Shown here: one piece after another, positions 1 to 64,000 of the stretch
Layout: every line of letters begins with the position of its first letter
Position numbering within the stretch: the first letter of the stretch is position 1
DNA from: an uncultured Lentisphaerota bacterium
Lineage (GTDB): Bacteria > Verrucomicrobiota > Kiritimatiellia > CAIQIC01
Length of the DNA stretch: 64,000 bases
Reading direction: 5' to 3'
Assembly (NCBI GenBank): GCA_903912445.1
Contig: CAIWHP010000218.1
Location: forward strand, 36,329 to 100,328
Notes under the pieces: model-generated
Databases searched by the model: none
Told to the model about the DNA's origin: nothing
What the model saw: only the letters and a program-made list of their open reading frames with translations
Made by a program: the position numbers and the translations under genes

Positions 1-575
1 TGGGCCTGGGCCACGCCACGCCGCCCGACGCCACGCGACTGCGCACCTGGCTGCAAATGCAAGCGCGCTACCCCGTGCGCTCCGTCGCCGCACAGGCGGA
101 GCTGGGCCCGTGGTTCACCAAGGCCCTCGCCACCGCCCGGGCCACGACCGACGTCGGCGAGAAATTCCGCCTGACCCTCGACCTGATCCGTGACCCGCGG
201 CTCTGGCTCTGCGGGCCGCCCGCCGGCGCCGCCGCGCAGGAATTGCTGAAGGAGGCCACGGCGCGTCCGCCGGCCAAGGAGGAGTGGGCCGCGGAAACCA
301 CCTATTGGAACTTGCTCTGGAAAGTCACCAGCGTGCACGAGCTTGAGGACCTGCGCAGCACGCGCGATGGCTTCAAGAACCTGATCGACACCTATCCCGC
401 TTCCCGCTGGGGCCGGCTCGCCGCCGAGGATTACCGCGTCCTCGCCGACGCCTATGAGCGCACCGCGGCGGCCAAAGCAGCGAGCGCCACCAACATCACC
501 ACGCGCTCCGGCGTCAACAACCGCGGCATCCCCGTCCCCCGCCAGTCGGGCAACAAGATCATTTTCGAACGCTGA
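1..575 (+). CDS. hypothetical protein, 3' partial (continues upstream of window)
   Basis: Reading frame is open from the window edge (frame of ORF 57..575 has no stop back to position 3); no recognisable domain. Confidence 0.4.
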   Translation, partial: GLGHATPPDATRLRTWLQMQARYPVRSVAAQAELGPWFTKALATARATTDVGEKFRLTLDLIRDPRLWLCGPPAGAAAQELLKEATARPPAKEEWAAETTYWNLLWKVTSVHELEDLRSTRDGFKNLIDTYPASRWGRLAAEDYRVLADAYERTAAAKAASATNITTRSGVNNRGIPVPRQSGNKIIFER

Positions 576-645
576 GGCCGGATGCGGTTGGGCGCGCGAG
601 AAAATCAGTCGGATCAGACCTATCCGTCCTGTCCGGTTCCTTCGG

Positions 646-695
646 TTTTCCAAGCCTTGGAAAGAACGGCGTTTCACGTTCCAACCCTTGGAAAC
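646..695. repeat. two phased copies of the palindromic motif TTTCCAAG-N-CTTGGAAA, upstream of the GH2 gene
   Basis: ttttccaagccttggaaag (646-664) and ttccaacccttggaa (679-693); centre-to-centre spacing ~31 bp; same motif family recurs at 5 other loci in the window. Confidence 0.7.
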
Positions 696-744
696 CGCCG
701 GCCTGCGTGCTAGAAGAGCCGCGCACGCGACGAGGAGCAAACAC

Positions 745-3498
745 ATGAAGATTCCGGGCATCGCAGTGGGCTTGGTGGCGCTGGCGGCAGCGGCGGGCGC
801 GGCGGGCGCGGCGGAGGCGCCGCTGGTGTTGCGGTCGCAGGCCACGCACGGCGGCAGCGCGACGTGGCTCATGCAGCGCGCGGGTGACGCGCACGCCGAG
901 GGCGCGACGATCAGCACGCCGGGCTTCCAGACCGCGGGCTGGCAGAACGCGGTCGTGCCGGGCACGGTGCTCAACAGCCTCGTCAAGAACGGCGTCTACC
1001 CGGAGCCCTACTTCGGCCTCAACAACGCGCACGACTTCAAGAAGGTCCCCGACCTCAAGGACGTAGGCCTGGATTTCTACACCTACTGGTTCCGCACCGA
1101 GTTCGCACTGACGCCGGAGTTCGCCGGCCGGCGCGCCCTGCTGGAGCTCGGCGGCATCAACTACCGCGCCGAGATCTGGCTCAACGGCCAGAAGCTCGGC
1201 GACCTCGCGGGCATGTTTCAGCGTGGCTACTTCGACATCACCGCCCTCGCCAAGCCCAGCGGGCCGAACGCGCTCGCGGTGCGCGTGCGGCCGCCGGATA
1301 CGCCGGGCAACTTCCGTCCCAAGAAGGGTGGCGGCGGCGGCGCGGTCGGCGAGAACAGCAACGGCGGCGACCACACCTACGGCCAGAACGTGACGATGCT
1401 GATGAGCGTCGGCTGGGACTTCACCCTCCGCGACGGCGTGCGCGACCGCAACACCGGCGTCTGGAAAGATGTGAAGGTTTATCCCGTCGGCCCGGTGGCG
1501 CTGCGCGATCCGCAGGTGCGCTCCAAGCTGCCGCTGCCGCTGCTCGCGCCGGCGCGCGAGACCGTGGTGATCGAGGCGGTCAACCTGACCGGCGCGGAGC
1601 AAAAGGGCGTGCTGCGCGGAAAAATCCCCGGCGCGGGCGTGACGCTGGAGCAGCCCGTGACGCTCGCGGCCGGCGAGACGCGCACCCTCACCTTCACGCC
1701 GGAGCAGTTCCCGCAACTGGTCATCGCGCAGCCGCAGCTGTGGTGGCCGCTGAACAAGGGCGCGCAACACCTCTATAACCTCGAGTTGGAGTTCGTCGCT
1801 GCCGATGGCCGGGTGTCCGATCAATCCCGCTCGCGCTTCGGCATCCGCGAGATCACCAGCGACCAGCAGACGCCGGGCAGGGACCGCATCTTCTACGTCA
1901 ACGGCCAGCGCCTGTTCATCCGCGGCAGCAACTGGACCCCGGAGGCGATGTGCCGCGGCTCCGACGCGCGCACCTATGCCGAGCTGCGCTGGACCGCGCA
2001 GGCCGGCGTCAACCTGCTGCGCCAATGGGGCGGCGGCATCACCGAGTCGGACTACTTCTACGACCTGTGCGACGAGCTCGGCATCCTCGTCTGGACGGAA
2101 TTCTGGCTGACCGGCGACACCCTGCTGCCCGCCGAGCCGGAGCTCTATCGCGCGAACTTCGCCGACACGATCAAGCGCATCCGGCGCCATGCCTGCAATG
2201 CCTATTACGTCAGCGCCAACGAGCGCGACGCCAAGGGCGTCATCCCGGTCAAGGACCTGATCGACCAGCTCGACGGCACGACCGGCTGGCAGCCCGGCTC
2301 GGAGACCGACGGCATCCATGACGGCAGCCCCTACTGGACCTGCAACCCGATGTGGTACTACGAGGACAGCGCCTCGGAGCGCGGGAGCCGCATCTACGGT
2401 TTCAACCCGGAATACGGCTGCCCGTGCCTGCCGACGATCGACTGCCTGCGTGAGATGATGGACGAGAAGGACATCTGGCCGGTCAACAAAAACGTCTGGG
2501 ACTACCTCGACGGCGGCGGCTTCCACCGCATGTCCAGCGACTACCTGCGCGCGGTGGAGCAGTACGGCCCGATCCACAGCGCCGAGGAGCTCGCGCTACG
2601 CGCCCAGGCCTTCGGCGGCCTGGCCAACCGCGCGATCTGGGAATGCTGGAGCCGGAACAAGTTCGAGTTCGGCGACCGCTTCGGCACCGGCTTCCTCTTC
2701 TGGTATCACAACAGCCCCGAACCGCAGGTCTGCGGGCGCCTGTGGGATCACTCGCTCGAGCCGACCGCCGCACTCTACTTCACCCAGAAGGCCAACGAGC
2801 CGCGCCACGCGCAGTTCGACTTCCTCAAGAACGGCGTCAGCGTGGTCAACGAGCTGAAGCAGCCGTTCGCCGGCCGCGTCACGCTCCGCGTGCTCGATGG
2901 CGCGCTGAAGGAGATCATGCGGCAGGAGGCGGCCTGCTCCGTCGCCGCCGATGCCGTCACCAACGATGTCATCAAGGTAACGTGGCCCGCGCAGCTGCCG
3001 CCGGTCCAGTTTCTCAAGCTGGAATTGCGCGATGCCGGCGGCGCGCTCGTCAGCGATAATTTCTACTGGCGATCCGACAAGGCCTACCGCGCCGGGCCGC
3101 CCACCGCGACCGCGAAGCCGAAGGCGCCGCCGAAGCCCGGCGCGCCGCTGCGCTCATGGACCGGGCCGCAGTACGAGGGCTTCGAGTCGCTCGCCGCCCT
3201 GCCGCGCGTCGCGGTGGCGGCGCAGTTCGCGAAGAAGCAGGAGAACGGCTGGGCGCGCTACACCGGCACCGTGCGCAACCCCTCGCAGGGCCTGGCGTTC
3301 TTCGTCTGGCTGCGGCTGCAGGACGCCGCCACCGGCAAGCCCGTGCGGCCGGCCTACTTCAACGACAACTTCCTGATCCTGCTCCCCGGCGAGAGCAAGG
3401 CGATCACGATCGAGCACGACGAAGGCGTCACCGGCTCCCAGCCCACCCGGCTGGTCGTGGATGGCTGGAACATCGAGAAGCAGACGCTGAAGTTCTGA
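745..3498 (+). CDS. glycoside hydrolase family 2 protein (beta-mannosidase / exo-glucosaminidase-like), secreted
   Basis: ATG at 745 (aa 98 of track ORF 454..3498) gives signal peptide MKIPGIAVGLVALAAAAGAAGAAEA. GH2 sugar-binding-domain motif YRAEIWLNGQKLG and TIM-barrel motif NGQRLFIRGSNW; ~917 aa. Confidence 0.8.
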   Translation: MKIPGIAVGLVALAAAAGAAGAAEAPLVLRSQATHGGSATWLMQRAGDAHAEGATISTPGFQTAGWQNAVVPGTVLNSLVKNGVYPEPYFGLNNAHDFKKVPDLKDVGLDFYTYWFRTEFALTPEFAGRRALLELGGINYRAEIWLNGQKLGDLAGMFQRGYFDITALAKPSGPNALAVRVRPPDTPGNFRPKKGGGGGAVGENSNGGDHTYGQNVTMLMSVGWDFTLRDGVRDRNTGVWKDVKVYPVGPVALRDPQVRSKLPLPLLAPARETVVIEAVNLTGAEQKGVLRGKIPGAGVTLEQPVTLAAGETRTLTFTPEQFPQLVIAQPQLWWPLNKGAQHLYNLELEFVAADGRVSDQSRSRFGIREITSDQQTPGRDRIFYVNGQRLFIRGSNWTPEAMCRGSDARTYAELRWTAQAGVNLLRQWGGGITESDYFYDLCDELGILVWTEFWLTGDTLLPAEPELYRANFADTIKRIRRHACNAYYVSANERDAKGVIPVKDLIDQLDGTTGWQPGSETDGIHDGSPYWTCNPMWYYEDSASERGSRIYGFNPEYGCPCLPTIDCLREMMDEKDIWPVNKNVWDYLDGGGFHRMSSDYLRAVEQYGPIHSAEELALRAQAFGGLANRAIWECWSRNKFEFGDRFGTGFLFWYHNSPEPQVCGRLWDHSLEPTAALYFTQKANEPRHAQFDFLKNGVSVVNELKQPFAGRVTLRVLDGALKEIMRQEAACSVAADAVTNDVIKVTWPAQLPPVQFLKLELRDAGGALVSDNFYWRSDKAYRAGPPTATAKPKAPPKPGAPLRSWTGPQYEGFESLAALPRVAVAAQFAKKQENGWARYTGTVRNPSQGLAFFVWLRLQDAATGKPVRPAYFNDNFLILLPGESKAITIEHDEGVTGSQPTRLVVDGWNIEKQTLKF

Positions 3499-3509
3499 GC
3501 AGTAGAAAC

Positions 3510-4277
3510 ATGAAATACCTGCTCGCCCCCCTCCTCCTGCTGCTGCTCGCCGGTTGCGCCACCGCGCCCAAGCCGGCATTGCCGGACAATTCCGCCGTCA
3601 TGCCGGTTTCGAAACTGGAACAGGACCACTATGACTGGTTCGGACGGCACGAGGAAATTTTGCGCGTCAAGGACACGGTGCAGCCCGAGGTGGTGTTCAT
3701 CGGCGACTCCATCACGCACCAGTGGGGCGGCACGCCCGCAGCCAAGCCCCATCCGTCACCCGGCGAGAAGGTGCTGAAGACCACGCTGGGAGGTTATCGG
3801 ACGCTGAACCTCGGCTTCGGCTGGGACCGCACGCAGAACGTCCTCTGGCGCATCGAGCACGGCGAACTGGACGGCCTGCAGCCCAAGGCGGTGGTCATCC
3901 ACATCGGCACCAACAACACCAGCCCCGGCCATGCCCGGCCGAACACCGCCGCTGAAATCGCGGAAGGGATCAGCGCGATCTGCGACCGCGTCCACAGCAA
4001 GGTGCCGCACGCCAAGATCATCATCATGGCCATCTTCCCGCGCGAGGCCCAGCCCGAGCATCCGCGCCGGCAAATGATCAACGCCACCAACCGCCTGCTC
4101 CCCGCGGTGGCCCGGGCCCAGCAGGCCGCGTTCGTGGACCTCACGCCGCTGATGCTCGCGCCCGATGGCCAGCTGCCGCGCGAGGTGGCGCGCGACCTCT
4201 GCCATCTGACCGAAAAAGGCTACCAGATCTGGGCCGACGCCTTGCTCCCGATCCTGGCCGGGAGCAAGACCCGCTGA
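3510..4277 (+). CDS. SGNH/GDSL hydrolase family lipoprotein (PAF-acetylhydrolase-like)
   Basis: ATG at 3510 (aa 119 of ORF 3156..4277); lipoprotein signal MKYLLAPLLLLLLAGC; GDS motif FIGDSITHQWGG; C-terminal catalytic-His region ...ARDLCHLTEKGYQIWAD. Stop is 12 bp after the GH2 stop, so probably co-transcribed. Confidence 0.8.
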   Translation: MKYLLAPLLLLLLAGCATAPKPALPDNSAVMPVSKLEQDHYDWFGRHEEILRVKDTVQPEVVFIGDSITHQWGGTPAAKPHPSPGEKVLKTTLGGYRTLNLGFGWDRTQNVLWRIEHGELDGLQPKAVVIHIGTNNTSPGHARPNTAAEIAEGISAICDRVHSKVPHAKIIIMAIFPREAQPEHPRRQMINATNRLLPAVARAQQAAFVDLTPLMLAPDGQLPREVARDLCHLTEKGYQIWADALLPILAGSKTR

Positions 4278-4434
4278 CCGGCCGGGGCTTGCGCTTGGTT
4301 CATCTGGCGGCAGCCCGACAAGCCAGCTCCCGCCTGCGCCGCAGGGACCGCTGCGCTCCACCGCTCTGACGGGCCGACCCCGGAAAGCCGCCCCCTGAGG
4401 CCCTAGAATTTCCCGTGATAACCCTTGTGAAAAA

Positions 4435-4464
4435 CCATTTATTAAGTGCGTGACAGGCGGCGGC
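4435..4464 (+). promoter_or_regulatory. conserved upstream element ccTTTATTAAGTGCGTGAcagg (copy 1), ~100 bp upstream of small-protein gene A
   Basis: Near-identical AT-rich 20-mer occurs again at 5680-5707 upstream of paralogous gene B; AT-rich in a GC-rich background. Confidence 0.35.
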
Positions 4465-4535
4465 TTGTCGGCTGAGATAACCGCCCTGCGGAGCGGGTGT
4501 CCTGCGTGAAGGCCGCCCCGCGCGACAGACAATTT

Positions 4536-4868
4536 ATGAGCGAAAAAGCAGACAGACTTTGCAAGGGCCTCAGCCTCGCCTTGGCGTGCGTAAATGGCGG
4601 GGTGCTGTTCGTAGCGTTCCGGCAATGGCATCAAGTCAGCATCCACAGCAGCGCCAACCACGAAGCGGTGCCGCTGCAAAGCCCGGCTTTCATCCAAGCG
4701 CTCCAGTCCATGCCCTCGCTGCTCCTCGTCCTGTTGCTGGTGACCCTGCTGGCACTCCTCGGCAGCAAAGAATGGCTCCGCCCGTCATGGATTCCCCTCG
4801 GCCTGAATGTGCTCTGGCTGGCCGGCGGCTGCTTCCTGCTGCAGAGCCAGCTTGCGCTCCTGCTGTAA
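4536..4868 (+). CDS. small (110 aa) membrane-associated hypothetical protein, paralog A
   Basis: Internal ATG at aa 14 of track ORF 4497 (GTG) gives MSEKADRLCKGLS..., exactly 110 aa like paralog at 5805..6137. Shared motifs: VNGG/AL, LPLQSP, AWLRP; C-terminal hydrophobic helix. Confidence 0.5.
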   Translation: MSEKADRLCKGLSLALACVNGGVLFVAFRQWHQVSIHSSANHEAVPLQSPAFIQALQSMPSLLLVLLLVTLLALLGSKEWLRPSWIPLGLNVLWLAGGCFLLQSQLALLL

Positions 4869-4906
4869 GACGGGTCGCTGGCACCCCCGCCTGAGTCCCT
4901 CGATAG

Positions 4907-5026
4907 CCCGGGCCCAGCAGGCCGCGCGCGTGGACCTCGCGCCGCAGATGCTCATGCCCGACGGCCAACGGCCGCGCGCCGCGGCGACAGACCTCTGTCA
5001 CCTGACCGGAAAAGACTACCAGTTCG
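4907..5026 (+). pseudogene. degenerate duplicate of the 3' end of the SGNH hydrolase gene (homologous to 4110-4229)
   Basis: ~120 bp at ~80% identity; would encode ARAQQAARVDLAPQMLMPDGQRPRAAATDLCHLTGKDYQ versus ARAQQAAFVDLTPLMLAPDGQLPREVARDLCHLTEKGYQ; no upstream catalytic domain, so a remnant. Confidence 0.5.
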
Positions 5027-5050
5027 CAACAGCGCCGTCTGGTTTCGTTG

Positions 5051-5078
5051 TTGCCGCAGGAGTTGAATCTTCTATAAT
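5051..5078 (+). promoter_or_regulatory. sigma70-like promoter candidate (TTGCCG-16 bp-TATAAT) immediately upstream of the RHH-like regulator gene
   Basis: TTGCCG 5051-5056, TATAAT 5073-5078, only 7 nt before the GTG at 5086 (would make a leaderless transcript); sequence-only prediction. Confidence 0.25.
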
Positions 5079-5085
5079 CGTTTCC

Positions 5086-5565
5086 GTGATTAAAAAGAAT
5101 ACTGCTCGTGGGCGTCCGCCTAAGTTCAACGAGGCCTCCCGCCCTGTCACCGTAACCTTGCCAGAGCGTACGCTCCAACAACTGGCGGCTATTCATGGCG
5201 ACCGGGCGCGCGCCATCGTCAAGGCGGCGGCAACCACAACACGCATACATTCGAGGAAGGCTTCGCCTGTCGCGGTCGTGGAAGCCTTTCACGGGCAGGA
5301 GCTGATTGTGGTCGGACCGAGCCAGAGTCTTCGGCAAATCAAATGGTTGCGCTTGGCTGAGGTCGCCCCGTCACGTTTCTTGCTGGTCATCCCCTCCGGG
5401 ACCATGATTGAAACGCTGGAAGTCGCGGTCAGCGATCTCTTTGACCTCCTGCCGCCATCGGAAACCTACGAGCGCGGCTTGTTGGCGGAATTGCTACGCA
5501 TCTTGCGTTTACGTCGCCGCCAGAAGAATGTGACCAAGGCGGAGATCCTGCTGCTACAGCTTTGA
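5086..5565 (+). CDS. putative ribbon-helix-helix-like regulator, 159 aa, paralog 1
   Basis: GTG at 5086 (aa 94 of ORF 4807..5565). N-terminus GRPPKFNEASRPVTVTLPERTLQQLAAIHGDRARAIVKA resembles CopG/RHH. Paralog at 24117..24602 shares protein sequence with many synonymous third-position changes, so it is under coding constraint. Confidence 0.55.
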   Translation: MIKKNTARGRPPKFNEASRPVTVTLPERTLQQLAAIHGDRARAIVKAAATTTRIHSRKASPVAVVEAFHGQELIVVGPSQSLRQIKWLRLAEVAPSRFLLVIPSGTMIETLEVAVSDLFDLLPPSETYERGLLAELLRILRLRRRQKNVTKAEILLLQL

Positions 5566-5679
5566 ATCGGCCTCTACGGCTGTCCCGGGGCTCACCGCGC
5601 TGCCCGCTTCATCGGCGCAAAAGCAAACTTCAACGACTTGCTGCGCCTTATTTATCCCTTAAATAATCACCCCGAACGG

Positions 5680-5707
5680 CCTTTATTAAGTGCGTGAACG
5701 GAGGCCT
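5680..5707 (+). promoter_or_regulatory. conserved upstream element ccTTTATTAAGTGCGTGAacgg (copy 2), ~120 bp upstream of small-protein gene B
   Basis: Matches element at 4435-4464. Confidence 0.35.
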
Positions 5708-5804
5708 TCTGTCTGCTCTAGTAACGATGTTGTACCTTACGTGTTGGAGTTGCGTGCCAGAGGCTGATTGAACTGCGATGCGATGAGCGAGTGAAACCAA
5801 ACCA

Positions 5805-6137
5805 ATGAATGAGAAGGCAGCCAGGCTTGGTAAACGCGGCAGCAACGCCCTGACGGTGGTGAACGGGGCTTTACTGCTTGCTGCTTTTGGGCCCTTCCAG
5901 CGGCTCCGCTTCCGTTCCGGCGATAGCCCTGCCGCCTTACCGTTGCAGAGCCCTCCGGTCTTCCACTCACGGCTGTCCAGGCACCCACTGCGCGGCGTCG
6001 TGCTGACGGCGATCTTGCGGGCGGTCTTGAGCGGTACAGCCTGGCTCCGACCGCTTTCGAGGCCCTTCGGCGGGCAGCTTCCCTGGCCGGGCGCCGGCAG
6101 GCTCCTGCTGCAGCGCGTGACGGTACTACCGAGGTGA
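5805..6137 (+). CDS. small (110 aa) membrane-associated hypothetical protein, paralog B
   Basis: ATG at 5805; MNEKAARLGKRGSNALTVVNGALLLAAF...LPLQSP...AWLRP; same length and motifs as 4536..4868; stop overlaps the start region of the GT-C gene. Confidence 0.5.
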   Translation: MNEKAARLGKRGSNALTVVNGALLLAAFGPFQRLRFRSGDSPAALPLQSPPVFHSRLSRHPLRGVVLTAILRAVLSGTAWLRPLSRPFGGQLPWPGAGRLLLQRVTVLPR

Positions 6138-6139
6138 GA

Positions 6140-8110
6140 ATGGTCAGCGCGTCACCATCTTATTCGGCGGACGCTGCGCCGTGTCCCCCCGGCCAAGCGC
6201 GCAGGCCCTCTTCACGCCCGACACAACCCTTGGCGCGAGGGCACGCCTGGCTGCTCTACGGCTTACTGCCGCTGCTCGCCTTCGCGGCGACAGGGTGGCT
6301 CTACCGCCATGTCTTCCACTGCGCGCCGATTACCACCGACGAGAACAGCTATATCTTTCAGGCTTACAACTTCCTCGCCGGCGTGATCGCCCGGCCCTGC
6401 CCGCCGTCGCCCGAAAGTTTCTTTCACGCCATGATCATTTGTGACGACCGTGTCGGCTGGCTTTCCCGCTATCCACCCGGCCACGCGCTTTGGTTGTTGC
6501 CCGGCTGCCTGCTGCATCAGCCGCACCTCATGGTGGCGCTGGCAGCCGCCCTGTCCGTGGGGCTCATGGCTCGCGTCGGCGCATTATTCGGGGGCCAGGT
6601 CGCTTGGCTCGCCGCACTTTTGCTGCTGCTCTCCCCTTTCTTTCTCTTCACGCATGGCACCTTGTTGGGCCACACCAGCGGACTGCTGGCCACGCTGCTC
6701 TTGCTGTATGGTTTCATGCGGTGGCAAGGGACGGGCACCGTTCTTTTCGCAGCGCTGGCCGGCCTGGGCTGGAGCTGGCTCTATCTGAATCGCACCTATA
6801 CGGCCGCACTGCTGGTCCCGCCGTTGGCCCTCTACAGCCTGATCACGCTCTTTCGCCAGCGGCACAACAAAACCGCATGGCTCGGCATGCTGCTGTTTGC
6901 CGGCACGGCCGCGACAGGTGTGGCGTTGGTTCTCTTCTACAACTATCTGGCCCTCGGTGATGCTTGGACCATGACCTATTCGTATTTCCGGCCTTCGGAG
7001 ACACTGGGGTTTGGCGTCAAACAAATTGATCATGCCCGTGTCGTGCATACGCTATCCACAGGCTTGCGCATGATGTGGGGCAACCTGCGCCTCTACGATC
7101 AGTGGCTGTTTGGCTTCACGGGCTCGCTCGTGGTGGCCGCGGCAGGGGCCCTTATCGGTTGGCGCAAGCAATGGAGTCCCTTGTTGTTGATGGCGCCGGT
7201 CATGGTCTGGGCCGGGTATGTCCTCTTTTGGTATCACGGCCCGCACGAAGTCGGCCCGGCCTATTATACGGAAACGTTGCCGTTCGTGGTTTTGGCGACC
7301 GCTTTGGGGTTGGCGCGCATACTCGACTTTTTGCGCGCAAGGCACTGGGCCTGGCAGTGCGGCTTGCTTGTGCTCTGCGGCGGATGGCTCACCAGTGATG
7401 CGCGTTTCCTCAGGCAGCAATCCGCCACGGTCAGCACCTTGTGCCAGCCGCTCGGGACCTTGCGCGAGTTTGTGCAGCAGGCGCCATCGAATTCCGTCAT
7501 TGTGACCACCGAGGCCACGCCCTTCACCAGCCGCCGCTATGGCCCTTTGGTCTTCAATCCACAGGGACTCGCGAGTCAGCCCCTGATCGTCCACGCCACA
7601 GGCGCTCAGGATGCCAGTGTGATCCCTAGGATGTTCCCCCACCACCAGGCCTTCACGCTGACCTCAACGGGCGGGCAACATCAACTGGTGCCGCTAATTC
7701 CGGCCGCTTTCAATCTTCCACTCTCCCTCGCAGCGCTGCGCCGCCATACCGGCCAGCGCCTCGGCGGGGACGGGCATCAGCCCGTGGTTCTCACGGCACA
7801 GCAAGCGCGAGACAAACCCGAGTTTCTCGCTTTTGGCCACACCGTGTTGCTGCCACCCGGACGCTTCGCTGCCGAGTTTGATTTTATCATCACCAATGCC
7901 AGCGCAAACGAGACGGTGCTGACCGTGGATATCGCCCGGACCGGCGGCCGTGAAAGCGTGGTGCGGCAAGCCTGCGCGGCCAACACCAGCGCCCCCCTTA
8001 TCGTGACGTTTGCGGTGACCCATTTCACCACGGTAGAACCGCGTGTGTTTTACCAAGGGAGAGGCGATGTCACCCTGCGCGGCATACGTCTGTATGAGCT
8101 TTCGCCGTAG
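6140..8110 (+). CDS. GT-C fold membrane glycosyltransferase (ArnT/PMT-like, GT39/GT83 type) with C-terminal soluble beta-sandwich-like domain
   Basis: ATG at 6140 three bp after upstream stop, preceded by gaggtg. ~11 predicted TM helices in the first 430 aa with loop motifs typical of polyprenyl-phosphate-sugar-dependent GT-C enzymes; ~230 aa C-terminal non-membrane domain. Confidence 0.7.
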   Translation: MVSASPSYSADAAPCPPGQARRPSSRPTQPLARGHAWLLYGLLPLLAFAATGWLYRHVFHCAPITTDENSYIFQAYNFLAGVIARPCPPSPESFFHAMIICDDRVGWLSRYPPGHALWLLPGCLLHQPHLMVALAAALSVGLMARVGALFGGQVAWLAALLLLLSPFFLFTHGTLLGHTSGLLATLLLLYGFMRWQGTGTVLFAALAGLGWSWLYLNRTYTAALLVPPLALYSLITLFRQRHNKTAWLGMLLFAGTAATGVALVLFYNYLALGDAWTMTYSYFRPSETLGFGVKQIDHARVVHTLSTGLRMMWGNLRLYDQWLFGFTGSLVVAAAGALIGWRKQWSPLLLMAPVMVWAGYVLFWYHGPHEVGPAYYTETLPFVVLATALGLARILDFLRARHWAWQCGLLVLCGGWLTSDARFLRQQSATVSTLCQPLGTLREFVQQAPSNSVIVTTEATPFTSRRYGPLVFNPQGLASQPLIVHATGAQDASVIPRMFPHHQAFTLTSTGGQHQLVPLIPAAFNLPLSLAALRRHTGQRLGGDGHQPVVLTAQQARDKPEFLAFGHTVLLPPGRFAAEFDFIITNASANETVLTVDIARTGGRESVVRQACAANTSAPLIVTFAVTHFTTVEPRVFYQGRGDVTLRGIRLYELSP

Positions 8111-8140
8111 CGCCGAGGTAAACCCCAGACTCCATACCAT

Positions 8141-8914
8141 GTGCTTTTCTTCTCCCAGCTTCAGCCTCCAACCCGGATGTCATACATGAACACACCCATG
8201 CAGCCCAGCCTCGAGGGACAGCCCGCACAGCGGGTGGACGTGGTCGTCCCCGTGCTGAACGAGCGGGAGATGCTCCCCCGTTTCCTCAGCCGTATTCAGG
8301 CCCTCGACTTGCCTCTAAACCTGATTTTCGTGGATAACGGTTCCACGGACGGGACCTTGGAGTTTCTGGCCTTGCAACAGGGCGCGAAGGCGGACATCCA
8401 GATCATTGCGCACGGGCGCAATATGGGCTACGGGCGCTCCTTGGCGGACGGGTTACGGGCCTCAACCGCCGCGCGGGTCATCATCATTGACGCCGACTGT
8501 GAATATCCTCCCGAGGCCCTTCCGGACCTATTGGCTGCGCTCGAGCTTTCCCCGATGGTGTATGCAAGCCGTTTCCGAGGCGCCAAGCGCATCGCCATGG
8601 CCCCCTTTCGCCGGTGGGGTAACCGCGGGCTGACAGGCTTTTTTAATTTGCTCTATGGTCAGCACCTTACCGACCTGTACACCGGCATGAAGGCGCTACG
8701 TCGAACCGCCTTCGAAGGTCTGACCTTTACCCGGAACGGTTTTGAACATGTGATGGAGTTGTCGGCCAAAGTGGCCCGGCGCGGGGTGCGGATCGGCGAG
8801 GTGCCGGTGGCCTATGCCCCACGCCAGACCGGCCGTTCCAAAATGCGGCATATCCCCGAATTCCTCAAGGCCGTGTACTGCCTGCTTTACTACCGGAGGA
8901 GCCGCCATGAATGA
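8141..8914 (+). CDS. GT2 family glycosyltransferase, polyprenyl-phosphate sugar synthase-like (DPM synthase / ArnC-like)
   Basis: QRVDVVVPVLNEREMLPRFLSRIQALDLPLNLIFVDNGSTDGT is a GT-A/GT2 N-terminal signature; ~245 aa, no TM, like DPM1/ArnC. True start uncertain (M at 8141, 8177, 8186 or 8198). Confidence 0.75.
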   Translation: MLFFSQLQPPTRMSYMNTPMQPSLEGQPAQRVDVVVPVLNEREMLPRFLSRIQALDLPLNLIFVDNGSTDGTLEFLALQQGAKADIQIIAHGRNMGYGRSLADGLRASTAARVIIIDADCEYPPEALPDLLAALELSPMVYASRFRGAKRIAMAPFRRWGNRGLTGFFNLLYGQHLTDLYTGMKALRRTAFEGLTFTRNGFEHVMELSAKVARRGVRIGEVPVAYAPRQTGRSKMRHIPEFLKAVYCLLYYRRSRHE

Positions 8915-10349
8915 ACGCGTCAGTTTGATTCCTGCCGCCGGTAAAGGTACCCGGGCTTACCCCTATACCAAGAACATCCCCAAAGGACTGCTCAAGATTG
9001 CCGGCAAACCGCTGCTGGAACATCTGGTGATATTGCAGAGGGACCAGTTGCGGATTCAGCACATCTATATGGTGGTGGGAACCACCGGGCAGCAGATCCG
9101 CGACTATTTCGGGGACGGGAGCCGCTGGGGCGTCCGAATTGATTATCTGCAAAACGATCGCGTCGATCTGGGCTTGGCCTATTCCGTCTACTTGGGCGCG
9201 GCGGTCATCCGGGAGCCGTTCCTCTTGATGCTCTCGGACGAATATTATCAGGACACGAACCTCGCCCTGCTGTCAGAGGTTACCCTGCAACAAGACGAAT
9301 TGGGCTGCTGCAGCTTAATCGAAACGCAGGACTGGGATCGCATCCGCCGAAACTACACGGTGACCTTGGAGGATGGTCGCGTCACCCGCCTGCTGGAAAA
9401 ACCCCGGGAACGTCAAGGCGACCTGCTGGGAACCGGGACGTTTCTGCTGTCCCCCAAGATTTTTGACTACCTCAAGCGGGCTTTCTCAGAGCCCTCTGCC
9501 CGGCCCGACTTTATCGGCATGGTGGACCAAGCCGTCCGCACCGGGGAGATCCTCCGCCCGCTGATGCTCACCGGCCAGTACCTCAACATCAACGACGTGG
9601 ACAGCCTGAACTGGGCCAATTTTTTAGGCCGCAGCCGCGATTTACCCAAGGCCAGCCTCAGTGTCATCGTCCAATCCTTTGGGATTGAGGAAGGGCTTTC
9701 CCGCGTCGTGGCGGAGTTCCACGCCTTGCCCCGCGTCACGGAAATCCTGGTGGTGGTGCCGGCCGGAGCTGTCCGTCCCGCATGGATCGATGGCCTTGAA
9801 AAAGCACGCTGGGTGGAGGCCCCGGCAGGGGTTAAGGAATACGGGGGCTTGATTGCCTACGGTCTTGATCAGGCCCGGGGAGAGATTCTTACGGTGGCAG
9901 AAGGAGCCTATTCCTTTTTCCCCGGAGATCTTTCCAAGTTGCTGGCCTATTTGGCCGACGCCGACCTGGTCTTGGGCACACGGACCACGCGCCAGTTGAT
10001 CCAGCAGGGCTCCCGCATGAACGGCGTGGTACGCTTGGCCCATATTTTTCTGGCTATACTGATCGAAATCCTCTGGCTCGACCACCGCATCCGTTTGACC
10101 GATGTGGGTTGTACTTTTCGCGCCATCTGGCGGCACAGCTACTTGGACATCCGGGACCGCTTGAAAAGCGCCGGCCCAGAATATGTCTTGGAAATGGATA
10201 TCGAGACGTTGCGGGCAAGGAAACGCTTGATCGAAGTCCCGGTCAGTTTCCTGCATACGAACGAAGCTCTGGCCGAACGGCATCAGCATGCAAGTGTGTT
10301 TTTCAGGCTGTTGTGGACGATTATCTCTAAACGCTTGGGGCGTGACTAG
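8907..10349 (+). CDS. bifunctional sugar-1-phosphate nucleotidyltransferase (N-term) / GT2 glycosyltransferase (C-term)
   Basis: ATG at 8907 (aa 32 of ORF 8814). N-terminus MNERVSLIPAAGKGTRAYPYTKNIPKGLLKIAGKPLLEH is an NTP-transferase (RmlA/GlmU-like) signature. C-terminal half SVIVQSFGIEEGL...VVVPAGA... is a GT2-like fold. Start overlaps upstream gene by 8 nt. Confidence 0.7.
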   Translation: MNERVSLIPAAGKGTRAYPYTKNIPKGLLKIAGKPLLEHLVILQRDQLRIQHIYMVVGTTGQQIRDYFGDGSRWGVRIDYLQNDRVDLGLAYSVYLGAAVIREPFLLMLSDEYYQDTNLALLSEVTLQQDELGCCSLIETQDWDRIRRNYTVTLEDGRVTRLLEKPRERQGDLLGTGTFLLSPKIFDYLKRAFSEPSARPDFIGMVDQAVRTGEILRPLMLTGQYLNINDVDSLNWANFLGRSRDLPKASLSVIVQSFGIEEGLSRVVAEFHALPRVTEILVVVPAGAVRPAWIDGLEKARWVEAPAGVKEYGGLIAYGLDQARGEILTVAEGAYSFFPGDLSKLLAYLADADLVLGTRTTRQLIQQGSRMNGVVRLAHIFLAILIEILWLDHRIRLTDVGCTFRAIWRHSYLDIRDRLKSAGPEYVLEMDIETLRARKRLIEVPVSFLHTNEALAERHQHASVFFRLLWTIISKRLGRD

Positions 10350-10376
10350 CCCCGACCTAGTTTGCCCGTGTATATC

Positions 10377-10742
10377 ATGAAAAATATTGGCAAGAAACAA
10401 GACGGGATGCGCAGGATGAATAAGCCCACAAGCGACAGGCGCGTTAAAGGCAGGTCAACTTTCGCAAGAAAGCCGGCCTCCAAAAGGCAAGGCGCGAACA
10501 CGTTTGCCCTTCTCTATAACCGGCTGAAAAAAAATATCGTGGCTGTTGAACACGACCGGAGGAATTTTGGCGACAAGGTTTTTATTCTCCGTTTTTGGCG
10601 CAAACTCGCGGTGTTATTAAAAGATGTTCAGCAGCTTCGTACGCTGGCGAAGACAGCCGACGAAAGAAAACAGATAAAGACGATGAGGAATTCTATCGAT
10701 CTTCGAATGACAGCTGCCCTCTTATCCATCACAGCTTTTTGA
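10377..10742 (+). CDS. hypothetical small basic protein in low-GC island
   Basis: ATG at aa 6 of TTG-initiated track ORF 10362; region 10360-10750 is markedly AT-richer than surroundings; no recognisable domain; could be non-coding. Confidence 0.3.
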   Translation: MKNIGKKQDGMRRMNKPTSDRRVKGRSTFARKPASKRQGANTFALLYNRLKKNIVAVEHDRRNFGDKVFILRFWRKLAVLLKDVQQLRTLAKTADERKQIKTMRNSIDLRMTAALLSITAF

Positions 10743-10930
10743 GGCCGGAGCGACAGGGCTGCATCCTTGCAGGCGCGCCCGCTCAACCGGGATGGCGTTG
10801 GACAATCACGACAAGGCAGGCGGCACAGGGCAGGAGCAGCACAAGCCCCCGCCGCCGCGACACTAGCCAGATGAAAACAGGCCCAGCATCACGCACCCGT
10901 CGAGGCGCGGGCTTTTCATGCGTATAAAAG

Positions 10931-11743
10931 TCAGGGTCGCTTGCGCAGGTAGGGTGCAGCCAACAGGCTGAACTCGGGAATGCCCCCGCCGCCCCACTGT
11001 ATACACAGGGCAGCCGAGCGGCTGTGCCGGGCATAATGTTCCACCCGCAGCGGATGCATCCCCGCGGTCAGCGGGACCTTCACCGTCCGCAGACTGTTGG
11101 TCCACGGCTGATCATGCCAGTTGTCGAGCACGCAGCGCTCATCGAGATACAGCCGCAGGCCCTCCTGGCTCTGGCAGGTGAAGCTGTACTCGGCGGTCTG
11201 CGGCGCCTGCAGCCAGCCGGTCCAGCGGGAGGAGAAATCGCCCTTGCCAAACCACCACGGCAGCGGGTGCTCATCCGGTTCGGCCAGCAAAGCCATCGCG
11301 TAGCTATACCAAGCGACCTCGGTAAGGTTGGCCTCCCGATAATAGGTGATCAACAGACCTTCAGGCTGTGACCACCGCCGGAACTCGCCGACGGCCATGG
11401 TGACGAACAGCGCTCCGGCAATGGCCAGCAGATAGGAGGCCGCCCGCCAGCGTGCCCGCCGGCGCAGCGCAGGCGGACAGCGGGCGTAGAGTGCGGCCGC
11501 CAGCTGCTCGGCATATCGGCGCAGCGCCCGCCCCTGTATGTCCAAGGCATCCGGCGTCACCGCGGCCACGTGGGCGGGGGGCGGCGCGAGTTGCAGGCTG
11601 GCGGCCACCTGCACCAACCGTGTGTGCGCCTGCGCCAGCGCGCTCTGCCCGGCGGCCAGTCCGGTCGTCGTCAGTGCGCGGGACAGGTCACGGGCCGCGC
11701 CGTGAATTTTTCCCCGCAAATCCCGATAGAGTTCTGCATCCAT
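10931..11743 (-). CDS. single-pass membrane protein with C-terminal PA14 domain
   Basis: ATG at 11743 (aa 31 of ORF ..11833). TM helix ASYLLAIAGALFVTMAV, then PA14-like domain (GWLQAPQTAEYSFTCQSQEGLRLYLDERCVLDNW ... WGGGGIPEFSLLAAPYLRKRP). Strongly similar to the C-terminal 190 aa of ORF 22088..24112. Confidence 0.7.
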   Translation of the reverse strand: MDAELYRDLRGKIHGAARDLSRALTTTGLAAGQSALAQAHTRLVQVAASLQLAPPPAHVAAVTPDALDIQGRALRRYAEQLAAALYARCPPALRRRARWRAASYLLAIAGALFVTMAVGEFRRWSQPEGLLITYYREANLTEVAWYSYAMALLAEPDEHPLPWWFGKGDFSSRWTGWLQAPQTAEYSFTCQSQEGLRLYLDERCVLDNWHDQPWTNSLRTVKVPLTAGMHPLRVEHYARHSRSAALCIQWGGGGIPEFSLLAAPYLRKRP

Positions 11744-11756
11744 GGTATCGGAGTGC

Positions 11757-12863
11757 CTATAAGAGTGAACGCAGCCAGGACCAGGCGTCCCAAGCATTCT
11801 GGCCCGGATGCACCACCTGCCCCAGCCATACATAGTAGGTGGGCGAAAACGAGGCGATGAGGGCGATGAGCATCAACACGCGCTCGAACTGCGCCCGCAG
11901 CCGCGGCCCCGCCTCGTCCGCCTTTTGCAGCGCGTGGACCAGGCCGTGCCACGCGGGGGCCCAGGCGAGCAGCGCAAACACGCGGGTGGTATCGAGACAG
12001 AAAAAAGTGATGCCGTAGAAGAGGGCCAGCAGGCCGAGCAGGCACCACGCATAACCGCGGTCGAGACGCAGCAGGATGGCCACGCTGCCGGCGAGCGCAA
12101 ACCAGCCCATATTCTGCAGGGAAAAGAGGGCCACCGGCAGGTGCTCCAGGTTGTACTTGATCCAATAGAGTAAATTGCGCTCACCGACAAATTCGGCGCG
12201 CGAAACCACCTCGATGCTGTTGATGTGCAGGAACACCCGGACGGCGAGCCAGCCGGCGAGGACGCCGAGCGTGGCCAGCGCCACATGGAGCCAGGTCACG
12301 CCGCTGTCGCGCGCCCGCCAGCGCAGCAGCCACAGGCCGGGCACGGCAAACATGACGATGGGATGGTTATAGGAGCCCAAGGCGGCGAGCAGGAACACCA
12401 CCCACCCCTGCCGGACGTACAGCATCAAGGCGAGCACCAGGAAGGTGATCGCGTCCGGCATCCCGATCCACGAGAGCAAGACCATGGTCAGCGGGCTGGC
12501 CAACAGGAGTGCCAGCAGGAGCAGGGCCCAGAGCGCCCCATAGCGCCGGCGGGCCGCGCGCACGAGGTAGAGAAAGCCGGCCAGGATGACGGAGAAACAC
12601 AGGAGACCAAAGGGTGCCGGCGCCTGCCAGCCGGTCAGATGCGCCAGCACGGGCAGCAGCGGAGATTCTTGGAAATAATTTTCGCGGTGGATGTCGGTAC
12701 GCTGCGCATAGGGATTCTTGGCCAGCTCGCGATAAAATTCCCGCGGCACCACGCCGAGACCACAGTAGAGGATGGTGGCCACCACCAGCAGCGCCAGCAC
12801 CAGGTAAAAATGCTGCCGCACACAGCGGCGCACCCACGCCTCAAGTTGATCAAAGATGGTCAT
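11757..12863 (-). CDS. polytopic integral membrane protein (9-10 TM), unknown family
   Basis: ATG at 12863 (aa 12 of ORF ..12896); hydrophobic throughout; stop 14 bp before the PA14 gene start, so the two are likely co-transcribed. Confidence 0.6.
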   Translation of the reverse strand: MTIFDQLEAWVRRCVRQHFYLVLALLVVATILYCGLGVVPREFYRELAKNPYAQRTDIHRENYFQESPLLPVLAHLTGWQAPAPFGLLCFSVILAGFLYLVRAARRRYGALWALLLLALLLASPLTMVLLSWIGMPDAITFLVLALMLYVRQGWVVFLLAALGSYNHPIVMFAVPGLWLLRWRARDSGVTWLHVALATLGVLAGWLAVRVFLHINSIEVVSRAEFVGERNLLYWIKYNLEHLPVALFSLQNMGWFALAGSVAILLRLDRGYAWCLLGLLALFYGITFFCLDTTRVFALLAWAPAWHGLVHALQKADEAGPRLRAQFERVLMLIALIASFSPTYYVWLGQVVHPGQNAWDAWSWLRSLL

Positions 12864-13135
12864 CGCCCGGTCACCAGCCGACACGCCCCGGCCCAACCAT
12901 GCGCCGCGGAGCGGGAAGCATACGACGCATGGAGTTAAGCAGGATGCGTACCGGGCGTCACGCGCTTAATTATGCCGTCCCGGATGCCTTATTACGGAGA
13001 AACCGGCGGCGCGTGGGCCGGCGGGCGGCCTGCCGGCGCCGAGGCGCGCCGCGGCCTGTCAGTTTCATGGGCAGGCTTTCCTATTGACAACGCAATTTAT
13101 TTATTTACAGTTGCCGCCCGTACTTGGATGACAAT

Positions 13136-13885
13136 ATGAAAAACTACATTAAAACTGCCGTGGTTATGTTGACCCTCATGTTGCAGGCCGGCGTCTGTGG
13201 TCGCGCGGCCGAACCGGCCGGCCAAAAGCCTGACTGGATCACGGGCCACTTGGAAATCGGCACCCGGACCACCTATTTCCAGCTTCAGGATCAGCATCGG
13301 GATTTCCTGGGTGGTGACCGGTTTTATGGCAGCATCAATGAACTCGATGTCCAGCAGATCTATCTGCCCCTGAAAGTATTCGTCGCCTATAAAGTTAACC
13401 CCTATTGGGGCGTTGAACTGACCGCGGAAAAATTGTCCGTTGAAACCTGGTCGCGTCCGAACCCGCAGGACGCCCCCCCCTGGACGGACGGGACGATCAA
13501 TCTCATGGGCCCCGTCTTCAGCGTGTTCGCCCGCTATCCCAATTCCACCCGGCTCACGCCCTATGCGGGAGTTGGCGCGGCCTATTTCTTTGCCGACTTC
13601 GATGCTGACCCGGCGTGGCATCACCCGGCGGATAAAAGGGAGTATGATCCGACTTTTTATCAGGACTTCAAACTGGATAATTCGCTCGCGTGGCTTGGTT
13701 ATGTCGGCCTGATGATCAACCTGAACGACAACTGGGCGCTTGATTTTATGGCCCGCTACATGGCCATGGATGTAGACGGCGTCACGCTTACCAAGCACGG
13801 TGGTAGTGACTACTATGAGAACGGAACTTTCACATTCCCCATGAAGAACATTTCCTATGGCGTGGGCCTCCGCTATATGTTTTGA
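13136..13885 (+). CDS. outer-membrane beta-barrel protein (OmpW/OmpA-like fold)
   Basis: ATG at 13136 with signal peptide MKNYIKTAVVMLTLMLQAGVCG; alternating hydrophobic pattern and C-terminal ...YGVGLRYMF typical of OM beta-barrels. Confidence 0.65.
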   Translation: MKNYIKTAVVMLTLMLQAGVCGRAAEPAGQKPDWITGHLEIGTRTTYFQLQDQHRDFLGGDRFYGSINELDVQQIYLPLKVFVAYKVNPYWGVELTAEKLSVETWSRPNPQDAPPWTDGTINLMGPVFSVFARYPNSTRLTPYAGVGAAYFFADFDADPAWHHPADKREYDPTFYQDFKLDNSLAWLGYVGLMINLNDNWALDFMARYMAMDVDGVTLTKHGGSDYYENGTFTFPMKNISYGVGLRYMF

Positions 13886-14046
13886 TCACCACCCCGCGCG
13901 CTGCACGGCGGCAGTTCCTCTTTATGTCGAACGTGGCCCATGCCTCCCAACGCTTGGAATTGCTGACCAGGTTCGCGGTCCCCGCTAGCACAAGGGCTGC
14001 AACGCCCACGCCTGTCATCAGCTCGCCCTAGCCGAAGCCGTCGCTC

Positions 14047-16002
14047 ATGAGCGCCACCGTTGCTGAGCCACTCGCCCCGGCCTCCGATTCTGCCCCGGAA
14101 AAGCATTGCTATAGATGGCTGCTGCTCGGAGTGGGCCTGTGCGCCAGCGTGCTCGCCTGGGCCTCCTTGAAGCGGCACTGGAACCTGGCTTCGGCCGAGG
14201 ATCTGGCGATGTTCGACCAGATGCTCTGGAGCGTGCGGCAAGGGCAGGGCCTGCTGTGTTCGGTCAGCGGCAATGGCAACCTTCAGTTTCTGCATCATTT
14301 TTTTGGCGAACATGTCTCGCCCATCCTCTATCTGCTGGCCTGGCCCGCTGCGCTGACGCAAGGCCCCGAGGCCTTGCTCGTCTTTCAAGCGCTGGTTTTC
14401 GCTTTGGCGGCCCTGCCACTTTATCGGTTGGTCTTGCTGCTGACGGCCTCCGGGCGCATCGCCCTCGGCGCAGCCGTGGGTTGGCTGTTCCAACCGGCCC
14501 TCTGGGGCGCGGTCCTATATGATTTCCACATGGAAGCCTTCGAGGCTTTGTTCCTCTTCAGCTTTGCCTTGGCGCTGTGGCGGAATCGTTGGACAGCGGT
14601 GCTCTGGGCCGTGCTCTACGCGAGTTGCAAGGAGGATGCGCCGCTCTACCTGGCGGCGGTCGCTGTGTTGCTCGGCTGGAAAGCCAACCGCTGGCGCATC
14701 GGCTTGGTTGTGGCCATCGGGGCGCTGCTCTATTTCCTGGCGGCCGTGCTGTGGATTGGGCCGGCCTGCTCGCCCTCGGGGCAACATCTGCTGATCGGCA
14801 GGATGCTCACCCCCAAGAACTGCGGCGGGCTGTGGGCCTGGTTGCAGGCCGTGCCGCTGCACCCCACCCGGTGGCTGGCGCTCACCGGGCACCTGCTCGC
14901 CTTGGGACTGCTGCCGGTGCTGGGCGGCCGGCTGCTCATTCCGGCGGCCATGGCAGTGGGCGTGATGTGGATTGCCCGCGGAGAAGCCCAGGCGCTGATC
15001 CTCATCCACTACCCCCTGACCGTCTACCCGTTGCTGGCCTTGGCGGCCGTGGCCGGGCTCGCGCGCATCGTTAACAGTGGCCCGCTGCGTCGGCATCCGG
15101 CCTGTCGCCGGCTGGCCCTGCCGGGCCTCTGCGGCGTCGTGCTCTTGGGCTGGGTGCTGGCGTGGGGCGGACAGCTCGAAAGCATCCGGTCCCTGGGGCT
15201 GGGCCGCGAGGACGGGGGGCTGGCCAGAAGTCGCGCCCTCACCGCCGTGGTGGCGCGCATCCCCGCAGAGCAGCCCGTGTTCGCCTTGCCGACCCTTGCG
15301 GCACATATGGCCCGCCGGCAAACGCTCAATTTGCTGGATGGCTTCCACGAGGCCGACTGGCTGGTCCTCCGGCTGGACGGCCAAGGCTATCCCTATGATC
15401 CGACGGCCTATCACGCCTGGCTGAATCGGCTGCTCGGCGCCAGTTCGCCCTATGGGGTCTACGCTATTGCCAGCGACCAGGTGGTGGTCTTGCGCCGCGG
15501 CCATTCCCGCGCGCTCAATGTAAAGGCCCAGTCGTATGATCGGTTCCTGGAGGCAGAAACACTCAACCACAAAATCGGCCATGGCGCCTTTGACTTCGCC
15601 GCGCGGACCGGCGTGGCCTGGGAGGCCAGTCGTTATGACCGCCAAGATTATATGCTGTTCGGTCCCTATCCCGACCTGGATTTTCCGCGGGGGCGCTATC
15701 TCGTCGGCTTTCGCATCAAAGCCGAAAAAATAAAGACGTCCAACCCGGTCACCCTGGAAGTGACCGGACAACACGGCCGCGTGTTACACGGCAAAATCAT
15801 TTTGGACCGGCCTACCCGTGGCTATCAGTGGCTGGACATGGAGGTGGACAGCACGGGCGGCAGCTTCGAATTCCGCTGCTGGAAGTCTGGTTACGGCAAC
15901 GTCCGGCTGGACGCGGTGCGCTGGCACCTGATGGACTCAAACCAAGCGCCCCATGCGCCGGGAGGCGGGGGCTGCCTGCCAGGCAACCCCGGCACCCTCT
16001 GA
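14047..16002 (+). CDS. DUF2079-family polytopic membrane protein (putative GT-C-like glycosyltransferase) with C-terminal beta-sandwich-like domain
   Basis: N-terminal membrane region ...HHFFGEHVSPILYLLAWP... matches the DUF2079 signature; ~10 TM; C-terminal ~150 aa soluble domain (FGPYPDLDFPRGRYLVGFRIKAEK...) resembles the C-termini of 6140, 16090 and 18052 products. Confidence 0.65.
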   Translation: MSATVAEPLAPASDSAPEKHCYRWLLLGVGLCASVLAWASLKRHWNLASAEDLAMFDQMLWSVRQGQGLLCSVSGNGNLQFLHHFFGEHVSPILYLLAWPAALTQGPEALLVFQALVFALAALPLYRLVLLLTASGRIALGAAVGWLFQPALWGAVLYDFHMEAFEALFLFSFALALWRNRWTAVLWAVLYASCKEDAPLYLAAVAVLLGWKANRWRIGLVVAIGALLYFLAAVLWIGPACSPSGQHLLIGRMLTPKNCGGLWAWLQAVPLHPTRWLALTGHLLALGLLPVLGGRLLIPAAMAVGVMWIARGEAQALILIHYPLTVYPLLALAAVAGLARIVNSGPLRRHPACRRLALPGLCGVVLLGWVLAWGGQLESIRSLGLGREDGGLARSRALTAVVARIPAEQPVFALPTLAAHMARRQTLNLLDGFHEADWLVLRLDGQGYPYDPTAYHAWLNRLLGASSPYGVYAIASDQVVVLRRGHSRALNVKAQSYDRFLEAETLNHKIGHGAFDFAARTGVAWEASRYDRQDYMLFGPYPDLDFPRGRYLVGFRIKAEKIKTSNPVTLEVTGQHGRVLHGKIILDRPTRGYQWLDMEVDSTGGSFEFRCWKSGYGNVRLDAVRWHLMDSNQAPHAPGGGGCLPGNPGTL

Positions 16003-16089
16003 TGGAGTCCCTCTCAGAGGGCGAAACGGGGAAGCCAGCCCTTGGGTTGCCAAGCGATGCGCTAATGGTGCATAATTTTGTCAGGGCCG

Positions 16090-17481
16090 ATGGCCAAGGA
16101 CGGGATTAGCGGCGATCAGGAGGTACTTGTGGATGTGAAGGACAACTTAGCGCAGCGGTGGCGCAGCAGGCTGTTTGCCGCCTGTTTCAGCCTGATCTCC
16201 GTGCTGCTGGCGATGTACGCGTCCGAGCTGCTGCTGCGCCGGATGGCCGCCAAGCAGGGCTGGGACAAATGGGTATACACGACCAACGAGCAAGGGAACC
16301 GCGGACCGGTGGCCGACGGACCCAAACGTCCGGGGATCAGCAGGATTCTGGTGCATGGCGACTCCATCACCTACGGGGTCGGCGTTAGCGATTACAGGGA
16401 GCTCTACCCCTTTCAACTCCTGGCCCGACTCAACAAGACTGGCGAGAAGTATGAAATGCACAGCAGCGGCGTGCCCGGGCGGGAATTGAACGGGCAGGCC
16501 CGCCTGCTGGAAGAAAGCGCCGCCAAGCTGAGCCCCGACCTGATCATCTACCAATGGTTTGTCAACGACGTTGAACTGACCCATGAGAACCGTCCGGAAA
16601 GCCGCTCCACGCTGTGGAGGCGGCTGCCCTGTCACGCCGACCTTAAACGCCGCTCCTACCTCTACTGCCTGTTAGATGAAAGGCTGGCCGGTTGGCTGCC
16701 CGCCTTCAATCGTTCCTATGAACAATACTTGCTGGAGGATTATGCCGAAAAAAGCCGGACCGGCTATTGGTATCCGGTCCGCTACGAGTTCCATCGGTGG
16801 GCCACGCGGGCGACCCTGACCGCCAAACGAAACATCCTGATGCTCTATCCGCTGCTCCCGTTTAAAGGTGAATATCCCCTGCGCTCGTTGCATCAGCGCA
16901 TGGCGGAGATGGCCGGCCGCAGCATTTTCTCCATGCCGGCTTACGAGATGCATATGAAAGACGGGGACAATGTCGAGGATAAAGACTCCACCTATGGCGT
17001 GACGCGCAAAGCCAGCGCCGGCCTGACCCAGACCAACTGCTTTCTCGTGCATGGCCCCTATCTGCCTCTGGGGCCGGGCAACTACGCGGCCACCTTCCGC
17101 CTGAAGGCCGACACGTTTCAGGCTGGTCCCGTGGCCAAGCTGGACGTGGTCTGCGACGAGACGGCCACGACCCTGGCCCAGACGGTTAAAGGCAGCGAGG
17201 ACTTTGCCGCCACCAACAGCTGGCAGGACTTCACCATACCCTTTTCCGTGTCGAAGGCTTGGATCGGCGACATTGAATTCCGTGTCACGTACTTGGGGAA
17301 TGGCAATCTGTCCGTTGATTCGATCCGGTTGCCCACGCAGTACAATGTCGAAGTGCTGGATTTAACGCCCCACCTCAAGGACATGGACACGTGGGCCAGC
17401 CCCACCGACGGCCATCCCAACGCCAAAACACACAAAGCAATGGCCGAGCTCCTTTATCGTCACATCTCGCGGGAGCCGTGA
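16090..17481 (+). CDS. membrane-anchored SGNH/GDSL hydrolase with C-terminal beta-sandwich-like domain
   Basis: ATG at 16090 (aa 5 of TTG ORF 16078); N-terminal TM helix; SGNH block I ILVHGDSITYGVG; C-terminal HGPYLPLGPGNYAATFRLKAD... similar to the module in neighbouring GT-C proteins. Confidence 0.7.
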   Translation: MAKDGISGDQEVLVDVKDNLAQRWRSRLFAACFSLISVLLAMYASELLLRRMAAKQGWDKWVYTTNEQGNRGPVADGPKRPGISRILVHGDSITYGVGVSDYRELYPFQLLARLNKTGEKYEMHSSGVPGRELNGQARLLEESAAKLSPDLIIYQWFVNDVELTHENRPESRSTLWRRLPCHADLKRRSYLYCLLDERLAGWLPAFNRSYEQYLLEDYAEKSRTGYWYPVRYEFHRWATRATLTAKRNILMLYPLLPFKGEYPLRSLHQRMAEMAGRSIFSMPAYEMHMKDGDNVEDKDSTYGVTRKASAGLTQTNCFLVHGPYLPLGPGNYAATFRLKADTFQAGPVAKLDVVCDETATTLAQTVKGSEDFAATNSWQDFTIPFSVSKAWIGDIEFRVTYLGNGNLSVDSIRLPTQYNVEVLDLTPHLKDMDTWASPTDGHPNAKTHKAMAELLYRHISREP

Positions 17482-17562
17482 CGCCCGCCTCCCTCCAAGG
17501 GGCAGGCAGGACACCCTGCGCTGGCGGAGGCGTGTATGAGCGGCGCCTGCAGGCCCGGTGTC

Positions 17563-17591
17563 TTGACGAAAGGATTTCAATATAGTAGTAA
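17563..17591 (+). promoter_or_regulatory. weak sigma70-like promoter candidate in AT-rich intergenic island upstream of DUF5989 gene
   Basis: TTGACG (17563-17568), 17-bp spacer, TAGTAA (17586-17591); prediction only. Confidence 0.2.
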
Positions 17592-17807
17592 AATGGCGTG
17601 TTAAAGCATCTGCGCCAACAGCAAAAACAACAGAAGGCTTTCGCCTGTTGAGCTGTAACCAGCTGCGGCGCAGGGCACCTGGGCGGGGCAGGCTCTTCCG
17701 GCTCCCAGAGGAGTTGGCGGCGGCCGGCGCGGTGGTGAGGGTGTGGTGCAGAAGCTGTTCGGGTCTTTTTCGGGCAAGTTAAAGCTGGAATTCGCGGGAG
17801 GCTGCAC

Positions 17808-17972
17808 ATGAGATTCTTGAGAAATTTGGGACGGCTGCTGAAGGAGTTCCTGGCTTTTGCCTGGCATAAAAAAGCCTGGTGGATCGTGCCCATGATCTTG
17901 GTGCTGCTGCTGCTGATGCTGTTGATTTTTACAGGTCAATCTGCGGCGCCCTTCATCTACACCTTGTTCTGA
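17808..17972 (+). CDS. DUF5989-like small membrane protein (54 aa); absent from the ORF track because it is <60 aa
   Basis: atg at 17808 to tga 17970-17972 encodes MRFLRNLGRLLKEFLAFAWHKKAWWIVPMILVLLLLMLLIFTGQSAAPFIYTLF; the K/R-rich N-terminus, single TM and APFIYTLF C-terminus match the DUF5989 pattern as I recall it. Confidence 0.5.
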   Translation: MRFLRNLGRLLKEFLAFAWHKKAWWIVPMILVLLLLMLLIFTGQSAAPFIYTLF

Positions 17973-18051
17973 GAGCGCTTGCTGCGTGGGTGGCGAGGAA
18001 GGCGCAAGGTGCAGGGACCAGCGCGGGCGAGGTGCGCCGGGCGCCTGAAGG

Positions 18052-21000
18052 ATGTTTCGCGTGATGGCTATGCCTACATTGAACCGCCTGCAAAAACTGG
18101 CGCTGCTGTTGATTGTCGCGCTCGGCTTCGGCCTGCGTTTTGGCGGGCTGGACCATGACCTGCACGAGGAAATCCAGTACCACCCCGACACGCCCAAGCA
18201 AGTGCGGGCGGTGCAGCGTTTTCTGGACGGACAATATTACGCCCACTTCGGGATCCTCGATTACGACGCCTACCCCTACCTCCATTCGCATATCGTGGAA
18301 TATATCAGCCGGGCGGGCTCGGCACTCCACGGGGGCATGCAGGCGCTGACCGGTGTGCCGGGGACGGAGTGGCGGCCGGATTACTATCAAATTTTTTGGC
18401 TGGCGTTGGGTTGGAATGCGCTGTTGTCCACGCTTTTGATCCTGCTGGTCTTCCAACTGGCGCGCGAGAACTGGGACCTGCGCGCGGCCTTCGCCGCCGC
18501 GTTCTTTCTTGCGGTCTCGCCGATGGATGTCATCGCCTGTCATTTTGCCGGCGCCGATACCACGGCCGGTTTTTTTGCCACCGTGACGGTCTTCTTTGCC
18601 TTGCGCATCTACCGCCTGGGGCGTATCCGGGACTATGCCTTGGCCGCGCTGTTTGCCGCCTGCGCTTTTTCCTCGAAATATCATGCGGGCATGGCCCTGC
18701 TGCCGGTGCTCGCGGCCCATGGTCTGCGCATGGGTTCGTGGCGCGCGCAGTGTACCCGCACGGCCGTGGGGCGGCTGGGCCTGCTGGGGCTGATCGGCCT
18801 CACGGCGCTGGTTCTGACCACGCCGGTTTTCTTGACGCACTTCACGGAGACGGTCCGCAATATCATTGGTTTCTTCAACCAGGTCACCAGTTTCCGTGGG
18901 GCCGATGAAACCATTCGCGCCAGTGGCTGGAGCACAAAGCTGGTCTTTGGCCTGCAGCACAACGTGCCGCTGCTCGTCCAGATTCTCGGGCCGCTGGCCT
19001 TTGTGGCCGCGCTGCTCGGCCTCAAGGAGGTGTTCCGGCGCCAGCCCGAACCGCGTGCCCTGATTCTGTATGTTCTGCCGCTCTGCTATTTTCTCGCTGG
19101 CGGCGGGCTCCGGCCGATGGCGCACCCCATCGTCCAAACGCTGACGACCCCGCTGGTCTTTGTGGCGGCGGGGTTGGTGTTCACGCGCCCCTGGCTCCGG
19201 TCCGTGCCGGAGCACCCGCTCCTGGCCGGCCTGCGCAAGGGCCTCATGGCGCTCGCGCTCGGGTTGTTGGCCCTGCACGCGGCCCGCGAGTCGTTCCTGT
19301 TCTGGCATCAGGACACCCGGCGGCTGGCTTTGGCTTGGACGGAGGAAAACGTTCCACCTGCCTGCGCCGTGCACACCGACAACTATTCGTTCTCCTCCGA
19401 TAAATTCGCGTCGCCAACCAACGCGACAGGCTGGTTTCAGGCGGTGGCCGCCCAGCCGCCGGCCGCACCCTATGGCCACCTGAAGAGCTTTTCGGTGGAA
19501 ACTGACGGGTTGCCGATTCATCGCAACATCCCTGTGCACCTCTTCCTACAGCCTTCCGCCTGGCTGCAACCGGGCTTCCAGCTGCCCATCGGCCAGCGCT
19601 CCGCCTCGGAAGACGGCAACCGCATCATCTGCGACAACGGGCCGGAATTCGTGCGGAGCGAAAAGCTGCTCAACCTGCAAGCGGCCGACAAGCCTGTGGT
19701 GCGCTGCCTGGTCAGTGCCACGCCGTTGCGTGAAGCATGGATTGGCGTGCAAAACGGCGCTGCGCCCAATTTCGTGGAAGTCCACTTTGGCGGCTCCTCA
19801 CGCCGCTCCAGCATGAAGCCCGGCGAGGTCAGCTGGTGGCGCATCCCCGCGCCTCGCGCCAGCTGGCCCATCGACCCCAACCATGCCTGGTACCGCCTGC
19901 GTGTCCAAGCCCACTACGGCCGCGCCCGCGTCTTGTTGGCGACACGGCCGGAGGAACTCGGCGTCTTCTTGTTCAACGCGGGCCGCTACGCTGACGCCTT
20001 GCCCTGTCTTTTGAAGACCACGGCCGCGCACCCAGCCCTGTTGGCCACCTTGGCGTTGATCTGCGCACAGCAGACCGGTCACGACCTGGCGCCGGCCACA
20101 CGCGCCCAACTAGAGCGACGTGCCCAGCCGCTGGCCGACATGCGCGACAGCGCCAGCTGCCGCCAGGTGGCCGGCATTGCTCCGGCCTATCTGGAGGCGC
20201 TCGATTTCATCAAGCTGGAGTGCGCCGGGTTTGTACACTCCCCCGGGTGCCGCCGGATCGACGACTTGGCGGCTGCGGGCCGGCTGGCACTTGAAAAGGT
20301 GCCTTTGACGGGGGCCGCAGCGACTAACTATCCGCCGTTTTCCATCTGCTCGCCGATGCTCCAACTCGACCCCGGCGTCTATACCCTGCAGCTGCGGGTC
20401 CGGGGCAGCGACCGGACCACCGCGCCACTCCGTTGGCGCATGGAAGCACAGGATATGTTTGGCGCCAGCCTCGCGGAGACCGACGTGGAACTGCCGCCGC
20501 TGGACAACCGTAATTACACCAACGTCACCGCCACCTTTCACATGCCGCTGGCGCCGCCCGAAGTCCGCCTGGTGTTCAAGCCGCAGACGTTGGACGGCGT
20601 GGTGCTCGACGAAGTGGCCATCAAGCCGGACGTGCTGGCAACCATCCGCTGGTTGCAGCAGACGCGACAGCAGGCCAGCCCGTTGCGCGGGGCGCTGCCA
20701 GCGCCAGCGTTGTTCCACCATAACGTGGATACGATTTTTCAGGGCGGTTTACGGTTGGAGCAAATAACGTGCGACCGGACGACGCTCCAACCCGGACAAG
20801 CGCTCCACGTTGGCGTCCAGTTCCGCCTGGAAGCACCCGGTTTGAACACCGCCGGCCTGGCCTTTTTTATTCACGTTGTGGATCCGACAGGGCAGATAGC
20901 GTTTCAGGGTGACTTTGGGCTGGCTGATCTGCTGCAGGTCTACGCACCACGCATTGCCGCACCGGCGCAAGCGTACAAGACCCTCGCGGTCCCGGCCACC

Positions 21001-21141
21001 CTGAAGGCCGGGGCCTACGCCCTCCGCGTAGGCGTCTGCCGGGTGGAAGACGGCAAGCGGTTGCGGGTGCAAAGCAGCCCCTTGCCCTATAAATCCAACG
21101 CCGTCCAGCTCCCGACCCCGCTGGTCATCGCTCCCCCTTGA
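18052..21141 (+). CDS. large GT-C fold membrane glycosyltransferase (ArnT/PMT-like) with TPR-like and tandem beta-sandwich C-terminal domains
   Basis: ATG at 18052; first ~450 aa are polytopic with PMT_2/ArnT-like loop motifs; then ~580 aa extracytoplasmic region with a TPR-like segment and two carbohydrate-binding-like beta-sandwich domains. Confidence 0.7.
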   Translation: MFRVMAMPTLNRLQKLALLLIVALGFGLRFGGLDHDLHEEIQYHPDTPKQVRAVQRFLDGQYYAHFGILDYDAYPYLHSHIVEYISRAGSALHGGMQALTGVPGTEWRPDYYQIFWLALGWNALLSTLLILLVFQLARENWDLRAAFAAAFFLAVSPMDVIACHFAGADTTAGFFATVTVFFALRIYRLGRIRDYALAALFAACAFSSKYHAGMALLPVLAAHGLRMGSWRAQCTRTAVGRLGLLGLIGLTALVLTTPVFLTHFTETVRNIIGFFNQVTSFRGADETIRASGWSTKLVFGLQHNVPLLVQILGPLAFVAALLGLKEVFRRQPEPRALILYVLPLCYFLAGGGLRPMAHPIVQTLTTPLVFVAAGLVFTRPWLRSVPEHPLLAGLRKGLMALALGLLALHAARESFLFWHQDTRRLALAWTEENVPPACAVHTDNYSFSSDKFASPTNATGWFQAVAAQPPAAPYGHLKSFSVETDGLPIHRNIPVHLFLQPSAWLQPGFQLPIGQRSASEDGNRIICDNGPEFVRSEKLLNLQAADKPVVRCLVSATPLREAWIGVQNGAAPNFVEVHFGGSSRRSSMKPGEVSWWRIPAPRASWPIDPNHAWYRLRVQAHYGRARVLLATRPEELGVFLFNAGRYADALPCLLKTTAAHPALLATLALICAQQTGHDLAPATRAQLERRAQPLADMRDSASCRQVAGIAPAYLEALDFIKLECAGFVHSPGCRRIDDLAAAGRLALEKVPLTGAAATNYPPFSICSPMLQLDPGVYTLQLRVRGSDRTTAPLRWRMEAQDMFGASLAETDVELPPLDNRNYTNVTATFHMPLAPPEVRLVFKPQTLDGVVLDEVAIKPDVLATIRWLQQTRQQASPLRGALPAPALFHHNVDTIFQGGLRLEQITCDRTTLQPGQALHVGVQFRLEAPGLNTAGLAFFIHVVDPTGQIAFQGDFGLADLLQVYAPRIAAPAQAYKTLAVPATLKAGAYALRVGVCRVEDGKRLRVQSSPLPYKSNAVQLPTPLVIAPP

Positions 21142-21311
21142 TTGCCCATGGAGAGGAAACCGGCCACCCGCGTTTCCGATACCGGGAACAGCCCTCAACC
21201 CGCAGCAAGGCCGGGGACGAGCGGATGCTGCTCACAGGGCACACCCGGCGTGCTTTCGAGTTGCCGCAGGCAGGGAAGCGCCTATACTCACGCGCAGGAG
21301 ACCAAGACCCT

Positions 21312-22016
21312 ATGAAAAGAAACTTGCGCGCTTTCCTCTGCTTGGGACTGCTGGGTGTGGCCATGCCTTGGCTGGCGGGCTGTGGCGGCGACTCGTCCGA
21401 TAGCACCGGCGCCGCTGCTGCCGCCGCCACCAACTCCTCCGACAGTGCTTCGGGCGATACCAACAGCGTGACGGACGCCTCGGGTACGCTGCCCCATTTC
21501 CCCGATGGACTGCATCCGGACGCCACCGCCAGCGCATCCATTGCGGCGGCGTTCAACGACCGTATTTCCAGCAGCCCCTCCGGGATTGGCGACAACGATC
21601 CGAACGTCATCGTCTGCCTGGGCGACAGCATCACGCTCTCCGGTTATCCTGGCATTCTCGCCGGCATGACCGGCAAGACCTGCGTCAATGAAGGGAAGCC
21701 TGGCGAGGAAAGCGGCGGCGGCGCGAGCCGGGTCGCCGGTGTTTTGGAAGCCAACAAACCGGCCTACCTCTGCATTATGTATGGATCGAACGACGTCCAC
21801 TCACACCTCTCGTTCGACTCCGTCATCAGCCATCTGGCCACCATCATTGCTTCAGCGCGCGCGCACAACACGATTCCGATTCTGGCCACCATTCCCCCGA
21901 TGTCCGGCCCCCGCTTCGGCGGCTTAGCCGGTGATGTACGCGATCTCAACAACATGATCCGCTCCCTGGCCTCCAGTTCCGGGACGGCGCTGGCGGATGT
22001 GGAACGCGAGTTCTGA
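21312..22016 (+). CDS. SGNH/GDSL hydrolase lipoprotein with long Ser/Asp/Ala-rich linker
   Basis: ATG at 21312 (aa 59 of ORF 21138); lipobox LAGCGG; ~80 aa low-complexity Ser/Thr/Asp/Ala linker; SGNH block I VIVCLGDSITLSG. Confidence 0.75.
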   Translation: MKRNLRAFLCLGLLGVAMPWLAGCGGDSSDSTGAAAAAATNSSDSASGDTNSVTDASGTLPHFPDGLHPDATASASIAAAFNDRISSSPSGIGDNDPNVIVCLGDSITLSGYPGILAGMTGKTCVNEGKPGEESGGGASRVAGVLEANKPAYLCIMYGSNDVHSHLSFDSVISHLATIIASARAHNTIPILATIPPMSGPRFGGLAGDVRDLNNMIRSLASSSGTALADVEREF

Positions 22017-22087
22017 ACGACCCTCCTTGGGGTCGCCGGTACGCCGCAGTGGGGCGGGAGTCACGGCCCGGCGGACGCGGGAAAAGA

Positions 22088-24112
22088 TCACGGACGCTTG
22101 CGCAGATAAGGCGCGGCGAGCAGGGTGTTCTCGGGAATGCCGCCGCCGCACCAACGGACACGCAGGGCGCCAGACTGGTCGTGCGAGAAGTGCTCCACCT
22201 TCAACGGATGCAGGCCGGCCGTGAGATGGACCTTGGCGGCGGTGCCGCTGGTGCTGAACCGCTGCCGGCGCCAGTTATCCAATACGCACTGGCCGTCGAG
22301 ATAGAAGCGGATACCGTCTGAGCTTTGGCTGTAGAAGATGTAGTCCGCCTCGCGCGGCACGTCCAGGTAGCCGGTCCAGCACGACGAGAAGCCGCCGGGC
22401 AGGATCCACCAGATCGGCGGATCCTCTTCAAAATCGCGGACCAGATCGTGCTCGACACCGCGCCAGGCCGGGAATTTCAGGCTGACATCCTGATAGTACG
22501 TCACGCTCAAGCCCTCCGGCCGGATCCAGCGGTTCACCTCGCCCGCCTCCAACAGAGACCAAAACAGGATGCCAACCACGAGGGCCCAGCGGACCGTGCG
22601 GCGCCGGTCGGCGAGCGTGACGGCGACCGACGGCGTTTCCAGGAACAGCTGGAGTGGCGCGGGCGTGGCAGCCCGCCGCCGCAGCCGCCGCCAGAGCAGC
22701 AGCCCCACCAGCGTCACCAGGACCAGCAGCGAGAACAGCAGGGTGACGTGGACGGAGCGCAGATAGGCGGGATCGTCCAGCGTGAGGATGTTGGGGAGGA
22801 GCAGATCCGGCGCACCGCAGATAAAGTTGCGCTCAATGGACTCCATCCGCCATAAAGCCCAGTGATAGCGGAGTTGGAGCAACAGCGCGGCCACGGCGGC
22901 CAACATACCGAAGCCAAGCCAGCGGATCTGAATGAAGCACTGATGCAGCCGCTGAAAACGCGCACAGGCCATCACCACCAGAAACACCAGCGGCAGGACC
23001 AGGAACCGCGAGGGCACGCGCTCGGTGTTCGGGACGGCGGCCGGCAGGAACGCAATGAATTGCTGATAGAAGTCGCCCAAGGAGAGGGCCAGCAGGATCA
23101 ACAAGGGCAGATAAAGGCCGCGAAAACGGGCGGCCGCGAGTTCCGGCCGCGCACTGAAGGCGAACCAGATGCCGAAGATGAAAAGGAACGCGACACCGAC
23201 CAGGCCTATGTACAGGTCGTATTCCCAGGGGAACAGCGCCTTCTTGAACAAGGCGGTCGAGTCCAGGCGGGCAAGGATGTCGGCGAGCGAGCCGAAGCCG
23301 CTCTCGAACTCCGCCGCCGAAAGTTTGCCGAGCGTCAGCGCGGCCGGCGCGAGGCGGAAGACCGACAACAGGCCGGTCAACGCCGCCGCCAGCAAGGCCG
23401 TCCAGCGGGCGCGGCTGCTGCAGAGGAACAGCAGGCCCAGAAAAATCATGCACAGCGCATAGAGATGAATCGAGCCCTGCAGCAGCACGAACAGGTTGAC
23501 CAGGGCGATCCGGACCCCGGTCTCGAAAACCGGCGCGCGGCGGTCGAGCGCGTCGAGGACGAAAGCGGCCAGCATGGCCAGGTAAAAATAGCCGTTCCAT
23601 TTGTGGCCCGCGGCGACGTGCGCAATGATGTGCCCGTTGAGATTGAACAGCAGGACCAAAACAAGGAACGCGACCGGCGACAGGTCGAGCCGGCGCCGCA
23701 ACATCAAACACCCCCAGAAACCGATGGCAAAATGCAGCAGGACATTGACGACCACGAACTGCTTCAGGGTCAGGAAGGCGAGCAGCGGGGCCTGCGGCGC
23801 GAGCCAGTAGAGCGCTTCCGGCACGGCCATGAACCGCTGTGTCGGCCGCAGCGGCTGCACCGGGGTCGACACATGATAGGGCGCCTGCTGGGTCTGCCAA
23901 GCCTGCTGGATGATGTGGTAGTACTGCTGCTCGACCTTCCAATCAATCGCATGGAAGAACGGCTCCGCCTCCTGGCACTTGAAGAACGAACACCAGAAGC
24001 CGCCGCCCAGCAACAGGACGAGCGCCAGGAAGAGCATCTGCATCCGCTTAAAGCGGCTGGCGGAAGGCGGACCAAACGCAAAGGTTAGAAAGTTGTCCAC
24101 CCAGGCGGGCAT
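22088..24112 (-). CDS. polytopic membrane protein fused to C-terminal PA14 domain (fused counterpart of the 12863..10931 gene pair)
   Basis: ATG at 24112 (aa 36 of GTG ORF ..24217); ~480 aa polytopic region, TM anchor, then PA14-like domain ending ...WCGGGIPENTLLAAPYLRKRP, near-identical to the ending of 10931..11743. Confidence 0.7.
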   Translation of the reverse strand: MPAWVDNFLTFAFGPPSASRFKRMQMLFLALVLLLGGGFWCSFFKCQEAEPFFHAIDWKVEQQYYHIIQQAWQTQQAPYHVSTPVQPLRPTQRFMAVPEALYWLAPQAPLLAFLTLKQFVVVNVLLHFAIGFWGCLMLRRRLDLSPVAFLVLVLLFNLNGHIIAHVAAGHKWNGYFYLAMLAAFVLDALDRRAPVFETGVRIALVNLFVLLQGSIHLYALCMIFLGLLFLCSSRARWTALLAAALTGLLSVFRLAPAALTLGKLSAAEFESGFGSLADILARLDSTALFKKALFPWEYDLYIGLVGVAFLFIFGIWFAFSARPELAAARFRGLYLPLLILLALSLGDFYQQFIAFLPAAVPNTERVPSRFLVLPLVFLVVMACARFQRLHQCFIQIRWLGFGMLAAVAALLLQLRYHWALWRMESIERNFICGAPDLLLPNILTLDDPAYLRSVHVTLLFSLLVLVTLVGLLLWRRLRRRAATPAPLQLFLETPSVAVTLADRRRTVRWALVVGILFWSLLEAGEVNRWIRPEGLSVTYYQDVSLKFPAWRGVEHDLVRDFEEDPPIWWILPGGFSSCWTGYLDVPREADYIFYSQSSDGIRFYLDGQCVLDNWRRQRFSTSGTAAKVHLTAGLHPLKVEHFSHDQSGALRVRWCGGGIPENTLLAAPYLRKRP

Positions 24113-24116
24113 GGCC

Positions 24117-24602
24117 TTACTTTTTTCCGGTGCGGATGAGCAGAATTTCCGCCTTGGAGACGTCCTGCTGCCGGCGGCGCTGGCGCAGCAAGCGGTGCAG
24201 GGCGCCCAATAATTCACGCTCGTATTTCTCGTCCGGCATCAACCGGTCCAAGAGGTCGGAAACGGCCACCTCCAACTGCTCGATCGCCGTGCCCGTCGGG
24301 ATCACCAGCAGATGCCGCGCCGGCGCGACCTCACCGAGCCGCAGCCACGGGATTTCCTGCAGCCGCCGGCTGGGCCCGACGATGATCACCGCTTCGTTGG
24401 GCCGCACCTCGACCACATCCACCAGGGGCCGTTCTTCCGCCTTAAAGCCGATGGCCAAGGTGGTCGCCTTGACGATGGCGCGTGCACGGTCGCCATGCAG
24501 GGCCGCGAGCTGCTGCAGGATGCGTTCCGGCAGCGTCACCGTGATGGGGCGGCGCGCCTCTTCGAATTTGGGTGGCCGCCCGCTGAGTTTACGTCGTTCC
24601 AT
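24117..24602 (-). CDS. putative ribbon-helix-helix-like regulator, 161 aa, paralog 2
   Basis: ATG at 24602 (aa 9 of ORF ..24626); MERRKLSGRPPKFEEARRPITVTLPERILQQLAALHGDRARAIVKA...; paralog of 5086..5565; stop (24117-24119) is 4 nt from the PA14 gene start, so the two are likely co-transcribed. Confidence 0.55.
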   Translation of the reverse strand: MERRKLSGRPPKFEEARRPITVTLPERILQQLAALHGDRARAIVKATTLAIGFKAEERPLVDVVEVRPNEAVIIVGPSRRLQEIPWLRLGEVAPARHLLVIPTGTAIEQLEVAVSDLLDRLMPDEKYERELLGALHRLLRQRRRQQDVSKAEILLIRTGKK

Positions 24603-24798
24603 AGTTTGTTCCTGCGGGGAAAACACCTTTGCGAAGTATTTTTACGTCATAATGCGCCATGTGACAACACCTTTTTCGCGCCACAGGCACCGGTGAATAG
24701 GACCGCCCGCCCAGAGGCGCGCGCCCTTGGAAACACTCCCGTCGGCTGGCCACAGTTCGGGACAGGCCAGCCTGTGTTGGACGGAGCAGCCGTGTGCG

Positions 24799-25371
24799 TC
24801 AATGCGCGATGTTTTGCATCCGACCGATCATCGCAAAAATCACGACGCCATAGACAATCATGAAGATGACCGTGAAGATGAACATCATGATGTAGCTCCA
24901 GCCCAGGGCCTTGAAGGCGCTACGCTGCTTCTCCAGCGCCGGCAGCATCGCCGGATCGATGCTGGGCAGCGTGTTGAACAGGTTCTTCGCGCCGATCAGA
25001 CCGACGCCACCGATGATCATCGGAATGCCATAGATCAGTCCGATGCAGGACAGGCAGGCGAACGCGCCACCGACGATGTGCATGACGCCGACAAAGGTCA
25101 TCCAGCCACCCAGCCCCTGCGGCACCGGCACGCCGCCTGTGACGGTGGCCGCTGCGACCGACACGCCCGCCGCGGAAGCCACGGGAGCGGCGGCGGACGG
25201 GGGTTGCAGCGCGGCTACGCTGCTCGCCGGCGCCCAGTTCGCCATGCCTTCGCTCCACACCAGCGTGGCCGCCGAAATGTGTCCGCTGGCGAGCAGTTGC
25301 TGCAGTTCGCTTTCCGGCACCGGCCCTTTTTTCTCCTGGCCATCTGCCGAGTAGAACCAATTCTTTTCCAT
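24799..25371 (-). CDS. DUF4339 (GYF-like) domain membrane protein
   Basis: ATG at 25371 (aa 24 of ORF ..25440); N-terminus MEKNWFYSADGQEKKGPVPESELQQLLASGHISAATLVWSEGMANWAPA matches the DUF4339 pattern; C-terminal half has 4 TM helices. Confidence 0.6.
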   Translation of the reverse strand: MEKNWFYSADGQEKKGPVPESELQQLLASGHISAATLVWSEGMANWAPASSVAALQPPSAAAPVASAAGVSVAAATVTGGVPVPQGLGGWMTFVGVMHIVGGAFACLSCIGLIYGIPMIIGGVGLIGAKNLFNTLPSIDPAMLPALEKQRSAFKALGWSYIMMFIFTVIFMIVYGVVIFAMIGRMQNIAH

Positions 25372-25546
25372 ATGCCTGACTCCCGTGGTTGAAGGTTGCG
25401 CGGAGCATAAGAAGTCGCCGCCCGAGAAGCAAGCAGGCACCGCGCAAAAAAGAGCCGGAGCGGCAACCGCGCCCCAGAAAGCTTCCGGCAGGCCCCCGCG
25501 AGGAACTGCCTATTTGGCTGCGACACCTGCGGCGGGGGGCGCCGCC

Positions 25547-26296
25547 TCAGCCGGGCGGGCGGCCACACAGCCGGCACCGCGGGTTACGGCGGACCGGCAC
25601 GACGCGGAACTGCATCTGCAGCGCGTCGAACGTCAGCAACCGGTCGGTCAGCAGCGTGCCACAGCCCGTGATGAATTTGATCGCCTCCAAGGCCTGCAGG
25701 GAACCGATCACACCAGGCACCGCGCCCAGCGGGCCCTGCGGCGGTCCGGCCGGGGTGGCCGGCGGCTCGTCGAACAGGCAGCGATAGCAAGCGGTCCGGC
25801 CGGGGATGACCGTCATCGTCTGCCCGAGGCAGGCGAGAATGCCGGCGTGGGAATAGGGTTTGCCGGCGGCATGGCAGGCATCGGCGATCAGGAACTTGCT
25901 GTCGAAGTTATCCGTCGCATCCACGACGAAGTCAAATTCTGCAAGGATCCGCGGCGCATTGGCGGCGGTCAGGCGTCCGGAAAGTTTCCGCACGCGACAA
26001 TCCGGATTGAGTGCCTCAAATGTGCGCTGCGCGGAATCCACTTTCGGCCGGCCGAGATCGGCGGTGGTGTGCGCGATCTGCCGTTGCAGGTTGCTCGCCT
26101 CCAGCACGTCGCCATCCATGATGCCGAGTGTGCCGATGCCCGCGGCGGCGAGATAGAGCCCCGTCGGCGAGCCCAGTCCGCCGACGCCGACCAGCAGCAC
26201 GCGCGCGGCCAGCAGGCGCTCCTGCCCGGCCGCGCCGATCTCCGGCAGCGTCAGGTGCCGCGCATACCGCTGTTGTTGGAAGGCTGATAGCGACAT
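25547..26296 (-). CDS. MoeB/ThiF-family E1-like adenylyltransferase
   Basis: ATG at 26296 (aa 108 of ORF ..26617); Rossmann GxGxxG motif VLLVGVGGLGSP; LQRQI...GRPKV; C-terminal CxxC pair (CYRC...CRLC). Confidence 0.8.
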   Translation of the reverse strand: MSLSAFQQQRYARHLTLPEIGAAGQERLLAARVLLVGVGGLGSPTGLYLAAAGIGTLGIMDGDVLEASNLQRQIAHTTADLGRPKVDSAQRTFEALNPDCRVRKLSGRLTAANAPRILAEFDFVVDATDNFDSKFLIADACHAAGKPYSHAGILACLGQTMTVIPGRTACYRCLFDEPPATPAGPPQGPLGAVPGVIGSLQALEAIKFITGCGTLLTDRLLTFDALQMQFRVVPVRRNPRCRLCGRPPG

Positions 26297-26414
26297 GGGA
26301 GAAGATGGTGAACGGTGGATGGTTGAGGGCGTCGGCAGTATAGCGCGGCTCCCCGTGGGAGCAACCACGATCATCTGCCCTGCACCCTGTCCCAGCCACC
26401 ATCCTCCATGTTTT

Positions 26415-27371
26415 TCAGCCGATGCCCTCGAAGAGCGCCGTCGAGAGATAGCGCTCGGAGGCATCGGGCAGAATCGCGACGATGGTCTTGCCCGCGAACT
26501 CCGGCAACTGGGCCAGCCGCACCGCGACGGCGGCGGCCGCGCCGCTGGAGATGCCGGCGAGGATACCCTCCTCCTTCGCCAGCCGCTTCGCGAACTCGAT
26601 GGCGGCCGGGCCATCAATCAGCTCGACGCGATCCACGAGGGCAAGGTCGAGGGTGTCCGGGATGAAGCCCGCGCCGATCCCCTGGATCTTGTGCGGCCCG
26701 GGTTTGAGCTCCTGCCCGGCCAGCTTCTGCGTAATGACCGGGCTCTCTTTCGGCTCGACCGCGACGGAAAGCACCTTCGCGCCCTTGGTCTTCTTGAGGA
26801 AGCGCGAGATGCCGGTGATCGTGCCGCCGGTGCCGACGCCGCTGACGAGCACATCCACCATGCCATCGGTGTCGTTCCAAATTTCCGGGCCGGTGGTCTT
26901 CTCGTGGATCGCCGGGTTCGCCGGGTTCTTGAACTGCTGCGGCAGGAAATACCGCTGCGGATCGCTCGCCGCGAGCTCTTCCGCGCGCCGCACCGCGCCC
27001 TTCATGCCTTCCGGGCCGGGGGTGAGCACAAGGTTCGCGCCGAGCGCCGCGAGCACGCGCCGCCGCTCGATGCTCATCGTCTCCGGCATCAGCAGCGTCA
27101 GCTTGTAGCCGCGCGCCGCGGCCACATAGGCGAGCGCGATGCCCGTGTTGCCGCTGGTCGGCTCGACGATCTCGATGCCGGGCTTGAGCACGCCGCGCTG
27201 CTCGGCATCCCAGATCAGGTTGGCGCCGATGCGGCACTTGACCGAATAGGAAGGATTGCGGCCTTCGATCTTGACCAGCACCACGGCCTTGGCGCCCTCG
27301 ACCACCCGGTTGAGGCGCACCAGCGGCGTGTTGCCGATGGAACGCGAGTTGTCATCATAGATACGGCTCAT
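26415..27371 (-). CDS. cysK: cysteine synthase A (O-acetylserine sulfhydrylase)
   Basis: Full-length PLP-fold: [23 protein letters not shown] motifs; 318 aa. Confidence 0.9.
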
Positions 27372-27388
27372 GGTTTTTCTCCTGTTGG

Positions 27389-27826
27389 TTAAATTTCGTA
27401 CTCAAGGTGTCCGCCGTAGACCTTGAACGCGATCAGATCCGCCGCCGTGAGGATGCCCACCGGCGCGCCGGCCTGCGTGACGAGCACGCCGGGCGCACCG
27501 CCGCGCAGCAGGCCCAGCGCCTCGTCCAGCGTGGCCGCTTCGTCGAGCGCCGGCAGCGGCGGCTGCATGAATTGCTCCACCGCCCCGCGCAGGTGCGCAT
27601 CCGTCGTCACCAGCCGCTCCAGCAGCGCGCGCTCATCGAGGCTGCCCACGACGCGCGCACCGTCCAGCACCGGCAGCTGCGAGATGCCGTAGATCTGCAT
27701 CTGGTTGATCGCCGCGCCGATGTCGCTGCCCGCCTGCACGGCGATCAGCCGCATGTGCCCCTGCAACCGGCGGTTGTAGTCGCGCACGACGTGCAGCGAC
27801 ACTTTTTTATGGAGCGGTTCCGTCAT
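27389..27826 (-). CDS. CBS domain-containing protein
   Basis: ATG at 27826 (aa 33 of ORF ..27922); two CBS repeats (…[15 protein letters not shown]… / …[12 protein letters not shown]…). Confidence 0.7.
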
Positions 27827-28184
27827 CGGCCATCGCCTCGATCTCCAGCCGCGCGCCCTTGGGCAGCGCCGCCACCTGGAAGCACGACCGCGCCGGCGGC
27901 TGCGCGCCGAAGTAACGCGCATAGACCTCGTTCATGGCGGCAAAATCCTTGATGTCCGCGAGCAACACGGTCACCTTCACCACGTGCTGGAGGTCCAGCC
28001 CTGAGGCGCGCAAGACATTACGAACGTTCTCCAGCGTCTGCGCCGTCGCCGCGCCGATCTCCGTCGCCAGCTCGCCATCCCACTTCACCGGCAACTGGCC
28101 GGAGACGAAGACCAGATGGCCCGCGCGGCGGAAATGCGAGTAGGGCCCTGCGGGCGCCGGCAGTTTTGGTTTTTCCGTGCTCAT
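27807..28184 (-). CDS. ridA: RidA/YjgF family reactive-intermediate deaminase
   Basis: ATG at 28184 (aa 23 of ORF ..28250); PAPAGPYSH...GHLVFVSGQLP...KVTVLLADIKDFAAMNEVY...CFQVAALPKGARLEIEAMA. Confidence 0.8.
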   Translation of the reverse strand: MSTEKPKLPAPAGPYSHFRRAGHLVFVSGQLPVKWDGELATEIGAATAQTLENVRNVLRASGLDLQHVVKVTVLLADIKDFAAMNEVYARYFGAQPPARSCFQVAALPKGARLEIEAMADDGTAP

Positions 28185-28188
28185 CGTT

Positions 28189-28269
28189 CTTCCAAGGGTT
28201 GGAACTTTATTTCGCGTTTTTTCCAAGGCTTGGAAAAGCCCACAGAGCACCTTTCCAAGCCCTGGAAAG
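28189..28269. repeat. three phased copies of the palindromic motif TTTCCAAG-N-CTTGGAAA
   Basis: ttccaagggttggaac (28189-28204), ttttccaaggcttggaaaa (28218-28236), ctttccaagccctggaaag (28251-28269); ~31-33 bp phasing; fills the ridA-metY intergenic gap. Confidence 0.7.
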
Positions 28270-28274
28270 CGCGC

Positions 28275-29606
<1,332 letters not shown>

Positions 29607-30107
29607 TCAAATCACGTAGTGCAACTCGGCCGCCTGCGCGTCGTACTGCTCCACAATGTTGCGCAGGGTCAGCGACTGCAATTTTTGGCGGAGCGCCGCC
29701 TCGACCTCGCGCCAGGCATAGCCCGCCGCGCCATTGGTGAGTTCATCGACCGGCACCAGCTGGCACGGGCCTTCGAGCGCCTCGACGATGGCGAGCAGCG
29801 TGATCGCCTCCGGCTGGCGCGCCAGCCGGTAACCGCCATGCGCGCCGCGCTCCGCGCGGATCAGCTCCGCCGAGGTCAGCAGCCGCGCCACGTGCCAGAG
29901 ATATTTCTCCGAGATGAGCAGCAGCCGCGAGAGCGCGCCCAGCGTGAAGGGCTCCGCGCCCGGATGCCGCGCAAGCGCGATCATGAAGCGCAGCCCGTAG
30001 CGCCCCTTGGTCGTCACACCCAGGCCGCTGCCAAATTTTCCGAGCGGGGCCGCCGCCTTGGGCACCGCGCCCCGCCCCACCCGCTTCACCTTGGTTTGCT
30101 TTTGCAT
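29607..30107 (-). CDS. Rrf2 family transcriptional regulator (IscR/CymR-like)
   Basis: ATG at 30107 (aa 6 of ORF ..30122); wHTH GRYGLRFMIALARHPGAEPFTLGALSRLLLISEKYLWHVARLL; sits between sulfur-metabolism genes. Confidence 0.8.
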   Translation of the reverse strand: MQKQTKVKRVGRGAVPKAAAPLGKFGSGLGVTTKGRYGLRFMIALARHPGAEPFTLGALSRLLLISEKYLWHVARLLTSAELIRAERGAHGGYRLARQPEAITLLAIVEALEGPCQLVPVDELTNGAAGYAWREVEAALRQKLQSLTLRNIVEQYDAQAAELHYVI

Positions 30108-30186
30108 ATTCAATTCTCTCATATGTCCATCGGCGTGGTGGAGTATATGATAGAAAAACCGCCTGTCAACCGCTTTGTGATTTTTT

Positions 30187-31227
30187 TCAGGCCTCCACCG
30201 GCCGCCGTGCCGCGCCCTGGCCCTGGCCCACGGGGCGGCCGATGGCAGCGAGGCGGCCGCGCAGGCAGAAGCTGCATTGCGCGCCGTCCTCGCGGATGCA
30301 CGCCTTGCCGGGATAGATTTCGTAGAGAGCGCGGTACTTCAGCGGCGTGACGTTGGGCATGACGATGTTCGCACCGCGCTGCAGGCCGAGCTCGCGGCCC
30401 TGCTCCAGGTTGAGGGTCGCCAGCGCCGTCGTGCTCGGGATGTTGGCGCGCGGGCACAGCAGCCGCGTCAGCGCGATCATCTTGAACGTCATCAGTTCAT
30501 CCGCCGGCGGTTGCTCCGGCCCCGCCACGGCCGCCGTTTTGCCAAGCGGCGTGTCGGGGTGCGGGATGAACGGGCCGACGCCGATCATGTCGAGATCGAG
30601 TGCGCGGAACGTCTCCAGGTCGCGCGCGAGGTCGCGGTAGGTCTGGCCGGGGATGCCGATCATCACGCCGCTGCCGATTTCGTAGCCGAGGGCGCGCAGT
30701 TCGCGGAGCATCGCGAGGCGGTCGGAAAGCTGGCCGCCCGGACCGGCGGGATGGATCAGGTCGTAGAGCGCGCGGTTGGAGGTTTCGAAGCGCAGCAGGT
30801 AGCGGTCGGCGCCGGCCGCGCGCCAGAGCTTCCACTCGTCAGGTGACCGCTCGCCGAGGCTCAGCGTGACCGCGAGCGGGGTTTCGCCCTTGATGCGGCG
30901 CACGACGTCGGCCATTTCCTCCGCGCGCCAGCCGGGATCCTCGCCGGCCTGCAAGACGACGGTGCCGTAGCCGAACTGAAACGCATCGCGCGCGGAGCCG
31001 AGCACCTCGTCGGCCGTCATGCGGTAGCGCGCCAGCTCCGCACGCTCGACGCGCAACCCGCAGTAGGCGCAGCGGCGCACGCAGTGGTTGGAGATCTCGA
31101 TCAGCCCGCGGAGATGGACGGCCTCGCCGACGTTCGCGCGGCGGACACGGTCGGCCTCGGCCCACAAGGGCGCCAGGCGCTTTTCGTCCGTCTCGGTCAG
31201 CCAGGCCAGGATGTCGGCGGTGTTCAT
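30187..31227 (-). CDS. radical SAM protein, HydE/BioB/PylB-like subfamily
   Basis: ATG at 31227 (aa 13 of TTG ORF ..31263); CxxxCxxC motif in EISNHCVRRCAYCGLR; ~345 aa TIM-barrel rSAM. Confidence 0.7.
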   Translation of the reverse strand: MNTADILAWLTETDEKRLAPLWAEADRVRRANVGEAVHLRGLIEISNHCVRRCAYCGLRVERAELARYRMTADEVLGSARDAFQFGYGTVVLQAGEDPGWRAEEMADVVRRIKGETPLAVTLSLGERSPDEWKLWRAAGADRYLLRFETSNRALYDLIHPAGPGGQLSDRLAMLRELRALGYEIGSGVMIGIPGQTYRDLARDLETFRALDLDMIGVGPFIPHPDTPLGKTAAVAGPEQPPADELMTFKMIALTRLLCPRANIPSTTALATLNLEQGRELGLQRGANIVMPNVTPLKYRALYEIYPGKACIREDGAQCSFCLRGRLAAIGRPVGQGQGAARRPVEA

Positions 31228-31259
31228 GCGCGCCAAGGATGCCGCAGGTTGGGCGGAAA

Positions 31260-31706
31260 TCAAACGCGGACTTTGATGACGACCTTGTGCAGCGCCCCCG
31301 CCCCGGCCAGCGGCGCGTGCAAATCTTCCGGGAAGAAAACAGCGAAACTGCCCGCCGGGGCGGGCAGCCAGACGGCCGGCGCACCGGCGAAAAATTCAAG
31401 ATCCTTGCCGTCCACATACGGCTCGGCCACCGCCGGTGCATCGGCCCGCGCGCGCCAGCCATATTCCTCGTGGCCGGCAAGCACGAACTGGATGTCCGCA
31501 TATTTCCGGTGCGCTTCCAGCCGCGCGCCGGCGTGGCCGCGTCCTTCCGGACGCTGCACGAGCGCAAACAGCCGGTCGCCATCCAGCTCGATCCGCCCGA
31601 CGGGCAACGTCGCCAGGTCCGCCCGCCGCAGGAAGGCGAACGCCGCCGCAAAGGCCGGATGTGCGCCCGCATAACGCTCCGCATTTTCCAACAAGTCCAG
31701 AATCAT
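31260..31706 (-). CDS. YhcH/YjgK/YiaL family protein (DUF386)
   Basis: ATG at 31706 (aa 56 of ORF ..31871); 148 aa, MILDLLENAERYAGAHPAFAAAFAFL...HRKYADIQFVLAGHEEYGW.... Confidence 0.65.
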   Translation of the reverse strand: MILDLLENAERYAGAHPAFAAAFAFLRRADLATLPVGRIELDGDRLFALVQRPEGRGHAGARLEAHRKYADIQFVLAGHEEYGWRARADAPAVAEPYVDGKDLEFFAGAPAVWLPAPAGSFAVFFPEDLHAPLAGAGALHKVVIKVRV

Positions 31707-31720
31707 GTTATCGTCTCCGC

Positions 31721-33241
31721 GTGTCGGCCATCGTTCTAGCAACTTTTTCGGCGCGCTACCAGCACGCGGCGTTCGGCCTGCGCTATTTGCAGGCGAACCT
31801 CGGCGAGCTGCAGGCGGATTCCGCCCTCCTGGAATTCGACCTGCAAACCGCACCCGCGCTGGCCGCCGCAAAAATCCTCGCGCCCGCCCCGCGCCTCGTC
31901 GGGCTCGGCGCCTATATCTGGAACATTCCCCAGACCGCCGCGTTGCTCGCGGCCCTGCGCCGCGCCGCGCCGCAGCTCACGCTCGTCCTCGGTGGCCCGG
32001 AAATCAGCTACGCAACCGAAACGCATCCGCTGACGCCGCTGGCCGACTACGTCATCTGCGGCGAGGCCGACCTCACGTTCGCCGCGCTCTGCCGCGCCGT
32101 GCTCGCCGGCGCGCCGCCGCGGGAGAAAATCGTCCACGCGCCGCCGCCCGCGCCCGCGCAGCTCGCCCTGCCCTACGCGCTCTATACCGATCACGACCTC
32201 GCGACGCGCTTCACCTACCTCGAGGCCTCGCGCGGCTGCCCGTTCGGCTGCGAGTACTGCGTCTCGGCCATCGAGCGCGGCGTGCGCCGCTTCGAGCTGG
32301 CAGCCCTTTTGCCGGAGTTCGAGCGTTTGCTCGCCCGCGGCATGCGGCGCATCAAGTTCGTGGACCGCACGTTCAACCTCGACGCCGACTTCGGCCGAGC
32401 CGTGCTGGAATTTTTCTATTCCTATGCTGCAGGTAGGGCGCCGCCTCCGGCGGAGCCGCTCGCCGTCAACGGCTCGGCGGGACGCCTCGCCCCACCGTCA
32501 GAGCTGCAGGTGCATCTGGAAATCACACCGTCGTGCCTGACGCCACCGTGGCGCGAGCTGCTGCGGCGCGCGCCGCCCGGCCTGCTGCGGCTGGAGGTCG
32601 GCGTGCAGACCTTTTCCGAGGAAATCAACGCGCGCATCGGCCGGCAACAAACCGCCGCCGCGGCCGAGGACGCGCTCCGCTTCCTGCGCCAGGAGACCCA
32701 CGCGCTGATCCACGCCGACCTGATCGCCGGGCTGCCGGGCCAGACGCTGGAAAGTTTCGCCGCCGACTTCGACCGCATGATCCATCTCCAACCCCACGAG
32801 CTGCAGGTCGGCATCCTCAAGCGCCTGCGCGGCACGGCCATTGCGCGGCACGACGCCGAGTGGGATGTCCGCTGGAATCCCGAGCCGCCGTACGAGCTCG
32901 TCGCCAACCAGTTGCTCGACGCCGCGACCGTGGAAAAGCTCAAGCGCTTCTCGCGCTTCTGGGAGCTGCTCGGCAACCGCGGCCGCTTCGAAAACACCTT
33001 GCCGCTGCTCTGGAGCGGGCCGGGCGACTCGCCGTTTTCCAGGGTTTGGAAGCTCTGCGACCACCTTTTTCCAAGGTTTGGAAAAACCCACAGCATCCCC
33101 CTGTTCGAGCTGGCCTACGCGCTCCTCGAACACCTGGTCGCCGGCTGCGGCCTCGAACGGGCGCGCGTCGCCGCCGCGCTGCGTACCGATTTGGCGCGCA
33201 GCGGCGCGCTGCATCTGCCAAACTGGCTCGACACACCATGA
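31721..33241 (+). CDS. B12-binding domain radical SAM protein (DUF4080 type)
   Basis: GTG at 31721 (aa 96 of ORF 31436); N-terminal B12-binding-like Rossmann, rSAM motif LEASRGCPFGCEYC, C-terminal DUF4080-like region; carries an in-frame copy pair of the TTTCCAAG palindrome at 33035-33086. Confidence 0.7.
   Translation: MSAIVLATFSARYQHAAFGLRYLQANLGELQADSALLEFDLQTAPALAAAKILAPAPRLVGLGAYIWNIPQTAALLAALRRAAPQLTLVLGGPEISYATETHPLTPLADYVICGEADLTFAALCRAVLAGAPPREKIVHAPPPAPAQLALPYALYTDHDLATRFTYLEASRGCPFGCEYCVSAIERGVRRFELAALLPEFERLLARGMRRIKFVDRTFNLDADFGRAVLEFFYSYAAGRAPPPAEPLAVNGSAGRLAPPSELQVHLEITPSCLTPPWRELLRRAPPGLLRLEVGVQTFSEEINARIGRQQTAAAAEDALRFLRQETHALIHADLIAGLPGQTLESFAADFDRMIHLQPHELQVGILKRLRGTAIARHDAEWDVRWNPEPPYELVANQLLDAATVEKLKRFSRFWELLGNRGRFENTLPLLWSGPGDSPFSRVWKLCDHLFPRFGKTHSIPLFELAYALLEHLVAGCGLERARVAAALRTDLARSGALHLPNWLDTP
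33035..33086. repeat. two phased copies of palindromic motif TTTCCAAG-N-CTTGGAAA located in-frame inside the B12-rSAM CDS
   Basis: ttttccagggtttggaag (33035-33052) and tttttccaaggtttggaaaaa (33066-33086); translates in-frame as ...SPFSRVWKLCDHLFPRFGKTH.... Confidence 0.65.
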
Positions 33242-34650
33242 AAAATACCGACCGCCCGATCGTCGTCAGCCTCGTCAGCCTCGGCTGTGCGAAGAACACC
33301 GTGGACTCCGAGCGCATCCTCGGCCGCCTCGTCGAGGCGGGCTTCCTGCTCTCGGAAGACCCGGCGCTGGCGGATATCTGCCTGGTGAACACCTGCGGCT
33401 TCATCCACGACGCGCGCGAGGAATCCGCCGCGACGCTGCGCGAGCTGGCCAAGCTGCGCCAGGGCGGACAGCTCAAGGCGCTCGTCGCGCTCGGCTGCCT
33501 CGCCGAACGCGCGCTCGATGTGCCGGAGGTAGCCGCGACGCTCGCGCCCGCCGACGCCACCGTGCGCTTCTGCGACTATCCGCGCCTCGCGGAAATCTGC
33601 CGCGAGTTGGCCGGGCGCCATTCCGAAAAGAATCGGCGGCCACAGGCCGCCGCTCCAGCAGCAGGCGACTATCACCAGACCTTCCAGAATTTTCCGCGCC
33701 TGCGCATCGGCGCGGCGCACACGGCCTATCTGAAAATTTCGGAGGGCTGCTCGAATCCCTGCCGTTTCTGCGCCATCCCGCGCATCCGCGGCAAGCAGGT
33801 CAGCCGCCCGATCGCCGACCTCGTCCGCGAGGCGCGCGAGCTGCTTTCCATCGGCGCGCAGGAGCTGTGCCTGATCGCACAAGACACGACCAGCTATGGC
33901 CGCGATCTCTCGGGAAAACTTCTGCTGCCCGAACTGCTCGGCACGTTGCGCGACGAAATCTCCGACGCCGTCTGGTTCCGCCTCATGTACGCCTACCCGC
34001 TGCACCTGACCGACGCCGTGCTCGACGCGCTCGCCAGCGACAGCCGCTTCTGCCCCTACCTCGACCTCCCGCTCCAGCACATCTCCGACGCCATGCTCGC
34101 CGGGATGGGCCGCGGCATGACCAGGGCCGCGACGCTCGCGCTGCTCGACCGCCTGCCGAAAAAATTGCCCGGCCTCGCGCTGCGCACCTCGTTCATCGTC
34201 GGCTATCCCGGCGAGACCGAAAAGGATTTCGAGGAACTGCTCGCCTTCGTCCGGGAGGGCCGCTTCACGCACGCCGGCGTCTTCCTCTACTCGCACGAGG
34301 CCAAGACGCCCGCCGCCCAGCTCGCCGACAGCCTGCCGCCAGCCGTCAAGCAGGCCCGCCGCGACGCGCTGATGGCGGCGCAGCTGGACGTCTCGCAGCG
34401 GCGACAGGCCGCGCGTGTCGGCCAGGAATTTTCTGTGCTGGTGGATGAGCCCGTCGAGCGCGGCGCCAAAGTTCCCAAGGGCGTCCGCGCCATCGCGCGC
34501 AGCCAGCACGAGGCCCCGGAAGTGGATGGCGTGGTCATGCTCCGCGGTGCCGCCGCCGGACGCCTGCAGCCCGGCGCCTTCGCCACCGCGCGCGTCGTCG
34601 AAAGTCTCGATTACGATGTGATCGCGGATGTTGTGCCGACGAAGGGATGA
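33238..34650 (+). CDS. rimO: ribosomal protein S12 methylthiotransferase RimO
   Basis: ATG at 33238 (aa 236 of ORF 32533), overlapping upstream stop as ATGA; MTTase N-domain, rSAM CxxxCxxC (SEGCSNPCRFCAIP), TRAM domain; 470 aa. Confidence 0.9.
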   Translation: MKNTDRPIVVSLVSLGCAKNTVDSERILGRLVEAGFLLSEDPALADICLVNTCGFIHDAREESAATLRELAKLRQGGQLKALVALGCLAERALDVPEVAATLAPADATVRFCDYPRLAEICRELAGRHSEKNRRPQAAAPAAGDYHQTFQNFPRLRIGAAHTAYLKISEGCSNPCRFCAIPRIRGKQVSRPIADLVREARELLSIGAQELCLIAQDTTSYGRDLSGKLLLPELLGTLRDEISDAVWFRLMYAYPLHLTDAVLDALASDSRFCPYLDLPLQHISDAMLAGMGRGMTRAATLALLDRLPKKLPGLALRTSFIVGYPGETEKDFEELLAFVREGRFTHAGVFLYSHEAKTPAAQLADSLPPAVKQARRDALMAAQLDVSQRRQAARVGQEFSVLVDEPVERGAKVPKGVRAIARSQHEAPEVDGVVMLRGAAAGRLQPGAFATARVVESLDYDVIADVVPTKG

Positions 34651-34685
34651 GGCCGCGGACAACCGGTGGCCGGCAGATCAACCCG

Positions 34686-35507
34686 TCACTTCACGCCATC
34701 GCGGAGCGGCACGATGTTGTAATCCTTGCCGCGCGTGACCTTGATCAGCGGCTCCAGCAACTCCACGGTGTTGGTGTACCCCACGTGCAGGAGCACGATG
34801 GCGCCGGACTGGAAGCGGTTGACGATGTTGGAGGCATACGTCATCTTGGGGTCGGGTGGCTTATAGTCCTTGTCCAACATCATCATCAGCTTCTGCCGCT
34901 GGATCCATTCATAATTGGGATCGCGCTCCCGGGCGGAAGCGGAGGACTGGTCGACCGTATTGGTTGCCGTATCCAGCAGGTTGGTGGGCCCCGCCATCAT
35001 GATGCCCGGCTTCCAATCATCGGCACTGATGGTCCAGCGCACCACCCGATAGCCCTCGGCGAACGCCACGCGCCGTAAGTTCTCATCGATCTCCCCGTAG
35101 GCCGGGCGGAAGAACGGTTTCGAGGAACGCCCCGTCGCGCGGACGATCGCGGCATCGGCGCGCCGCAGTTGCTCGACGATGCGCGCCTCCGGCGCATGCC
35201 GCAGCAGCGGATTGCTGTAGCTGTGGTTATAGACCTCGTGGCCTTCGGCCGCGATGCGTCGCGTCAGGGCGGGATGTTGCTCGACGAACTGCCCGGTGAC
35301 GAAAAAGGCCGCGGGCACACGATAATAGCGCAGCTTGTCGAGCAGCTCGGCGGCGCCGATATCGCTCTCGCGCGCATCGAACGTGAACATCACCTGCCGG
35401 CCGAGCCAGTGGCCGCGGTTGATCGTCGCCGGCGCATCGGCGGGCGCGAACAACATCGTACACCCCGCGGCGGCCAGCAGCACCAAGGAGACAAGCAGGC
35501 GTTTCAT
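34686..35507 (-). CDS. polysaccharide deacetylase (NodB-homology, CE4) lipoprotein
   Basis: ATG at 35507 (aa 33 of ORF ..35603); lipobox LAAAGC; NodB motifs FTFDA, HEVYNHSYSNP, LLH. Confidence 0.8.
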   Translation of the reverse strand: MKRLLVSLVLLAAAGCTMLFAPADAPATINRGHWLGRQVMFTFDARESDIGAAELLDKLRYYRVPAAFFVTGQFVEQHPALTRRIAAEGHEVYNHSYSNPLLRHAPEARIVEQLRRADAAIVRATGRSSKPFFRPAYGEIDENLRRVAFAEGYRVVRWTISADDWKPGIMMAGPTNLLDTATNTVDQSSASARERDPNYEWIQRQKLMMMLDKDYKPPDPKMTYASNIVNRFQSGAIVLLHVGYTNTVELLEPLIKVTRGKDYNIVPLRDGVK

Positions 35508-35742
35508 GTGGATTTTGTAGCGCAAGCGGCGACCTTTTCCAAGACTTACCGCCAGCGGCGGGCGAGGCAGCCGTGCCACGGGCGGCCCTGTTGCGCCCCG
35601 CACAACACGCTGACCGTTCTTGCTCGTCCTCGTCCTCGATAAACCCCGTGAACGCTGATCGAGGACAACGACGTGAACGAGGGACGCTTAATCTGCGTCA
35701 GACTGTTGTACGGCTCTCAATCGATGGAAAATGGCCGGGCGC

Positions 35743-36129
35743 CTACAGTAACACACAGCTTTCGATATCGGCGTCGTCGAATTCCGCCGTCCCGATCCGC
35801 AACCGCAAGGGCTCGTGGCCGGCGGCGCAAGGCAGCAACTGCGCCAGCACCAGGGTCCCCACAAACTCCGCGGGCACGCCGCACAGCGTCACGCGTACCC
35901 GGCGGTTCAGAATCAACCCGAACCGCTGTTCCAGTTCCTGGAGGGCCGCAGCCCTTTCCGAGTGGAAGGCCTGATAGCCGCGCTCGGACGGGTCGCCGGG
36001 CAACGCGGTCAGGGGCTCAGGGCGTGGTGGCACCACCGGCGGGACCGCCGGCCGGGCCGGGGCCGTCTGCGTAAAGTCCAACGCCAGCTGCGTCGTCCCC
36101 GAGGCCATCCGCTTGTCCGTGCGTCGCAT
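35743..36129 (-). CDS. hypothetical protein (128 aa)
   Basis: ATG at 36129 (aa 124 of the artefactually long ORF ..36498), 9 nt after the cobU stop; no recognisable domain. Confidence 0.35.
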   Translation of the reverse strand: MRRTDKRMASGTTQLALDFTQTAPARPAVPPVVPPRPEPLTALPGDPSERGYQAFHSERAAALQELEQRFGLILNRRVRVTLCGVPAEFVGTLVLAQLLPCAAGHEPLRLRIGTAEFDDADIESCVLL

Positions 36130-36137
36130 CGGCACTC

Positions 36138-36683
36138 CTAGGGATACGCGACGCCTTTGAGCGCCAGCGGCAGGCCGGCCGCGATGAACATGACGGCATC
36201 GGCCTCGGCCGCCAGCGCCTGGTTCAGCCAGCCGGCGAGGTCGCGGAACTCGCGGCCGAGCGCGTGCTCCGGCACGATGCCGAGGCCGACTTCGTTGCTG
36301 ACGAGAATCAGGCTCGTGGTGCGCCCGCGTATGGCGGCGAGCAGCGCCTGCTGCCGCGCCGCGACGCCGGGGGCGCCTTCCTTCACCAGCACGTTGCCGA
36401 GCCAGACGGTCAGGCAGTCGAGCAGCACGCCATCCCCCTGCCCCGCCGCACGCGCAAGCGCGCCGGCGAGGTCGAGCGGTTCCTCGACGCACTGCCACCG
36501 GTCGCCGCGCGCGGCACGGTGCTGCGCGATCCGCGCGACCATCTCCGCATCGATCGCCTCCGCCGTCGCCAGGAATACCGGGCGCGGCCAGTAGCGCTCC
36601 GCGAGCTGCTGGGCGTAACGGCTCTTGCCGCTGCGCGCGCCGCCAAGCACGAGGATCAGCCGGCCTTGGTTTGCGTCAGACAT
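36138..36683 (-). CDS. cobU: bifunctional adenosylcobinamide kinase / adenosylcobinamide-phosphate guanylyltransferase
   Basis: P-loop ILVLGGARSGKS; 181 aa; CobU/CobP family features incl. the conserved His region (IAQHRAARGDRW). Confidence 0.85.
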   Translation of the reverse strand: MSDANQGRLILVLGGARSGKSRYAQQLAERYWPRPVFLATAEAIDAEMVARIAQHRAARGDRWQCVEEPLDLAGALARAAGQGDGVLLDCLTVWLGNVLVKEGAPGVAARQQALLAAIRGRTTSLILVSNEVGLGIVPEHALGREFRDLAGWLNQALAAEADAVMFIAAGLPLALKGVAYP

Positions 36684-37516
36684 GGTGACAACCTTTCGAT
36701 GGAAAGCCGCGCGGCATCGTACTCAAACACCTCGAGCGTGACCACGCCGGAAAAGCCGCGCACCGCCTCCAGGAAACTCTCCAGCCGGCCCGGCGCGAGG
36801 GCCGTCAGCGGCAGATGGTCGCGCCCGTCGCGCTCGCCGTGCAGGTGGATCACCCGCGCCCGCGGCAGCCAGGTGCGCAGGAACGCCGGCACGTCGCCGC
36901 CGCCCCGCCAGACATGCCCCACATCGGCACAAACGCTCAAGCCGAACCGGTCGAGCAGCGGCGCGCACCACTCGAAGGGATAGTTCAAGCTCTCGACACA
37001 GAACAGGCCGGGCGGCGGCCCGTCCGCGAGCAGGCGTGGCAGCTCGGCGGCCACGTCGCGCTGCCACGCCGCGACACGCGCGGCGGAGTCGCCCGGGCCG
37101 ATACCTTCGAGGTGCAGGATGTAGCCATGCACCGGCAAGGGCGCGAGGAGTGTGATGATGCGGCGCATCTGGTCCACGTGCGCCGCGCGTTCGGCGGCGT
37201 CCGCACTGCCGAGTTTGCGGTCGGTCGGAAAATGCACGGTGTAGGTCAGGCGGTGCTGATGGCCCAGCTCGGCCAAGCGCGCGACGACTTCCGCCGAAGG
37301 CAGGTTCGCCGTCTGCTCCGACTCGAAGAGCACCAGTTCGATATCGTCCACGCGCCCGGCGAGGCGCTCGACGTTCGGCAGGATATCGGCCGGATAGACA
37401 TAGGAGGTGACGCCGACGCGAAACGGCCGCGGAAAGGGCAGCCGGGGTAAGGGTGGATGGTGGATGCCAGGAGACGGAAGCGCTGCAATATATTCTGGAT
37501 CAGGCCTTGTCGTCAT
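36656..37516 (-). CDS. xylose-isomerase-like TIM-barrel protein (sugar phosphate isomerase/epimerase family); CbiR-like candidate
   Basis: TIM-barrel sugar-phosphate isomerase/epimerase-like pattern (…VHGYILHLEG…, …VIHLHGE…); overlaps cobU start by 28 nt; the Akkermansia cobamide-remodelling enzyme CbiR belongs to this fold and sits in cobamide loci. Confidence 0.45.
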   Translation of the reverse strand: MTTRPDPEYIAALPSPGIHHPPLPRLPFPRPFRVGVTSYVYPADILPNVERLAGRVDDIELVLFESEQTANLPSAEVVARLAELGHQHRLTYTVHFPTDRKLGSADAAERAAHVDQMRRIITLLAPLPVHGYILHLEGIGPGDSAARVAAWQRDVAAELPRLLADGPPPGLFCVESLNYPFEWCAPLLDRFGLSVCADVGHVWRGGGDVPAFLRTWLPRARVIHLHGERDGRDHLPLTALAPGRLESFLEAVRGFSGVVTLEVFEYDAARLSIERLSPCLTQTKAG

Positions 37517-37549
37517 ATGCGTTTCTCATCCACCATTCACCATCCGCCA

Positions 37550-39484
37550 TCAACCATTCTCCATGGTTTCCGCCACCCATGCTTGCAGCGCCGGGAAAAG
37601 CGGCTGGTGACCGAGCGCGCGGTGGAGCTGGCGCAGCGCGGCGGGGATGTGGGCGGCAAATGCGGCCGACTCCGGCCGCGCCGAAAGCTTGGCAAAGGCG
37701 CCGAGCGCCTGGACCAGCCGCTGGATCGCGGCCAGCCAGAACAGGTCCACCGGCACCGCGCCACCACCCTCGCGCTGGTAGGCGCTCAGCAGGTGCAGCT
37801 GCACCTCTTCCGTGAGATCGGCGTAGGGATCGCAGAGCAGCGACGCGAGATCGTAGGCCGCCGGGCCCAGGCGCATCCCCTGGAAATCGATCAGGTGCGG
37901 GTGGTTCTCGCGCCAGATGATGTTGCTCGATTGCAGATCGCGATGCACCAGCACCTGCGGCTCGCGCTCCAGTTGCGCGGTGATACCGGCCAACTCCTGC
38001 AGGATGCTCGCGATGGTTTCCACCGGCACGCCGCAGCGGCGCGCCAGCATATGCTCGGCAAAATAGTCGTGCTCCCAACGGTAGAGCTCGGGCCCGAAGT
38101 CCGGCATCCGCGCCAGCCCGACGCGCCGGACCGCCTGCGCGCCCTGCGTGTGCAACAGCACGACCGGACGCAGCGCCAGTTCATACAGCGCCAGCAGGTC
38201 GGCGCGCGCGAGGCCTTTCGCGAGGTTCAGCAGGTCGCGCTCGCCCACGTCCTCGACGATGGTGAGCTGGTGCTCCGGGTCGTCGTGCAGCACCGCCGGC
38301 ACCGGCAAGCCCAGGTCCTTGAGGAAGCGCGCGTGCAGGGCGAAGAGCTTGTTCTCCGCGCGCGCCGGATCGTAGCGCATCAGGATCGCCGTCCTTGCGC
38401 CGCTCATCAGCCACACGAACGTCCGCTGCGAGCCGCGCATGCCATCGGTGGCGACGGTCGTCTGCGTCACATCAAAACCCACCGCGCGCACCGCCGCCTG
38501 CTCCGCGGCATCGAGCCAGCGCTCGGCGCGTCCGACGAGGCCGGTCACATTGTGTTCCACCAGGGTATCCGGCCCGACGACGGCGCCGAACACTTCCACC
38601 TGCGGCGCGATCCGCGCACCGGGCAACAGCACGCTCAGCTCCACGCGCGCTTCCGGCGCCACCGTCACGTTCTCCGCCATCGCGACGAAGCCCGCGCCCC
38701 GCCGCGGCAACTGGCCGGCGCGCTGCGCCAGCGCAGGATCAAAGAGCGCGCCGCCGCACCGCTGCTGCTGATGCAGTTCCATGACCGTGGCATGCGCCGC
38801 CACATAATCCATGGGGCGGCCGGCATCCGCCCAGAAGGCGCCGGGCACCACCACGCCGCGCACGACCTCGCCGCGCGCCAGCGCCGCCGTATAGGTGGGC
38901 GTCATGCTCGCGAACACCTCCTGCTGCGGCAGGAAATCCAGGATGCGCTTCGTGAGCAGGTGCAGGCCGGTGAACGTGAACAGGTCCGGCGCGCCGGCCC
39001 GCGGGCTGGTCAGGTTCAGGATGCGCCCCGCCTGCAGGTCCACGGTGCGCGGGCCGAGGTGCGGCATCAGCCAGAGCGCCGCGAGCGGCTGATGCTGCGC
39101 AAAATCCGCGAGCAGCGGCAGCGGATCGAGCGCGGCGGCGACATCGGCATTGAACAGCCAGAAGGGTCCGGCATCGGGCAGGAACGGCTTCGCGCGCACC
39201 AGCGCGCCGCCCGTGCCGAGGATTTCCGTTTCGACGGAAAACTGCACCTGCACATCGGTGCGGGGCTGCTTGGCGAGGTGCGCGCGGATGGCGTCGGCGC
39301 CGTGGTGCAGGTTGATGAGCACCTCGCGCACGCCGAAGCCGGCGAGCAGGTCGAGCGCGCGGTCGAGCAGCGTCCGGCCCCACAGCGGCAGCAGCGGCTT
39401 GGGCACCTCGCGGGTCAGCGGCAACAGCCGCGTGCCGAAGCCGGCGGCGAGCAGCACGGCCTTGGTTGGACGGGAAATTATCAC
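37550..39484 (-). CDS. bifunctional sugar-1-phosphate nucleotidyltransferase (N-term) / aminoglycoside-phosphotransferase-like kinase (C-term); MurU-AmgK-like fusion
   Basis: GTG start; N-terminus MIISRPTKAVLLAAGFGTRLLPLTREVPKPLLPL is an NTP-transferase signature; C-terminal HRDLQSSNIIWRE...LIDFQGMRLGPAAYDLASLL is an APH/choline-kinase-like catalytic loop plus DFG-like motif. Confidence 0.65.
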   Translation of the reverse strand: MIISRPTKAVLLAAGFGTRLLPLTREVPKPLLPLWGRTLLDRALDLLAGFGVREVLINLHHGADAIRAHLAKQPRTDVQVQFSVETEILGTGGALVRAKPFLPDAGPFWLFNADVAAALDPLPLLADFAQHQPLAALWLMPHLGPRTVDLQAGRILNLTSPRAGAPDLFTFTGLHLLTKRILDFLPQQEVFASMTPTYTAALARGEVVRGVVVPGAFWADAGRPMDYVAAHATVMELHQQQRCGGALFDPALAQRAGQLPRRGAGFVAMAENVTVAPEARVELSVLLPGARIAPQVEVFGAVVGPDTLVEHNVTGLVGRAERWLDAAEQAAVRAVGFDVTQTTVATDGMRGSQRTFVWLMSGARTAILMRYDPARAENKLFALHARFLKDLGLPVPAVLHDDPEHQLTIVEDVGERDLLNLAKGLARADLLALYELALRPVVLLHTQGAQAVRRVGLARMPDFGPELYRWEHDYFAEHMLARRCGVPVETIASILQELAGITAQLEREPQVLVHRDLQSSNIIWRENHPHLIDFQGMRLGPAAYDLASLLCDPYADLTEEVQLHLLSAYQREGGGAVPVDLFWLAAIQRLVQALGAFAKLSARPESAAFAAHIPAALRQLHRALGHQPLFPALQAWVAETMENG

Positions 39485-39606
39485 GGCCCGAGCTTAGCTG
39501 CCGCCCCGCCAGATTCCAAGGATGGGAAATGCGCCCGCGGCCACACGCGCGCCGCGGTTGCGCAGGCTGCGCGGCGGGCTTACGTTTTATCGACCGGAGG
39601 TGGCCT

Positions 39607-39861
39607 ATGACAGAGACAGGTATCGGTAAAGTGACGCACTACTTCGGGCATCTGGGCGTCGCGGCGATCGAGTTGCGCGGCCCGCTGAGCGTGGGCGATC
39701 TGATTCACATCAAGGGACGCACGACCGATCTTATGATGAAAGTGGATTCCCTGCAGGTGAACCATGTCGATGTCCACGCGGCGCAGGCCGGCATCAGCAT
39801 CGGCGCGCGCGTGCCGGAGCATGTCCGCGAGCACGACGTGGTTTTCAAGCTGGCGGCCTGA
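39607..39861 (+). CDS. small elongation-factor-like beta-barrel protein (84 aa)
   Basis: ATG at 39607 (aa 48 of TTG ORF 39466); MTETGIGKVTHYFGHLGVAAIELRGPLSVGDLIHIKGRTTDLMMKV... resembles the small translation-elongation-factor-like protein family. Confidence 0.45.
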   Translation: MTETGIGKVTHYFGHLGVAAIELRGPLSVGDLIHIKGRTTDLMMKVDSLQVNHVDVHAAQAGISIGARVPEHVREHDVVFKLAA

Positions 39862-39972
39862 CCGGGGTACCGGGGGATCTGGTGCGTTTTGTCTGCGGTT
39901 GGGGCGTCCCGTGAACGTTCCCCAGCCGTGAAATGCGCTTGCTTTCAGGGCGTAGAGGGGGATATTGCGGCC

Positions 39973-40542
39973 ATGAAAAAATCAATCGTCTTGCTGGCCG
40001 CGGTTCTCGGCGTCGTGGCGGTCCACGCCGCGCCGGCGGCGGACGCACCGGCCAAGGGAGAAACGAAAATGGAATCCGCTACGTTTGCCGCCGGCTGCTT
40101 CTGGGGTGTGGAAGCGGAATTTCGCGACGTGAAGGGCGTGAAGGAGACGGCTGTCGGCTATACCGGCGGCGCCGTGCCGAAACCTACCTACGAGCAGGTC
40201 TGCGCGCACGCGACCGGCCATGCCGAGGCGGTCGAGGTCCAGTTCGATCCGCAGGTGGTGAGCTACGGGCAACTGCTCGACGTGTTCTGGAAAATCCACG
40301 ACCCGACACAGCTAAACCGGCAGGGACCGGACGTCGGCGACAACTATCGTTCCGCAATTTTCTGCCACACGCCGGAACAACTGAAGGCCGCCAAGGCTGC
40401 GCTGGACAAGCTGCAGAAATCCGGAAAATTCGGCGACCGCAAGATCGCCACGCAGATCGTACCCGCCGCGCCGTTCTATCGCGCCGAGGAATACCACCAG
40501 CGTTATCTCGAGAAGCACGGCCGGGCGAGATGCCACAACTGA
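39973..40542 (+). CDS. msrA: peptide-methionine (S)-S-oxide reductase MsrA, secreted
   Basis: ATG at 39973 (aa 29) gives signal peptide [23 protein letters not shown]; catalytic GCFWG motif. Confidence 0.9.
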
Positions 40543-40606
40543 GCAGGGTAGACAGCGGCTATGGGATGGTGAAGGGCGGGGTCAGTAAATTCTTTCCAAC
40601 CATATA

Positions 40607-40675
40607 GGGGCGCAGTCTTGCTGCGCCCAATGTGTGTCGGAAACAGAATGAAAAGGGCGCAGAAAGCCTGCGCCC
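40607..40675. terminator. pair of GC-rich hairpins (shared stem GGGCGCAG/CTGCGCCC) between convergent msrA and msrB
   Basis: ggggcgcag-tcttg-ctgcgccc (40607-40628) and gggcgcag-aaagc-ctgcgccc (40655-40675); no clear U-tract, so assigned as likely bidirectional terminators from position only. Confidence 0.35.
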
Positions 40676-40705
40676 CTGCCGGCAAAGCTCCCCTACGGCC
40701 AAGCC

Positions 40706-41230
40706 CTATTTCTTCGCCGGCACGAACTTCATGGCCACTTCGTTGAGGCAGTAGCGCTTGCCGGTGGGCGGTGGGCCGTCATCGAAGACATGGCCGAGGT
40801 GCGCAGCGCACCGGGCACATTGGATTTCCGTACGCACCATGCCATGGCTGCGGTCCTCGACATATTGGACATGCTCAGCCGCGACGGGCTGATAGAAGCT
40901 CGGCCAGCCGCTGCCGGAGTGGAACTTGTTGGTGGAGCTGAACAGCTCCAGCCCGCAGCAGACGCAGCAGTAGCTGCCCGGCTCCTTGCTGTCGTGCAGG
41001 ATGCCGCAGAACGGCGGCTCGGTGCCGCGGTTGCGCGTGATGCGGTATTGCTCCGGCGTCAGTTGTGCCTTCCACTCGGCGTCGGTCTTCACGATTTTTT
41101 GCATGACCTTGGTTCCTTTCACAGGCGCAGCCGGGGCATTCGTTGCGGGCGGCTGGGCGGCGTAGCCGGCGAGCGCGCCGGCGCCGAGCAGCGCCAGCGT
41201 GAGCAGCAGGTTGTGGTTTGTCGTTTTCAT
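40706..41230 (-). CDS. msrB: peptide-methionine (R)-S-oxide reductase MsrB, secreted
   Basis: ATG at 41230 (aa 44 of ORF ..41359); signal peptide [22 protein letters not shown]; two CxxC zinc motifs ([16 protein letters not shown]); SelR domain. Confidence 0.9.
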
Positions 41231-41249
41231 CGTGTGCAACCTTACGGGT

Positions 41250-41888
41250 TCAGCTTGGATTTTCAATGCCGAGCAATGCGCGGATGGGCCGGAAGCTGCG
41301 CCGGTGCTGCGGCGTCGGGCCGAGCTCGCGCAGCGCGCGCTGGTGGAGCGCGGTGCCATAACCTTTGTGCGCGGCGAAGCCGTAGCCGGGAAACTGGCGG
41401 TCGAGCTCCAGCAGCTGGTGATCGCGCGTGACCTTGGCGATGATGCTGGCCGCGGCGATGGAGAGGCTCAGCGAGTCGCCGCGCACGATCGCGCGATGCG
41501 GGCAGGGCAGGCCCTTCACGGGCAGGCCATCCACGAGGGCAAATTCCGGCGGCGGCTGGAGCGCGGCGAGCGCGCGCGCCATCGCCAGGTGCGTTGCGCG
41601 CAGGATGTTCAGCGCGTCGATCTCGGCCACGTCGGCCTGGCCGACCGCCCAGGCGATCTCCGGGCGGCTTTGGAGGCGGGCAAAGAAAAACTAACGCCGC
41701 GCGGGCGTGAGTTTTTTCGAATCGGTCAGGCCGCGGAAGAACCCGTCGGCCTCGGCCTCGGCGAAGGCCGGCGCAATCATCACGGCGCCGGCCACCACCG
41801 CCCCGGCCCACGGCCCGCGCCCGGCCTCGTCTACTCCGGCCAGGCGCTGGATGCCCGCGCGCCAGCAATCGCGCTCGTGAGCGAGCAC
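41250..41888 (-). pseudogene. rnhB: ribonuclease HII gene interrupted by an in-frame TAG codon at 41691-41693
   Basis: N-terminal ORF 41691..41888 (…[21 protein letters not shown]…[10 protein letters not shown]) and C-terminal ORF 41250..41630 (…EIDALNILRATHLAMARAL…) are in the same frame, separated by one TAG where RNase HII homologues have Glu (GAG); otherwise intact. Confidence 0.6.
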
Positions 41889-41902
41889 GGCGGCGTCCCC
41901 GC

Positions 41903-42295
41903 TCAGGCCTTGGCCTTCGCCTTGGCAGCGGGCGCGACGACGTCGGCCACGACGTTCTCGTCGAGCTTGGTCGCCTTGCCGGTCAGCTTGCGCAGGTAGT
42001 AAAGCTTGGCGCGGCGGACGCGGCCGGACTTTTCCACCACGACCTTGGCCACGCTCGGCGCGTGCACCGGGAAAATGCGTTCGACGCCTTCGCCGTAGCT
42101 GATGCGGCGGACGGTAAAGGTTTCCGTCGTGCCACGGCCGTTGCGTGCGATGACCGTCCCGGTGAAGACCTGGACGCGCTCTTTATCGCCTTCCTTGATC
42201 TTCACGTGGACGTGCACGGTATCGCCGATGGAGAATTCCGGCACGCCGTCCTTCTTCACCTGCTCCAGATGGATCTTATCAAGTATCTTGCTCAT
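41903..42295 (-). CDS. rplS: 50S ribosomal protein L19
   Basis: [55 protein letters not shown]...; canonical L19. Confidence 0.95.
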
Positions 42296-42992
42296 CGTTG
42301 TCCTGTCCTTCCTCTTTCAACAAGTCCGGCCGGCGCTCGCGCGTACGGCGGCGCGCTTGCTCCGCCCGCCACGTTGCGATCGCGGCATGGTGGCCGGACA
42401 TCAAAACTTCGGGCACCTGCATCCCGCGGAACTCGGCCGGCCGCGTATAGTGCGGATACTCCAGCTGCCCCGCCGCAAACGATTCTTCCAGCGTGGCGCC
42501 CTCGCCGCCGAGCACATCCGGCAGCAGCCGCACCAGCGCATCGATCACCACCGCCGCCGGCAGCACGCCGTTGGTCAACACATAGTCGCCGATGGAGATT
42601 TCCTCATCCACCAGCGACTGCCGGATCCGCTCATCCACGCCCTCGTAGTGGCCGCAGACGAAGACCAGATGCCGTTCCTGCGACAGCCGCTGCGCCGCCG
42701 CCTGGTCGAAACGCCGCCCTTGCGGCGTCATCAAAATCACCCTGGCGCCCGGCTCCCGCAGCGCTTCCACCGCGGCGAAGACCGGCTCGCACTTGAGCAC
42801 CATCCCCGGGCCGCCGCCGAAGGGGCGGTCGTCGGTCGTCCGGTGCGCATCGGTGGTGAAGTCCCGCAGATTGACCGCGCGGAAGTGTACCGCGCCCATC
42901 TGCGCCGCGCGCTTCATCATGCTCGCGCCGAGAAAGCCGTCCAGCATCTCCGGGAAGATGGTGATGACGTCTATCTGCAACGGCGTGCGCAT
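42279..42992 (-). CDS. trmD: tRNA (guanine37-N1)-methyltransferase
   Basis: SPOUT-fold TrmD: [52 protein letters not shown]. Confidence 0.95.
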
Positions 42993-43005
42993 GCAGCGCC
43001 CGGCC

Positions 43006-43236
43006 TCACTCGACGATTTCGAGCATGGCGCGCCGGCCGTTCTTGGCCGCGAAGGCGCTCAGCAGCACGCGGACCGCACCCACGGTGCGGCCGCTCTTGC
43101 CGATCAGCTTGCCCAAATCTTCTTTGTGGCACCGCAGCTCGAACACGGTCGTCTGCTCGCCCGCCAGCTCCGCGAGACGGACCGCCTCGGGATGGTCGGC
43201 GAGCGCGCGCAAAATCTGTTCCACGAACTCTCTCAT
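43006..43236 (-). CDS. KH-domain RNA-binding protein (YlqC/UPF0109 family)
   Basis: 76 aa; LIGKSGRTVGAVRVLL GxxG KH motif; conserved position between rpsP and trmD. Confidence 0.85.
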   Translation of the reverse strand: MREFVEQILRALADHPEAVRLAELAGEQTTVFELRCHKEDLGKLIGKSGRTVGAVRVLLSAFAAKNGRRAMLEIVE

Positions 43237-43250
43237 GCAACGCGTCCTGT

Positions 43251-43559
43251 TCAGGCCTGTGCGGCCGGTGCGACGGGCTCGGCCGCAGCCGGCGCCGTCT
43301 TGGCCGCCGCGCGGGCAGCCGTCTTGCGCAGCTTGCGCATAAAGCTGTTCACGGTATCCGAGAGCTGCGCGCCTTTGCCGACCCAGTATTCCACCCGGTC
43401 AACCTTCAGCTCGAAGTTGGTGCCCTTCTTTTTCGGGTCGTACCAGCCCAAAGCTTCCAAGAAGCGTCCCGCATTGGGACGCCGCGAATCGGTCGCCACA
43501 ACGCGAAAGAACGGCTTTTTGTTTCCGCCCATCCGCCGCAACCTGACTATGACTGCCAT
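43251..43559 (-). CDS. rpsP: 30S ribosomal protein S16
   Basis: MAVIVRLRRMGGNKKPFFRVVATDSRRPNAGRFLEALGWYDP...; canonical S16 with Ala-rich tail. Confidence 0.95.
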   Translation of the reverse strand: MAVIVRLRRMGGNKKPFFRVVATDSRRPNAGRFLEALGWYDPKKKGTNFELKVDRVEYWVGKGAQLSDTVNSFMRKLRKTAARAAAKTAPAAAEPVAPAAQA

Positions 43560-43727
43560 AACGTTCCTCCAGACTCAACCACCGGTCGGCGTTTCGCACA
43601 CGCGGACGCCGGCACCGGACAAACGAGCGCGGTTCTATAGCCTATTCCCCCCCGCCCCGGCAATCCTTTTTACTGGAAAAGCGCGAAATGTTCCGCGCGG
43701 CCGGCCGCGGCGCGCCGGGCGGCGGGG

Positions 43728-43781
43728 CTTTTCCAGACCTTGGAAACCGGAACCCGCGGCTTTTCCAAGGCTGGGAAAACC
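43728..43781. repeat. two phased copies of palindromic motif TTTCCAAG-N-CTTGGAAA upstream of the rpsP operon
   Basis: cttttccagaccttggaaacc (43728-43748) and cttttccaaggctgggaaaacc (43760-43781); ~32 bp phasing. Confidence 0.65.
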
Positions 43782-43784
43782 ACC

Positions 43785-45194
43785 TCAACGCGCGGGCGGC
43801 GCCGGCGCCGGCGTGCCGGGCGGCGGGTAATTTTGCGCGGCATCGTCGAGCGCCAGCACCCAGTCGAGCGCCTCGCCGGGCGTCGGCGTGACGAAGGTGC
43901 GCGTGCCGGTATTGGGAAATTCGCCGGCCCGCGTGGCCGCGCCGGTGCGCGGATCGAACCACCAGGCCCGGACGACAGGACCGGAGAGCTTGTCCATGCG
44001 CACGCCGAACGGGCGGCCGGCCGGCGCATAGACGAAGGCGTAGCGGCCGTGCGCGTCGCGCGTGGCGGCGAAACGATAGCGCCCGGCGCCGGGCACCGCG
44101 TTCGTGACGGCGGCGGGCGCCAGCACCCCGTCGTCCGGCACGCGCGTCAGGACCGGACGCGACTCAAGCAGCCGGCGCCCAAACTGCATCTGGCCGGCGC
44201 CGGGCTGGTCGAGCGCCGCGCGCCACGGCAGCAGCGGGTGATTGACCGGCTGGCGCCCGGGCTGCCACAGTTGCCAGACCGAATGATGGCCATAGGTGTG
44301 GCCGCACGCGCCGCTGAACAAATCCCAATACAGCGCCCGGCGCACGTCGGCGGCCAGCGAGTAGCCCTGCTCAGCCGCCTTGAACGCAAGCGGGTGGTCC
44401 TCATAGAGCGGCTCGCCATCGATCACGGGCTTGGCGGGTTGGCGGTCGTAATCGGCGCGCGTCTTGGCGTAACGCGAAAATTCGGCGCCGTGCCCGTTCT
44501 GGCGCAGATTGAACGCGAGCCAGCCGTCGTCGTGGAACCATTCCGCGGAGCCGCGACCGCCGCACGGGTGCAGCGTCATCAGGTGCGTGCCGCCATCGCC
44601 GGCGCGCAGCCCGCGCGCCAAGGCACGGAGGATGGCCTTGTGCGCTTCGCTCTCCACGGGCCGGTCGCCGCCGAGGATCCAGATGATCGGCTTGTCGCGA
44701 TAGCGGCGGCCGAGCCCTTCGCCATAGGCCGCCGCGTTCTCCGCCGTGAAGAGGGCCGGCCCCTGCCCCCACTTCTGGTTCCACTTGTCGCCCCACGTGG
44801 GCAGCATACCTACATAAAGGCCCAGTGCCTCGGCCTTGTTCACGATCCAGTCCACGTGCTGGAAGTAGCGCTCGTCCGGCTTCGTGGGATCGTCGCCGAC
44901 GAGCGGCGTGTGGCCATAGGCGTTCGGCACATGCAGCCCGTCGAGTTCCGCCAGCACGACGGCCTGGATGACGGTGAACTGTTTCGCCGCGCGGTCCTTG
45001 AGATAGAACTCCGCATCCTCCCGCGTCGTGCGGTGGAACAACTCCCACGCCGTGTCGCCCAGATAGAAGAACGGCGCGCCCTGCTCCGTCACCAGGAAGT
45101 GCTGGTTCTCGCTGACGCGCAAGCGCGGCAGCGGCGCCGCGCCGAGGGGCAGCAGGCCCCAGGCGCAGGCCAGCAGGACGAACGCTCTTTTCAT
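43785..45194 (-). CDS. secreted glycoside hydrolase, DUF4038 / GH140-like
   Basis: ATG at 45194 (aa 30 of ORF ..45281); signal peptide [20 protein letters not shown]; [12 protein letters not shown]...FTVIQAVVL...[13 protein letters not shown] matches the DUF4038 (GH140-type) catalytic domain. Confidence 0.6.
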
Positions 45195-45284
45195 GGCTGG
45201 AAACTTTTGGCCAAGGCCGGCAGCCGCATGGTCGTCAGGGGGACGGCGACGCACGCCGAGTGCCCGTTGCACGGAGGCCACCCG

Positions 45285-46286
45285 CTATTTCGGCATTTCG
45301 TGCGCGCCGACCTTGTCGGCGGGCATTTTCCCCGCCGCCGGCGGCGGCAGGGTCACGGCGCCGGTCGCGGCCCATTCGGTGCCGCGCTGCAGGGTGGCCT
45401 GGAAACCAACATCAACCATGGATGAACCGTTATGGCCCAGCGCCGTGTGGAAAATGCGGCCCTTCTCGTAGCTGATGACCATCAGCATCGGCTCGTGATG
45501 GCCGGTGCCCTTCTGGGCGGGATCGGCGTACGCGGTGGCGAGCACGGTAAGGTGCTTGGCCGGGCCGCGCAGCTTGGAATAGAGTTCATCCTTCGCGTGC
45601 AACCATTTCGTGGGCAAGCCTTGCGTGATCGGGTGATCGGTCACACGCAACTCGACCACATATTCGTGCTGCGGGCCGTGCGTGCCACCGGCGCCGGGCG
45701 TTTCGTCGCGCACGATCTTGCCGTCCTGCCAGTAGAGCATCGGGCCTGACTTCTCGTTGCGCCCGCCCCACCCGCCGACGCCCATCATCTCGTTGAACTC
45801 CGGCCATTCCGGGAACGCATTATCGGCCGCGTGGTAGAAGACCACGCCGCCGCCTGCGCTCACGTACTTGAGGAAAGCGGCTTTGACGGCGTCGGGCCAC
45901 TTGTCGCCGGTGTAGTTCAGGACGATCACAGCGTAGTCGCTGAACTTCGGATGCCACTGCTGCCACGCCGCGGCGCTGGCCTTCTCCAGCCCGGCCTTCT
46001 CCGCCTTCCACTTGGCCAGTTCGGCCGCGTGCTTGGCCTTTTGCTTCTCGTTCGCCTGCCCCTTGGGCAACTGCGGCGCACGTGGCGCGGCAGGTGGCGT
46101 CGTGGAAACATCCACGGTGAAGCGCCCGCAGTCTTCCAAAATCCATTTCAGCACGGGCGTCGCGCCCTTCCAGTCGTGATTGTTCTGCCCGTCCACGATC
46201 AGGACCTTGAGCTTGTCCGCCGCCTGCGCGGAAACGCACACCGCCGCCAACGCCGCCAAACCAACGATCAGCCTGCTGAGTTTCAT
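45285..46286 (-). CDS. ThuA-like (class I glutamine-amidotransferase-like) domain protein, secreted
   Basis: ATG at 46286 (aa 14 of ORF ..46325); signal peptide; KVLIVDGQNNHDWKGATPVLK and VVFYHAADNAFPEWPEF are ThuA-family hallmarks. Confidence 0.65.
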   Translation of the reverse strand: MKLSRLIVGLAALAAVCVSAQAADKLKVLIVDGQNNHDWKGATPVLKWILEDCGRFTVDVSTTPPAAPRAPQLPKGQANEKQKAKHAAELAKWKAEKAGLEKASAAAWQQWHPKFSDYAVIVLNYTGDKWPDAVKAAFLKYVSAGGGVVFYHAADNAFPEWPEFNEMMGVGGWGGRNEKSGPMLYWQDGKIVRDETPGAGGTHGPQHEYVVELRVTDHPITQGLPTKWLHAKDELYSKLRGPAKHLTVLATAYADPAQKGTGHHEPMLMVISYEKGRIFHTALGHNGSSMVDVGFQATLQRGTEWAATGAVTLPPPAAGKMPADKVGAHEMPK

Positions 46287-46359
46287 TTTTTGACTCCTAT
46301 TGTTGCAGCCACCGGGCGCGCCCACGGCACGCCGTCCGACACTCTTCCAACGTAAAGCA

Positions 46360-46779
46360 TCAAGTTATCTCTTCCCCCGCCATCCCGGCGAAGAAGTCCT
46401 TATAGCGCATATCCTCTTCCAAAATATGGTGCGTCCACCAATGCCCCAGGAAATTGAGGAGCACCGCCGGCATGCCGGCAATGTCCTGTTGCGTCGCCCG
46501 GCACAATACCAGATTTTTTCTCCGGTACCCCGCATGATGCGCCCGCTGCTCCAGCAGGCGCGGGTAGTTGTGCGCCGCCAGCAGCCGCTCTTCGTGCCGG
46601 AAGTGACCCTGCGCGTACCGCGTCATCTGCGACAAGAGCTCCCCCGCCGCCGCCATGCTGTTCGCGGTGGCGAGCCGGTCGTGGAGGGTGTTGATCATCT
46701 GGATGATCTGCTGGTGCTCGCCGTCCATGGCCGGCACCCCGACGCTGAATCGTTCCTCCCATTTCATTTTTCGCAGCAT
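46360..46779 (-). CDS. hemerythrin-like (bacteriohemerythrin) protein
   Basis: 139 aa; start MKWEERFSVGVPAMDGEHQQII and the spaced H...H...E...H...H...D ligand pattern are typical of hemerythrins. Confidence 0.75.
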   Translation of the reverse strand: MLRKMKWEERFSVGVPAMDGEHQQIIQMINTLHDRLATANSMAAAGELLSQMTRYAQGHFRHEERLLAAHNYPRLLEQRAHHAGYRRKNLVLCRATQQDIAGMPAVLLNFLGHWWTHHILEEDMRYKDFFAGMAGEEIT

Positions 46780-46910
46780 TTCGACAGCATCCCTTCATCA
46801 TTTCGACAGCGGACAGCGGCGCCCGTAGGCGCCGCGGCCAGTTTCGCAGACAACGCGGCCGTTTTCGAGCCGCGCCGTGCTGCTGCTTTCGCCCTTGGCG
46901 GCGGCGCGGC

Positions 46911-48608
46911 CTATTCGGCCGCCGATTTTACCCTGACCACGATTTCATTGTTGTTCGTGGCGATTTTTTCGGAGTCGGCGACCTGGATCGCCAGGTGTGC
47001 ATCGGCGCCGGGTACGAGCACGATCTTGTTGTGGTTCACGAGCGCATCCCGTGTCGAACTGATGCTGATCGCCGGGGCGACGGCATTGCTTATCGTGTTA
47101 TGCGCGATGCGGATGTTCTGATGCGCGCCAGGCGCGGCTGCTTTACCCGCGCCACACGGGGCCTCGATGCGCATCGCCGCGACGGGAGCACCGCTCATCA
47201 GGTTGTGTTCGATGACCAACCCGCTGCTGAGACCGCCCTCGAATGTGGCGTAACTCGGTATGCTGTAGATGGCGTGGCCCTGCAACCCGGCGAACACATT
47301 GCTGCTGATCAAACCCTTGGAGGCGCGGATGTCCAGCCCACTGCCCCGGCCCGGGCCGAACCGGTTGTTTTCAATGACGAAGCCGCTGCCGGAGCGCGCC
47401 GTGGCCAACACCAGGCTGCCGCGCGCGAGAGTCACCTCGCGATCCAGACGGAGGCTCACCGCTTTGCTCAACCGCTCTGGCGTGGGCGTGATGACGATGT
47501 CGGGATGCAGAGGTAGTTTCCTGATGTACTCACGTTCCTCATCGGTGATGGTGCCATCATCTTTGAGATCAATCACCTTGGCTGTAGTCGGGCGCGCGCC
47601 ATCAAAGGGCAGCAGTTCCACCACGTCCCCTTTCACCACATAGTTGATCGCATCCACAGGCAGCACGCGCAGTTTCTTCCGCTCCACCGCCGTCACCAGT
47701 TCACAGGATGCGGCAATCGAAACCACATCGCTGAAGATATCGCTCACCGTACAGCCCAGCAGCCGCGGACCTTGAGCGGCATTTCTGCTGATGAACGCAC
47801 AGCCCAAGGTGGAGCGGAAACGGCGGACGGCGCGCGTGGCATAATCGCTCTCCGGCGGACAGGGCACCACCCGGCAATCTTGATAGGTGACCTGCTTGCT
47901 GCTGTCGTCATGGAAGGCCGTGGTAAAGCCGCTGTAGATCGTGACCTTTTCGAGGGTGACATTGGTGCTCGCCACATTGTGGATGATGGCACCCGGACCA
48001 CGGGCAGGCGCGAGTGACGTGAGGACCACGATGTTGCCCACCGCCCCCTGTTGGGCGCAGGGATTTTCCTTGGTGTCCGGCGTCAAGCGCACGACTCTGC
48101 CGGGCAGCACCTCAAGCGTACAACCGGGATAATACGGACATACCAGCGCGCCCTTTTCGTCGTAGACCTGCGTCCCTTCAGGCCGGAGATCCTCTGCAGG
48201 ATAATTCTCGCAGAGGGCGATGTCCCACGCCAGCGTCTCCGGGTCAATCTTGACGATGCGCCCCTGCGTGAACGGCAGCGGATCAAAATCAATGGTCAGT
48301 CCGCGGATGACCACATCCTTGCAGTTCACCAGTTGCAGGCAGCAGCGCTGGTTTTCCATGATGATCTTCACGCCGTCGAAGATCAGGGTTTTGCCCTGCA
48401 ACCCGACGAGCGGAATCGCGAGGTCCTCCAGCGTCTTCAAGCGATACACGCCCGGCGGAACGATGAGGGTTTTGCGCGACTGCGCCTTCTGCTTGATGAA
48501 CAGGGCTAGATCCGTGACCTGTTGGCCCTTCTCCCCAGACGGCGCCCCTTGGCCCACCGCCGCCAGCAGCCACGTCAGACTCACCAGATAACACCACAGC
48601 GGTTTCAT
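46911..48608 (-). CDS. secreted right-handed parallel beta-helix repeat protein (pectin-lyase fold)
   Basis: ATG at 48608 (aa 4 of GTG ORF ..48617); signal peptide; repeated NxxxGxxxxGI/V beta-helix rungs (IENNRFGPGRGSGLDIRASKGLISSNVFAGLQGHAIY...). Confidence 0.6.
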   Translation of the reverse strand: MKPLWCYLVSLTWLLAAVGQGAPSGEKGQQVTDLALFIKQKAQSRKTLIVPPGVYRLKTLEDLAIPLVGLQGKTLIFDGVKIIMENQRCCLQLVNCKDVVIRGLTIDFDPLPFTQGRIVKIDPETLAWDIALCENYPAEDLRPEGTQVYDEKGALVCPYYPGCTLEVLPGRVVRLTPDTKENPCAQQGAVGNIVVLTSLAPARGPGAIIHNVASTNVTLEKVTIYSGFTTAFHDDSSKQVTYQDCRVVPCPPESDYATRAVRRFRSTLGCAFISRNAAQGPRLLGCTVSDIFSDVVSIAASCELVTAVERKKLRVLPVDAINYVVKGDVVELLPFDGARPTTAKVIDLKDDGTITDEEREYIRKLPLHPDIVITPTPERLSKAVSLRLDREVTLARGSLVLATARSGSGFVIENNRFGPGRGSGLDIRASKGLISSNVFAGLQGHAIYSIPSYATFEGGLSSGLVIEHNLMSGAPVAAMRIEAPCGAGKAAAPGAHQNIRIAHNTISNAVAPAISISSTRDALVNHNKIVLVPGADAHLAIQVADSEKIATNNNEIVVRVKSAAE

Positions 48609-48678
48609 GGTTAGCACCGTTCACCAACACACACAGATCAAGCCGCAACGCACGCGCTGCCTTGCCAAAGCTTGGCCC

Positions 48679-51381
48679 TCATTTCGCCAGCGGACAGCGG
48701 AACTCGTAGACGCCGCTACCGGCTTCGCAGACGACGTGCCCGGCTTCGACGCGCGGGCGGCTGAGGCCGGCGGCCTTGGCCAGCGGATCGCGGTTGGCCC
48801 TGGCGGCGGCGAGGTCGGCGGTCGGCAGGGTGACCGTGGCCGTGCTGTTCGGCGGGATGACCACGCGCAGCCGGAATTCTTCGCCCTTCAGCTTCCAGTC
48901 GCTGACGATCTTGCCGCGGATGGATTCGTATTCGCCCCGGGCGCTCGTGAGGTCGCCGACGACCTGGGGGCTGATGAAGAAGTGCTTGAAGCCCGGCGCC
49001 TGCGGGTCGGGCCGGATGCCGGCGAGGGCCTTGTAGAACCAGGCGCTGATATCGCCGTACATGATGTGGTTGCGCGAGGCTCCGCCGTCCCACTGTTCCC
49101 AGAGCGTCGTGGCGCCCTGCGCGATCCACCAGCCCCACCCCGGCTGGTCCTTTTGCGAGACGATCCGATAGGCCACATCGGCGCGGCCGTGGTCGAGCAG
49201 CGTGTTTGGCAGATACTTCGCGCCGAGGATGCCGGTGTCGATGTGGCCGCCGGTTTTCTCCACCGCAGCCACCAGGTTGGCGAGCACGCGCGCGTGGTTC
49301 TCGGGCGGCACCAGCCCCTGGTAGAGCGCGCAGCTCAGCGCGGTCTGGCTGCCGTTGTCATAGAGGCCGGTATCGGCGTGATAGAATTTCTTGTTGAACG
49401 CGTCCTTGATGGTTCCGGCCAGTGCGCTGTACTTCGCGGCGTCCTCCGTCTTGCCGAGCACCTGCGCGGCGAGCGCGACGACCTGGGCATCCACAAAGAA
49501 GTAGGCGGTGTCGGTGATCCCCGCCTCGGTCTTGGTCTTCCACGGCGCCCAGTCGTTGAGCCCGAGCTTGACGAGGCCGTCCTTGGCGTGGCTGGCGAGA
49601 TAATCCACATAGCGCTTCATCCCGGCGTAGTGGGCGCGAAACACTTCCACGTCACCGTAATACACATACTGATAATAGGGGATCAGGATGAAGGCGTTGT
49701 CCCACGCCGGGCCGTTGCCCCACTTGTAGCCCCAGCCGCCGGTCGGCACGATGCCGGGCAGCTTGCCGTCGGGCTGCTGCTCGTCAGCGAGATCGTTCAG
49801 CCACTTCGCATTGGCGGCGGGCGGGAAATAATTGAACATCGCCTGCTCGGCGGCGAGGTGCGCGTCGCCCGTCCAGCCGTTCTTCTCGCGATGCGGGCAG
49901 TCGGTCGGGATGCCATGCAGGTTGCTCAAGTAGGACCAGCGGCCCGCTTCCCAGATCTTGTTGAGCAGCTCGTTCGAGCATTCGAACTGGCCCGCGACCG
50001 GCACGGCGGTGTGCGCGAACACGGCGCGCAGGTTGCCGGCCGTCGGCTTGCCGGGGAACCCGGTGACCTCGACGTACTGGAAACCATAATAGGAGAAGCG
50101 CGAGTGCCACGTCTCCTTGCCCTGCCCCTTGAGGATATAGGTGTCGGTCTGGAACACCTGGTTCGAGCCGAAACGGATGACGTGCGTGGCGATGTCCTTC
50201 TGGTCCACCATGCCATCCTTGGCGAGGCGCTCGGTGTATTTCAGCTTCACGGCGGCACCGGCCGGGCCGCGCACGGACAGCTCGGCATAGCCCGCCAGGT
50301 TCTGGCCGAAGTCGAACACGAACACGCCGGGCTGCGGCTCGGTGATCTTGGCCACGGGCAGCACCTTGTCGGCGCGGATCGGCGGCAGGGCCTGCGCCAC
50401 GAGCTGCCCCTTGGGCGCGGCCACCAGCTGGGCCGCCGCCCACGTCTGGTCAGCGAAGCCCGCCGTGTCCCAGCCGGCCTGGTCCAGCCGCGCGTCATAG
50501 CTTTCGCCGCCATAGATCGTATTGAACAGGACCGGCCCGGCGGCGCACTTCCACTTGTCGTCGGTGCCGATCACCTCCGTGTGGCCGTCGGCATAATCGA
50601 TCTGGAGCGACGCGAGCAGGCGCGGCGCGCCGCGCCACGGCGCCGCGTCGAAATCCCACGCCGCCTTGGACTGGACGTTGTACCAGCCGTTGCCGAGCAT
50701 CACGCCGAGCGCGTTGACGCCCTTGGCGAGCTGCGCGGTCACATCGTGCGTCACATAGAGGACGCGCTTGTCGTAGCGCGTGTAGCCGGGGTCGAGGTGG
50801 TGGTCGCCGACCTTCGCGCCGTTGAGCCGGGCCTCCGCATAGCCCAGGCCGCTGATATAGAGCCGCGCGCTGCGCACCTTGCCCGTCACCGTGAACTCGC
50901 GGCGGAAGAGCGGCAAAGGTTGCTCGACCGTGTTCGTGTTCTGCCCGATCCACTTGGCCTCCCACTTCGGCAGGGCCAGCAGGCCCATCTCCCAGGTGGC
51001 GACCGGACTCCACTTCGAAGCCGCCCCGGCCTTGTCCCACACGCGCGCCTTCCAGAAGCACACCTGGCGCGACGGCAGCGGCCGGCCGGCATAACGGATT
51101 TGCACCGTCGCATCGGATGCGACCTTGCCGCTGTCCCACAGATCGCCCACGTCGCGCGCCAGATTATCCAGCGAGCTGGCGACGATCACCTGGTAGGCGG
51201 TCTGGCGCTCGTCGCGTTCGTCGGCGACGAGCTTCCACGCCAGCAGCGGCTGCGCCGCGTCCAGCCCGAGGGGCTGCTCCTGGTACTCGCAGAGCATTTG
51301 CCCGACCTGCAGACCGGCCCGCGCCGGCAGGGCCGCGGCCATGCCGAGCAAAACCACAGCGGCGAATGGGATCATTTTCAT
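48679..51381 (-). CDS. alpha-L-rhamnosidase (GH78)
   Basis: ATG at 51381 (aa 72 of ORF ..51594); signal peptide MKMIPFAAVVLLGMAAALPARAG; ARLYISGLGYAEARLNGAKVGDHHLDPGYTRYDKRVLYVTHDVT and six-hairpin catalytic domain typical of bacterial GH78. Confidence 0.85.
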   Translation of the reverse strand: MKMIPFAAVVLLGMAAALPARAGLQVGQMLCEYQEQPLGLDAAQPLLAWKLVADERDERQTAYQVIVASSLDNLARDVGDLWDSGKVASDATVQIRYAGRPLPSRQVCFWKARVWDKAGAASKWSPVATWEMGLLALPKWEAKWIGQNTNTVEQPLPLFRREFTVTGKVRSARLYISGLGYAEARLNGAKVGDHHLDPGYTRYDKRVLYVTHDVTAQLAKGVNALGVMLGNGWYNVQSKAAWDFDAAPWRGAPRLLASLQIDYADGHTEVIGTDDKWKCAAGPVLFNTIYGGESYDARLDQAGWDTAGFADQTWAAAQLVAAPKGQLVAQALPPIRADKVLPVAKITEPQPGVFVFDFGQNLAGYAELSVRGPAGAAVKLKYTERLAKDGMVDQKDIATHVIRFGSNQVFQTDTYILKGQGKETWHSRFSYYGFQYVEVTGFPGKPTAGNLRAVFAHTAVPVAGQFECSNELLNKIWEAGRWSYLSNLHGIPTDCPHREKNGWTGDAHLAAEQAMFNYFPPAANAKWLNDLADEQQPDGKLPGIVPTGGWGYKWGNGPAWDNAFILIPYYQYVYYGDVEVFRAHYAGMKRYVDYLASHAKDGLVKLGLNDWAPWKTKTEAGITDTAYFFVDAQVVALAAQVLGKTEDAAKYSALAGTIKDAFNKKFYHADTGLYDNGSQTALSCALYQGLVPPENHARVLANLVAAVEKTGGHIDTGILGAKYLPNTLLDHGRADVAYRIVSQKDQPGWGWWIAQGATTLWEQWDGGASRNHIMYGDISAWFYKALAGIRPDPQAPGFKHFFISPQVVGDLTSARGEYESIRGKIVSDWKLKGEEFRLRVVIPPNSTATVTLPTADLAAARANRDPLAKAAGLSRPRVEAGHVVCEAGSGVYEFRCPLAK

Positions 51382-51592
51382 GGGACGGCTTCTAACAGAG
51401 CCGCGCCCGCTTGCCAAGCCTAGGAACGCCGAGCAGAAACAAACGAAAAACACGACGCAAGCGTGAAGCCTGCGCCAAGCATGGTTCTGTTTTCCGCAGG
51501 ACTTGACGGCTGCAGCCAGCGTCCTCCTCATATAATTAATGGATTGCAGCAGGAACGGTGTTACGTTCAGATCGAAGCAGAAGGGACTCAGC

Positions 51593-52018
51593 ATGAAACC
51601 AAATATTGGGTTATGGATTGATCATCGGAACGCTATCATTGTGACCCTCGGGAGCAAGGGTGAAGAAGTCGCTCGGGTTTTCTCGCAAGTGGAACCACAG
51701 CTCCGCCGCTCCGGGGATTCGCCCCTGAAGGGCCGTCATGAAAAGCTGAATATCGCGTCGGACACCAGCCAAAAGCGCGCCTTGACCGGCAAGTTCAACA
51801 TCTACTACGACGCGGTGAGCGACTGCCTCGGACGGGCCGGATCCATTTTCCTGTTCGGCCCTGGCGAGGCTAAGGGCGAACTCAAGAAACGGCTGGTCCG
51901 GAACAAACTGGGTGCCCGTATCGTACAGGTGGAACCCTCAGACAAGATGACGGACCGCCAGATTTCGGCAAAAGTCCGCCAGTATTTTGCCGTGAAACCT
52001 ACGGACATCAAAGGCTAG
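51593..52018 (+). CDS. hypothetical protein (141 aa), possibly bacterial eRF1-like/host-attachment-like fold
   Basis: ATG at 51593 (aa 19 of ORF 51539); MKPNIGLWIDHRNAIIVTL...FLFGPGEAKGELKKRL; assignment tentative. Confidence 0.35.
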   Translation: MKPNIGLWIDHRNAIIVTLGSKGEEVARVFSQVEPQLRRSGDSPLKGRHEKLNIASDTSQKRALTGKFNIYYDAVSDCLGRAGSIFLFGPGEAKGELKKRLVRNKLGARIVQVEPSDKMTDRQISAKVRQYFAVKPTDIKG

Positions 52019-52289
52019 AAGGATTACGCCTTTGTCACCCGCGACTGGGCGGCGCGCGTGCTATTCAACTGCATGGTCCACGACAAGAAAATCGTCCTCC
52101 CCGCCCAGCCGGAACGGCCCGCGGCGAAATAACCACAGCCGCTTGTTCCGCCCAGACGCTGAGCGCACCAAGAGAGCGGAACCGCAGCCAGGCCAAACCG
52201 GGCAGGAGCACACCGCCCTGCGCAACGCCGGTCGTAGATCGCGTTTTTTTCGTGGCCCGGGGGCGGATTCCGTGTAAGCTGGGGCTGCG

Positions 52290-52784
52290 ATGAGTTCACT
52301 ACCCTTACTTTATGTGCTGCTGCTGCTGGTCGGGCTGTTCCTGATCGGGGCGGAGATCTATCTGCCGGGCGGCGTGGTCGGCTTCCTCGGCGCGGTGGCG
52401 CTGGTTGGGGCGGCGGTCTGCGGCGCGCAGTTCGACGCGCCGTGGAATGTCCTCTCGATCCTGCTGATCGTCATCCTCGCGGCGGTCGCCAGCTGGCTCT
52501 GGATCCGCTTCTTCCCGCGCTCGAAGATGGGACGCAAGCTGACGCTCGAAGCCGATGGCAGCCAATTCAAGACCGCGCCGGACAGCCATGCGCTCGTCGG
52601 CACCACGGGCGAGGCGCTTTCTCCGCTGCGGCCGGCGGGGCTGGCGCTGCTCGGTGGCCAGCGCATCGATGTGGTCGCCGAGAGCAGCTGGATCGCCGCC
52701 GGCGCCCAGGTCCGCGTGATCGAGGTCGCCGGCAACCGGATCGTCGTCCGGCAGACCGCGCCGCCCAAGGAAACCGCTTCATGA
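52290..52784 (+). CDS. NfeD-family membrane protein
   Basis: Two N-terminal TM helices then OB-fold beta domain (HALVGTTGEALSPLRPAGLALLGGQRIDVVAESSWIAAGAQVRVIEVAGNRIVV). Confidence 0.8.
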   Translation: MSSLPLLYVLLLLVGLFLIGAEIYLPGGVVGFLGAVALVGAAVCGAQFDAPWNVLSILLIVILAAVASWLWIRFFPRSKMGRKLTLEADGSQFKTAPDSHALVGTTGEALSPLRPAGLALLGGQRIDVVAESSWIAAGAQVRVIEVAGNRIVVRQTAPPKETAS

Positions 52785-53980
52785 AATGCTTCGCGCTCCC
52801 GCTGCTGCTGGCCTGCGCCCTGCCGCTCGCCGCCCCCGCGCTCGAATGGCACGCGACCAACGACTTCGCCCTCAAGCCCGGCCAGACCCTGACCAACGAA
52901 CTGTGGCTCTCCGCCGAGACGGCCAAAATCTCCGGCGTGGCCGAGCGCGGCGTGTTCGTTCAGGCCCAGACGCTGGAGCTGGCCGGCGCGTACCGGCGCG
53001 ACGTCTGGGCGCTGGCCGACACGCTCGAGTATTCCGGCCGCGCCGAGCAGGCGGTGCGCGTCGCGGCCAAGCGCAGCGTACAGCTCTCCGGCGACATCGG
53101 CGGCACCCTGCTGGCCTTTGGCGACACGGTGCAGCTCCAGAAGAGCCTGCGCGTCGCGGACGACGTCGTGCTGCTGGGGCAGGACATCATCGTCGAGGGC
53201 ACGCTCAGCAACCAGCTCTGGGCGCTGGGCAACAAGGTCACGCTGGCCGGCGAGATCGGCGGCTCGGTGCGCATCGTCGCCGAGGAGATCACGCTGCTGC
53301 CCGGCACCAAGATCGCGGGCGACCTGCGCTACTCGTCCACGAAAGACCTGGTCAAGCCGGAGGGCGTGACGATCGGCGGGCAGCTGCTCCGCGTGGCCAA
53401 GCCGAACTTCGGCCTCGGCCTGCCGGCGCTGTCGCTCGCGCAGCTGGTCACGCTCCAATTTGCCATGTTCCTGGCGGCGCTGCTCGTCGGTCTGCCCTTC
53501 GTCTCCGTGTTCCCGCTGTTCACCTCGCGCGCGGTGACGGCGCTGCGCACGCAGTCGAACAAGTGCCTGCTGGCCGGCGGCATCGCGCTGGCGGCGCTGC
53601 CGATGGTCGCGGTGATGGCGGCGCTGACGTGGATCGGGCTGCCGCTCGGCCTGCTGCTGCTGGGCATCTACGGCGCGTTGCTCTATCTTGCCAAGATCAT
53701 CGTGGCGATCCCGCTGGCCGCCTGGCTGCTCACGCTGCGCGGCCCGGCCGGCCGCCCGCTCGGCGCGCTGCCCGTGCTGGTGGTCGGTTTGTTCCTGCTG
53801 TATATTGGCGCCGCGTTGCCATTCGTCGGGTTCGCGGTCTGGCTGGCGACGGTGCTCTATGGCATGGGCGCGCTGGTGCTCGCGCTGCTCGGCGGGCAGA
53901 AGGGGCTGCCGCTGGTCATGCTGGCGCCCGACCGCCCGCCGCCGCCCGCGCCGCCGCCGCTCGCTGGTTTTGGTCCGTAG
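52781..53980 (+). CDS. bactofilin-like beta-helical repeat protein with C-terminal polytopic membrane domain
   Basis: ATG at 52781 (aa 114 of ORF 52442), ATGA overlap with nfeD stop; signal peptide; tandem ~18-aa beta-helix rungs (...VRVAAKRSVQLSGDIGGTLLAFGDTVQLQ.../...VTLAGEIGGSVRIVAEEITLLPGTKIAGDL...), then 4-5 TM helices and Pro-rich tail. Confidence 0.5.
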   Translation: MKCFALPLLLACALPLAAPALEWHATNDFALKPGQTLTNELWLSAETAKISGVAERGVFVQAQTLELAGAYRRDVWALADTLEYSGRAEQAVRVAAKRSVQLSGDIGGTLLAFGDTVQLQKSLRVADDVVLLGQDIIVEGTLSNQLWALGNKVTLAGEIGGSVRIVAEEITLLPGTKIAGDLRYSSTKDLVKPEGVTIGGQLLRVAKPNFGLGLPALSLAQLVTLQFAMFLAALLVGLPFVSVFPLFTSRAVTALRTQSNKCLLAGGIALAALPMVAVMAALTWIGLPLGLLLLGIYGALLYLAKIIVAIPLAAWLLTLRGPAGRPLGALPVLVVGLFLLYIGAALPFVGFAVWLATVLYGMGALVLALLGGQKGLPLVMLAPDRPPPPAPPPLAGFGP

Positions 53981-53995
53981 GTTGGTTGCAAAGGA

Positions 53996-55042
53996 ATGCT
54001 GGAAAGGAGCGTTGCTATGCTTGGTAATCTTGGAATAGTGCTCTTGGCGGTGTTGGCGATCCCGGTACTGATCCTCCTCGGGACGATCTTCTATTTCCTG
54101 AAGATTTGGATCCAGGCGCTGACCTCCGGCGCACGCGTGAGCTTCTTCACGCTCGTGGCCATGAAACTGCGCCGGGTACCGCCCTCGCTGATCGTCGAGG
54201 CGCGCATCCGGCTCGTCAAGGCCGGCATCGGACTCGACACCGACCCGCTCGAAGCCCACTACCTCGCCGGCGGCGATGTCATCCAGGTCGTCAACGCGAT
54301 GATCGCGGCCGACAAGGCCGGCATCCCGCTCGTGTTCCAGAACGCCTGTGCGATCAACCTCGCCGGGCGCGACGTCCACGCCGCCGTCCAGACCAGCGTC
54401 AACCCGAAGGTCATCGACTGTCCGGACCCGGCGCGCGGCACCACGCTGCTCGACGCCGTGGCCAAGGACGGCATCCGGCTGCTCGTCAAGGCGCGCGTCA
54501 CGGTGCGCACCAACCTCAAGCAACTAGTCGGCGGCGCGATGGAGGATACGATCATCGCGCGCGTCGGCCAGGGCATTGTCAGCGCCATCGGCTCTTCGTC
54601 CTCCTACAAGGATGTGCTGGAGAATCCCGACAAGATCAGCCGCAAGGTGCTCGACAGCGGGCTCGACTCGCAGACCGCTTTCGAAATCGTCTCGATCGAT
54701 ATCGCCGATGTCTCCGTCGCCGGCGTCAGCGGCGCGCGCGAGGTCGCCAACGTCGGCGCGCTGCTCGAAACCGAGCGCGCCGAGGCCGACAAGAAGCTGC
54801 GCCAGGCCGAGGCCGAAGGCCGGCGCGCCATGGCCGTCGCCGCCGAGCAGGAAATGCGCGCGAAGACGCAGGAGATGCAGGCCAAGCTCGTCGAGGCGCA
54901 GGCGCAGATTCCGCTCGGCATCGCGCAGGCGCTCAAGGAAGGCCGGATCGGGGTCATGGATTATCTGAAGATGCAAAACGTGATGGCCGACACCTCGATG
55001 CGCGAATCGCTCGCCGGCGGCGAGGACCAGCCCAAGGCGTAA
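53996..55042 (+). CDS. floA: flotillin-like protein FloA (YqfA/UPF0365)
   Basis: N-terminal TM, SPFH-like domain with long Ala/Glu-rich coiled coil (…[45 protein letters not shown]…); classic pairing with nfeD. Confidence 0.8.
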
Positions 55043-55047
55043 GGACC

Positions 55048-55126
55048 TTTTCCAAGCCTTGGAAACCGGGCAGCCGGTTTTTCCAAGGCTTGGAAAAAAA
55101 CCGTGTGGAATTTCCAAGGCTTGGAA
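55048..55126. repeat. three phased copies of palindromic motif TTTCCAAG-N-CTTGGAAA
   Basis: ttttccaagccttggaaa (55048-55065), tttttccaaggcttggaaaaa (55078-55098), tttccaaggcttggaa (55111-55126); 30-32 bp phasing; fills the floA-downstream intergenic gap. Confidence 0.75.
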
Positions 55127-55128
55127 CC

Positions 55129-55806
55129 ATGACATTGCCGCTGCCCATAACCGTGGCCGCCTCCGGGGTCGAAGGCCTGGTCTGGCTGGTGGTGATCTTC
55201 ATCTGGCTGATTTTCCAGGCCCTGTCGAGCGCGGCGAAGAAGAAAATGCCGCCGCCGCCCGGCGACGACGCCCCCACCCCGGGGGCTTATCCGCCACAGC
55301 CGGAGCAGGCGCCCCGCGACGAACTGCGCGAAATGATCGAGGCGCTGACCGGCCAGAAGCCGCCGATGACCGCCGCGGACGACGAGGCCGAGGACGCGCC
55401 CGCCCTGCCGCGGCCCGCCAAGCGGCCGGCGCCGGCCCGCAAGGCGGGGGCCGCGCCGTCGCGCTTTTCCCAGCCCGCGCGGAAGATGGAGCGGCCCGTC
55501 CAGAGCGTGGCCTCGACGACGGCGCCACGCGCGGCCAGGCCGCCGCCCATGCCCGCCCCTGCGCCCGCGCCAGTGCCCGGAGCCGATGCGCATCTCGTTC
55601 ACACGCAGGCGGCGCTGGCCCGCGAAGCGCTGCGGCTCGCGCCGCTGATGGAGATGACGTGGCCGCGCAGCCAGTTCCAACGCTTCGCCATCGCGGCGCG
55701 GCGCACGACCGCCCCCTCCCTGCTCAAGCTCCAATTGACCGGCCGTGCGGCCCTGCGGCAGGCCATGGTCAGCCGCATCGTCCTCGGCCCGCCCGGCGGC
55801 CGGTGA
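55129..55806 (+). CDS. hypothetical Pro/Ala-rich membrane-anchored protein
   Basis: ATG at 55129 in frame of track ORF 54106..55806; one N-terminal TM (GLVWLVVIFIWLIFQAL), then low-complexity P/A-rich region. Confidence 0.45.
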   Translation: MTLPLPITVAASGVEGLVWLVVIFIWLIFQALSSAAKKKMPPPPGDDAPTPGAYPPQPEQAPRDELREMIEALTGQKPPMTAADDEAEDAPALPRPAKRPAPARKAGAAPSRFSQPARKMERPVQSVASTTAPRAARPPPMPAPAPAPVPGADAHLVHTQAALAREALRLAPLMEMTWPRSQFQRFAIAARRTTAPSLLKLQLTGRAALRQAMVSRIVLGPPGGR

Positions 55807-55905
55807 GCCTGGCCGGCGGCGGCAAGTCCACTACGTGAAACTATTTTTGAACATTTGACCCTAGAGCCACGTCAAACTGCATACGACTCGCGGAAAGGAA
55901 GCAAC

Positions 55906-56895
55906 ATGAGCAACGGAATCGGGATCATCAACGAGCAGGTGAAGGCGGAGAGCGCGTGGGTGGCGGCGCTGCGCGCGGAGATCGGCAAGGTCATCGTCGG
56001 GCAGAAATACCTGGTGGACCGCTTGCTGGTGGGCCTGCTGTCCAACGGCCACGTGCTGCTGGAGGGCGTGCCGGGCCTGGCCAAGACGCTGTCGGTCAAG
56101 ACGCTCGCCGCGGCCATCCACACCGGCTTCCAGCGCATCCAATTCACGCCCGACCTGCTGCCCGCCGACCTGCTCGGCACGCAGATCTACAGCCCCAAGG
56201 ACGGCACGTTCTCGACCAAGCGCGGGCCGATCTTCACCAACCTGCTGCTAGCCGACGAAATCAACCGCGCGCCGGCCAAGGTCCAGAGCGCGCTGCTGGA
56301 GGCGATGCAGGAGCGCCAGGTGACGCTCGGCGGCGAGACGCACAAGCTGCCCAGCCCGTTCCTCGTGCTCGCCACGGAGAACCCGATCGAGCAGGAAGGC
56401 ACCTACCCGCTGCCGGAGGCGCAGGTCGACCGCTTCATGCTCAAGCTGCGCATCACCTACCCGACGATCGAGGAAGAAAAACAGATCCTCGAGACGATGG
56501 CCGTCACCGAGCGGCAGTTCGCCGTGGCCCCCGTGGTCGAGCCGGACACGATCGCCCGCGCGCAGAAGGTCGTCAACGAGATCTACATGGACGACAAGAT
56601 CAAGGACTACATCCTGAGCATCGTCTTCGCCACGCGCGAGCCGGAGAAGTACAAGCTGGCGCTCAAGGACTACCTGCGCTACGGCGCCTCGCCGCGCGCG
56701 ACGATCTACCTCGCCGTGGCCGCGCGCGCCCAGGCGTTCCTGCAGGGGCGCGGCTACGTGACCCCGCAGGACGTCAAGACCATCGCGCCCGACGTGCTGC
56801 GCCACCGCATCATCGCCTCCTACGAGGCCGAGGCCGAGGAGCTGACCACCGACGACCTGATCGCGCGGATCCTAAGCGAATTACCCGTGCCGTGA
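55906..56895 (+). CDS. MoxR-family AAA+ ATPase
   Basis: ATG at 55906 (aa 18 of ORF 55855); Walker A LLEGVPGLAKT, Walker B FTNLLLADEINRAP; ~330 aa; first gene of Bat-type operon. Confidence 0.9.
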   Translation: MSNGIGIINEQVKAESAWVAALRAEIGKVIVGQKYLVDRLLVGLLSNGHVLLEGVPGLAKTLSVKTLAAAIHTGFQRIQFTPDLLPADLLGTQIYSPKDGTFSTKRGPIFTNLLLADEINRAPAKVQSALLEAMQERQVTLGGETHKLPSPFLVLATENPIEQEGTYPLPEAQVDRFMLKLRITYPTIEEEKQILETMAVTERQFAVAPVVEPDTIARAQKVVNEIYMDDKIKDYILSIVFATREPEKYKLALKDYLRYGASPRATIYLAVAARAQAFLQGRGYVTPQDVKTIAPDVLRHRIIASYEAEAEELTTDDLIARILSELPVP

Positions 56896-56920
56896 AAAGC
56901 TGACAAGGGCTGGAGCATTT

Positions 56921-57425
56921 CCGATTGAAGATTGCCGATTGCCGATTGCCGATTTGCGGTAGTGGAACTTAACGGAAGAAAAGCTGAAGCGTGCCGGGCG
57001 AGGTAGTGGATCATGACACCGGAAGAATTGAAAAAGCGCACGAAACAGTTCGCGCTGCGGGTGATCAAGCTGGTTACCGCGCTGCCCGACACGCCGTGGG
57101 GCCGGGTGGCGGGCCACCAGCTCCTGCGCGCGGGCACGGCGGTGGGAGCCAACTATCGAGCGGCCTGCCGCGCCCGGTCGCGCGCCGAGTTCGTCGCCAA
57201 GGTCGGCACCGTCATCGAGGAGTCTGACGAAAGCGCGTATTGGCTCGAACTCATTGTCGATAGCAAGCTGATGGATGCGAAACTGGTCACCGATCTCCAC
57301 CAAGAGGCGGAGGAACTCACGGCCATCATGACCTCCTCGCGTAAATCCGCGCAGAAAAATGCGCCCCCTTATGAATGAAAGGTTCCCTACCGCAAATCGG
57401 CAATCTTCAATCGGAAATCGAAAAT
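56921..57425. mobile_element. inverted-repeat-flanked cassette carrying a four-helix-bundle protein gene, inserted between moxR and the DUF58 gene
   Basis: Left repeat ccgattgaagattgccgattgccgattgccgatttgcgg (56921-56958); right repeat ccgcaaatcggcaatcttcaatcggaaatcgaaaa (57390-57425) is its imperfect reverse complement; cargo is the 4HB gene 57013..57378. Confidence 0.55.
57013..57378 (+). CDS. four-helix-bundle protein (23S rRNA intervening-sequence protein family, TIGR02436-like)
   Basis: 121 aa; MTPEELKKRTKQFALRVIKL...GHQLLRAGTAVGANYRAACRARSRAEFVAKVGTVIEESDESAYWLELI.... Confidence 0.85.
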   Translation: MTPEELKKRTKQFALRVIKLVTALPDTPWGRVAGHQLLRAGTAVGANYRAACRARSRAEFVAKVGTVIEESDESAYWLELIVDSKLMDAKLVTDLHQEAEELTAIMTSSRKSAQKNAPPYE

Positions 57426-57437
57426 AGCGTTTTTCCC

Positions 57438-58322
57438 ATGCTCGCCAAAGAGATCATCAAAAAAGTTCGCCAGATCGAGATCCGTACGCGGCATCTCGTG
57501 AACGACGTCTTTGCGGGCGAGTACCACAGCGTCTTCAAGGGCCGCGGCATGGAGTTCCAGGAGGTGCGCGAGTACGAGCCGGGCGACGACATCCGCGCGA
57601 TCGACTGGAACGTCACGGCGCGCATGGGCCACCCCTTCATCAAGAAGTTCAGCGAGGAGCGCGAGCTGACCGTGATGCTGCTGGTGGACATCAGCGGCTC
57701 GAACCAGTTCGGCTCCGGCACGCAGCTCAAGCAGGACCTCGCCGCCGAGCTCGCCGCCGTGCTCGCCTTCGCCGCCATCCGCAACAACGACCGCGTCGGC
57801 CTGATCCTCTTCAGCGACGAGGTGGAGCATTATCTCCCGCCCAAGAAGGGCAGCAGCCACGTCCTGCGCGTCGTGCGCGACGTGCTCGGCTTCCGCGCCA
57901 AGCGCCGCGGCACCGCCCTGGCGCCGGCGCTGGATTTCCTCAACCACACCACCGCGCGCAAGACGGTGACGTTCCTCATCAGCGATTTCATCACGCGGGA
58001 GGACCTGAAGGCCGCGCTGCGCGTCAGCGCCACGCGCCACGACCTCGTCGCCGTCGTCACGGCCGACCCGCGCGAGCGCGTCTGGCCAGCCGCCGGCCTG
58101 GTGGAATGGCGCGACCCGGAAACCGGCGCCGTCCAGGTGTGCGACACCTCGAGCCCGCGCGTGCGCCAGGCCCTGACGCGGCAGTTCGACCAGCAGCGCA
58201 CCGACCTCAAGCAGCGGCTGGCGCGCACCGGGCTGGACGTGGTCGAGGTCTGGGCCGGCGAGGCCTATGACCGCGAGCTGGTGCGCTTCTTCAAGGCGCG
58301 CGAACGGCGGCTGCGGACATGA
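57438..58322 (+). CDS. DUF58 domain protein (Bat-operon vWA-like)
   Basis: ATG at 57438 (aa 22 of ORF 57375); GEYHSVFKGRGMEFQEVREYEPGDDIRAIDWNVTAR is the DUF58 core; MLLVDISGSN vWA-like MIDAS region. Confidence 0.85.
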   Translation: MLAKEIIKKVRQIEIRTRHLVNDVFAGEYHSVFKGRGMEFQEVREYEPGDDIRAIDWNVTARMGHPFIKKFSEERELTVMLLVDISGSNQFGSGTQLKQDLAAELAAVLAFAAIRNNDRVGLILFSDEVEHYLPPKKGSSHVLRVVRDVLGFRAKRRGTALAPALDFLNHTTARKTVTFLISDFITREDLKAALRVSATRHDLVAVVTADPRERVWPAAGLVEWRDPETGAVQVCDTSSPRVRQALTRQFDQQRTDLKQRLARTGLDVVEVWAGEAYDRELVRFFKARERRLRT

Positions 58323-59296
58323 AGAACTGGCGCTCATACCTGATGCCGGTGCTGGGTTTGGTCATCGCCGCCGTCATCGGCTGCCACCGCAAGGCAACGC
58401 CAGCCCCGGCCGGCGACACGCTCACGGTCGCGCTCAGCACCAACACCATCCGCGTCGGCGACCTGATCCAGCTGCGGCTGACCTCGGTGCATGGGACCAA
58501 TTTGCATCTGAACCCGCCGGAGCTGGGGCAGGGCAAGGACGTCATCGTGCGCGCCCGCCACGATGCCAGCGTGCGGCTGCCCGGCGGCCGCGTCCGCGAG
58601 GTGCTCGACTATGCGATCACCTCGCTCGTCACCGGCCAGCACATCCTCGCCGCCAGCCCCGGCGTCATCTGGACGCGGCCCGACGGCACCACGACGCAAG
58701 TGCCCCTTCCGTTCGCCGCCTTCAAGGTGCAGAGCACGCTCACCACCACCAACGCCAGCTTGAGCCAGATGCGCGATCTGCACGACCTCGCGCGCTGGCC
58801 CGACCGGTTCCCGCGCTGGCTGCTCGCGCTGCTGATCGCCGCCGTCGTGGTCGGCCTCGCCGCCTGGCTGCTGCGCCTCTACCTGGCCCACGCCCGCGAC
58901 GTGGCCGCCCATGCGCCGCCGATCCCGCCGCACACCGCCGCGCTCGCCGCGCTGCAGGCCCTGCTGGCGCGCGGCCTGATCGAGCAGCACCAGACCGAGA
59001 CGTTCTATGTGGAACTTTCCGCCATCGCGCGGCGCTACCTCGAGGCGCGCTTCCAGCTGCACGCGCCCGAGCAAACCACCGAGGAGTTCTTGCGCGACGC
59101 CGCCTCCGCCGGCAAGCTCTCGCCCGCCCATCAACAGCTGGTGACGGATTTCCTGGAGCAGAGCGATCTCGTGAAGTTCGCGCGCTTCCAGCCTGGCCAG
59201 GCCGATATGCGCGCGGCCTATGCCGCCGCCGAGAAACTCGTGCGCGAAACGGTGCCGCTTGCGCCGGACAGCGCGTCTGACCGCTCTGCCCAATGA
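58319..59296 (+). CDS. hypothetical membrane-anchored protein of the Bat operon
   Basis: ATGA overlap with DUF58 stop; N-terminal TM/lipoprotein-like (LVIAAVIGC), mid TM (WLLALLIAAVVVGLAAWLL); consistent position for the Bat-operon DUF4381-type gene. Confidence 0.5.
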   Translation: MKNWRSYLMPVLGLVIAAVIGCHRKATPAPAGDTLTVALSTNTIRVGDLIQLRLTSVHGTNLHLNPPELGQGKDVIVRARHDASVRLPGGRVREVLDYAITSLVTGQHILAASPGVIWTRPDGTTTQVPLPFAAFKVQSTLTTTNASLSQMRDLHDLARWPDRFPRWLLALLIAAVVVGLAAWLLRLYLAHARDVAAHAPPIPPHTAALAALQALLARGLIEQHQTETFYVELSAIARRYLEARFQLHAPEQTTEEFLRDAASAGKLSPAHQQLVTDFLEQSDLVKFARFQPGQADMRAAYAAAEKLVRETVPLAPDSASDRSAQ

Positions 59297-59392
59297 CCCA
59301 TAATGAGTGTCCCATGACAACCAACCACTGACCAAAGACTAATGACGAGTGACTTTCAAAAGCAGGGTTAGGATTAAGATTACGATCAAGCA

Positions 59393-60346
59393 ATGACTTT
59401 CTGTTATCCATGGCTGTTGCTGGCGGCGCTGCTGATCCCGGCGGTGCTTTGGCTGCGGTTTGCGCACCGCCGGCCGACGCTGAACTTCAGCGACGGCGGG
59501 CGGCTCGCGCACCTGCCGCGGACTTGGGCCGTCCGGCTCCAGCCCGCCCTGCCGGTCCTGTACGCGCTCGGCCTGCTGTGCCTAGTCATCGCCCTCGCCC
59601 GCCCGCAAAAAGGCCTCGAAGAAAGCCGCGTCCGCACCGAGGCCGTGGACATCGTGCTGCTGGTGGACGTCTCGCCCTCGATGAACATCCCCGATTTCTC
59701 CACGCCCATGCGCACGATGAACCGGCTCGACGCCGCCAAGACGGTGCTCGACAAGTTCATCGCCAGCCGCACACACGACCGGCTCGGAATGATCGGCTTC
59801 TCCGCCTTCCCCTACACGCTCTGCCCGCTGACGCTCGACCACGGCTGGCTGCTGGAGCGCATGCGCAACCTGCGCCCCGGCATGCTGGGCGACGCCACCG
59901 GCATCGGCGACGCGATGGCTTCCGCCGTCAACCGCCTGCGCGACAGCAAGGCCAAGAGCAAGGTCGTCGTCCTGCTGACTGACGGTCAGAATAACTGCGG
60001 CCTGATGCAGCCCGACATCGCGGCGCAGGCGGCGAAGGCGCTCGGCATCAAGATCTACACCGTCGGCGCCAGCAGCCGCACCACCCGCGGCGCCGGCGAT
60101 GACGGCGTGGACGAGGCCGCGCTCAAGCGCATCGCCGAAACCACCGGCGCCGCCTACTTCCGCGCCGCCAACCTCGACCGGATGCAGCACGTCTACGAGC
60201 AGATCGACAAGATGGAAAAGACGGAGATCCAGGTGGACCACTTTACGCGCTTCCACGAACTGGCCACCCCGTGGCTGCTGGCCGCGCTGCTGCTGCTGGG
60301 CCTGGAACAAGCGCTCGCGCTGACGCGGCTGGGGAGGCTCCCATGA
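59393..60346 (+). CDS. batA: vWA domain-containing protein BatA
   Basis: Two N-terminal TM helices, vWA MIDAS motif VDIVLLVDVSPSM...TDGQNN, C-terminal TM. Confidence 0.8.
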   Translation: MTFCYPWLLLAALLIPAVLWLRFAHRRPTLNFSDGGRLAHLPRTWAVRLQPALPVLYALGLLCLVIALARPQKGLEESRVRTEAVDIVLLVDVSPSMNIPDFSTPMRTMNRLDAAKTVLDKFIASRTHDRLGMIGFSAFPYTLCPLTLDHGWLLERMRNLRPGMLGDATGIGDAMASAVNRLRDSKAKSKVVVLLTDGQNNCGLMQPDIAAQAAKALGIKIYTVGASSRTTRGAGDDGVDEAALKRIAETTGAAYFRAANLDRMQHVYEQIDKMEKTEIQVDHFTRFHELATPWLLAALLLLGLEQALALTRLGRLP

Positions 60347-60354
60347 GGAAATTG

Positions 60355-60576
60355 ACGATTGCAGATTGCCGATTGAAGATTTGTGGAAGGGCACACTTCC
60401 TTAGAATCAGAAAGGCAAGCTGCGCCCTTTCCCAGGCCTTGGGAAAAACAGCACTTTCGTTTGATAAGCTTTGGAACGAAGTGTGTGTGGACCTTTTTGA
60501 CACCGCCCATGGGTCATTCTTAGTCCGGTTCGCTACCGCCAATCGGCAATCGGCAATCTTCAATCGGAAATTCCGC
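60355..60576. mobile_element. second inverted-repeat-flanked insertion (same CCGATTG-rich terminal repeats) with ~150 bp non-coding cargo, between batA and batB
   Basis: Left gacgattgcagattgccgattgaagatttgtgg (60355-60387); right ccgccaatcggcaatcggcaatcttcaatcggaaattccgc (60536-60576), reverse-complement related; cargo contains one tttcccaggccttgggaaaaa palindrome (60428-60448) and no ORF. Confidence 0.5.
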
Positions 60577-60578
60577 TG

Positions 60579-61592
60579 ATGCAATTCGGTCATCCAGAGT
60601 GGTTGTACGCGCTGTGGGGCTTGCTCCCGCTGGCATGGCTCGGCTTCGCGCTGCTCGCGTGGCGCGAGCGGCGGCTGGGGCAGCTCGCCGCGCTGAAGCT
60701 GTGGGCCGTCCTCGCGCCGGAGCGCAGCCTGGCGCGCCGCCGCCTGCGCCTCGCCCTCTGGTTCGCCGCCGCCGCGCTGCTCATCGCCGCCCTGGCGCGC
60801 CCGCAGTGGGGCTTCCGCTGGGAGGACGTCAAGCGGCGCGGACTCGACATCCTCGTCGTGCTGGACACCTCGCGCAGCATGGCGTCGCAGGACATCAAGC
60901 CCAACCGCCTGCAGCGCGCAAAGTGGGGCGTGCGCGACCTCCTTGGCAAGCTGCAGGGCGACCGCGTCGGCCTGATCGCCTTCGCGGGCACGAGCTATGC
61001 GGCCTGCCCGCTGACGATCGACTATGCCGCCTTCGCGGCGATGCTCGACGATGTCTACGTGGGTTTCGTGCCGCGCGGCGGCACGGCCATCGCGCAGTCG
61101 CTGGACACCGCGATCCGCAGCTTCGAAAGCGGCGGCGAGGCCGACCGCGCCATCGTCCTGATCACCGACGGGGAAGACCACGAGGGCGATCCCCTCGCGC
61201 GCATCGCCGGGCTGAAGGCGAAGAACATCCGCGTCTACGCAGTCGGCGTCGGCACCCCGGATGGCGAACTGATCCCCGAAGAGGCCGGCGGCCACGCCGG
61301 CTTCCTCAAGGACCGCGCCGGCAACGTGGTCAAGTCCGCCTTGCGCGAGGACGTGTTGCGCCGGCTCGCGGTGGAGACCGGCGGCGCCTACGTCCGCGCG
61401 ACGCCCGGCGACTTCGGGCTGGAACGGATCTATGACCAGGGCATCGCCCAGCTCAAGCGCGACGAGCAGTCGGGGCGGCTCTCGCAGATCGCCGAGGAGC
61501 GCTATCCATGGTTCATCGGGGCGGCGCTCGTGCTGCTGCTCGCCGAGGCGCTCATCGGCCTGCGCCGGCGTAATCCGGAGGCAGCGCGATGA
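60579..61592 (+). CDS. batB: vWA domain-containing protein BatB
   Basis: N-terminal TMs, vWA MIDAS LDILVVLDTSRSM...ITDGEDHEGD, C-terminal TM; stop overlaps batC start. Confidence 0.8.
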   Translation: MQFGHPEWLYALWGLLPLAWLGFALLAWRERRLGQLAALKLWAVLAPERSLARRRLRLALWFAAAALLIAALARPQWGFRWEDVKRRGLDILVVLDTSRSMASQDIKPNRLQRAKWGVRDLLGKLQGDRVGLIAFAGTSYAACPLTIDYAAFAAMLDDVYVGFVPRGGTAIAQSLDTAIRSFESGGEADRAIVLITDGEDHEGDPLARIAGLKAKNIRVYAVGVGTPDGELIPEEAGGHAGFLKDRAGNVVKSALREDVLRRLAVETGGAYVRATPGDFGLERIYDQGIAQLKRDEQSGRLSQIAEERYPWFIGAALVLLLAEALIGLRRRNPEAAR

Positions 61593-62479
61593 GGAGCTTC
61601 CTCCGCATCTCCTGTAGCGGCGACCTGCGGTCGCCGTCGGCGGCCACAGGCCGCCGCTACAGTTGCGCGCTGCTGCTGGCGTTCGCGTGTCAGCTTTCCG
61701 CGCGCGCCGCGACCGATCCGCGTGCCGCGCTCGAGGCCGGCACAAAGGCCTACGGCGCCAAACAATTCGAAGCCGCCCGGCAGGCATTCGAGCAGGCGGC
61801 GACCAACGCCGCCGCCCACCAGCTCGATCCGGCGGTCGCCCGCTACAATGCGGCCGCGGCCGACTACCGCCTCGGGCAGCTGGATGCCGCGGCCGACCGG
61901 CTGGCCGAGGCGCTGCGCACCGGCGACCTGCAGCTCCAACAGAAGGCGTGGTTCAATCGTGGCGATGTCATGCTCGGGCGCATGGGCCAGCTGGAGCAGC
62001 AGGGCAAGCTGGAGGACGCGCAGAAGGCGGCCGCGGAAGCCGCGACCCAGTTCGAGCAGGCGATCCTGCTCGATCCGGCGGACGCCGATGCCAAGGTGAA
62101 CTACGAGCTCTGCCTCCAGCTGCAGCAGGAGCTGGAGAAGAAAAAACAGGAGCAGCAGCAAAAGCAGGACAAGGATAAGAAGGACCAGGACAAGCAGAAG
62201 CAGGACAAGGATAAAGACAAGGACAAGAAAGACCAGCAGGACCAGCAGAAGAAGCCGGAGGCCGGGCAGGACAAGGATAAAGACAAAGATCAACAGCAGT
62301 CCAAACCCGATGAAAAGCAGCAGCAACAGCAGGCAGCGCAAGCGGAGAAGAAGGATGGCGAGATGACCCCGGATGAGGCCAAGCAGCTCCTCAACGCCAT
62401 GCGGCAGGAGGAGCAGGCGAACCGCGAGAAAATGCGTTTGAACCTCGGCCAGCCGGAACCTGTCGAAAAGGATTGGTGA
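61589..62479 (+). CDS. batC: TPR-repeat protein BatC with Lys/Asp/Gln-rich low-complexity tail
   Basis: Signal peptide, TPR-like helices (AYGAKQFEAARQAFEQAA..., ...ARYNAAAADYRLGQLDAAADRLAEAL), then KKKQEQQQKQDKDKKDQDKQKQDKDKDKDKKDQQDQQKK charged tail. Confidence 0.75.
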   Translation: MRSFLRISCSGDLRSPSAATGRRYSCALLLAFACQLSARAATDPRAALEAGTKAYGAKQFEAARQAFEQAATNAAAHQLDPAVARYNAAAADYRLGQLDAAADRLAEALRTGDLQLQQKAWFNRGDVMLGRMGQLEQQGKLEDAQKAAAEAATQFEQAILLDPADADAKVNYELCLQLQQELEKKKQEQQQKQDKDKKDQDKQKQDKDKDKDKKDQQDQQKKPEAGQDKDKDKDQQQSKPDEKQQQQQAAQAEKKDGEMTPDEAKQLLNAMRQEEQANREKMRLNLGQPEPVEKDW

Positions 62480-62505
62480 TGCCGCTATACTCCGGCGGAC
62501 AATTT

Positions 62506-64000
62506 ATGCGGACACCCCTGCTAAGACCTTGGATGAAGATACTGGCCCTCGGCCTCGCGCTGATCGGTTGCGCTTCGGCCGTGCCGCTGTCGGTGGATTT
62601 TGATGTGCAGCCGCGCATCCTGCGCCTCGGCGAGGCGGCGCAGCTCACGGTCACGGTCCACGGCAACCGCAGCCCGCCCGCGCCACCGATTGCCAACCTG
62701 ATCGACTGCGATGTCGCCGGCCCCAATTTCAGTTCGATGTTCAACTTCATCAACGGCTCGTTGGACCAGTCGGGTTCCTTCGTCTATCAGCTCGTGCCGC
62801 GCCGCACCGGCTCTCACCGGATCGGCCCGTTCGACTACAAGGTCGGCGATCGCATGTTCAAGCTGCCCCAGATCGAGCTGAACGTCGCGGCACCCACGAC
62901 GGTGCCGGTCGCGACCGCCGCCGGCAGCGGCCCGACGCAGCAGGTGGCTATCGCCGACCTCGTCTTCGCACGCCTCGACGTGATGCCGACCAACATCGTG
63001 GTCAACCAGACCTTCGAACTCCGGCTCTCGATCCTCTTCCGCGACGTGCGGCTCGACAACAATTTCTCGCTCAACAATTGGGCGCCAGCCGGCCTGAACC
63101 TCTCGCCGTTCGGCGAGCTGCCCGCACAGCGAACCATGATCAAGGGGCAGGTCTATGAAGTGCGCCAGTTCCGCAGCCAGGCGCGGGCGCTGACCGCCGG
63201 CCATCAGCGGCTGGCGCCCACCGTGCGTGGGGCCATTATCATCGAGGGAGAACGTCGGCGACGTGGCGGACCCTTCGACGATCCCTTCTTCGATGGCATT
63301 TTCGGCCGGGGCGTGCAAACGCGGGCCATCGAGATCGCCACCCAACCGCTCGAGTTCAACGTGCAGGGCCTGCCGGAGGCGGGCCGGCCGGCGAATTTCG
63401 GCGGCGCGATCGGGCACTTCACGCTCGAGGCACAGGTCAAGCCCAACGACGGCGCCGTCGGCGACCCGGTCACACTCACCGCACGCATCGCCGGCAACGG
63501 CAACTTCGACTCCATCGCCCTCCCGATGCTGACCAACAGCGAGCAATTCAAGACCTATGAAGCGAAGATGACGAGCAAGGAGCTCGATGGCAGCCAGCTC
63601 AACGGCAGCAAGACGTTCGAGCAGATCATCATCCCGAAAAGCATGGAGGCCAACCGGATCCCGGCGATCGGCTTCAGCTTCTTCGACAGCGACAAAGGCC
63701 AGTACGTCACCCTGTCCGCCGGCCCGTTCGACCTGAAGTTGCATCCGGCCACCGCCGGCAGCGCGATGATCGCCGGCGGCGGCCCGGCGGCCAACTCGCC
63801 GACCGGCCGCGACATCGCCTACCTCAAGCCGGCGCCCGCCGAGTGGCATCCGCGCAGCGTGGCGGGCGCAGACGCCGGCCCGCTGTTCTGGCCGCTGCAG
63901 GCCCTGCCGCCGCTCGCCGTGCTGGCGGCGTTCATCCTCGCCCGGCGCCGCGATGCGCGCGCCGGCGATGTGCGCCTCGTGCGCCGTGAACAGGCCCCGC
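62506..64000 (+). CDS. batD: BatD-like protein, 3' partial (runs off window end)
   Basis: ATG at 62506 (or in-frame ATG 62533 giving signal peptide MKILALGLALIGCASA); open to the end of the window with one hydrophobic TM anchor near the end (LFWPLQALPPLAVLAAFILARRR); the track's antisense ORF 62521..63849 is rejected. Confidence 0.6.
   Translation, partial: MRTPLLRPWMKILALGLALIGCASAVPLSVDFDVQPRILRLGEAAQLTVTVHGNRSPPAPPIANLIDCDVAGPNFSSMFNFINGSLDQSGSFVYQLVPRRTGSHRIGPFDYKVGDRMFKLPQIELNVAAPTTVPVATAAGSGPTQQVAIADLVFARLDVMPTNIVVNQTFELRLSILFRDVRLDNNFSLNNWAPAGLNLSPFGELPAQRTMIKGQVYEVRQFRSQARALTAGHQRLAPTVRGAIIIEGERRRRGGPFDDPFFDGIFGRGVQTRAIEIATQPLEFNVQGLPEAGRPANFGGAIGHFTLEAQVKPNDGAVGDPVTLTARIAGNGNFDSIALPMLTNSEQFKTYEAKMTSKELDGSQLNGSKTFEQIIIPKSMEANRIPAIGFSFFDSDKGQYVTLSAGPFDLKLHPATAGSAMIAGGGPAANSPTGRDIAYLKPAPAEWHPRSVAGADAGPLFWPLQALPPLAVLAAFILARRRDARAGDVRLVRREQAP

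Follow-up and report, generated by a model that had tools for sequence, protein, structure and literature searches.

Tandem duplication of a hydrolase gene end, a bipartite DNA element and a small membrane-protein gene in an uncultured PVC-group bacterium

The closest described counterpart of the locus that we analyzed is the tandem segmental duplication that is resolved by degeneration, with which it shares direct, adjacent and collinear copies as well as relatives that carry a single copy. Parts of the locus also recall the gene remnants found in chimeric over-calls from GC-rich DNA, ribbon-helix-helix (CopG/Arc/MetJ-type) factors, and duplications of a promoter or operator that recruit new genes. 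In the window (the whole stretch of 64,000 nucleotides that was analyzed), about 0.8 kb is doubled in tandem in an uncultured bacterium of the PVC group; it comprises the 3' end of a hydrolase gene, a control element and the gene for a small membrane protein. An earlier note on this DNA had described the tandem duplication, and all of the parts it listed were found, each beyond chance, with small corrections. The duplication itself is an ordinary duplication with degeneration; with most of the second copy decayed, it amounts to common turnover of a bacterial genome and is routine as such. The most useful by-product of the locus is a bipartite element of about 48 nt that is rare, undescribed and strongly conserved.

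The two copies

The two units (4091-4886 and 4887 to about 6155) are adjacent and in direct orientation, and their parts come in the same order: a piece of an SGNH hydrolase gene, the AT-rich element and an ORF of 110 aa. At the junction (4886..4887), which is the left limit of a 139-nt repeat, the end of unit 1, 18 nt past the stop codon of orf1, meets the start of unit 2. Self-alignment of the locus, the check that had been proposed for it, gave significant nucleotide similarity between the copies. The SGNH pieces (4091-4229 and 4887-5025) are 81.3% identical over 139 nt without gaps (E = 3e-35), as expected from the earlier description, although the offset is 796 nt and not 797; this similarity stops at 4231/5027, 46 nt short of the SGNH stop codon. 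The 110-aa ORFs match at 66% over 177 nt (BLASTN, E = 1e-9) and are 61% identical when aligned without gaps. The offset between the copies rises from 796 at the fragment to 1244 at the element (+448) and is 1269 at the ORFs. The extra length of copy 2 had been attributed "exactly" to the regulator gene, but that gene has 480 nt and the offset grows by 448, with about 656 nt of copy 2 (5026-5681) replacing about 208 nt of copy 1 (4230-4437). Beyond the three islands, intergenic DNA from copy 1 and from copy 2 was no more alike than shuffled sequence in global alignment. Their leaders have weak local similarity (z = 3.6), and the DNA 3' of orf1 (4869-4906) and 3' of orf2 (6138-6175) was not more similar than shuffles.

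The repeat derives from the 3' quarter of SGNH-1 (3531..4277, + strand), an intact gene for a GDSL/SGNH hydrolase of 248 aa that matches Pfam PF13472 over the full profile (positions 1-178 of 178, E = 2.6e-31). Its 3' end is 84-86% identical to the orthologs in two relatives, which we call B (L008/L009) and D (L049). Copy 1 of the repeat (4091..4229, +) lies within this functional gene. Copy 2 (4887..5027, +) is a remnant of 47 codons with the D-x-x-H block; it is missing ~186 codons from the start of SGNH-1 and 15 from its end, and instead of a complete catalytic domain (blocks I-V) it holds only the surroundings of block V. In D, the sequence that matches the fragment is the end of an intact gene. 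Differences between the two SGNH pieces are spread evenly over the codon positions (9/11/8) and dN/dS is 0.90, as for neutral change, which agrees with the earlier view of the piece as a pseudogene fragment: it is a functionless remnant. We also considered whether the fragment might be the missing 3' end of a second SGNH gene (SGNH2, 21138..22016). SGNH2 is only 20% identical to SGNH-1, and its short C terminus (ADVEREF and then the stop codon) is shared with its ortholog in L049, so SGNH2 is not truncated.

The small-protein genes have diverged in kind. orf1 (4536..4868, +) is the intact copy and encodes a membrane protein of 110 aa with three predicted transmembrane (TM) segments; in orf2 (5805..6137, +), the frame is open and the TM segments and the family motif are lost. 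Both have 110 codons and align without gaps at 40% amino acid identity (BLASTP, E = 1e-19), so their equal length and homology stand as first described, but the strings that they share are actually PLQSP and WLRP. They are not equivalent paralogs, as had been supposed, because orf2 lacks the hydrophobic segments and the motif of the family. A family HMM built from 13 outside homologs gives 113 bits for orf1 and 62 for orf2; an HMM from distant members only gives 91 and 43. The GRAVY index is 0.80 for orf1 and 0.09 for orf2, and 0.75-1.40 for the other 14 family members. orf1 has three TM-like peaks; orf2 has none, with 16 R+K, and contains 14 R, 11 P and 11 G versus 3, 5 and 7 in orf1. The family motif KEWLRPxWIPLxLNxLWL is lost in orf2 (KEW became TAW, WIPL became SRPF, and LNVLWL became GQLPWP). 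orf1 matches the profile over its full length and has both the three hydrophobic segments and the motif (KEWLRP..LN.LWL).

The family of small three-TM proteins (P0121-P0134) matches no Pfam or NCBIfam family. A word-index protein search with orf1 returned only orf1 itself and wrongly suggested an orphan gene, which an HMMER profile search corrected. In B, the ortholog of orf1 (P0122) holds the equivalent position after the SGNH gene. Another ORF of 110 aa, upstream of the membrane-protein ortholog in L007, was considered as a diverged member of the family and was rejected (hhalign probability of 1% and no HMM match).

reg1 and the bipartite element

Copy 1 has no regulator gene; copy 2 has reg1 (5086..5565, +), which encodes 159 aa with an invariant GRPPKF followed by a strand-helix-helix-like sequence pattern. 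Its family is widespread (384 homologs were detected) and has no Pfam domain; the paralog reg2 (24117..24602, -) is 63% identical, with dN/dS of 0.08. The description of reg1 as an RHH-like regulator was not substantiated by any Pfam, NCBIfam, PDB or fold match. Searches of Pfam and NCBIfam gave nothing at E <= 0.1, a profile of 42 members compared with PDB sequences hit only L4 (E = 0.56), and a fold search and PADLOC gave nothing usable. A role as a regulator is our conjecture.

The promoter region of reg1 (5038..5085, +; GTCTGGTTTC..TTGCCG-N16-TATAAT) includes a sigma-70-like match at 5051-5078, the only one that the sigma-70 scan found. Just 7 nt separate the -10 box from the GTG start codon, and the transcript is probably leaderless; the same layout occurs upstream of relatives of reg1 in L001, L004 and L049. 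Among 42 family members, the start lies 8-9 residues ahead of GRPPKF, which fits a start at GTG 5086. A longer ORF (4807..5565, 252 aa) arises because the 141-nt remnant of SGNH-1 is in frame with the regulator, and the family-typical promoter falls inside its supposed N-terminal extension. The earlier note was right that this ORF joins the fragment to the regulator by coincidence: it is a chimeric over-call. Public gene calls repeat it, as in P0001 (211 aa, from GTG 4930), which is from the same population; the next closest relative of reg1 is P0002. The 252-aa ORF and the public calls of 211 and 176 aa all bear spurious N-terminal extensions, and, in annotation, orf2 should not be labeled a functional paralog.

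The AT-rich element reported for both copies is there, and more often than in shuffled sequence: the 16-mer TTTATTAAGTGCGTGA occurs exactly at 4438-4453 and 5682-5697, and with up to 3 mismatches it has 3 matches in the window versus 0.08 expected (none of 100 shuffles reached 3). By sequence comparison across five genomes, it is a bipartite motif of ~48 nt that is better conserved than the protein it precedes. Copy 1 of the element (4410..4457, +) consists of box 1 (TTCCCGTGATAAC), a 15-nt spacer and box 2 (TTTATTAAGTGCGTGACAGG), and its 15-mer TTATTAAGTGCGTGA starts 97 nt ahead of the start codon of orf1, with a leader of 82 nt. Copy 2 (5654..5701, +) has a degenerate box 1 (ATCCCTTAAATAATC) and the exact 16-mer as box 2; it lies 117 nt past the stop codon of reg1, and its 15-mer starts 122 nt before the start codon of orf2, with a leader of 107 nt. 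A third, diverged element (12954..13004, -) has ATAATTAAGCGCGTGA with a CTCCGTAATAAGG box at equal spacing (PWM score of 23.2) and sits upstream of ORFs for a membrane protein (11757..12896, -) and a PA14-domain protein (10931..11833, -). A PWM scan of the 64 kb found these three sites only, versus ~0.05 expected.

The element is not a mere relic of the duplication, since it is conserved in other genomes as well. In L008/L009, L044/L045 and L043, homologous genes for small proteins follow it at a distance of 94 nt. In four genomes, the 15-mer is kept 94-97 nt upstream of family genes (with one mismatch in L043) and the leaders are 79-82 nt long, while the proteins are only ~35-55% identical. 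Within the window, the core of the copy-2 element is exact, while the surrounding DNA has no detectable likeness to copy 1 in global alignment. In L049 and L004, a regulator again precedes the element (by 132 and 115 nt, respectively); in B, L043 and L044, the element and ORF follow the upstream gene and no regulator intervenes ahead of the element.

Neither copy of the element contains sigma-70 hexamers (TTGACA-like and TATAAT-like, 16-18 nt apart), and Rfam has no match in 3400-6600 at E <= 1. RNAalifold gave no conserved structure for the leader (consensus of -4.3 kcal/mol with an unfavorable covariation term of +1.28), and only the leader's length (79-82 nt) is conserved. A metagenome scan with the bipartite pattern returned 33 matches, all due to chance, mostly in low-GC contigs and four of them within a peptidase coding region; this is weak negative evidence because the window's own contig is evidently absent from that collection. 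The literature that we searched held nothing relevant on promoter or operator motifs in the PVC group.

Copy 2 adjoins an operon-like block (6134..10349, +) for a 658-aa membrane protein, a GT2 glycosyltransferase (8141..8914, +) and a sugar nucleotidyltransferase (8814..10349, +). The start codon of the membrane-protein gene (GTG 6134) overlaps the stop codon of orf2 by 4 nt, and no promoter or terminator signal above chance was seen between 5700 and 6140. The 658-aa protein has no match among PDB sequences. The block is syntenic in L007, where it has no regulator, element or family ORF.

History of the locus

Comparison with related genomes, which had been suggested as a check, showed that each half occurs singly. 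B (L008/L009 and a 19.6-kb contig) has a single SGNH1-element-orf arrangement, and D (L049, a 2.3-kb contig) has a single SGNH1-reg1-element arrangement, in which the intact end of SGNH-1 is followed by reg1, whose promoter and GTG start are those of the window, and then by the exact element. The junction between the fragment and reg1 in the window is the D-type junction minus ~115 nt, so reg1 was probably not inserted into copy 2. In D and at the P0002 locus, reg1 is followed by a hydrolase gene of the SGNH2 type and not by the small ORF. The intact SGNH1-reg1-element-orf unit that would have preceded the duplication was not seen in any genome.

The two parts of the repeat differ in age. Third-position divergence (p) is 0.17 for the SGNH pair versus 0.41 for the ORF pair, which does not fit one old duplication, such as the earlier note proposed, followed by drift; by bootstrap, the two pair distances differ by 0.19-0.47 (confidence interval). 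The fragment has a Jukes-Cantor (JC) branch length of 0.205, and orf2 has one of 0.333. If W is the window lineage, the SGNH node postdates the split between W and B, and the ORF node coincides with that split or predates it. A uniform age across the unit, as for a single event without conversion, was thus rejected. A single event with neutral decay is therefore not enough; it has to be supplemented, by gene conversion or by faster evolution of the ORF.

On balance, we favor a head-to-tail duplication that was resolved by degeneration, in which the unit likely included reg1 and an element came to lie in front of a new operon. The unit would have extended from the last quarter of SGNH-1 to ~18 nt beyond the small-protein gene, and would have carried the conserved bipartite promoter/operator element and, most likely, reg1. 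If the duplication was resolved in this way, each redundant part survives in one copy only. The upstream copy keeps the working end of the hydrolase gene, the element at its canonical distance and the intact orf1, with no regulator gene; the downstream copy keeps the dead 141-nt hydrolase remnant, reg1 with its own promoter, the exact core of the element and a drifted orf2. The apparent youth of the SGNH remnant relative to the ORF pair is most likely due to temporary gene conversion from the functional gene. In copy 2, selection probably still preserves reg1 and the element. The element now precedes the glycan-synthesis operon (membrane protein, GT2 and nucleotidyltransferase), to whose transcription it probably contributes, and orf2 would be no more than a leader.

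It is possible, if rather unlikely, that the locus is instead a mosaic whose halves had separate histories from the start. The downstream half would be native and D-type, with an older paralog of the small protein, and the upstream half B-type; unequal or illegitimate recombination, perhaps involving diverged strains, would have joined the two. The single halves in B and D and the discordant ages of the two islands are consistent with this, as is the fact that orf1 is closer to its ortholog in B than to orf2 (70.5% versus 61% nucleotide identity; third-position p of 0.31 versus 0.41). However, the 3' part of SGNH-1 in the window resembles the fragment more than it resembles B (third-position p of 0.17 versus 0.34), which points to a recent common ancestor in this lineage that the import of a B-type half does not predict. 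Also, D has no small ORF after the element, and a mosaic needs more events than duplication with conversion.

We consider it quite unlikely that orf2 is functional, whether as a neofunctionalized Arg/Pro-rich small protein or as a regulatory uORF that is coupled translationally to the membrane-protein gene. The frame of orf2 runs through all 110 codons, uninterrupted by any stop codon or frameshift, and its start and stop lie at homologous positions. The element upstream is exactly conserved, the stop codon of orf2 overlaps the next start by 4 nt, and dN/dS on the orf2 branch (0.49-0.63, roughly 0.5-0.6) is below 1. But dN/dS has little power here because the family itself is at ~0.5 (0.52 for the functional pair of orf1 and its B ortholog), and in simulations 8.9% of neutrally mutated copies of the ORF stay open in this GC-rich DNA. 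Differences between orf1 and orf2 are even across codon positions (42/42/46), the composition of orf2 has shifted toward that of an off-frame GC-rich translation (R, P and G), every hallmark of the family is lost, and no protein like orf2 was found among the word-index matches or the cluster representatives of the profile search. orf2 is probably a decaying copy, either a pseudogene or a leader.

Even more doubtful is a simple tandem duplication that lacked the regulator, with reg1 and its promoter inserted into copy 2 only later. The earlier note had left insertion or deletion open, and D shows that the adjacency is native. B, L043 and L044 do have the element and ORF without an intervening regulator, and reg1 and its promoter form a compact module that is sharply bounded on the left (5027/5028-5038). 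However, D independently has reg1 there, after an intact SGNH-1 and with a homologous junction, and independent insertion at the same site is improbable. Furthermore, D and the distant L004 both have the regulator ahead of the element, at a spacing of ~115-132 nt, and insertion leaves the age discordance unexplained as well. Finally, chance similarity or an assembly artefact can practically be dismissed given E values of 3e-35 and 1e-9, 0 of 100 shuffles, and the agreement of three independent assemblies; L005 and L006, which are 99.9% identical over the orf1 end, the fragment and the regulator, show that the duplication is not an assembly artefact.

Comparison with known systems

Three components of the locus are uncatalogued in PVC bacteria: the ~110-aa small-protein family, which word-index searches miss; the ~160-aa reg family, with 384 detected members and seemingly leaderless promoters; and the rare bipartite DNA element of ~48 nt, which is better conserved than the gene behind it. 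The reg family and the element are a candidate regulator-operator pair. Speculatively, and with far more doubt than belief, TTyCCCGTAATAA, a 14-16-nt spacer and TTATTAAGTGCGTGAC might form an operator/promoter that is recognized by the GRPPKF reg family, as an undescribed control module specific to the PVC group. Recognition could, just as tentatively, involve an AT-hook-like arm and an RHH-like module, with small membrane proteins and envelope-glycan operons as targets. If so, the window captures regulatory rewiring, in which a duplicated element beside reg1 now controls a glycosyltransferase operon while the original gene decays. As a matter of method, a single small locus that combines a gene remnant with a decayed ORF and an exact element makes it easy to see which part is under selection.

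As in other tandem duplications resolved by degeneration, loss is complementary: copy 2 has the decaying SGNH end and orf2, and copy 1 lacks the regulator. Unlike in those systems, divergence is uneven, so that conversion or a mosaic is needed, and the pre-duplication unit was not observed. The 141-nt in-frame remnant extends an ORF, and public calls repeat the error, as with gene remnants in other chimeric over-calls from GC-rich DNA; here, unlike in other cases, the frames were fused by a traceable deletion, of ~115 nt when compared with the intact junction in D.

In reg1, the pattern RPVTVTLPERTLQQLAAI..DRARAIVKA resembles the strand-helix-helix DNA-binding module of ribbon-helix-helix factors; the protein is small, and its gene is next to a conserved AT-rich site that resembles an inverted repeat. 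Unlike those factors, reg1 matches no RHH profile, solved structure or fold; its C terminus adds an alpha/beta domain of ~100 aa, and it carries the invariant GRPPKF arm. Any binding of DNA by reg1 is putative. Unlike known promoter/operator duplications, the element does not match sigma-70, and its control of genes is proposed from sequence. The locus does resemble such duplications in that the core of the copy-2 element is kept, the original gene decays and a different operon follows, and in that a third copy of the element precedes another pair of genes, for a membrane protein and a PA14 protein.

The tandem repeat and the SGNH remnant

A repeat search and a local BLASTN self-comparison of the region found three collinear islands shared by the upstream unit (copy 1) and the downstream unit (copy 2). 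First, the 3' end of SGNH-1 (3531..4277), a complete GDSL/SGNH hydrolase (PF13472, E = 2.6e-31), is duplicated, as the earlier note had claimed: 4091-4229 matches 4887-5025 at 81.3% identity over 139 nt, ungapped (E = 3e-35). The offset is corrected to 796, and the similarity ends 46 nt short of the SGNH-1 stop codon. Second, an AT-rich element recurs (4438-4461 versus 5682-5705), as had also been noticed: the 16-mer TTTATTAAGTGCGTGA is exact in both copies, and none of 100 shuffles reached its count in the window. Third, 4671-4847 matches 5940-6116 at 66% identity over 177 nt (E = 1e-9). This island lies within two ORFs, orf1 (4536..4868) and orf2 (5805..6137), each of 110 codons, whose proteins are 40% identical without gaps (E = 1e-19) and whose DNA is 61% identical over the full length. 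The ORFs are of equal length, as the earlier note said, but the strings they share are PLQSP and WLRP, not LPLQSP and AWLRP. By global alignment, the intergenic DNA between the islands does not exceed shuffled sequence in similarity; the leaders of the two copies show weak local similarity (z = 3.6).

Copy 2 was said to exceed copy 1 by exactly the 480-nt regulator gene, reg1 (5086..5565). The excess is actually 448 nt when measured to the element and 473 nt when measured by the ORF starts, because about 656 nt stand in place of about 208 nt. The arrangement is not an assembly artefact, since two independent public assemblies (L005 and L006) carry the stretch from the end of orf1 via the SGNH fragment into reg1 at 99.9% identity.

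The fragment (4887-5027) spans 47 codons of SGNH-1. The differences between the two are spread evenly across codon positions (9, 11, and 8) and dN/dS is 0.90, which marks the fragment, on its substitution pattern, as a dead remnant. Homologous recombination between the 139-nt direct repeats (4091-4229 and 4887-5025) would remove the element and orf1 and would make an in-frame fusion of SGNH-1 with reg1; the population could contain a variant with this deletion. The window also encodes a second, distant SGNH hydrolase (21138-22016, +; 20% identical to SGNH-1), which matches only positions 1-151 of the 178 in the GDSL profile and seemingly lacks the D-x-x-H block. Its ortholog in relative D (L049) has the identical end, ..ADVEREF*, which shows that the short form is a conserved one and not a truncation.

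ORF 4807..5565 runs through the fragment into reg1. In an alignment of 42 members of the reg1 family, the proteins begin 8-9 residues ahead of an invariant GRPPKF, which fits a GTG start at 5086 and rules out the SGNH-derived extension. The ORF is thus a chimeric over-call that takes in a pseudogene fragment, in agreement with the earlier note. Public calls of reg1 orthologs also begin too far upstream: the L005/L006 protein (P0001) has 211 aa, from the equivalent of a GTG at 4930, and the L049 protein (P0004) has 176 aa, from an ATG within the -10 region. Spurious N-termini have therefore spread into protein databases.

The two 110-aa ORFs and the history of the locus

A word-index search with orf1 matched only orf1 itself, whereas an exhaustive profile search found 13 further proteins of this type (93-134 aa), which align over their whole length. 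The family, for which we found no Pfam or NCBIfam model, consists of small membrane proteins with three TM segments and the motif ..LLALLIGKEWLRPxWIPLxLNxLWL... A family HMM built from the outside members alone gave orf1 113 bits and orf2 62; one built from distant members alone gave 91 and 43. The GRAVY score of orf2 is 0.09, versus 0.75-1.40 for the other 14 members. orf2 encodes 16 Arg plus Lys and 11 Pro, has lost the motif residues, shows no TM-like hydrophobic peak, and is shifted in composition toward an off-frame translation of GC-rich DNA. Its open frame is weak evidence of function, since 8.9% of mutated copies keep the frame open in a neutral simulation of this DNA. dN/dS is uninformative on orf2 because it is 0.49-0.63 in all ORF pairs, including the functional pair of orf1 and its ortholog in relative B (L008/L009). 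Overall, the functional gene is likely to be orf1, with orf2 a decaying copy. In the syntenic locus of a Lentisphaerae MAG, a small membrane ORF of exactly 110 aa (L007 3319-3651) directly precedes the gene orthologous to that of the 658-aa membrane protein. It is unrelated to orf1 and orf2 (hhalign probability of homology 1%); its placement may reflect positional analogy or coincidence.

Three relatives bear on the gene order. The contigs of B (with P0122) encode a GDSL hydrolase (the SGNH-1 ortholog, 84% identical in nucleotides), the element, a 111-aa gene, and then a 175-aa gene (-), which amounts to a single copy of the copy-1 arrangement. Further along, all on the minus strand, are a PA14 membrane protein, a reg2-type gene, and a GYF protein, so the copy-1-type unit of B directly adjoins the counterpart of the locus at 22088-25440. 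In D, the SGNH-1 ortholog has its 3' end intact; a reg1 ortholog follows, sharing the promoter and the GTG start, and after it come the exact element, an ortholog of the second SGNH (21138..22016), and PA14. The junction of the fragment with reg1 aligns with that of D on both flanks; about 115 nt in between (the gene end and spacer) are missing, and this deletion put the remnant in frame with reg1. The remnant, reg1, and the element thus lie next to one another, in this order, by inheritance. The earlier note proposed a duplication followed by insertion or deletion: the duplication is real, but reg1 is unlikely to have been inserted after the unit had been duplicated. In relative C (L007), a block of membrane protein, GT2, and nucleotidyltransferase lies beside the GYF gene; an SGNH gene, the regulator, the element, and a family ORF are all lacking there.

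The two pairs do not have the same age. With B as the outgroup, Jukes-Cantor branch lengths for the SGNH segment were 0.025 for the functional gene, 0.205 for the fragment, and 0.186 for B, and those for the ORFs were 0.218 for orf1, 0.333 for orf2, and 0.176 for B; these estimates, like the third-position values below, are noisy, as they are based on 141 and 333 aligned bases, respectively. At third positions, the proportion of differences was 0.17 between SGNH-1 and the fragment versus 0.34 between SGNH-1 and B, and 0.41 between orf1 and orf2 versus 0.31 between orf1 and B. The SGNH pair split well after the window's lineage separated from B, and the ORF pair split at or before that separation. 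One old duplication with undisturbed decay does not fit these values (0.17 versus 0.41 at third positions; by bootstrap, the two pair distances differ by 0.19-0.47).

We lean toward a duplication that predates the split from B, after which the functional SGNH-1 would have acted as the donor in gene conversion that homogenised the fragment, and B would have lost copy 2. A serious rival, although we think it fairly improbable, is that the locus is a mosaic of B-type and D-type arrangements, that is, of SGNH-1, element, and ORF with SGNH-1, reg1, and element. The remaining explanation for the greater distance between orf1 and orf2 is that both ORF copies evolved faster after the duplication.

The bipartite element and the reg family

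The 15-mer TTATTAAGTGCGTGA occurs without mismatch 94 nt ahead of the orf1 ortholog in B, where the remainder of the intergenic region is no longer alignable to the window. A distant family member, P0125 (L044/L045), likewise has an exact copy 94 nt ahead of it, and P0123 (L043) has a copy with one mismatch at the same distance; no element precedes P0124. All of the sites share an upstream box (consensus ~TTyCCCGTAATAA) 14-16 nt ahead of this second box. The leaders of the four canonical genes are 79 nt (L008, L043, and L044) or 82 nt (window, 4454-4535), versus 107 nt for orf2, and the leader sequences are not conserved.

A weight matrix found three sites in the 64-kb window, where about 0.05 would be expected. 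The third, diverged site (12954-13004, -) is ahead of genes for a multi-TM protein without a Pfam match (11757..12896, -) and a 300-aa PA14 protein (10931..11833, -), whose C-terminus, ..LLAAPYLRKRP, is nearly the same in the 674-aa PA14 protein (22088..24112). The element is one of few AT-rich sites in the surrounding GC-rich region.

The element also lies downstream of reg-family genes, by 117 nt in the window, 132 nt in L049, and 115 nt in L004; it is absent from L001 and L048. The L004 site (10598-10613, TTTATTATGTGCGTGA, with a GATAAT box upstream) follows a reg-family gene 69% identical to reg1 and lies 39 nt ahead of a radical-SAM gene; the short L004 leader has local similarity to that of L049 (z = 4.1). 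We found no match to the sigma-70 consensus at the element, no Rfam family at the locus, and no covarying structure in the element leader. The element is a conserved cis-element and not a relic of the duplication, and it is best read as a dedicated promoter and/or operator. A literature search found no description of such a PVC promoter or operator motif.

We detected 384 members of the reg1 family (~160 aa), all without a Pfam domain, in MAGs that carry the labels Verrucomicrobia, Kiritimatiellaeota, and Lentisphaerae. reg1 had been called RHH-like: its sequence would fit a strand-helix-helix pattern, which is a resemblance only. The invariant N-terminal GRPPKF (residues 9-14, window 5086-5130, alignment A4) resembles the core of an AT-hook (GRP), a motif that contacts AT-rich DNA in its minor groove. 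A link between the element and the reg family is a conjecture.

A paralog, reg2 (24117..24602, -), is 63% identical to reg1 in amino acids, and a dN/dS of 0.08 indicates strong purifying selection on the pair. It sits 4 nt upstream of the 674-aa multi-TM protein (22088-24112, -) with its C-terminal PA14 domain, and a GYF_2/DUF5362 protein (24799..25440, -) is upstream of reg2; this trio is syntenic in B. Tandem reg-family paralogs also occur outside the window, as P0032 and P0051 have consecutive locus tags (EPN23_05590 and EPN23_05595) on one 114-kb contig of a Verrucomicrobia MAG.

Upstream of reg1 is TTGCCG-N16-TATAAT, with the -10 box 7 nt from the start codon. This layout and a (C)TGGTTTC motif are also found ahead of relatives in L001 and L049, with a similar layout in L004 (TTGyCr-N16/17-TATAAT; window 5038-5086, L001 ~6640-6693, L004 ~9950-10001, and L049 ~176-225). 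The -10 box ends 7-8 nt ahead of the start codon, which is GTG in the window and L049. The recurring spacing suggests that leaderless mRNAs are a trait of the family.

Probable present-day working and significance

Copy 1 consists of the functional SGNH-1 and, after it, a canonical unit of element, leader, and orf1. In copy 2, selection visibly keeps two parts: reg1, because its family is under strong purifying selection, and the core of the element, because the core is exact and the flanking DNA is at most weakly similar to copy 1. The orf2 stop codon overlaps the start of the 658-aa membrane protein, which is followed by a GT2 glycosyltransferase and a sugar nucleotidyltransferase. From the element to the membrane-protein gene, no other promoter-like or terminator-like signal rose above chance. 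The duplicated element may now help to drive transcription of the glycan operon, leaving orf2 as no more than a leader. That the element and the reg family form a hitherto undescribed, PVC-specific regulator-operator module, with the locus recording regulatory rewiring, is doubtful.

The element, for its conservation, and the orf1-type and reg-type protein families, both uncatalogued, deserve a note. As a duplication the locus is ordinary. Degeneration has resolved a tandem duplication here and has left a gene remnant through which gene callers read; events of this kind are common, and this is a new example.

Follow-up and report, generated by a model that had tools for sequence, protein, structure and literature searches.

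The methionine repressor MetJ of E. coli is a small ribbon-helix-helix (RHH) repressor whose β-ribbon reads an ACGT-centred palindrome, the met box (AGACGTCT); adjacent dimers bind repeated boxes cooperatively, and the protein autoregulates. AmrZ of Pseudomonas, an RHH regulator of the alginate and Psl polysaccharide genes, requires its N-terminal arm for DNA binding, carries a C-terminal oligomerisation domain and controls exopolysaccharide and envelope genes in addition to its own promoter. We analysed a 64-kb stretch of DNA (the window) in which a sequence-only reading had pointed out two paralogous genes, here called copy 1 and copy 2, for putative RHH-like regulators that flank an island. 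MetJ provides a precedent for an ACGT-centred palindrome read by an RHH ribbon, which is the arrangement that we propose for the family to which these two proteins belong. The positions of the genes and elements discussed below are listed in Table 1.

Table 1. Genes and candidate regulatory elements (positions are those of the window, unless a locus of a related genome is named)
Feature	Position	Strand	Description
Copy 1	5086-5565	+	GTG start, 159 aa; family HMM 242 bits
Copy 2	24117-24602	-	ATG start, 161 aa; family HMM 264 bits
PA14-membrane gene	22088-24112	-	674-aa polytopic membrane protein with C-terminal PA14 (E 3.7e-15)
Candidate operator	24637-24654 (core 24639-24652)		cATTATGACGTAAAAATa; PWM 17.8 bits, only strong site in the window
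Copy 2 promoter-like box	24638-24667	-	TTGTCA-18-AAAAAT; consensus match only, 1 found vs 0.3 expected
Copy 1 promoter-like region	5041-5078	+	GGTTTCGTTGTTGCC (last bases are the -35 TTGCCG), 16-nt spacer, TATAAT
Tandem duplication	4091-6137	+	Unit 1, 4091-4868; unit 2, 4887-6137
Bipartite element	5651-5699	+	Weak operator-like site, then TTTATTAAGTGCGTGA; between copy 1 and the 110-aa ORF/GT-C-like operon
Further bipartite copies in the window	4407-4455; 12956-13004	+; -	
Bipartite instances in relatives	L004 8496-8544; L006 8170-8218, 9586-9634; L007 12591-12639; L010 10608-10656; L011 10591-10639, 13558-13606		

Two anciently diverged paralogues of an undescribed family

Both open reading frames that had been proposed as paralogues exist, and their products align without gaps over 150 aa (63% identity, E = 2e-56, BLASTP). 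A search with the family HMM recovered exactly these two members in the window. Among the 158 aligned codons, 34 were identical, 61 differed synonymously and 63 non-synonymously, and the identity at third positions was 38%. The estimated dN was ~0.3 and dS was saturated (>2), giving dN/dS values from 0.08 (NG86) to 0.13 (LWL85). These values indicate purifying selection and an old duplication, in agreement with the selection suggested by the sequence-only reading and distant from the ratio near 1 that it had named as contrary evidence. The age of the duplication is also apparent from the separate orthologues of each copy: copy 1 is 99% identical to P0071 and 78% identical to P0060, and the closest match of copy 2 is P0001 (93%). 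Copy 1 and copy 2 are genuine paralogues that separated long ago, and both belong to one unnamed bacterial family. They differ in base composition, copy 1 having the lower GC (58.8% versus 65.4%) and GC3 (0.68 versus 0.84) and lying below both copy 2 and the average of the window (GC 65.4%).

In copy 1, the GRPPKF arm at the N-terminus is followed by an RHH-like segment and the C-terminal domain, and all invariant residues of the family alignment are retained. Its reading frame is nested in a longer ORF (4807-5565), the long upstream extension of which derives from a duplicated GDSL 3΄-end remnant described below. The copy 2 frame can be extended to an alternative GTG start at 24626; the ATG, which has AGGA 8 nt upstream, was favoured because the homologues are ~161 aa long and start with MERRK or MEKRK.

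The family comprises 712 matches among 90%-identity clusters, all of them annotated as hypothetical and none with a Pfam domain, and 561 clusters at 50% identity; essentially all members are 140-260 aa long and share a single architecture. All genome matches came from MAGs, which represent more than 10 phyla: members were found in Lentisphaerae, Verrucomicrobia, Kiritimatiellia, Victivallales and Phycisphaerae, and also in δ and γ proteobacteria, Bdellovibrionota, Acidobacteriota, Acidimicrobiia, Rokubacteria and others. In these MAG loci, heuristics were used to set the start codons and the neighbouring ORFs. Several genomes, and even single loci, contain two or three copies. The closest genome is the uncultured Lentisphaerae MAG LJ_bin-4696, whose neighbouring genes are 83-93% identical to those of the window. 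Scans of both copies against Pfam, NCBIfam and PADLOC returned nothing meaningful, the sole match being JetB (E = 0.002, 15 bits), and searches of PDB sequences with a single protein or with the full profile gave no match. A literature search found no description of the family. The view that the two copies belong to an undescribed family of small RHH-like local regulators is largely right.

Predicted structure of the family proteins

We predicted the structure of copy 2 with AlphaFold from an alignment of 137 sequences (model m811895f3d68b, pLDDT 86.8); this model superseded an earlier one based on 39 sequences (pLDDT 68). In the model, residues 1-25 are extended and are followed by helices at residues 26-35 and 39-51, with pLDDT values of 87-96 for residues 11-50. 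The N-terminal strand (residues 18-25) is unpaired, the prediction being that of a monomer. The N-terminal sequence is near-invariant in the family (GRPPKF-x5-RP(I/V)TVTLPE-x-L-x2-L-x5-DRArAIvKa) and shows the alternating strand pattern, helix A, short loop and helix-B start that are typical of RHH proteins. Within it, GRP(P/R)KF is nearly invariant and preceded by basic residues, and the canonical AT-hook core R-G-R-P is only partly matched.

The N-terminal part was compared with known RHH proteins in several ways. When the N-terminal profile was searched against the PDB, the best match was CopG (E = 0.36), aligned strand on strand and in register (KRLTITLSESVLENLEKM against RPVTVTLPERTLQQLAAI), and NikR was also listed as a weak match in register (E = 3.4). 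Comparisons by hhalign with single CopG and NikR sequences each yielded a probability of 52% (P = 1.5e-4). The corresponding comparison with a NikR N-terminal profile yielded 3.5% (P = 0.012), a weak result obtained with a profile that was too narrow, since the 120 proteins listed for it are all close NikR orthologues and only three distinct rows were left after N-terminal trimming. Matches to the PHROG category 'transcriptional repressor' were found in 48 of the 137 members (best E = 2.5e-4) and matches to 'Arc-like repressor' in 10 of 137 (best E = 2.7e-3); they cover residues ~6-54, and, like the CopG match, each of them is below significance for a single protein. The Pfam RHH models matched 0 of 39 members, even at E values up to 10. 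Fold searches with the model returned nothing, an RHH unit in a monomer model being invisible to such searches. The RHH motif proposed from the sequence is partly supported: it agrees with the predicted secondary structure, the sequence pattern and the weak in-register matches, but no curated RHH model reached its threshold. We regard the N-terminus as RHH-like; the direct homology signal is weak but consistent.

The C-terminal part is predicted to consist of β-hairpins (residues 61-75 and 88-100) and long helices (residues 107-120 and 126-145). For this domain of ~100 aa, with four strands and two helices, no solved structural analogue was found, and the ACT-like nickel-binding tetramerisation domain of the NikR family (Pfam NikR_C) was not detected. 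The earlier description of the domain as unrecognised still holds, and the model makes it a candidate new fold.

A conserved palindrome next to family genes

A recurring AT-rich, ACGT-centred motif was first spotted in the 60 nt upstream of ~85 family genes. The refined matrix (rTTwTwACGTwrAAAy) contains a 14-bp palindrome, TTwTwACGTwrAAA, the flanks of which are TTTT/AAAA tracts. In a two-fold cross-validation, the site was found in 56-60% of the held-out family upstream regions, compared with 1-6% of dinucleotide shuffles and 4-7% of the regions upstream of other long ORFs from the same loci; the PWM, though cross-validated, was trained on data of the kind that it scored. At a threshold of at least 13 bits, 50 of 87 family genes had a site in the 200 nt upstream and 12 of 87 had one in the 300 nt downstream, before the next gene; 57 of 87 had the palindrome upstream or downstream, and the other 30, including copy 1, had no site within these distances.

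The positions of the sites cluster at -9 to -28 and at -35 to -60 relative to the start codon, and 21 of 30 site-to-site spacings were 30-32 bp, about three helical turns. Of 83 loci, 32 contained a strict form of the pattern (TTWYWACGTWRWAA), which was nearly always located at the family gene. Loci with the motif were from Lentisphaerae, Verrucomicrobia, Kiritimatiellia, Planctomycetes, δ and γ proteobacteria, Bdellovibrionota, Acidobacteriota, Acidimicrobiia and Rokubacteria. For example, the 20-kb locus L006 has only two sites of at least 10 bits, each located before one of its two family genes, and in L007 a 31-bp palindrome pair heads an operon that consists of a 155-aa gene, a GT2 gene, a 305-aa gene, an epimerase gene, two family genes and the PA14-membrane gene. 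Palindrome pairs were also seen after a family gene or PA14 gene and before the next gene, in L009 (2166-2300, where four sites form two pairs of 31-32 bp), L075 (10524-10570), L078 (10593-10640) and L086 (5185-5233), which hints at control of neighbouring promoters besides self-regulation.

Because the site tracks the family gene through phyla that have different promoters and global regulators, the simplest reading of this co-occurrence is that the family protein binds the adjacent palindrome, i.e. that it is autoregulatory. A conserved palindrome beside family genes across phyla also lends in silico support to the regulatory, DNA-binding role that had been suggested for the two proteins. 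One may ask whether the palindrome is instead bound by another factor, or is itself a promoter element, with the family protein doing something else. The right half-site (TAnAAT-like) does resemble a -10 hexamer, the 30 family genes out of 87 without a nearby site would be readily accommodated, and it is through co-occurrence that the site has been assigned to the family protein. We nevertheless consider this explanation unlikely, since a promoter element or a global regulator would not be expected to follow one gene through more than 10 phyla, the palindromic site and the pair spacing of 30-32 bp match no sigma-factor geometry, and in the 20-kb loci hardly any site lies away from the flanks of family genes.

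Copy 2 and the PA14-membrane gene

The candidate operator of copy 2 is centred 43 nt upstream of its ATG. The pattern TTWTNACGTNRAAA occurred once in the 64 kb, compared with 0.01 expected occurrences, and orthologues of copy 2 carry the site at the same offset (-41 to -48). In the window, the site overlaps the spacer and the -10 hexamer of the promoter-like box of copy 2, which is the only such match there; this arrangement points to autorepression of copy 2.

A gap of 4 nt separates the TAA of copy 2 (24119-24117) from the ATG (24112) of the PA14-membrane gene. Homologues of the PA14-membrane protein (54-93% identity) adjoin a family gene in L006, L007, L032, L084 and L086/L088; the adjacency held in 3 of 3 metagenome loci that were retrieved via the PA14 protein and included its 5΄ flank. 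Since this adjacency was observed in every relative that has the gene, copy 2 and the PA14-membrane gene form a conserved module, and the tight linkage noted in the sequence-only reading is confirmed by both the 4-nt gap and the comparison of genomes. The PA14-membrane gene is the probable second gene of a copy 2 operon, and the position and conservation of the site suggest that copy 2 very probably autoregulates this two-gene operon.

Several features were noted around the module. The gene directly upstream of copy 2 (24799-25440, minus strand) encodes a GYF_2 and DUF5362 membrane protein and is also the neighbour in LJ_bin-4696; in that genome, an inserted block with an extra family copy, an epimerase gene and genes for proteins of 539 aa and 680 aa separates it from the copy 2 orthologue. 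The island encodes a second PA14 protein (300 aa, in the stretch 10931-12896, minus strand), and its PA14 part is related to that of the PA14-membrane protein. Homologues of the pair of 379-aa and 300-aa proteins directly follow the PA14-membrane gene in L007, and in the window the pair is a separate divergent unit.

Whether the family is always adjacent to PA14 or GT-C genes had been raised as a check of the idea that the two copies are dedicated regulators of these systems. This is not the case. Among the 119 candidate downstream ORFs across the family, 73 Pfam families were matched, with GDSL hydrolases (6 ORFs), methyltransferases (6), radical SAM enzymes (3) and PA14 proteins (3) among them, and individual settings are as different as a 2-hydroxyacid dehydrogenase in a Bdellovibrionota MAG and a long operon with deoxysugar, GT-C and DUF2079 genes. 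In the PVC clade, envelope-glycan genes (GDSL, PMT_2, DUF2079, GT2 and PA14) recur near family genes. Dedication to the PA14 gene accordingly describes the orthologue group of copy 2, which adjoins the PA14-membrane gene in every genome examined, but not the family as a whole.

The same neighbourhoods bear on the possibility that the proteins are not regulators, but small cytoplasmic partners or chaperones of adjacent envelope or glycan enzymes, for instance a subunit of the PA14-membrane protein. Such a role would suit the short stop-to-start gaps before long downstream membrane ORFs, which are 3-4 nt in the window, L006, L007, L028 and L072 and 1 nt in L019, as well as the conserved adjacency of the PA14 gene and a C-terminal domain without a recognised fold. 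The downstream genes are, however, mutually unrelated (methyltransferases, radical SAM enzymes, GDSL hydrolases, 2-hydroxyacid dehydrogenase and others), and a partner function leaves both the palindrome at the family gene and the repressor-like N-terminus unexplained; we therefore rate it as quite unlikely.

Copy 1 and its rearranged surroundings

The promoter scan located the box TTGCCG-16-TATAAT at 5051-5078, 7 nt before the GTG of copy 1 (1 found versus 0.4 expected), where it had been described from the sequence. When copy 1 was aligned with its orthologues in L010, L011 and L012, the elements TTTCG, TTGCC, TAAT and GTG were invariant and in the same register; the four sequences share GRTTTCG-x3-TTGCC, a T(A/G)TAAT hexamer and then the invariant GTG 7-8 nt further on. 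The layout of a promoter followed almost directly by the start codon, which had been taken as possibly leaderless, is thus kept in four genomes, and from this conservation transcription of copy 1 appears to start at or next to its GTG. No canonical palindrome of at least 9 bits was found near copy 1 or its orthologues in L010, L011 and L012.

Copy 1 lies in a tandem duplication, as had been noticed before: three collinear blocks match, namely 4091-4229 and 4887-5025 (81%), 4438-4461 and 5682-5705 (87.5%), and 4671-4847 and 5940-6116 (66%). Both units contain a GDSL 3΄ end or what remains of one, together with a conserved element and a 110-aa ORF; only unit 2 has copy 1, and tblastn detected no remnant of a family gene in unit 1. 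The remnant directly upstream of copy 1 (4887-5060) is a duplicated 3΄-terminal fragment of the GDSL hydrolase gene at 3156-4277. The two 110-aa ORFs (4536-4868 and 5805-6137) are paralogous (40% identity, E = 1e-19) and had no match in Pfam or in any fetched locus; the first looks membrane-like, and the second has lost much of the hydrophobic stretch and may be decaying.

LJ_bin-4696, the closest relative, lacks the block of GT-C-like, GT2 and nucleotidyltransferase genes that follows copy 1 (6134-10349). The block lies in a stretch of lower GC (0.55-0.60); in a GC profile of positions 5000-11000, the values were 0.55-0.64, compared with ~0.67 in the flanks. The lower GC and the absence from LJ_bin-4696 indicate that the neighbourhood of copy 1 was recently rearranged, and suggest that the block is a recent insertion or replacement beside copy 1. 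The GT-C-like 658-aa gene and the nucleotidyltransferase gene had no counterpart in any fetched locus, and the GT2 gene of the block had only distant matches (at most 30% identity) in other loci.

Reduced GC, rearrangement and absence from the closest relative, as seen for the segment with copy 1, might be expected of a mobile element, in which case the family proteins could be RHH-type antitoxins or plasmid/partition-type proteins (CopG, ParD or ParG-like); their RHH-like N-terminus and the multiple copies in several genomes could be read in the same way. This explanation seems very unlikely, given that no toxin family recurred among the 73 Pfam families of downstream genes, that no ParA, relaxase or integrase family recurred among the neighbours, that PADLOC gave no meaningful match, and that a conserved C-terminal domain of 100 aa and a chromosomal glycan-gene context do not fit such proteins.

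A bipartite element in the glycan island

Between copy 1 and the downstream operon, we found an element of ~49 nt that is composed of a TTTCnCCGTAATAAGG-like part followed by TTTATTAAGTGCGTGAC, at a distance of 31 bp from centre to centre. Ten instances were identified, three in the window and seven in L004, L006, L007, L010 and L011 (Table 1), and the 16-mer is an exact match at 4438 and 5682 of the window. When scored with the family PWM, the distal half ranked in the top 0.01-0.2% of positions in 9 of the 10 instances. In the window, the copies stand before each of the 110-aa ORFs and before the 379-aa/PA14 operon; the second 110-aa ORF leads into the GT-C-like operon. The same arrangement follows the copy 1 orthologues in L010 and L011 and a family gene in L004. 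Overall, at least five related genomes have the element ahead of several transcription units of the glycan island. The element may act as a promoter specific to the clade, as an operator (degenerate, or of a paralogue-specific, copy 1 type), or in both ways.

A weak PWM match at 12987-13004 was considered as a separate operator and rejected, being the distal half of a bipartite element; it is less conserved in the closest relative. No Rfam family matched anywhere in the window.

Proposed mechanism

Taking these results together, we consider it probable that copy 1 and copy 2 are autoregulated local transcription regulators that combine an RHH-like unit with a novel C-terminal domain and act via the ACGT palindrome. 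The position of the sites relative to the consensus promoter matches suggests that the regulation is probably repression. In the RHH-like unit, the strand RP(I/V)TVTLP would be followed by helix A, a short loop and helix B, which would begin at the invariant D-R-A. The paired strands of a dimer would enter the major groove over the ACGT centre of the 14-bp palindrome, and the GRP arms may extend to the A/T tracts on either side; the combination of these tracts with a GRP arm suggests AT-hook-like contacts in the minor groove. Two dimers, probably joined via their C-terminal domains, would fill palindromes that are 30-32 bp apart and hence on one face of the helix. Copy 2 would most likely repress the operon of copy 2 and the PA14-membrane gene through the site over its own promoter-like -10. 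Copy 1 belongs to a different orthologue group, and one candidate for its target is the bipartite element, which follows copy 1 and precedes three transcription units of the island. The analysis shows the paralogy, the purifying selection, the breadth of the family, the predicted fold elements and the conserved site with its spacing and position; from these we infer that the proteins bind DNA, repress and form tetramers, and likewise what the GRP arm does and whether there is a ligand.

A more elaborate joint reading would have the C-terminal new fold serve both for tetramerisation and as a small-molecule sensor, the paralogues act as a network that switches the glycan island, and GRPPKF act as an AT-hook. 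The ligand could then be an intermediate of envelope-glycan or nucleotide-sugar metabolism, copy 1 and copy 2 would possibly be linked by mixed oligomers or by graded affinity for canonical and degenerate sites, and the degenerate sites would include the 31-bp bipartite element that is found ahead of three operons of the island. The surface-glycan island would be horizontally exchangeable and switched on and off, and the proteins would represent a bacterial AT-hook fused to an RHH unit. As a whole, this extended reading is doubtful.

Local autoregulation through the palindrome, the reading that we prefer, provides a family that is present in many uncultured phyla and has no name, Pfam model or structure with a function that can be tested, a model of its binding site and a target operon. 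The sequence, the 30-32 bp pairing and the position of the predicted operator can be used for regulon annotation in MAGs of the PVC clade, Acidobacteriota, Acidimicrobiia and proteobacteria. At this locus, the reading assigns a specific local regulator to a membrane protein that bears PA14 and belongs to a surface-glycan island.

Comparison with known systems

Each of the described RHH systems shares a part of the proposed arrangement. CopG, Arc and Mnt, together with the phage Arc-like repressors, bind their own promoters, as is proposed for the family, and CopG was the best PDB match; these proteins are 45-85 aa long and have no C-terminal domain, unlike the family members, and no plasmid or phage context was seen at the family loci. 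AmrZ gave no match in any search, and its operator and C-terminal domain are unrelated to those of the family. NikR, with its N-terminal RHH unit, has the architecture proposed for the family, in which the C-terminal domain that follows could join two dimers at separated half-operators. MetJ has no detectable sequence similarity to the family, and its boxes are 8 bp long and abutting, whereas the family sites are 14 bp long, flanked by A/T tracts and paired at 30-32 bp; in addition, the family proteins have the extra C-terminal domain of 100 aa and the GRPPKF arm, and are not known to use a co-repressor. What is new here is a concrete operator model for the family, the members of which, compared with these systems, are probably new regulators of a well-known kind, with no new kind of mechanism and nothing exotic.

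Follow-up and report, generated by a model that had tools for sequence, protein, structure and literature searches.

Divergent copies of a large unannotated domain family with a predicted carbohydrate-binding-module-like fold on four neighbouring envelope enzymes from an uncultured lake bacterium

A homologous module of approximately 115-140 amino acids is present in four cell-envelope enzymes encoded near one another in an uncultured lake bacterium, by the genes here called A, G, H and I. All carriers detected in the window, the 64-kb stretch of DNA analysed here, are located within 15 kb, on the same strand and among other glycan genes (Table 1). All four copies of the module are divergent members of a single large, so far unannotated domain family with a predicted beta-jelly-roll fold like that of carbohydrate-binding modules (CBMs). 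The complete reading, in which the module would also be extracytoplasmic, bind glycan and hold its partner enzyme on a polysaccharide, is given a probability of approximately 0.6. The family is a new one within a familiar type of domain, and the type of system is not new.

Table 1. Positions of the module copies, their host genes and the context genes in the window.
Feature	Coordinates	Strand	Evidence
Gene A, 658-aa polytopic membrane protein	6134..8110	+	ORF
Module copy in A, aa 545-658	7766..8107	+	External-only family HMM, E 2.3e-11
Context genes B and C	8141..10349	+	Pfam, NCBIfam
Gene G, DUF2079 polytopic membrane protein, 651 aa	14047..16002	+	Pfam DUF2079 5.3e-39, aa 43-431
Module copy in G, aa 504-632	15556..15942	+	External-only HMM, E 1.1e-21
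Gene H, SGNH/GDSL hydrolase, 467 aa	16078..17481	+	Pfam Lipase_GDSL_2, aa 93-167
Module copy in H, aa 293-425	16954..17352	+	External-only HMM, E 6.4e-35
Gene I, PMT_2-type GT-C glycosyltransferase, 1029 aa	18052..21141	+	Pfam PMT_2 2e-08, PMT 3.3e-06
Module copy in I, aa 725-863, divergent, internal	20224..20640	+	Orthologue profile vs family
Extra C-terminal beta-rich domain of I, aa 864-1029	20641..21138	+	hhalign vs module family 1.8%

Results

From a recurring motif, the initial annotation had proposed that one module is common to the four products. Profile comparisons bear this out for A, G, H and I, and the motif agrees with the consensus of the family, fGPY..lP.G.Y.a.FRLK ... lDV ... 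lEFRV..G...l.vD.v.V. Alignment of the window copies in pairs gave a mixed outcome: BLASTP linked A with H (7e-4) and G with H (2.5e-4) marginally, H with I at 0.23 and no other pair. Since the pairwise links were thus weak and confined to A-H and G-H, profiles were needed, and these were decisive. HMMs from which one member was left out retrieved the omitted copy as the top match each time among the 565 six-frame ORFs of the window: H from G and A (1e-7), A from H and G (5.5e-4) and G from H and A (5.1e-4). An HMM made from 81 external domains and no window sequence matched all three with the E-values listed in Table 1. No further module copy was found in the 64-kb window by the external-only, leave-one-out and I-type HMMs.

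As a single sequence, I gave no significant HMMER match to the external-only HMM (E 3.6). The same module compared singly with the family by hhalign reached 69% and a score of 31.7, against a mean of 11.0 (sd 2.1, maximum 18.7) for 200 shuffled controls, and full-length I scored 34.0 against a maximum of 18.9 among 32 other real proteins of the window. Profiling I with orthologue data (2 sequences) gave 95%, and the orthologue profile of 14 sequences aligned with the external-only profile at 97.1% (E 6.9e-11) over 122 columns, the whole domain. Reciprocally, an HMM of I-type modules alone matched the module copies of canonical members (P0002, for example, at 1.5e-17). The membership of I was resolved only with the orthologues, in profile-profile and reciprocal searches; the 13 orthologues or paralogues are from MAGs of Lentisphaerae, Kiritimatiellia and Verrucomicrobiota.

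A resemblance of the four segments by chance or composition would fit the weak pairwise E-values and the failure of single-sequence HMMER to detect I, but is already refuted by external-only profile E-values from 1e-11 to 1e-35, the 97% profile-profile match, the positive reciprocal HMM and clean shuffle and real-protein controls, and retains practically no probability. Where alignable, the window copies are approximately 20-29% identical. Nearly invariant in the family are G, P, F, E and R at positions 24, 25, 38, 98 and 100, that is, the G-P of GPY, the F of FRLK and the E..R of EFR. All five are retained in H and G. At the invariant sites A has the variants GHT, FDF and EPR, and I has SPM (for GPY), LRV and EVR (for EFR); the E and R of the EFR motif are common to all four copies.

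The enzymes had been described as ending in the module. This is true of A and G but not of H, in which the module is inserted in the SGNH domain, nor of I, in which a further domain follows. The A module is truly C-terminal, and the hhalign match to the A3 profile, which includes A itself, spans aa 545-657; its closest relative is the module of P0124 (54% identity over 132 aa), a protein with an unrelated N-terminal region. The G module is followed by a tail of approximately 19 aa. H has a single N-terminal hydrophobic anchor and carries its module between SGNH block III and a block V-like DGHPN motif, in the order GDS (aa 94-96), FVND (aa ~163-166), module and DGHPN (aa ~448-452), with blocks I and III at aa 94-166; the Lipase_GDSL_2 match covers only profile positions 2-77 of 178. 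The same insertion layout was found in P0131, P0111 and P0001, and in the first two the final ~40 aa of the SGNH domain are located downstream of the module.

The GT-C protein I has approximately 9 TM segments followed by a soluble region of 620 aa. Its module precedes a beta domain of approximately 165 aa that is unrelated to the module, is kept in the I orthologues and displays a weak Pfam MG2 hint (E 0.05). This last domain was considered as a second module copy and rejected on its hhalign value against the family (Table 1). A word-index homologue search with the I tail returned no relatives.

An exhaustive representative search revealed 2,978 representative clusters of the module family (50% identity) at E<=1e-3, including tandem arrays of up to 12 copies, whereas word-index homologue searches with the module had returned 1 and 7 relatives only. 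No model in Pfam or NCBIfam covers the module, none of the Pfam CBM models was significant on 41 modules (best CBM_4_9, E 0.15), and the module profile gave nothing below E 0.5 against all PDB sequences, so that no family member with a solved structure or a characterised function came to light. The public names of family members are 'hypothetical protein' or 'uncharacterized membrane protein' only. Membership in Wzt_C (PF14524) was rejected: the match was seen in I only, with 15.2-16.5 bits over ~30 residues (E 0.009-0.02) against a gathering threshold of 30.4 bits.

Among 66 representatives, the fusion partners included DUF2079 (11) and the GxGYxYP putative glycoside hydrolase (5), as well as GH43, GH130, AlgX/DHHW, dockerin, BACON, B_lectin, PA14, CBM_4_9 and S8 protease; fusions to proteases, RHS and toxin domains also occur in the family. 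The architecture of DUF2079 plus module was present in 15 of the 150 top family representatives. The recognisable partners are mostly glycan-active or secreted proteins, a distribution which fits the substrate-binding role that the initial annotation had suggested. A CBM is a discrete non-catalytic fold within a carbohydrate-active enzyme; the module has discrete boundaries, and it is carried by GT-C, SGNH and DUF2079 proteins in the window and by GH43, GH130, GxGYxYP and AlgX-like proteins outside it.

AF2 models were compared with known structures for two copies. The H module was modelled with a pLDDT of 92.5 and eight strands; the I module (pLDDT 87.2) has eight strands and one short helix, and its model was built with the family alignment and is thus a consistency check and not an independent test. 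Both models are all-beta, in agreement with the non-catalytic beta-sandwich proposed from the sequence, and their top structural matches are overwhelmingly CBMs, with a similarity that amounts to 8-19% identity only. The predicted fold is that of CBM4/6/22/35-type modules. The same jelly-roll also occurs outside lectins, in MAM, ephrin-receptor and GOLD domains, Cry toxin domain III and phage fibres.

The designation of A as a GT-C enzyme could not be confirmed. A has approximately 10 hydrophobic segments and a soluble tail of ~250 aa, lacks a Pfam, NCBIfam or PDB sequence match and gave <2% by hhalign against PMT_2-type and DUF2079 profiles; its identity as a GT-C is plausible by context only, as it adjoins B and C. 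B is a GT2 like the polyprenyl-phosphate hexose/Ara4FN/GalNAc transferases according to Pfam and NCBIfam, and in C a sugar-1-phosphate nucleotidyltransferase is joined to a second GT2 part, which is AglJ-like. The NCBIfam matches of B and C are AglJ (1.9e-27), dolichyl-phosphate hexose transferase (1.4e-19), ArnC-like (2e-17), PpgS (2.2e-11) and AglF (8.6e-30), and these matches suggest that B and C together could supply a lipid-linked (polyprenyl-phosphate) sugar donor for a periplasmic transferase. In I, the PMT_2 and PMT matches are above gathering. G matched the I family at 67% by hhalign, over 97 columns only. A crude count of hydropathy and positive-inside K/R favoured an outside location for the G and I tails, across the membrane from a cytoplasmic N-terminus, and was ambiguous for A and H.

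The initial annotation had further suggested that the module would tie the four enzymes to one pathway. This was not supported: the copies are mutually distant, the family is promiscuous and synteny is limited. In similarity lists of about 400 family domains, each window copy places the others between rank 92 and rank 402. The copies are each far closer to the module carried by that enzyme type in other organisms: the H module to those of P0001, P0131 and P0111, and the G module to that of P0057, a DUF2079 orthologue (53% identical). Each fusion is an old one, inherited along with its own enzyme type, and the module is no cassette that spread recently inside the locus. As the copies are not mutual nearest relatives and each goes with its particular type of enzyme, a common pathway does not follow from the module alone. 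The synteny of G-H-I was retained only in a 92%-identical sister MAG, in which the block D-E-F-G-H-I-J-K is conserved and A-B-C is absent upstream of D. I-like GT-Cs in 11 other loci are without G- or H-like neighbours.

These observations bear on a possible, though rather unlikely, explanation, in which the modules bind glycans but each a different ligand or epitope, and co-occur as members of a family common on envelope enzymes, without a shared substrate or pathway. The similarity ranks and aligned identities above, the promiscuity of the family, the closest modules on the same enzyme type elsewhere, the 11 I-like loci and the position of A-B-C in the sister MAG all point in this direction. 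On the other side are the placement of all four carriers within 15 kb on one strand among glycan genes and the conservation of the D to K block; moreover, steps on one polymer may need differing epitopes, so divergence is compatible with one pathway. A common pathway for the four enzymes is plausible from the clustering of the genes, and not from the module.

Discussion

The role of the module may be depicted as follows: each copy would be located on the extracytoplasmic side and bind a polysaccharide, and binding would keep the catalytic partner on the glycan being built or modified. The partners held in this way would be two polytopic transferases (I and, putatively, A), the DUF2079 membrane protein (G) and the SGNH enzyme (H), a putative esterase or acyltransferase. 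Weighing the analysis as a whole, we regard such an extracytoplasmic glycan-binding module, holding each enzyme on its polysaccharide, as the most likely function.

Alternatively, the module could be a protein-protein docking or scaffolding domain assembling a periplasmic enzyme complex, for instance with the outer-membrane barrel F or with D and K, two membrane proteins that carry PA14. The locus does encode such putative partners, and the tandem arrays and the protease, RHS and toxin fusions would fit a general adhesion module. We nevertheless hold docking to be improbable, given that the top structural matches are overwhelmingly CBMs, that most recognisable partners are glycan-active enzymes, that no candidate partner was found conserved alongside the module (the neighbours being kept in the sister MAG only), and that the CBMs described on GT-C and SGNH enzymes are glycan binders (PMC11127046, PMC9487903). 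Still less probable, to a degree that makes it hardly credible, is an inert, ligand-free spacer or stabilising domain: the near-invariant residues may be core or structural ones and the GT136 enzyme ORF12 is active even without its CBM (PMC11127046), but a domain that is kept across ~3,000 clusters, multiplied into arrays and repeatedly recruited by glycan enzymes argues for a selected binding function.

Glycan binding by the module would have several precedents. The CBM of GT136 ORF12 binds the unmodified O-polysaccharide backbone (PMC11127046), and EmbC and AftD have CBMs that bind the acceptor, as stated in PMC11127046 with reference to Alderwick 2011. EmbA/B/C, AftD and GT136 ORF12 are polytopic transferases that use lipid-linked donors and have an extracytoplasmic beta-rich domain after the last TM helices; I has the same layout, as A probably does, and B and C beside A resemble the donor-making part of a three-component system. 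Among SGNH enzymes, the CBM is C-terminal in AlgX and inserted within the SGNH domain in Ape1 of Neisseria, and the CE2/CE17 esterases are likewise equipped with a CBM (PMC9487903). H resembles Ape1 in having a jelly-roll inside the SGNH domain, in its case between block III and block V, a likeness of layout only, and the H module has no sequence relation to the CBMs of AlgX, Ape1 or CE2/CE17; one member of the module family is fused to an AlgX/DHHW-type domain.

With CBM4, CBM6, CBM22, CBM35 and CBM36 the module shares the beta-jelly-roll at 8-19% identity, with no significant match to Pfam CBM models. The hosts of those CBMs are secreted, degradative glycoside hydrolases and esterases, whereas here the module is carried by membrane enzymes of biosynthesis or modification. 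Wzt_C, the O-antigen-binding domain of the ABC transporter protein Wzt, likewise recognises glycan through a beta-sandwich and is attached to a protein of polysaccharide assembly, but is cytoplasmic, whereas we infer a location outside the cytoplasm for the modules.

A more far-reaching proposal is that the module founds a new carbohydrate-binding family for envelope glycan or exopolysaccharide, and that in this Lentisphaerae/Kiritimatiellia-type locus four successive periplasmic enzymes, two of them transferases, one a DUF2079 protein and one an SGNH enzyme of acyl modification, each hold the same nascent polymer in a CBM-coordinated line of assembly and decoration. We put this forward tentatively and consider it unlikely; if true, DUF2079 proteins would gain a first functional handle as glycan-acting enzymes. 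The module family would reveal no new mechanism, and the module alone is no proof of a shared pathway. The layout of a biosynthetic membrane enzyme with a CBM, known from EmbC, AftD, GT136, AlgX and Ape1, would then also include DUF2079 proteins and uncultured bacteria of the PVC group. The gap in Pfam, NCBIfam and PDB comprises approximately 3,000 clusters, and with a single model many envelope and secreted proteins now named 'hypothetical' would gain an annotation.

Module copies in A, G, H and I

The region carries a plus-strand series of envelope-glycan genes (A, B, C, G, H and I), and the domains of the locus genes were assigned from Pfam and NCBIfam. Four of the products, A, G, H and I, share an all-beta module of about 115-140 aa.

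Features of the module-bearing locus, in window coordinates
Feature	Position	Strand	Description
SGNH gene	3156-4277		SGNH
Repeat copy 1	4091-4229		direct repeat, 139 nt
Small ORF	4497-4868	+	upstream of A
ORF	4807-5565		translated repeat copy 2
Repeat copy 2	4887-5025		direct repeat, 139 nt
Small ORF	5805-6137	+	upstream of A
A	6134-8110	+	polytopic membrane protein, 658 aa
Segment of A aligned to the P0124 module	7712-8107		
B	8141-8914	+	GT2
C	8814-10349	+	sugar-1-P nucleotidyltransferase and GT2-like part
D	10931-11833	-	300 aa membrane protein, C-terminal PA14 domain; between C and G
E	between C and G	-	membrane protein
F	13124-13885	+	outer-membrane beta-barrel protein
G	14047-16002	+	DUF2079
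H	16078-17481	+	SGNH
I	18052-21141	+	PMT_2-type GT-C
C-terminal domain of I	20641-21138	+	beta-rich
J	after I	+	SGNH
K	22088-24217	-	709 aa membrane protein with PA14; after I

In BLASTP comparisons of the full proteins, weak matches were obtained for A with H (E 7e-4, 29% over 97 aa) and for G with H (E 2.5e-4, 24% over 134 aa); H with I gave E 0.23, and the remaining three pairs among the four proteins gave no match. Leave-one-out HMMs were run against all 565 six-frame ORFs in the window, and the omitted member was the best non-member match each time (H at 1e-7 from G and A, A at 5.5e-4 from H and G, G at 5.1e-4 from H and A). The I copy scored at noise level, yet its weak alignment fell consistently on the correct motif. 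An HMM of 81 full-length domains from outside the window gave E-values of 6.4e-35 (H), 1.1e-21 (G) and 2.3e-11 (A), and detected no additional copy in the window. Such scores place the A, G and H copies in one family beyond doubt.

The copy in I required profile comparison. As a lone sequence it reached only E 3.6 in HMMER with the external-only HMM, and hhalign against the family gave 69% probability and a score of 31.7 (200 shuffles: mean 11.0, sd 2.1, max 18.7). Full-length I scored 34.0, and the other 32 real window proteins 18.9 or less. A word-index search returned zero relatives of the I tail; pattern scans found a metagenomic orthologue (60%) as well as 12 orthologues or paralogues in lake MAGs of Lentisphaerae, Kiritimatiellia and Verrucomicrobiota. 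With one orthologue added, hhalign rose to 95% (E 4e-8, 128 columns), and 14 I-type sequences aligned to the external-only family alignment over the entire domain (97.1%, E 6.9e-11, 122 columns). Conversely, an HMM of the I-type modules alone recovered canonical members, with the matches falling on their modules (P0002 1.5e-17, P0047 1.5e-15, P0149 3.4e-12), and also matched the H homologues P0131 and P0001. Judged by these profiles, the I module is a divergent family member. The homology proposed in the initial annotation is thus upheld, for A, G and H by the external-only HMM and for I by the orthologue profiles; pairwise BLASTP was weak, and profiles place all four copies in one family.

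Anatomy of the host proteins

All four enzymes had been described as ending in the module, which is correct for A (module at aa 545-658) and G only. In H the module is an insertion in the SGNH domain: GDS and FVND blocks (aa 94-166) precede it (aa 293-425), a block V-like DGHPN motif follows, and the Pfam SGNH model matched over the first 77 positions only. The homologues P0131, P0111 and P0001 have the same layout. In I the module occupies aa 725-863 of 1029, and past it lies a further beta-rich domain of about 165 aa, kept in orthologues, with a faint Pfam MG2 match (E 0.05). These last 165 aa were rejected as a member of the module family (hhalign 1.8%).

The previous assignment of A as GT-C was unconfirmed; Pfam, NCBIfam and PDB gave no match, and hhalign stayed below 2% against PMT_2-type or DUF2079 profiles. 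GT-C is a reasonable reading of A from its context, because of a TDENSY stretch past the first hydrophobic segment and the neighbours B and C. In NCBIfam, B is similar to polyprenyl-phosphate sugar transferases/synthases (AglJ, ArnC, PpgS), and C is an AglF-like nucleotidyltransferase that continues into a second AglJ-like GT2 part in the same protein. Together, A, B and C could be a three-component system for periplasmic glycosylation. The C ORF as listed overlaps B by 100 nt, so the true start of C is probably the ATG near 8904.

D and K share a C-terminal TM segment and PA14 domain (49% identity over 178 aa, E 1e-50; common terminus LLAAPYLRKRP). PA14 is a second lectin-type module here, giving the locus two different shared putative glycan-binding domains. 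Upstream of A, the repeat copies are 81% identical and spaced 796 nt apart. Copy 2 looks like what is left of a duplication of the SGNH gene's 3' end, and its translation in ORF 4807-5565 repeats '...QQAA.VDL.P.ML.PDGQ.PR......DLCHLT'. The two small ORFs encode similar N-termini (MSEKADRLCKGLSLALACVNGGVLFVAF... and MNEKAARLGKRGSNALTVVNGALLLAAF...); they may represent a pair of small membrane-protein paralogues or a piece of the same local duplication.

Size, fold and partners of the family

A search of 1.84 billion representative proteins with the H, G and A modules and one metagenomic H homologue returned 2,978 proteins at E<=1e-3, of which 618 reached <=1e-10 and 33 reached <=1e-30. The best matches contain 2-12 copies in tandem, and 422 module domains were counted locally in 151 proteins. 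Giant proteins such as P0003 (2720 aa) and P0002 (1408 aa) have up to 12 tandem modules; P0003 has no recognisable domain besides them. The multi-copy P0007 (750 aa), from a Patescibacteria MAG, is named merely hypothetical protein. No Pfam or NCBIfam model covered the module in the window copies or in the 41 + 66 + 17 outside members checked, nor did the family profile match PDB sequences. Public records name members 'hypothetical protein' or 'uncharacterized membrane protein'.

AlphaFold2 modelling of the H module with a 41-sequence family alignment (pLDDT 92.5, pTM 0.85) predicted eight strands in a CBM4/6/22/35-like beta-jelly-roll, in agreement with the beta-sandwich-like module first suggested. 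The fold resembles these CBMs, but the module is a separate family by sequence.

Among 66 representatives, the module was fused to DUF2079 (11/66), to a GxGYxYP putative glycoside hydrolase (5/66), to GH43, GH130, AlgX/DHHW, dockerin, BACON, B_lectin, PA14 and CBM_4_9, and also to LTD, S8 and trypsin proteases, CHAP, RHS and ETX/MTX2. P0137 combines PMT_2 and P0139 an AlgX-like domain with the module, and 15 of the 150 top matches carry DUF2079 with 1-6 modules. The partners are glycan-active or belong to secreted settings.

Linkage and proposed role

When approximately 400 family domains are ordered by similarity to one of the four window copies, the other window copies come in at places 92 to 402. 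The nearest relatives of the H module are modules of SGNH homologues (64%, 44% and 43%), and that of the G module is from a DUF2079 orthologue (53%). The A module is nearest to that of P0124 (641 aa, metagenomic; 54% over 132 aa). The ~510 aa that precede the module in P0124 do not resemble A, which is evidence for movement of the module between hosts. On these relationships the fusions are old, with occasional shuffling in a promiscuous family. Linkage evidence is mixed. A 15-kb stretch of the 64-kb window holds all four carriers, and the closest relative, a locus of the sister MAG (L003, contig CAITZM010000115.1, uncultured Lentisphaerae LJ_bin-4696; I 92% identical), retains D-E-F-G-H-I-J-K in order; A-B-C are absent upstream of D there, with a J-like SGNH gene instead. 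Eleven more distant I-like loci have no G- or H-like neighbours. Another contig of the sister MAG encodes a 49%-identical I paralogue (L004).

In GT136 ORF12, a GT-C enzyme, a C-terminal CBM binds the unmodified O-polysaccharide backbone, and the acceptor glycan is the ligand of the EmbC and AftD CBMs (PMC11127046). The C-terminal jelly-roll CBM of AlgX aids alginate binding, and Ape1 has a CBM inserted in its SGNH domain (PMC9487903). On these direct precedents, each module would bind polysaccharide outside the cytoplasm and would hold its enzyme to the substrate. For the tails of G and I, an outside location is supported by a crude count of hydropathy and positive-inside residues; the count is ambiguous for A and H. 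Of the earlier proposal of a substrate-binding module tying the enzymes to one pathway, the first half is likely by analogy, as a CBM-like domain; given the mutual ranks, the promiscuity and the mixed linkage, the module by itself is not shown to link the four enzymes to one pathway. The module is a new, sizeable and unannotated family of a well-known domain kind, and it occurs on both biosynthetic and modifying envelope enzymes in uncultured PVC bacteria.

Follow-up and report, generated by a model that had tools for sequence, protein, structure and literature searches.

Two GT-C-fold families accompanied by the same transmembrane PA14 module, in cis and in trans, in an uncultured Lentisphaerota bacterium

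Background

A module consisting of a transmembrane (TM) helix and a PA14 domain is encoded twice in a stretch of 64,000 nucleotides from an uncultured Lentisphaerota bacterium (assembly GCA_903912445.1, contig CAIWHP010000218.1, positions 36,329 to 100,328 of the forward strand), hereafter the window. One copy belongs to a small gene (A) that follows a gene for a polytopic membrane protein (B), and the other is fused to a polytopic membrane domain in a single gene (C). The locus thus raises the question of what the polytopic partners are, whether B and A form a genuine pair, and what a PA14 domain may do next to them.

Results

The PA14 module in A and C

The following features carry the analysis.

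10931..11743, minus strand: gene A, 270 aa, with a helical N-domain predicted to be cytoplasmic (aa 1 to ~99), a single TM helix and a PA14 domain
11378..11446, minus strand: TM helix of A (aa ~100-122), from hydropathy
10934..11362, minus strand: PA14 domain of A (aa ~128-270), Pfam PF07691, E 1e-13
11757..12863, minus strand: gene B, 368 aa, a compact polytopic GT-C-fold membrane protein without a soluble domain
22088..24112, minus strand: gene C, 674 aa, with a GT-C-fold domain, a basic linker predicted to be cytoplasmic, a TM helix and a PA14 domain
22673..24112, minus strand: GT-C-fold domain of C (aa 1-480)
22523..22615, minus strand: extra TM helix of C (aa 500-530), predicted to take PA14 across the membrane and homologous to the TM helix of A
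22091..22510, minus strand: PA14 domain of C (aa 535-674)

The three open reading frames lie on the minus strand at the positions given by the initial annotation, and exactly their three products appear in public collections, labelled 'hypothetical protein', on a contig of 130,920 bp. Regarding the start of A, orthologues of 269-270 aa favour the annotated start over an upstream ATG at 11833. The PA14 domains of A and C (PF07691) score 51.7 and 56.5 bits, respectively, at a Pfam cut-off of 24 (E 3.5e-15 for C), so that both exceed the gathering threshold; both also have the PA14 beta-barrel fold. Residues 94-270 of A align with residues 504-674 of C at 49% identity (E 2e-51), an alignment that takes in the segment next to the TM helix and ends in both proteins with LLAAPYLRKRP, which confirms the homology described at the outset between A and the C-terminal part of C. 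The N-terminal ~95 aa of A are kept among its orthologues, whereas C lacks an equivalent region and Pfam matches nothing there. NCBIfam likewise gives no match for any part of A or C.

As for orientation, hydropathy and flanking charge counts show the TM helix of A to be preceded by the strongly basic RRRARWR, with a less basic stretch following, and in A and C alike basic residues flank the predicted cytoplasmic end of the helix next to PA14. Given its basic N-flank and the positive-inside rule, A is predicted to be N-in/C-out, and the PA14 domain most likely faces the periplasm in both proteins. The hydropathy script, too crude for the topology of B, was used only for the helix of A and these charge counts. 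In the comparison of the PA14 domain of A with solved structures, the family profile matches the PA14 dyad of RsgI3 (6qe7) with E 7.5e-32, and the conserved D-N-W motif is aligned between them. In PA14 domains of the lectin type, the sugar is contacted by calcium-binding loops. The closest solved PA14 domains bind polysaccharide, namely pectin or xylan (PMC6852018).

The two copies of the module may also exchange sequence. In the A protein of a sister genome (P0044), the last ~95 aa show C-type residues and a one-residue indel common with C. Over this part P0044 is 68-85% identical to the C protein of its own genome (P0201), compared with 50-74% between A and C of the window, and in the nucleotide comparison the A gene of the sister matches the window's C at 75.7%, compared with 67.1% for the window's A. 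These values are consistent with a gene conversion in which C was the donor and A the recipient, for which they are suggestive and not proof; such conversion would in turn suggest that the PA14 domains of A and C are interchangeable in function.

B and C belong to two different GT-C-fold families

According to its structural model (pLDDT 87), B is a polytopic membrane protein, and both B and the N-terminal part of C have, at fold level, a polytopic core with the GT-C arrangement of helices. A polytopic partner thus stands beside PA14 in both cases, as had been proposed, with B next to A and the N-terminal part of C within the same chain. These partners are GT-C enzymes themselves, a point absent from the initial annotation; they belong to two different families, and their catalytic activity is predicted. 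Candidate catalytic residues are E42 of B, an invariant acidic residue directly after TM1 (helix 3-34) in an alignment of 21 members, and D57 of C, conserved in at least 90% of the sequences in a 20-member alignment and located where the loop helix 58-74 begins; both occupy the place of the catalytic residues of GT-C enzymes, in the first extracytoplasmic loop after TM1.

Profile libraries place neither family. B and the N-terminal half of C have no Pfam match at E <=1 and no NCBIfam match at E <=0.01, and no HMM of a named GT-C family (PMT_2, DUF2079, ArnT, STT3 and others) matches B or C above its cut-off. The B family profile has no match at E <=10 among PDB sequences, and ten further B-family members have no Pfam match.

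The initial annotation had also supposed that B mirrors the N-terminal half of C, and here the alignments disagree. The best BLASTP match between the two has E 0.079 over 18 aa, i.e. no homology, and hhalign gives a probability of 0.5% for the 21-member B alignment against the 20-member C alignment. B as a detached copy of the N-terminal half of C was therefore rejected; the likeness of B and C exists only at fold level, both being GT-C.

The ends of the two domains differ as well. The GT-C domain of C closes with helix 448-480, which is followed by a basic linker of low model confidence (WRRLRRRA...ADRRRTVRW), helix 500-530 and PA14, so that the domain itself probably ends in the cytoplasm. 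The C-terminus of B probably lies in the periplasm, judging from the B-family protein P0076; in P0076 and P0152 the B-type part continues, by way of two additional TM helices, into another kind of C-terminal extension (~110 aa in P0076), which looks beta-rich judging from its sequence. Since B would end in the periplasm and the GT-C domain of C in the cytoplasm, B plus A is not just a C-like gene split in two.

Distribution

Searched in full with the B profile by HMMER, a set of 1.84 billion representative proteins yields 482 clusters at E <=1e-3. Nearly all members are ~370 aa long and unfused, and a few have other extensions. Among the best 150 of the 482 B-family representatives there is no B-PA14 fusion, and the long members carry other, non-Pfam extensions. 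The TM-PA14 module was found in only 4 of 185,579 GTDB species genomes, all of them PVC-group MAGs, in a scan with narrow patterns that divergent GT-C/PA14 fusions elsewhere could escape. Other PA14 matches in GTDB genomes (L016-L023) were set aside as an unrelated architecture with at most two hydrophobic segments.

Gene order in relatives

The stop codon of B and the start of A are separated by 13 nt in the window and by 7 nt in L003, and in L001 the called genes overlap. B and A are neighbours in at least five lineages, in which the flanks vary (the window; L012; L013/L005; L003/L004; L001/L002). The pairing is therefore not due to chance, since it persists with different flanking genes. 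The initial annotation had treated the pairing as coincidental if homology between B and C was lacking and the architecture was absent elsewhere: homology is indeed lacking, at sequence level only, and the architecture, sought in other genomes as had been suggested, does recur.

Further features are needed to describe the arrangement.

24117..24602, minus strand: R161, 161 aa, with an RHH-like N-terminus and a stop codon 4 nt before the start of C
5089..5565, plus strand: R161 paralogue, 60% identity, heading an operon of genes for a 658-aa GT-C-like protein, a GT2 enzyme and a nucleotidyltransferase
13137..22016, plus strand: block between C and B, encoding an OMP beta-barrel, a DUF2079 protein, a GDSL/SGNH enzyme, a 1029-aa PMT_2 GT-C protein and another GDSL/SGNH enzyme
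12956..12969, minus strand: conserved motif TTAAGCGCGTGACG (TTAAGYGCGTGACG motif), ~95 nt upstream of B

R161, C, B and A form one same-strand cluster in L001/L014 (a 'Verrucomicrobia bacterium' MAG) and in L003 and L004 (JGI, Logan contigs). The flanks of the contiguous C-B-A cluster vary, with DnaJ in one genome and ribosomal L13/S9 in another. The 9.2-kb block on the opposite strand parts C from B only in the window and in the sister MAG L012 ('uncultured Lentisphaerae', whose B is 81% identical to that of the window) and is missing in L001, L003 and L004. By parsimony, the separation of C and B in the window is thus a secondary insertion, because C-B-A is contiguous in relatives, which the initial annotation had not noted.

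Each pair also occurs on its own. B and A are found without C or R161 in L005/L013, at the syntenic site used in L003, and L015 (a Kiritimatiellaeota MAG) has the fused C by itself apart from two R161 genes. Overall, there are two conserved gene pairs, R161-C and B-A, which are often neighbours. PA14 is not always present in either context: L006 has a C-type gene without PA14 (P0016) alone with R161, further C-type enzymes without PA14 bring this group to P0016-P0021, and no PA14 gene lies next to the B homologues at 42% identity. Because such PA14-less C-type enzymes and B neighbourhoods exist, PA14 is dispensable for both fold families as such.

Regarding R161, the initial annotation had placed a paralogous RHH-like regulator gene before or near each copy of the module. 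This stands for C, which R161 precedes by 4 nt, but not for A: the 60%-identical paralogue is encoded on the opposite strand, 5.4 kb away from A, where it heads a different operon. R161 homologues precede C-type genes in L001, L003, L006 and L015, and no R161-type gene occurs within 10 kb in the genomes with B-A only (L005, L013). R161 itself has no match in Pfam, NCBIfam or PDB sequences, and its paralogue has none in Pfam.

The motif TTAAGCGCGTGACG stands ahead of B in L001 and L003 as well, and has its sole exact match within the window at the position listed above; it may serve as a promoter or operator of the B-A operon, for which it is a candidate.

Glycan genes in the neighbourhood

The operon headed by the R161 paralogue includes two genes that bear on sugar supply.

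8141..8914, plus strand: GT2 enzyme (Pfam GT2), polyprenyl-phosphate sugar synthase-like
8904..10349, plus strand: sugar-1-phosphate nucleotidylyltransferase with an RmlA/GalU-like N-terminal domain

The best PDB matches of the GT2 enzyme are the Dol-P-Man synthase 5mlz (E 1.6e-20) and then ArnC, and it is a candidate maker of a lipid-linked donor. Three further GT-C-type genes lie nearby, encoding the 658-aa, DUF2079 and PMT_2 proteins. The first of these, read as GT-C-like from its sequence, has a TTDENSY motif after the first helix and no match in NCBIfam or PDB sequences; in L009 its homologue, at 36% identity, is encoded immediately 5' of a B homologue. In the neighbouring GT-C proteins Pfam gives nothing reliable towards the C-terminus, and several other neighbours have no Pfam match. 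No flippase gene occurs among the window ORFs scanned, and no donor-synthesis genes lie close to B-A in L003 and L005. The window also encodes several SGNH/GDSL enzymes and a GH2 enzyme. As a whole, this appears to be a variable region for envelope glycans that depends on periplasmic glycosylation with lipid-linked donors. Such glycosylation, and GT-C enzymes of the periplasm that combine lipid-linked donors with a beta-rich C-terminal domain, are established (PMC11127046).

Discussion

A proposed PA14 lectin for two putative transferases

The acceptor-recognition role that had been suggested for PA14 next to GT-C enzymes is plausible. In the reading that we consider fairly probable, B and C are two periplasm-facing GT-C transferases that depend on lipid-linked sugar, each with a PA14 lectin holding the acceptor glycan. 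At the outer face of the inner membrane, B and residues 1-480 of C would transfer a sugar to a glycan of the cell envelope, with a polyprenyl-phosphate-linked donor as its source. In C, helix and PA14 are fused to the enzyme, and the lectin would act in cis; for B, the co-transcribed A would supply a bitopic lectin subunit, i.e. a lectin in trans within a putative B-A complex. PA14 would bind the polysaccharide that serves as acceptor, or the product as it grows, and offer it to the active site. In other GT-C enzymes, acceptor presentation is done by the C-terminal periplasmic domain.

In favour of this reading are the conserved acidic residues, the linkage of B and A, the other C-terminal fusions in the B family, the charges around the PA14-proximal helices, the apparent sequence exchange between A and C, the nearby sugar-supply and GT-C-type genes, and the polysaccharide ligands of the closest solved PA14 domains. 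Against it are the C-type enzymes and B homologues that do without PA14, the different ends of B and of the GT-C domain of C, the lack of donor-synthesis genes close to B-A in L003 and L005, and the lack of a flippase gene among the window ORFs scanned. The conserved ~95-aa cytoplasmic domain of A also has no role in this lectin-subunit model. A might be a new kind of bacterial GT-C subunit, a bitopic PA14 lectin that docks in the membrane on a minimal GT-C enzyme and that, through its N-domain, also signals to the cytoplasm, perhaps to the R161 regulators, what state the periplasmic glycan is in; we consider this variant unlikely, and if true, the dual role of A would couple glycan sensing and glycan synthesis in one complex.

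The same domain, together with the similarity of PA14 to RsgI, is what speaks for A as an RsgI-type transmembrane polysaccharide sensor, with an N-domain that holds or releases a regulator, perhaps R161, and with B as a mere neighbouring enzyme. This reading, in which the periplasmic PA14 domain of A would detect an external or envelope glycan and the regulator would control the glycan genes, is improbable. According to Pfam (E <=1), A contains only PA14 and GLEYA matches and no RsgI_N or other anti-sigma domain, and no sigma-factor family turns up in the window ORFs scanned or in the genes called around the locus in L001, L003 and L005. Moreover, R161 pairs with C and not with A, with none within 10 kb where only B-A is found, A always comes after B (7-13 nt apart or overlapping), and pure sensing leaves unexplained why in C this TM-PA14 module forms one chain with a GT-C enzyme. 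Equally improbable is that B, the membrane domain of C or both are GT-C-fold proteins other than lipid-sugar transferases, such as PIG-U/GAB1-like scaffolds or glycan polymerases or ligases; PA14 would then measure or hold a polymer, e.g. for chain-length control. Far less probable still is that A is a decaying partial duplicate of the 3' end of C, placed beside B by accident and making the pairing meaningless. Homology of A only to the C-terminal ~180 aa of C and the adjacency of C, B and A in relatives are what a local duplication would leave, but A is intact, has a constant length of 269-293 aa with 42 invariant columns across sequences of 38-64% identity, owns a conserved N-terminal domain, and stays beside B where C is missing within ~10 kb on either side (L005, L013). 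Decay was rejected on these grounds, as A is conserved and persists without C.

Relation to known systems

A polytopic GT-C core with an extracytoplasmic binding domain is well known. AftD and EmbA/B/C (both with CBMs), PglB/AglB/STT3 and the GT136 pentofuranosyltransferase ORF12 likewise combine a GT-C core with a C-terminal extracytoplasmic binding domain. In contrast to these, the predicted outside domain here is PA14, it is reached by an extra hairpin (basic cytoplasmic linker plus TM helix), and B and C match no Pfam or NCBIfam GT-C family. As for the two-gene form, GPI mannosyltransferase I (PIG-M/PIG-X; yeast Gpi14/Pbn1) is a compact GT-C enzyme with a separate single-pass partner. B plus A recalls it by analogy only: the outside domain of A is PA14 and not PIG-X-like, the B-A complex is putative, and the system is bacterial.

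The anti-sigma-I factors RsgI3 and RsgI4 of cellulolytic clostridia, which contain the closest solved PA14 domains, have in common with A a bitopic layout with PA14 outside, as predicted for A. However, A and C have a single PA14 domain and not a dyad, no RsgI_N and no sigI partner, and they are linked to GT-C enzymes both genetically and physically. In comparison with three-component periplasmic glycosylation (GT2, flippase and GT-C, of Gtr and Arn type; PMC11127046), the window has GT-C enzymes, a GT2 enzyme similar to DPM synthase and ArnC, and a nucleotidyltransferase. It differs in that the GT2 gene belongs to another operon and has no counterpart near B-A in L003 and L005, the window ORFs scanned include no flippase, and a lectin subunit would be extra.

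In the library searched, no paper was found linking GT-C enzymes with PA14 domains, and the only co-occurrences of the terms concerned Pseudomonas strain PA14 or were incidental. New here are two unclassified sequence families, PA14 as the accessory domain, the extra hairpin, and the cis and trans versions in one cluster.

Implications

Practical relevance is limited, as none of this is from cultured organisms and the family has a very narrow distribution. If the favoured reading is correct, current profile libraries miss two GT-C families, and this would be the first case found of PA14 as the acceptor-side domain of a GT-C enzyme. About five GT-C-type genes and SGNH/GDSL enzymes would then stand together in a single variable region for envelope glycans, in a PVC lineage of which little is known. 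The cluster would also be a natural experiment, with the same lectin module used in cis for one enzyme and in trans for another. Because both uses coexist, the role of an accessory binding domain in GT-C enzymes would be directly testable by swapping, deleting or fusing it.

Gene content around the C, B and A genes

The gene for C, a GT-C-fold protein with a TM and PA14 C-terminus, is separated from that for B, a compact GT-C-fold protein, by a 9.2-kb block only in the window and the sister MAG. The block looks like an inserted cassette of additional envelope-glycan genes, and G+C falls to 0.59 within it, near 16-18 kb of the window. The block and the genes at either side of the region are as follows.

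13137..22016 (+), 9.2-kb block: OMP beta-barrel, DUF2079, GDSL, 1029-aa PMT_2 protein, GDSL
24799..25440 (-), GYF_2 + DUF5362 membrane protein, upstream of R161
25547..26617 (-), ThiF-family enzyme, upstream of R161
454..3498 (+), GH2-family glycosidase with exo-glucosaminidase/mannosidase-like Ig domains, at the region's edge
3156..4277 (+), SGNH/GDSL protein, at the region's edge
6134..8110 (+), 658-aa protein

The GYF_2 + DUF5362 and ThiF-family genes probably have no connection with the glycan genes. As for the GH2 and SGNH/GDSL pair, it is also found in the sister MAG, downstream of A (TM + PA14), whereas the operon of the 658-aa gene, a GT2 and a nucleotidyltransferase is missing there, and thus this operon represents variable content.

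Possible PA14 exchange and fused relatives

The sister A protein (P0044, gene at 10001..10807 of locus L012) was compared with sister C (P0201) and with window 22091..22430. Its last ~95 aa have C-type PA14 residues and an indel in common with C, and the corresponding DNA is 75.7% identical to window C, compared with 67.1% for window A. This C-terminal stretch of P0044 looks to have been converted to C-type PA14 sequence.

Among the B-family GT-C proteins are some that carry fused non-Pfam extensions, C-terminal in P0076 (544 aa) and P0152 (543 aa), and N-terminal, of ~300 aa, in P0083, P0098, and P0101 (~640 aa). Judged from sequence, the extensions of P0076 and P0152 look beta-rich; in P0076 two extra TM helices precede the extension.

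For the 658-aa protein, searches of Pfam, NCBIfam, and PDB returned no match. It carries the GT-C-like motif TTDENSY past TM1, and its C-terminal part likewise has a beta-rich look, again as judged from sequence. A 36%-identical homologue (L009 4052..5998) lies immediately 5' of a B homologue, and this pair adjoins a UbiA-family gene and a GT2.

Upstream motifs and the R161 family

The motif TTAAGYGCGTGACG (window 12956..12969, -) is kept ~95 nt upstream of B across 3 divergent genomes, namely the window and relatives L001 and L003 (C-B spacers at 9754..10000 in both). Near-matches with 1-2 mismatches at window 4442, 5686, and 6109 (+) fall around two genes, R161's paralogue and that of the 658-aa protein, and TTAAGYGCGTGACG could serve as a shared promoter or operator. 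The relatives' C-B spacer also holds two copies of an inverted repeat, TTTTTCCAAGGnTTGGAAAA (L001 9754..9800; L003 ~9825..9870), of which none was seen in the window spacers flanking B and C.

Members of the 161-aa R161 family are located as follows.

Window 24117..24602 (-)
Window 5089..5565 (+), paralogue
L001 6617..7102 and 7234..7719
L006 ~2773..3286
L015 3355..3828 and 10612..11085
L010 4162..4644 (-)

The family has an RHH-like N-terminus, RPITVTLPERILQQL, and gave zero matches in Pfam and PDB searches. Its genes adjoin 3 distinct GT-C families, being placed ahead of C, ahead of the 658-aa GT-C-like gene, and divergently from a 42%-identical B homologue. In this lineage, the R161 family may serve the GT-C genes specifically, as their regulator or partner.
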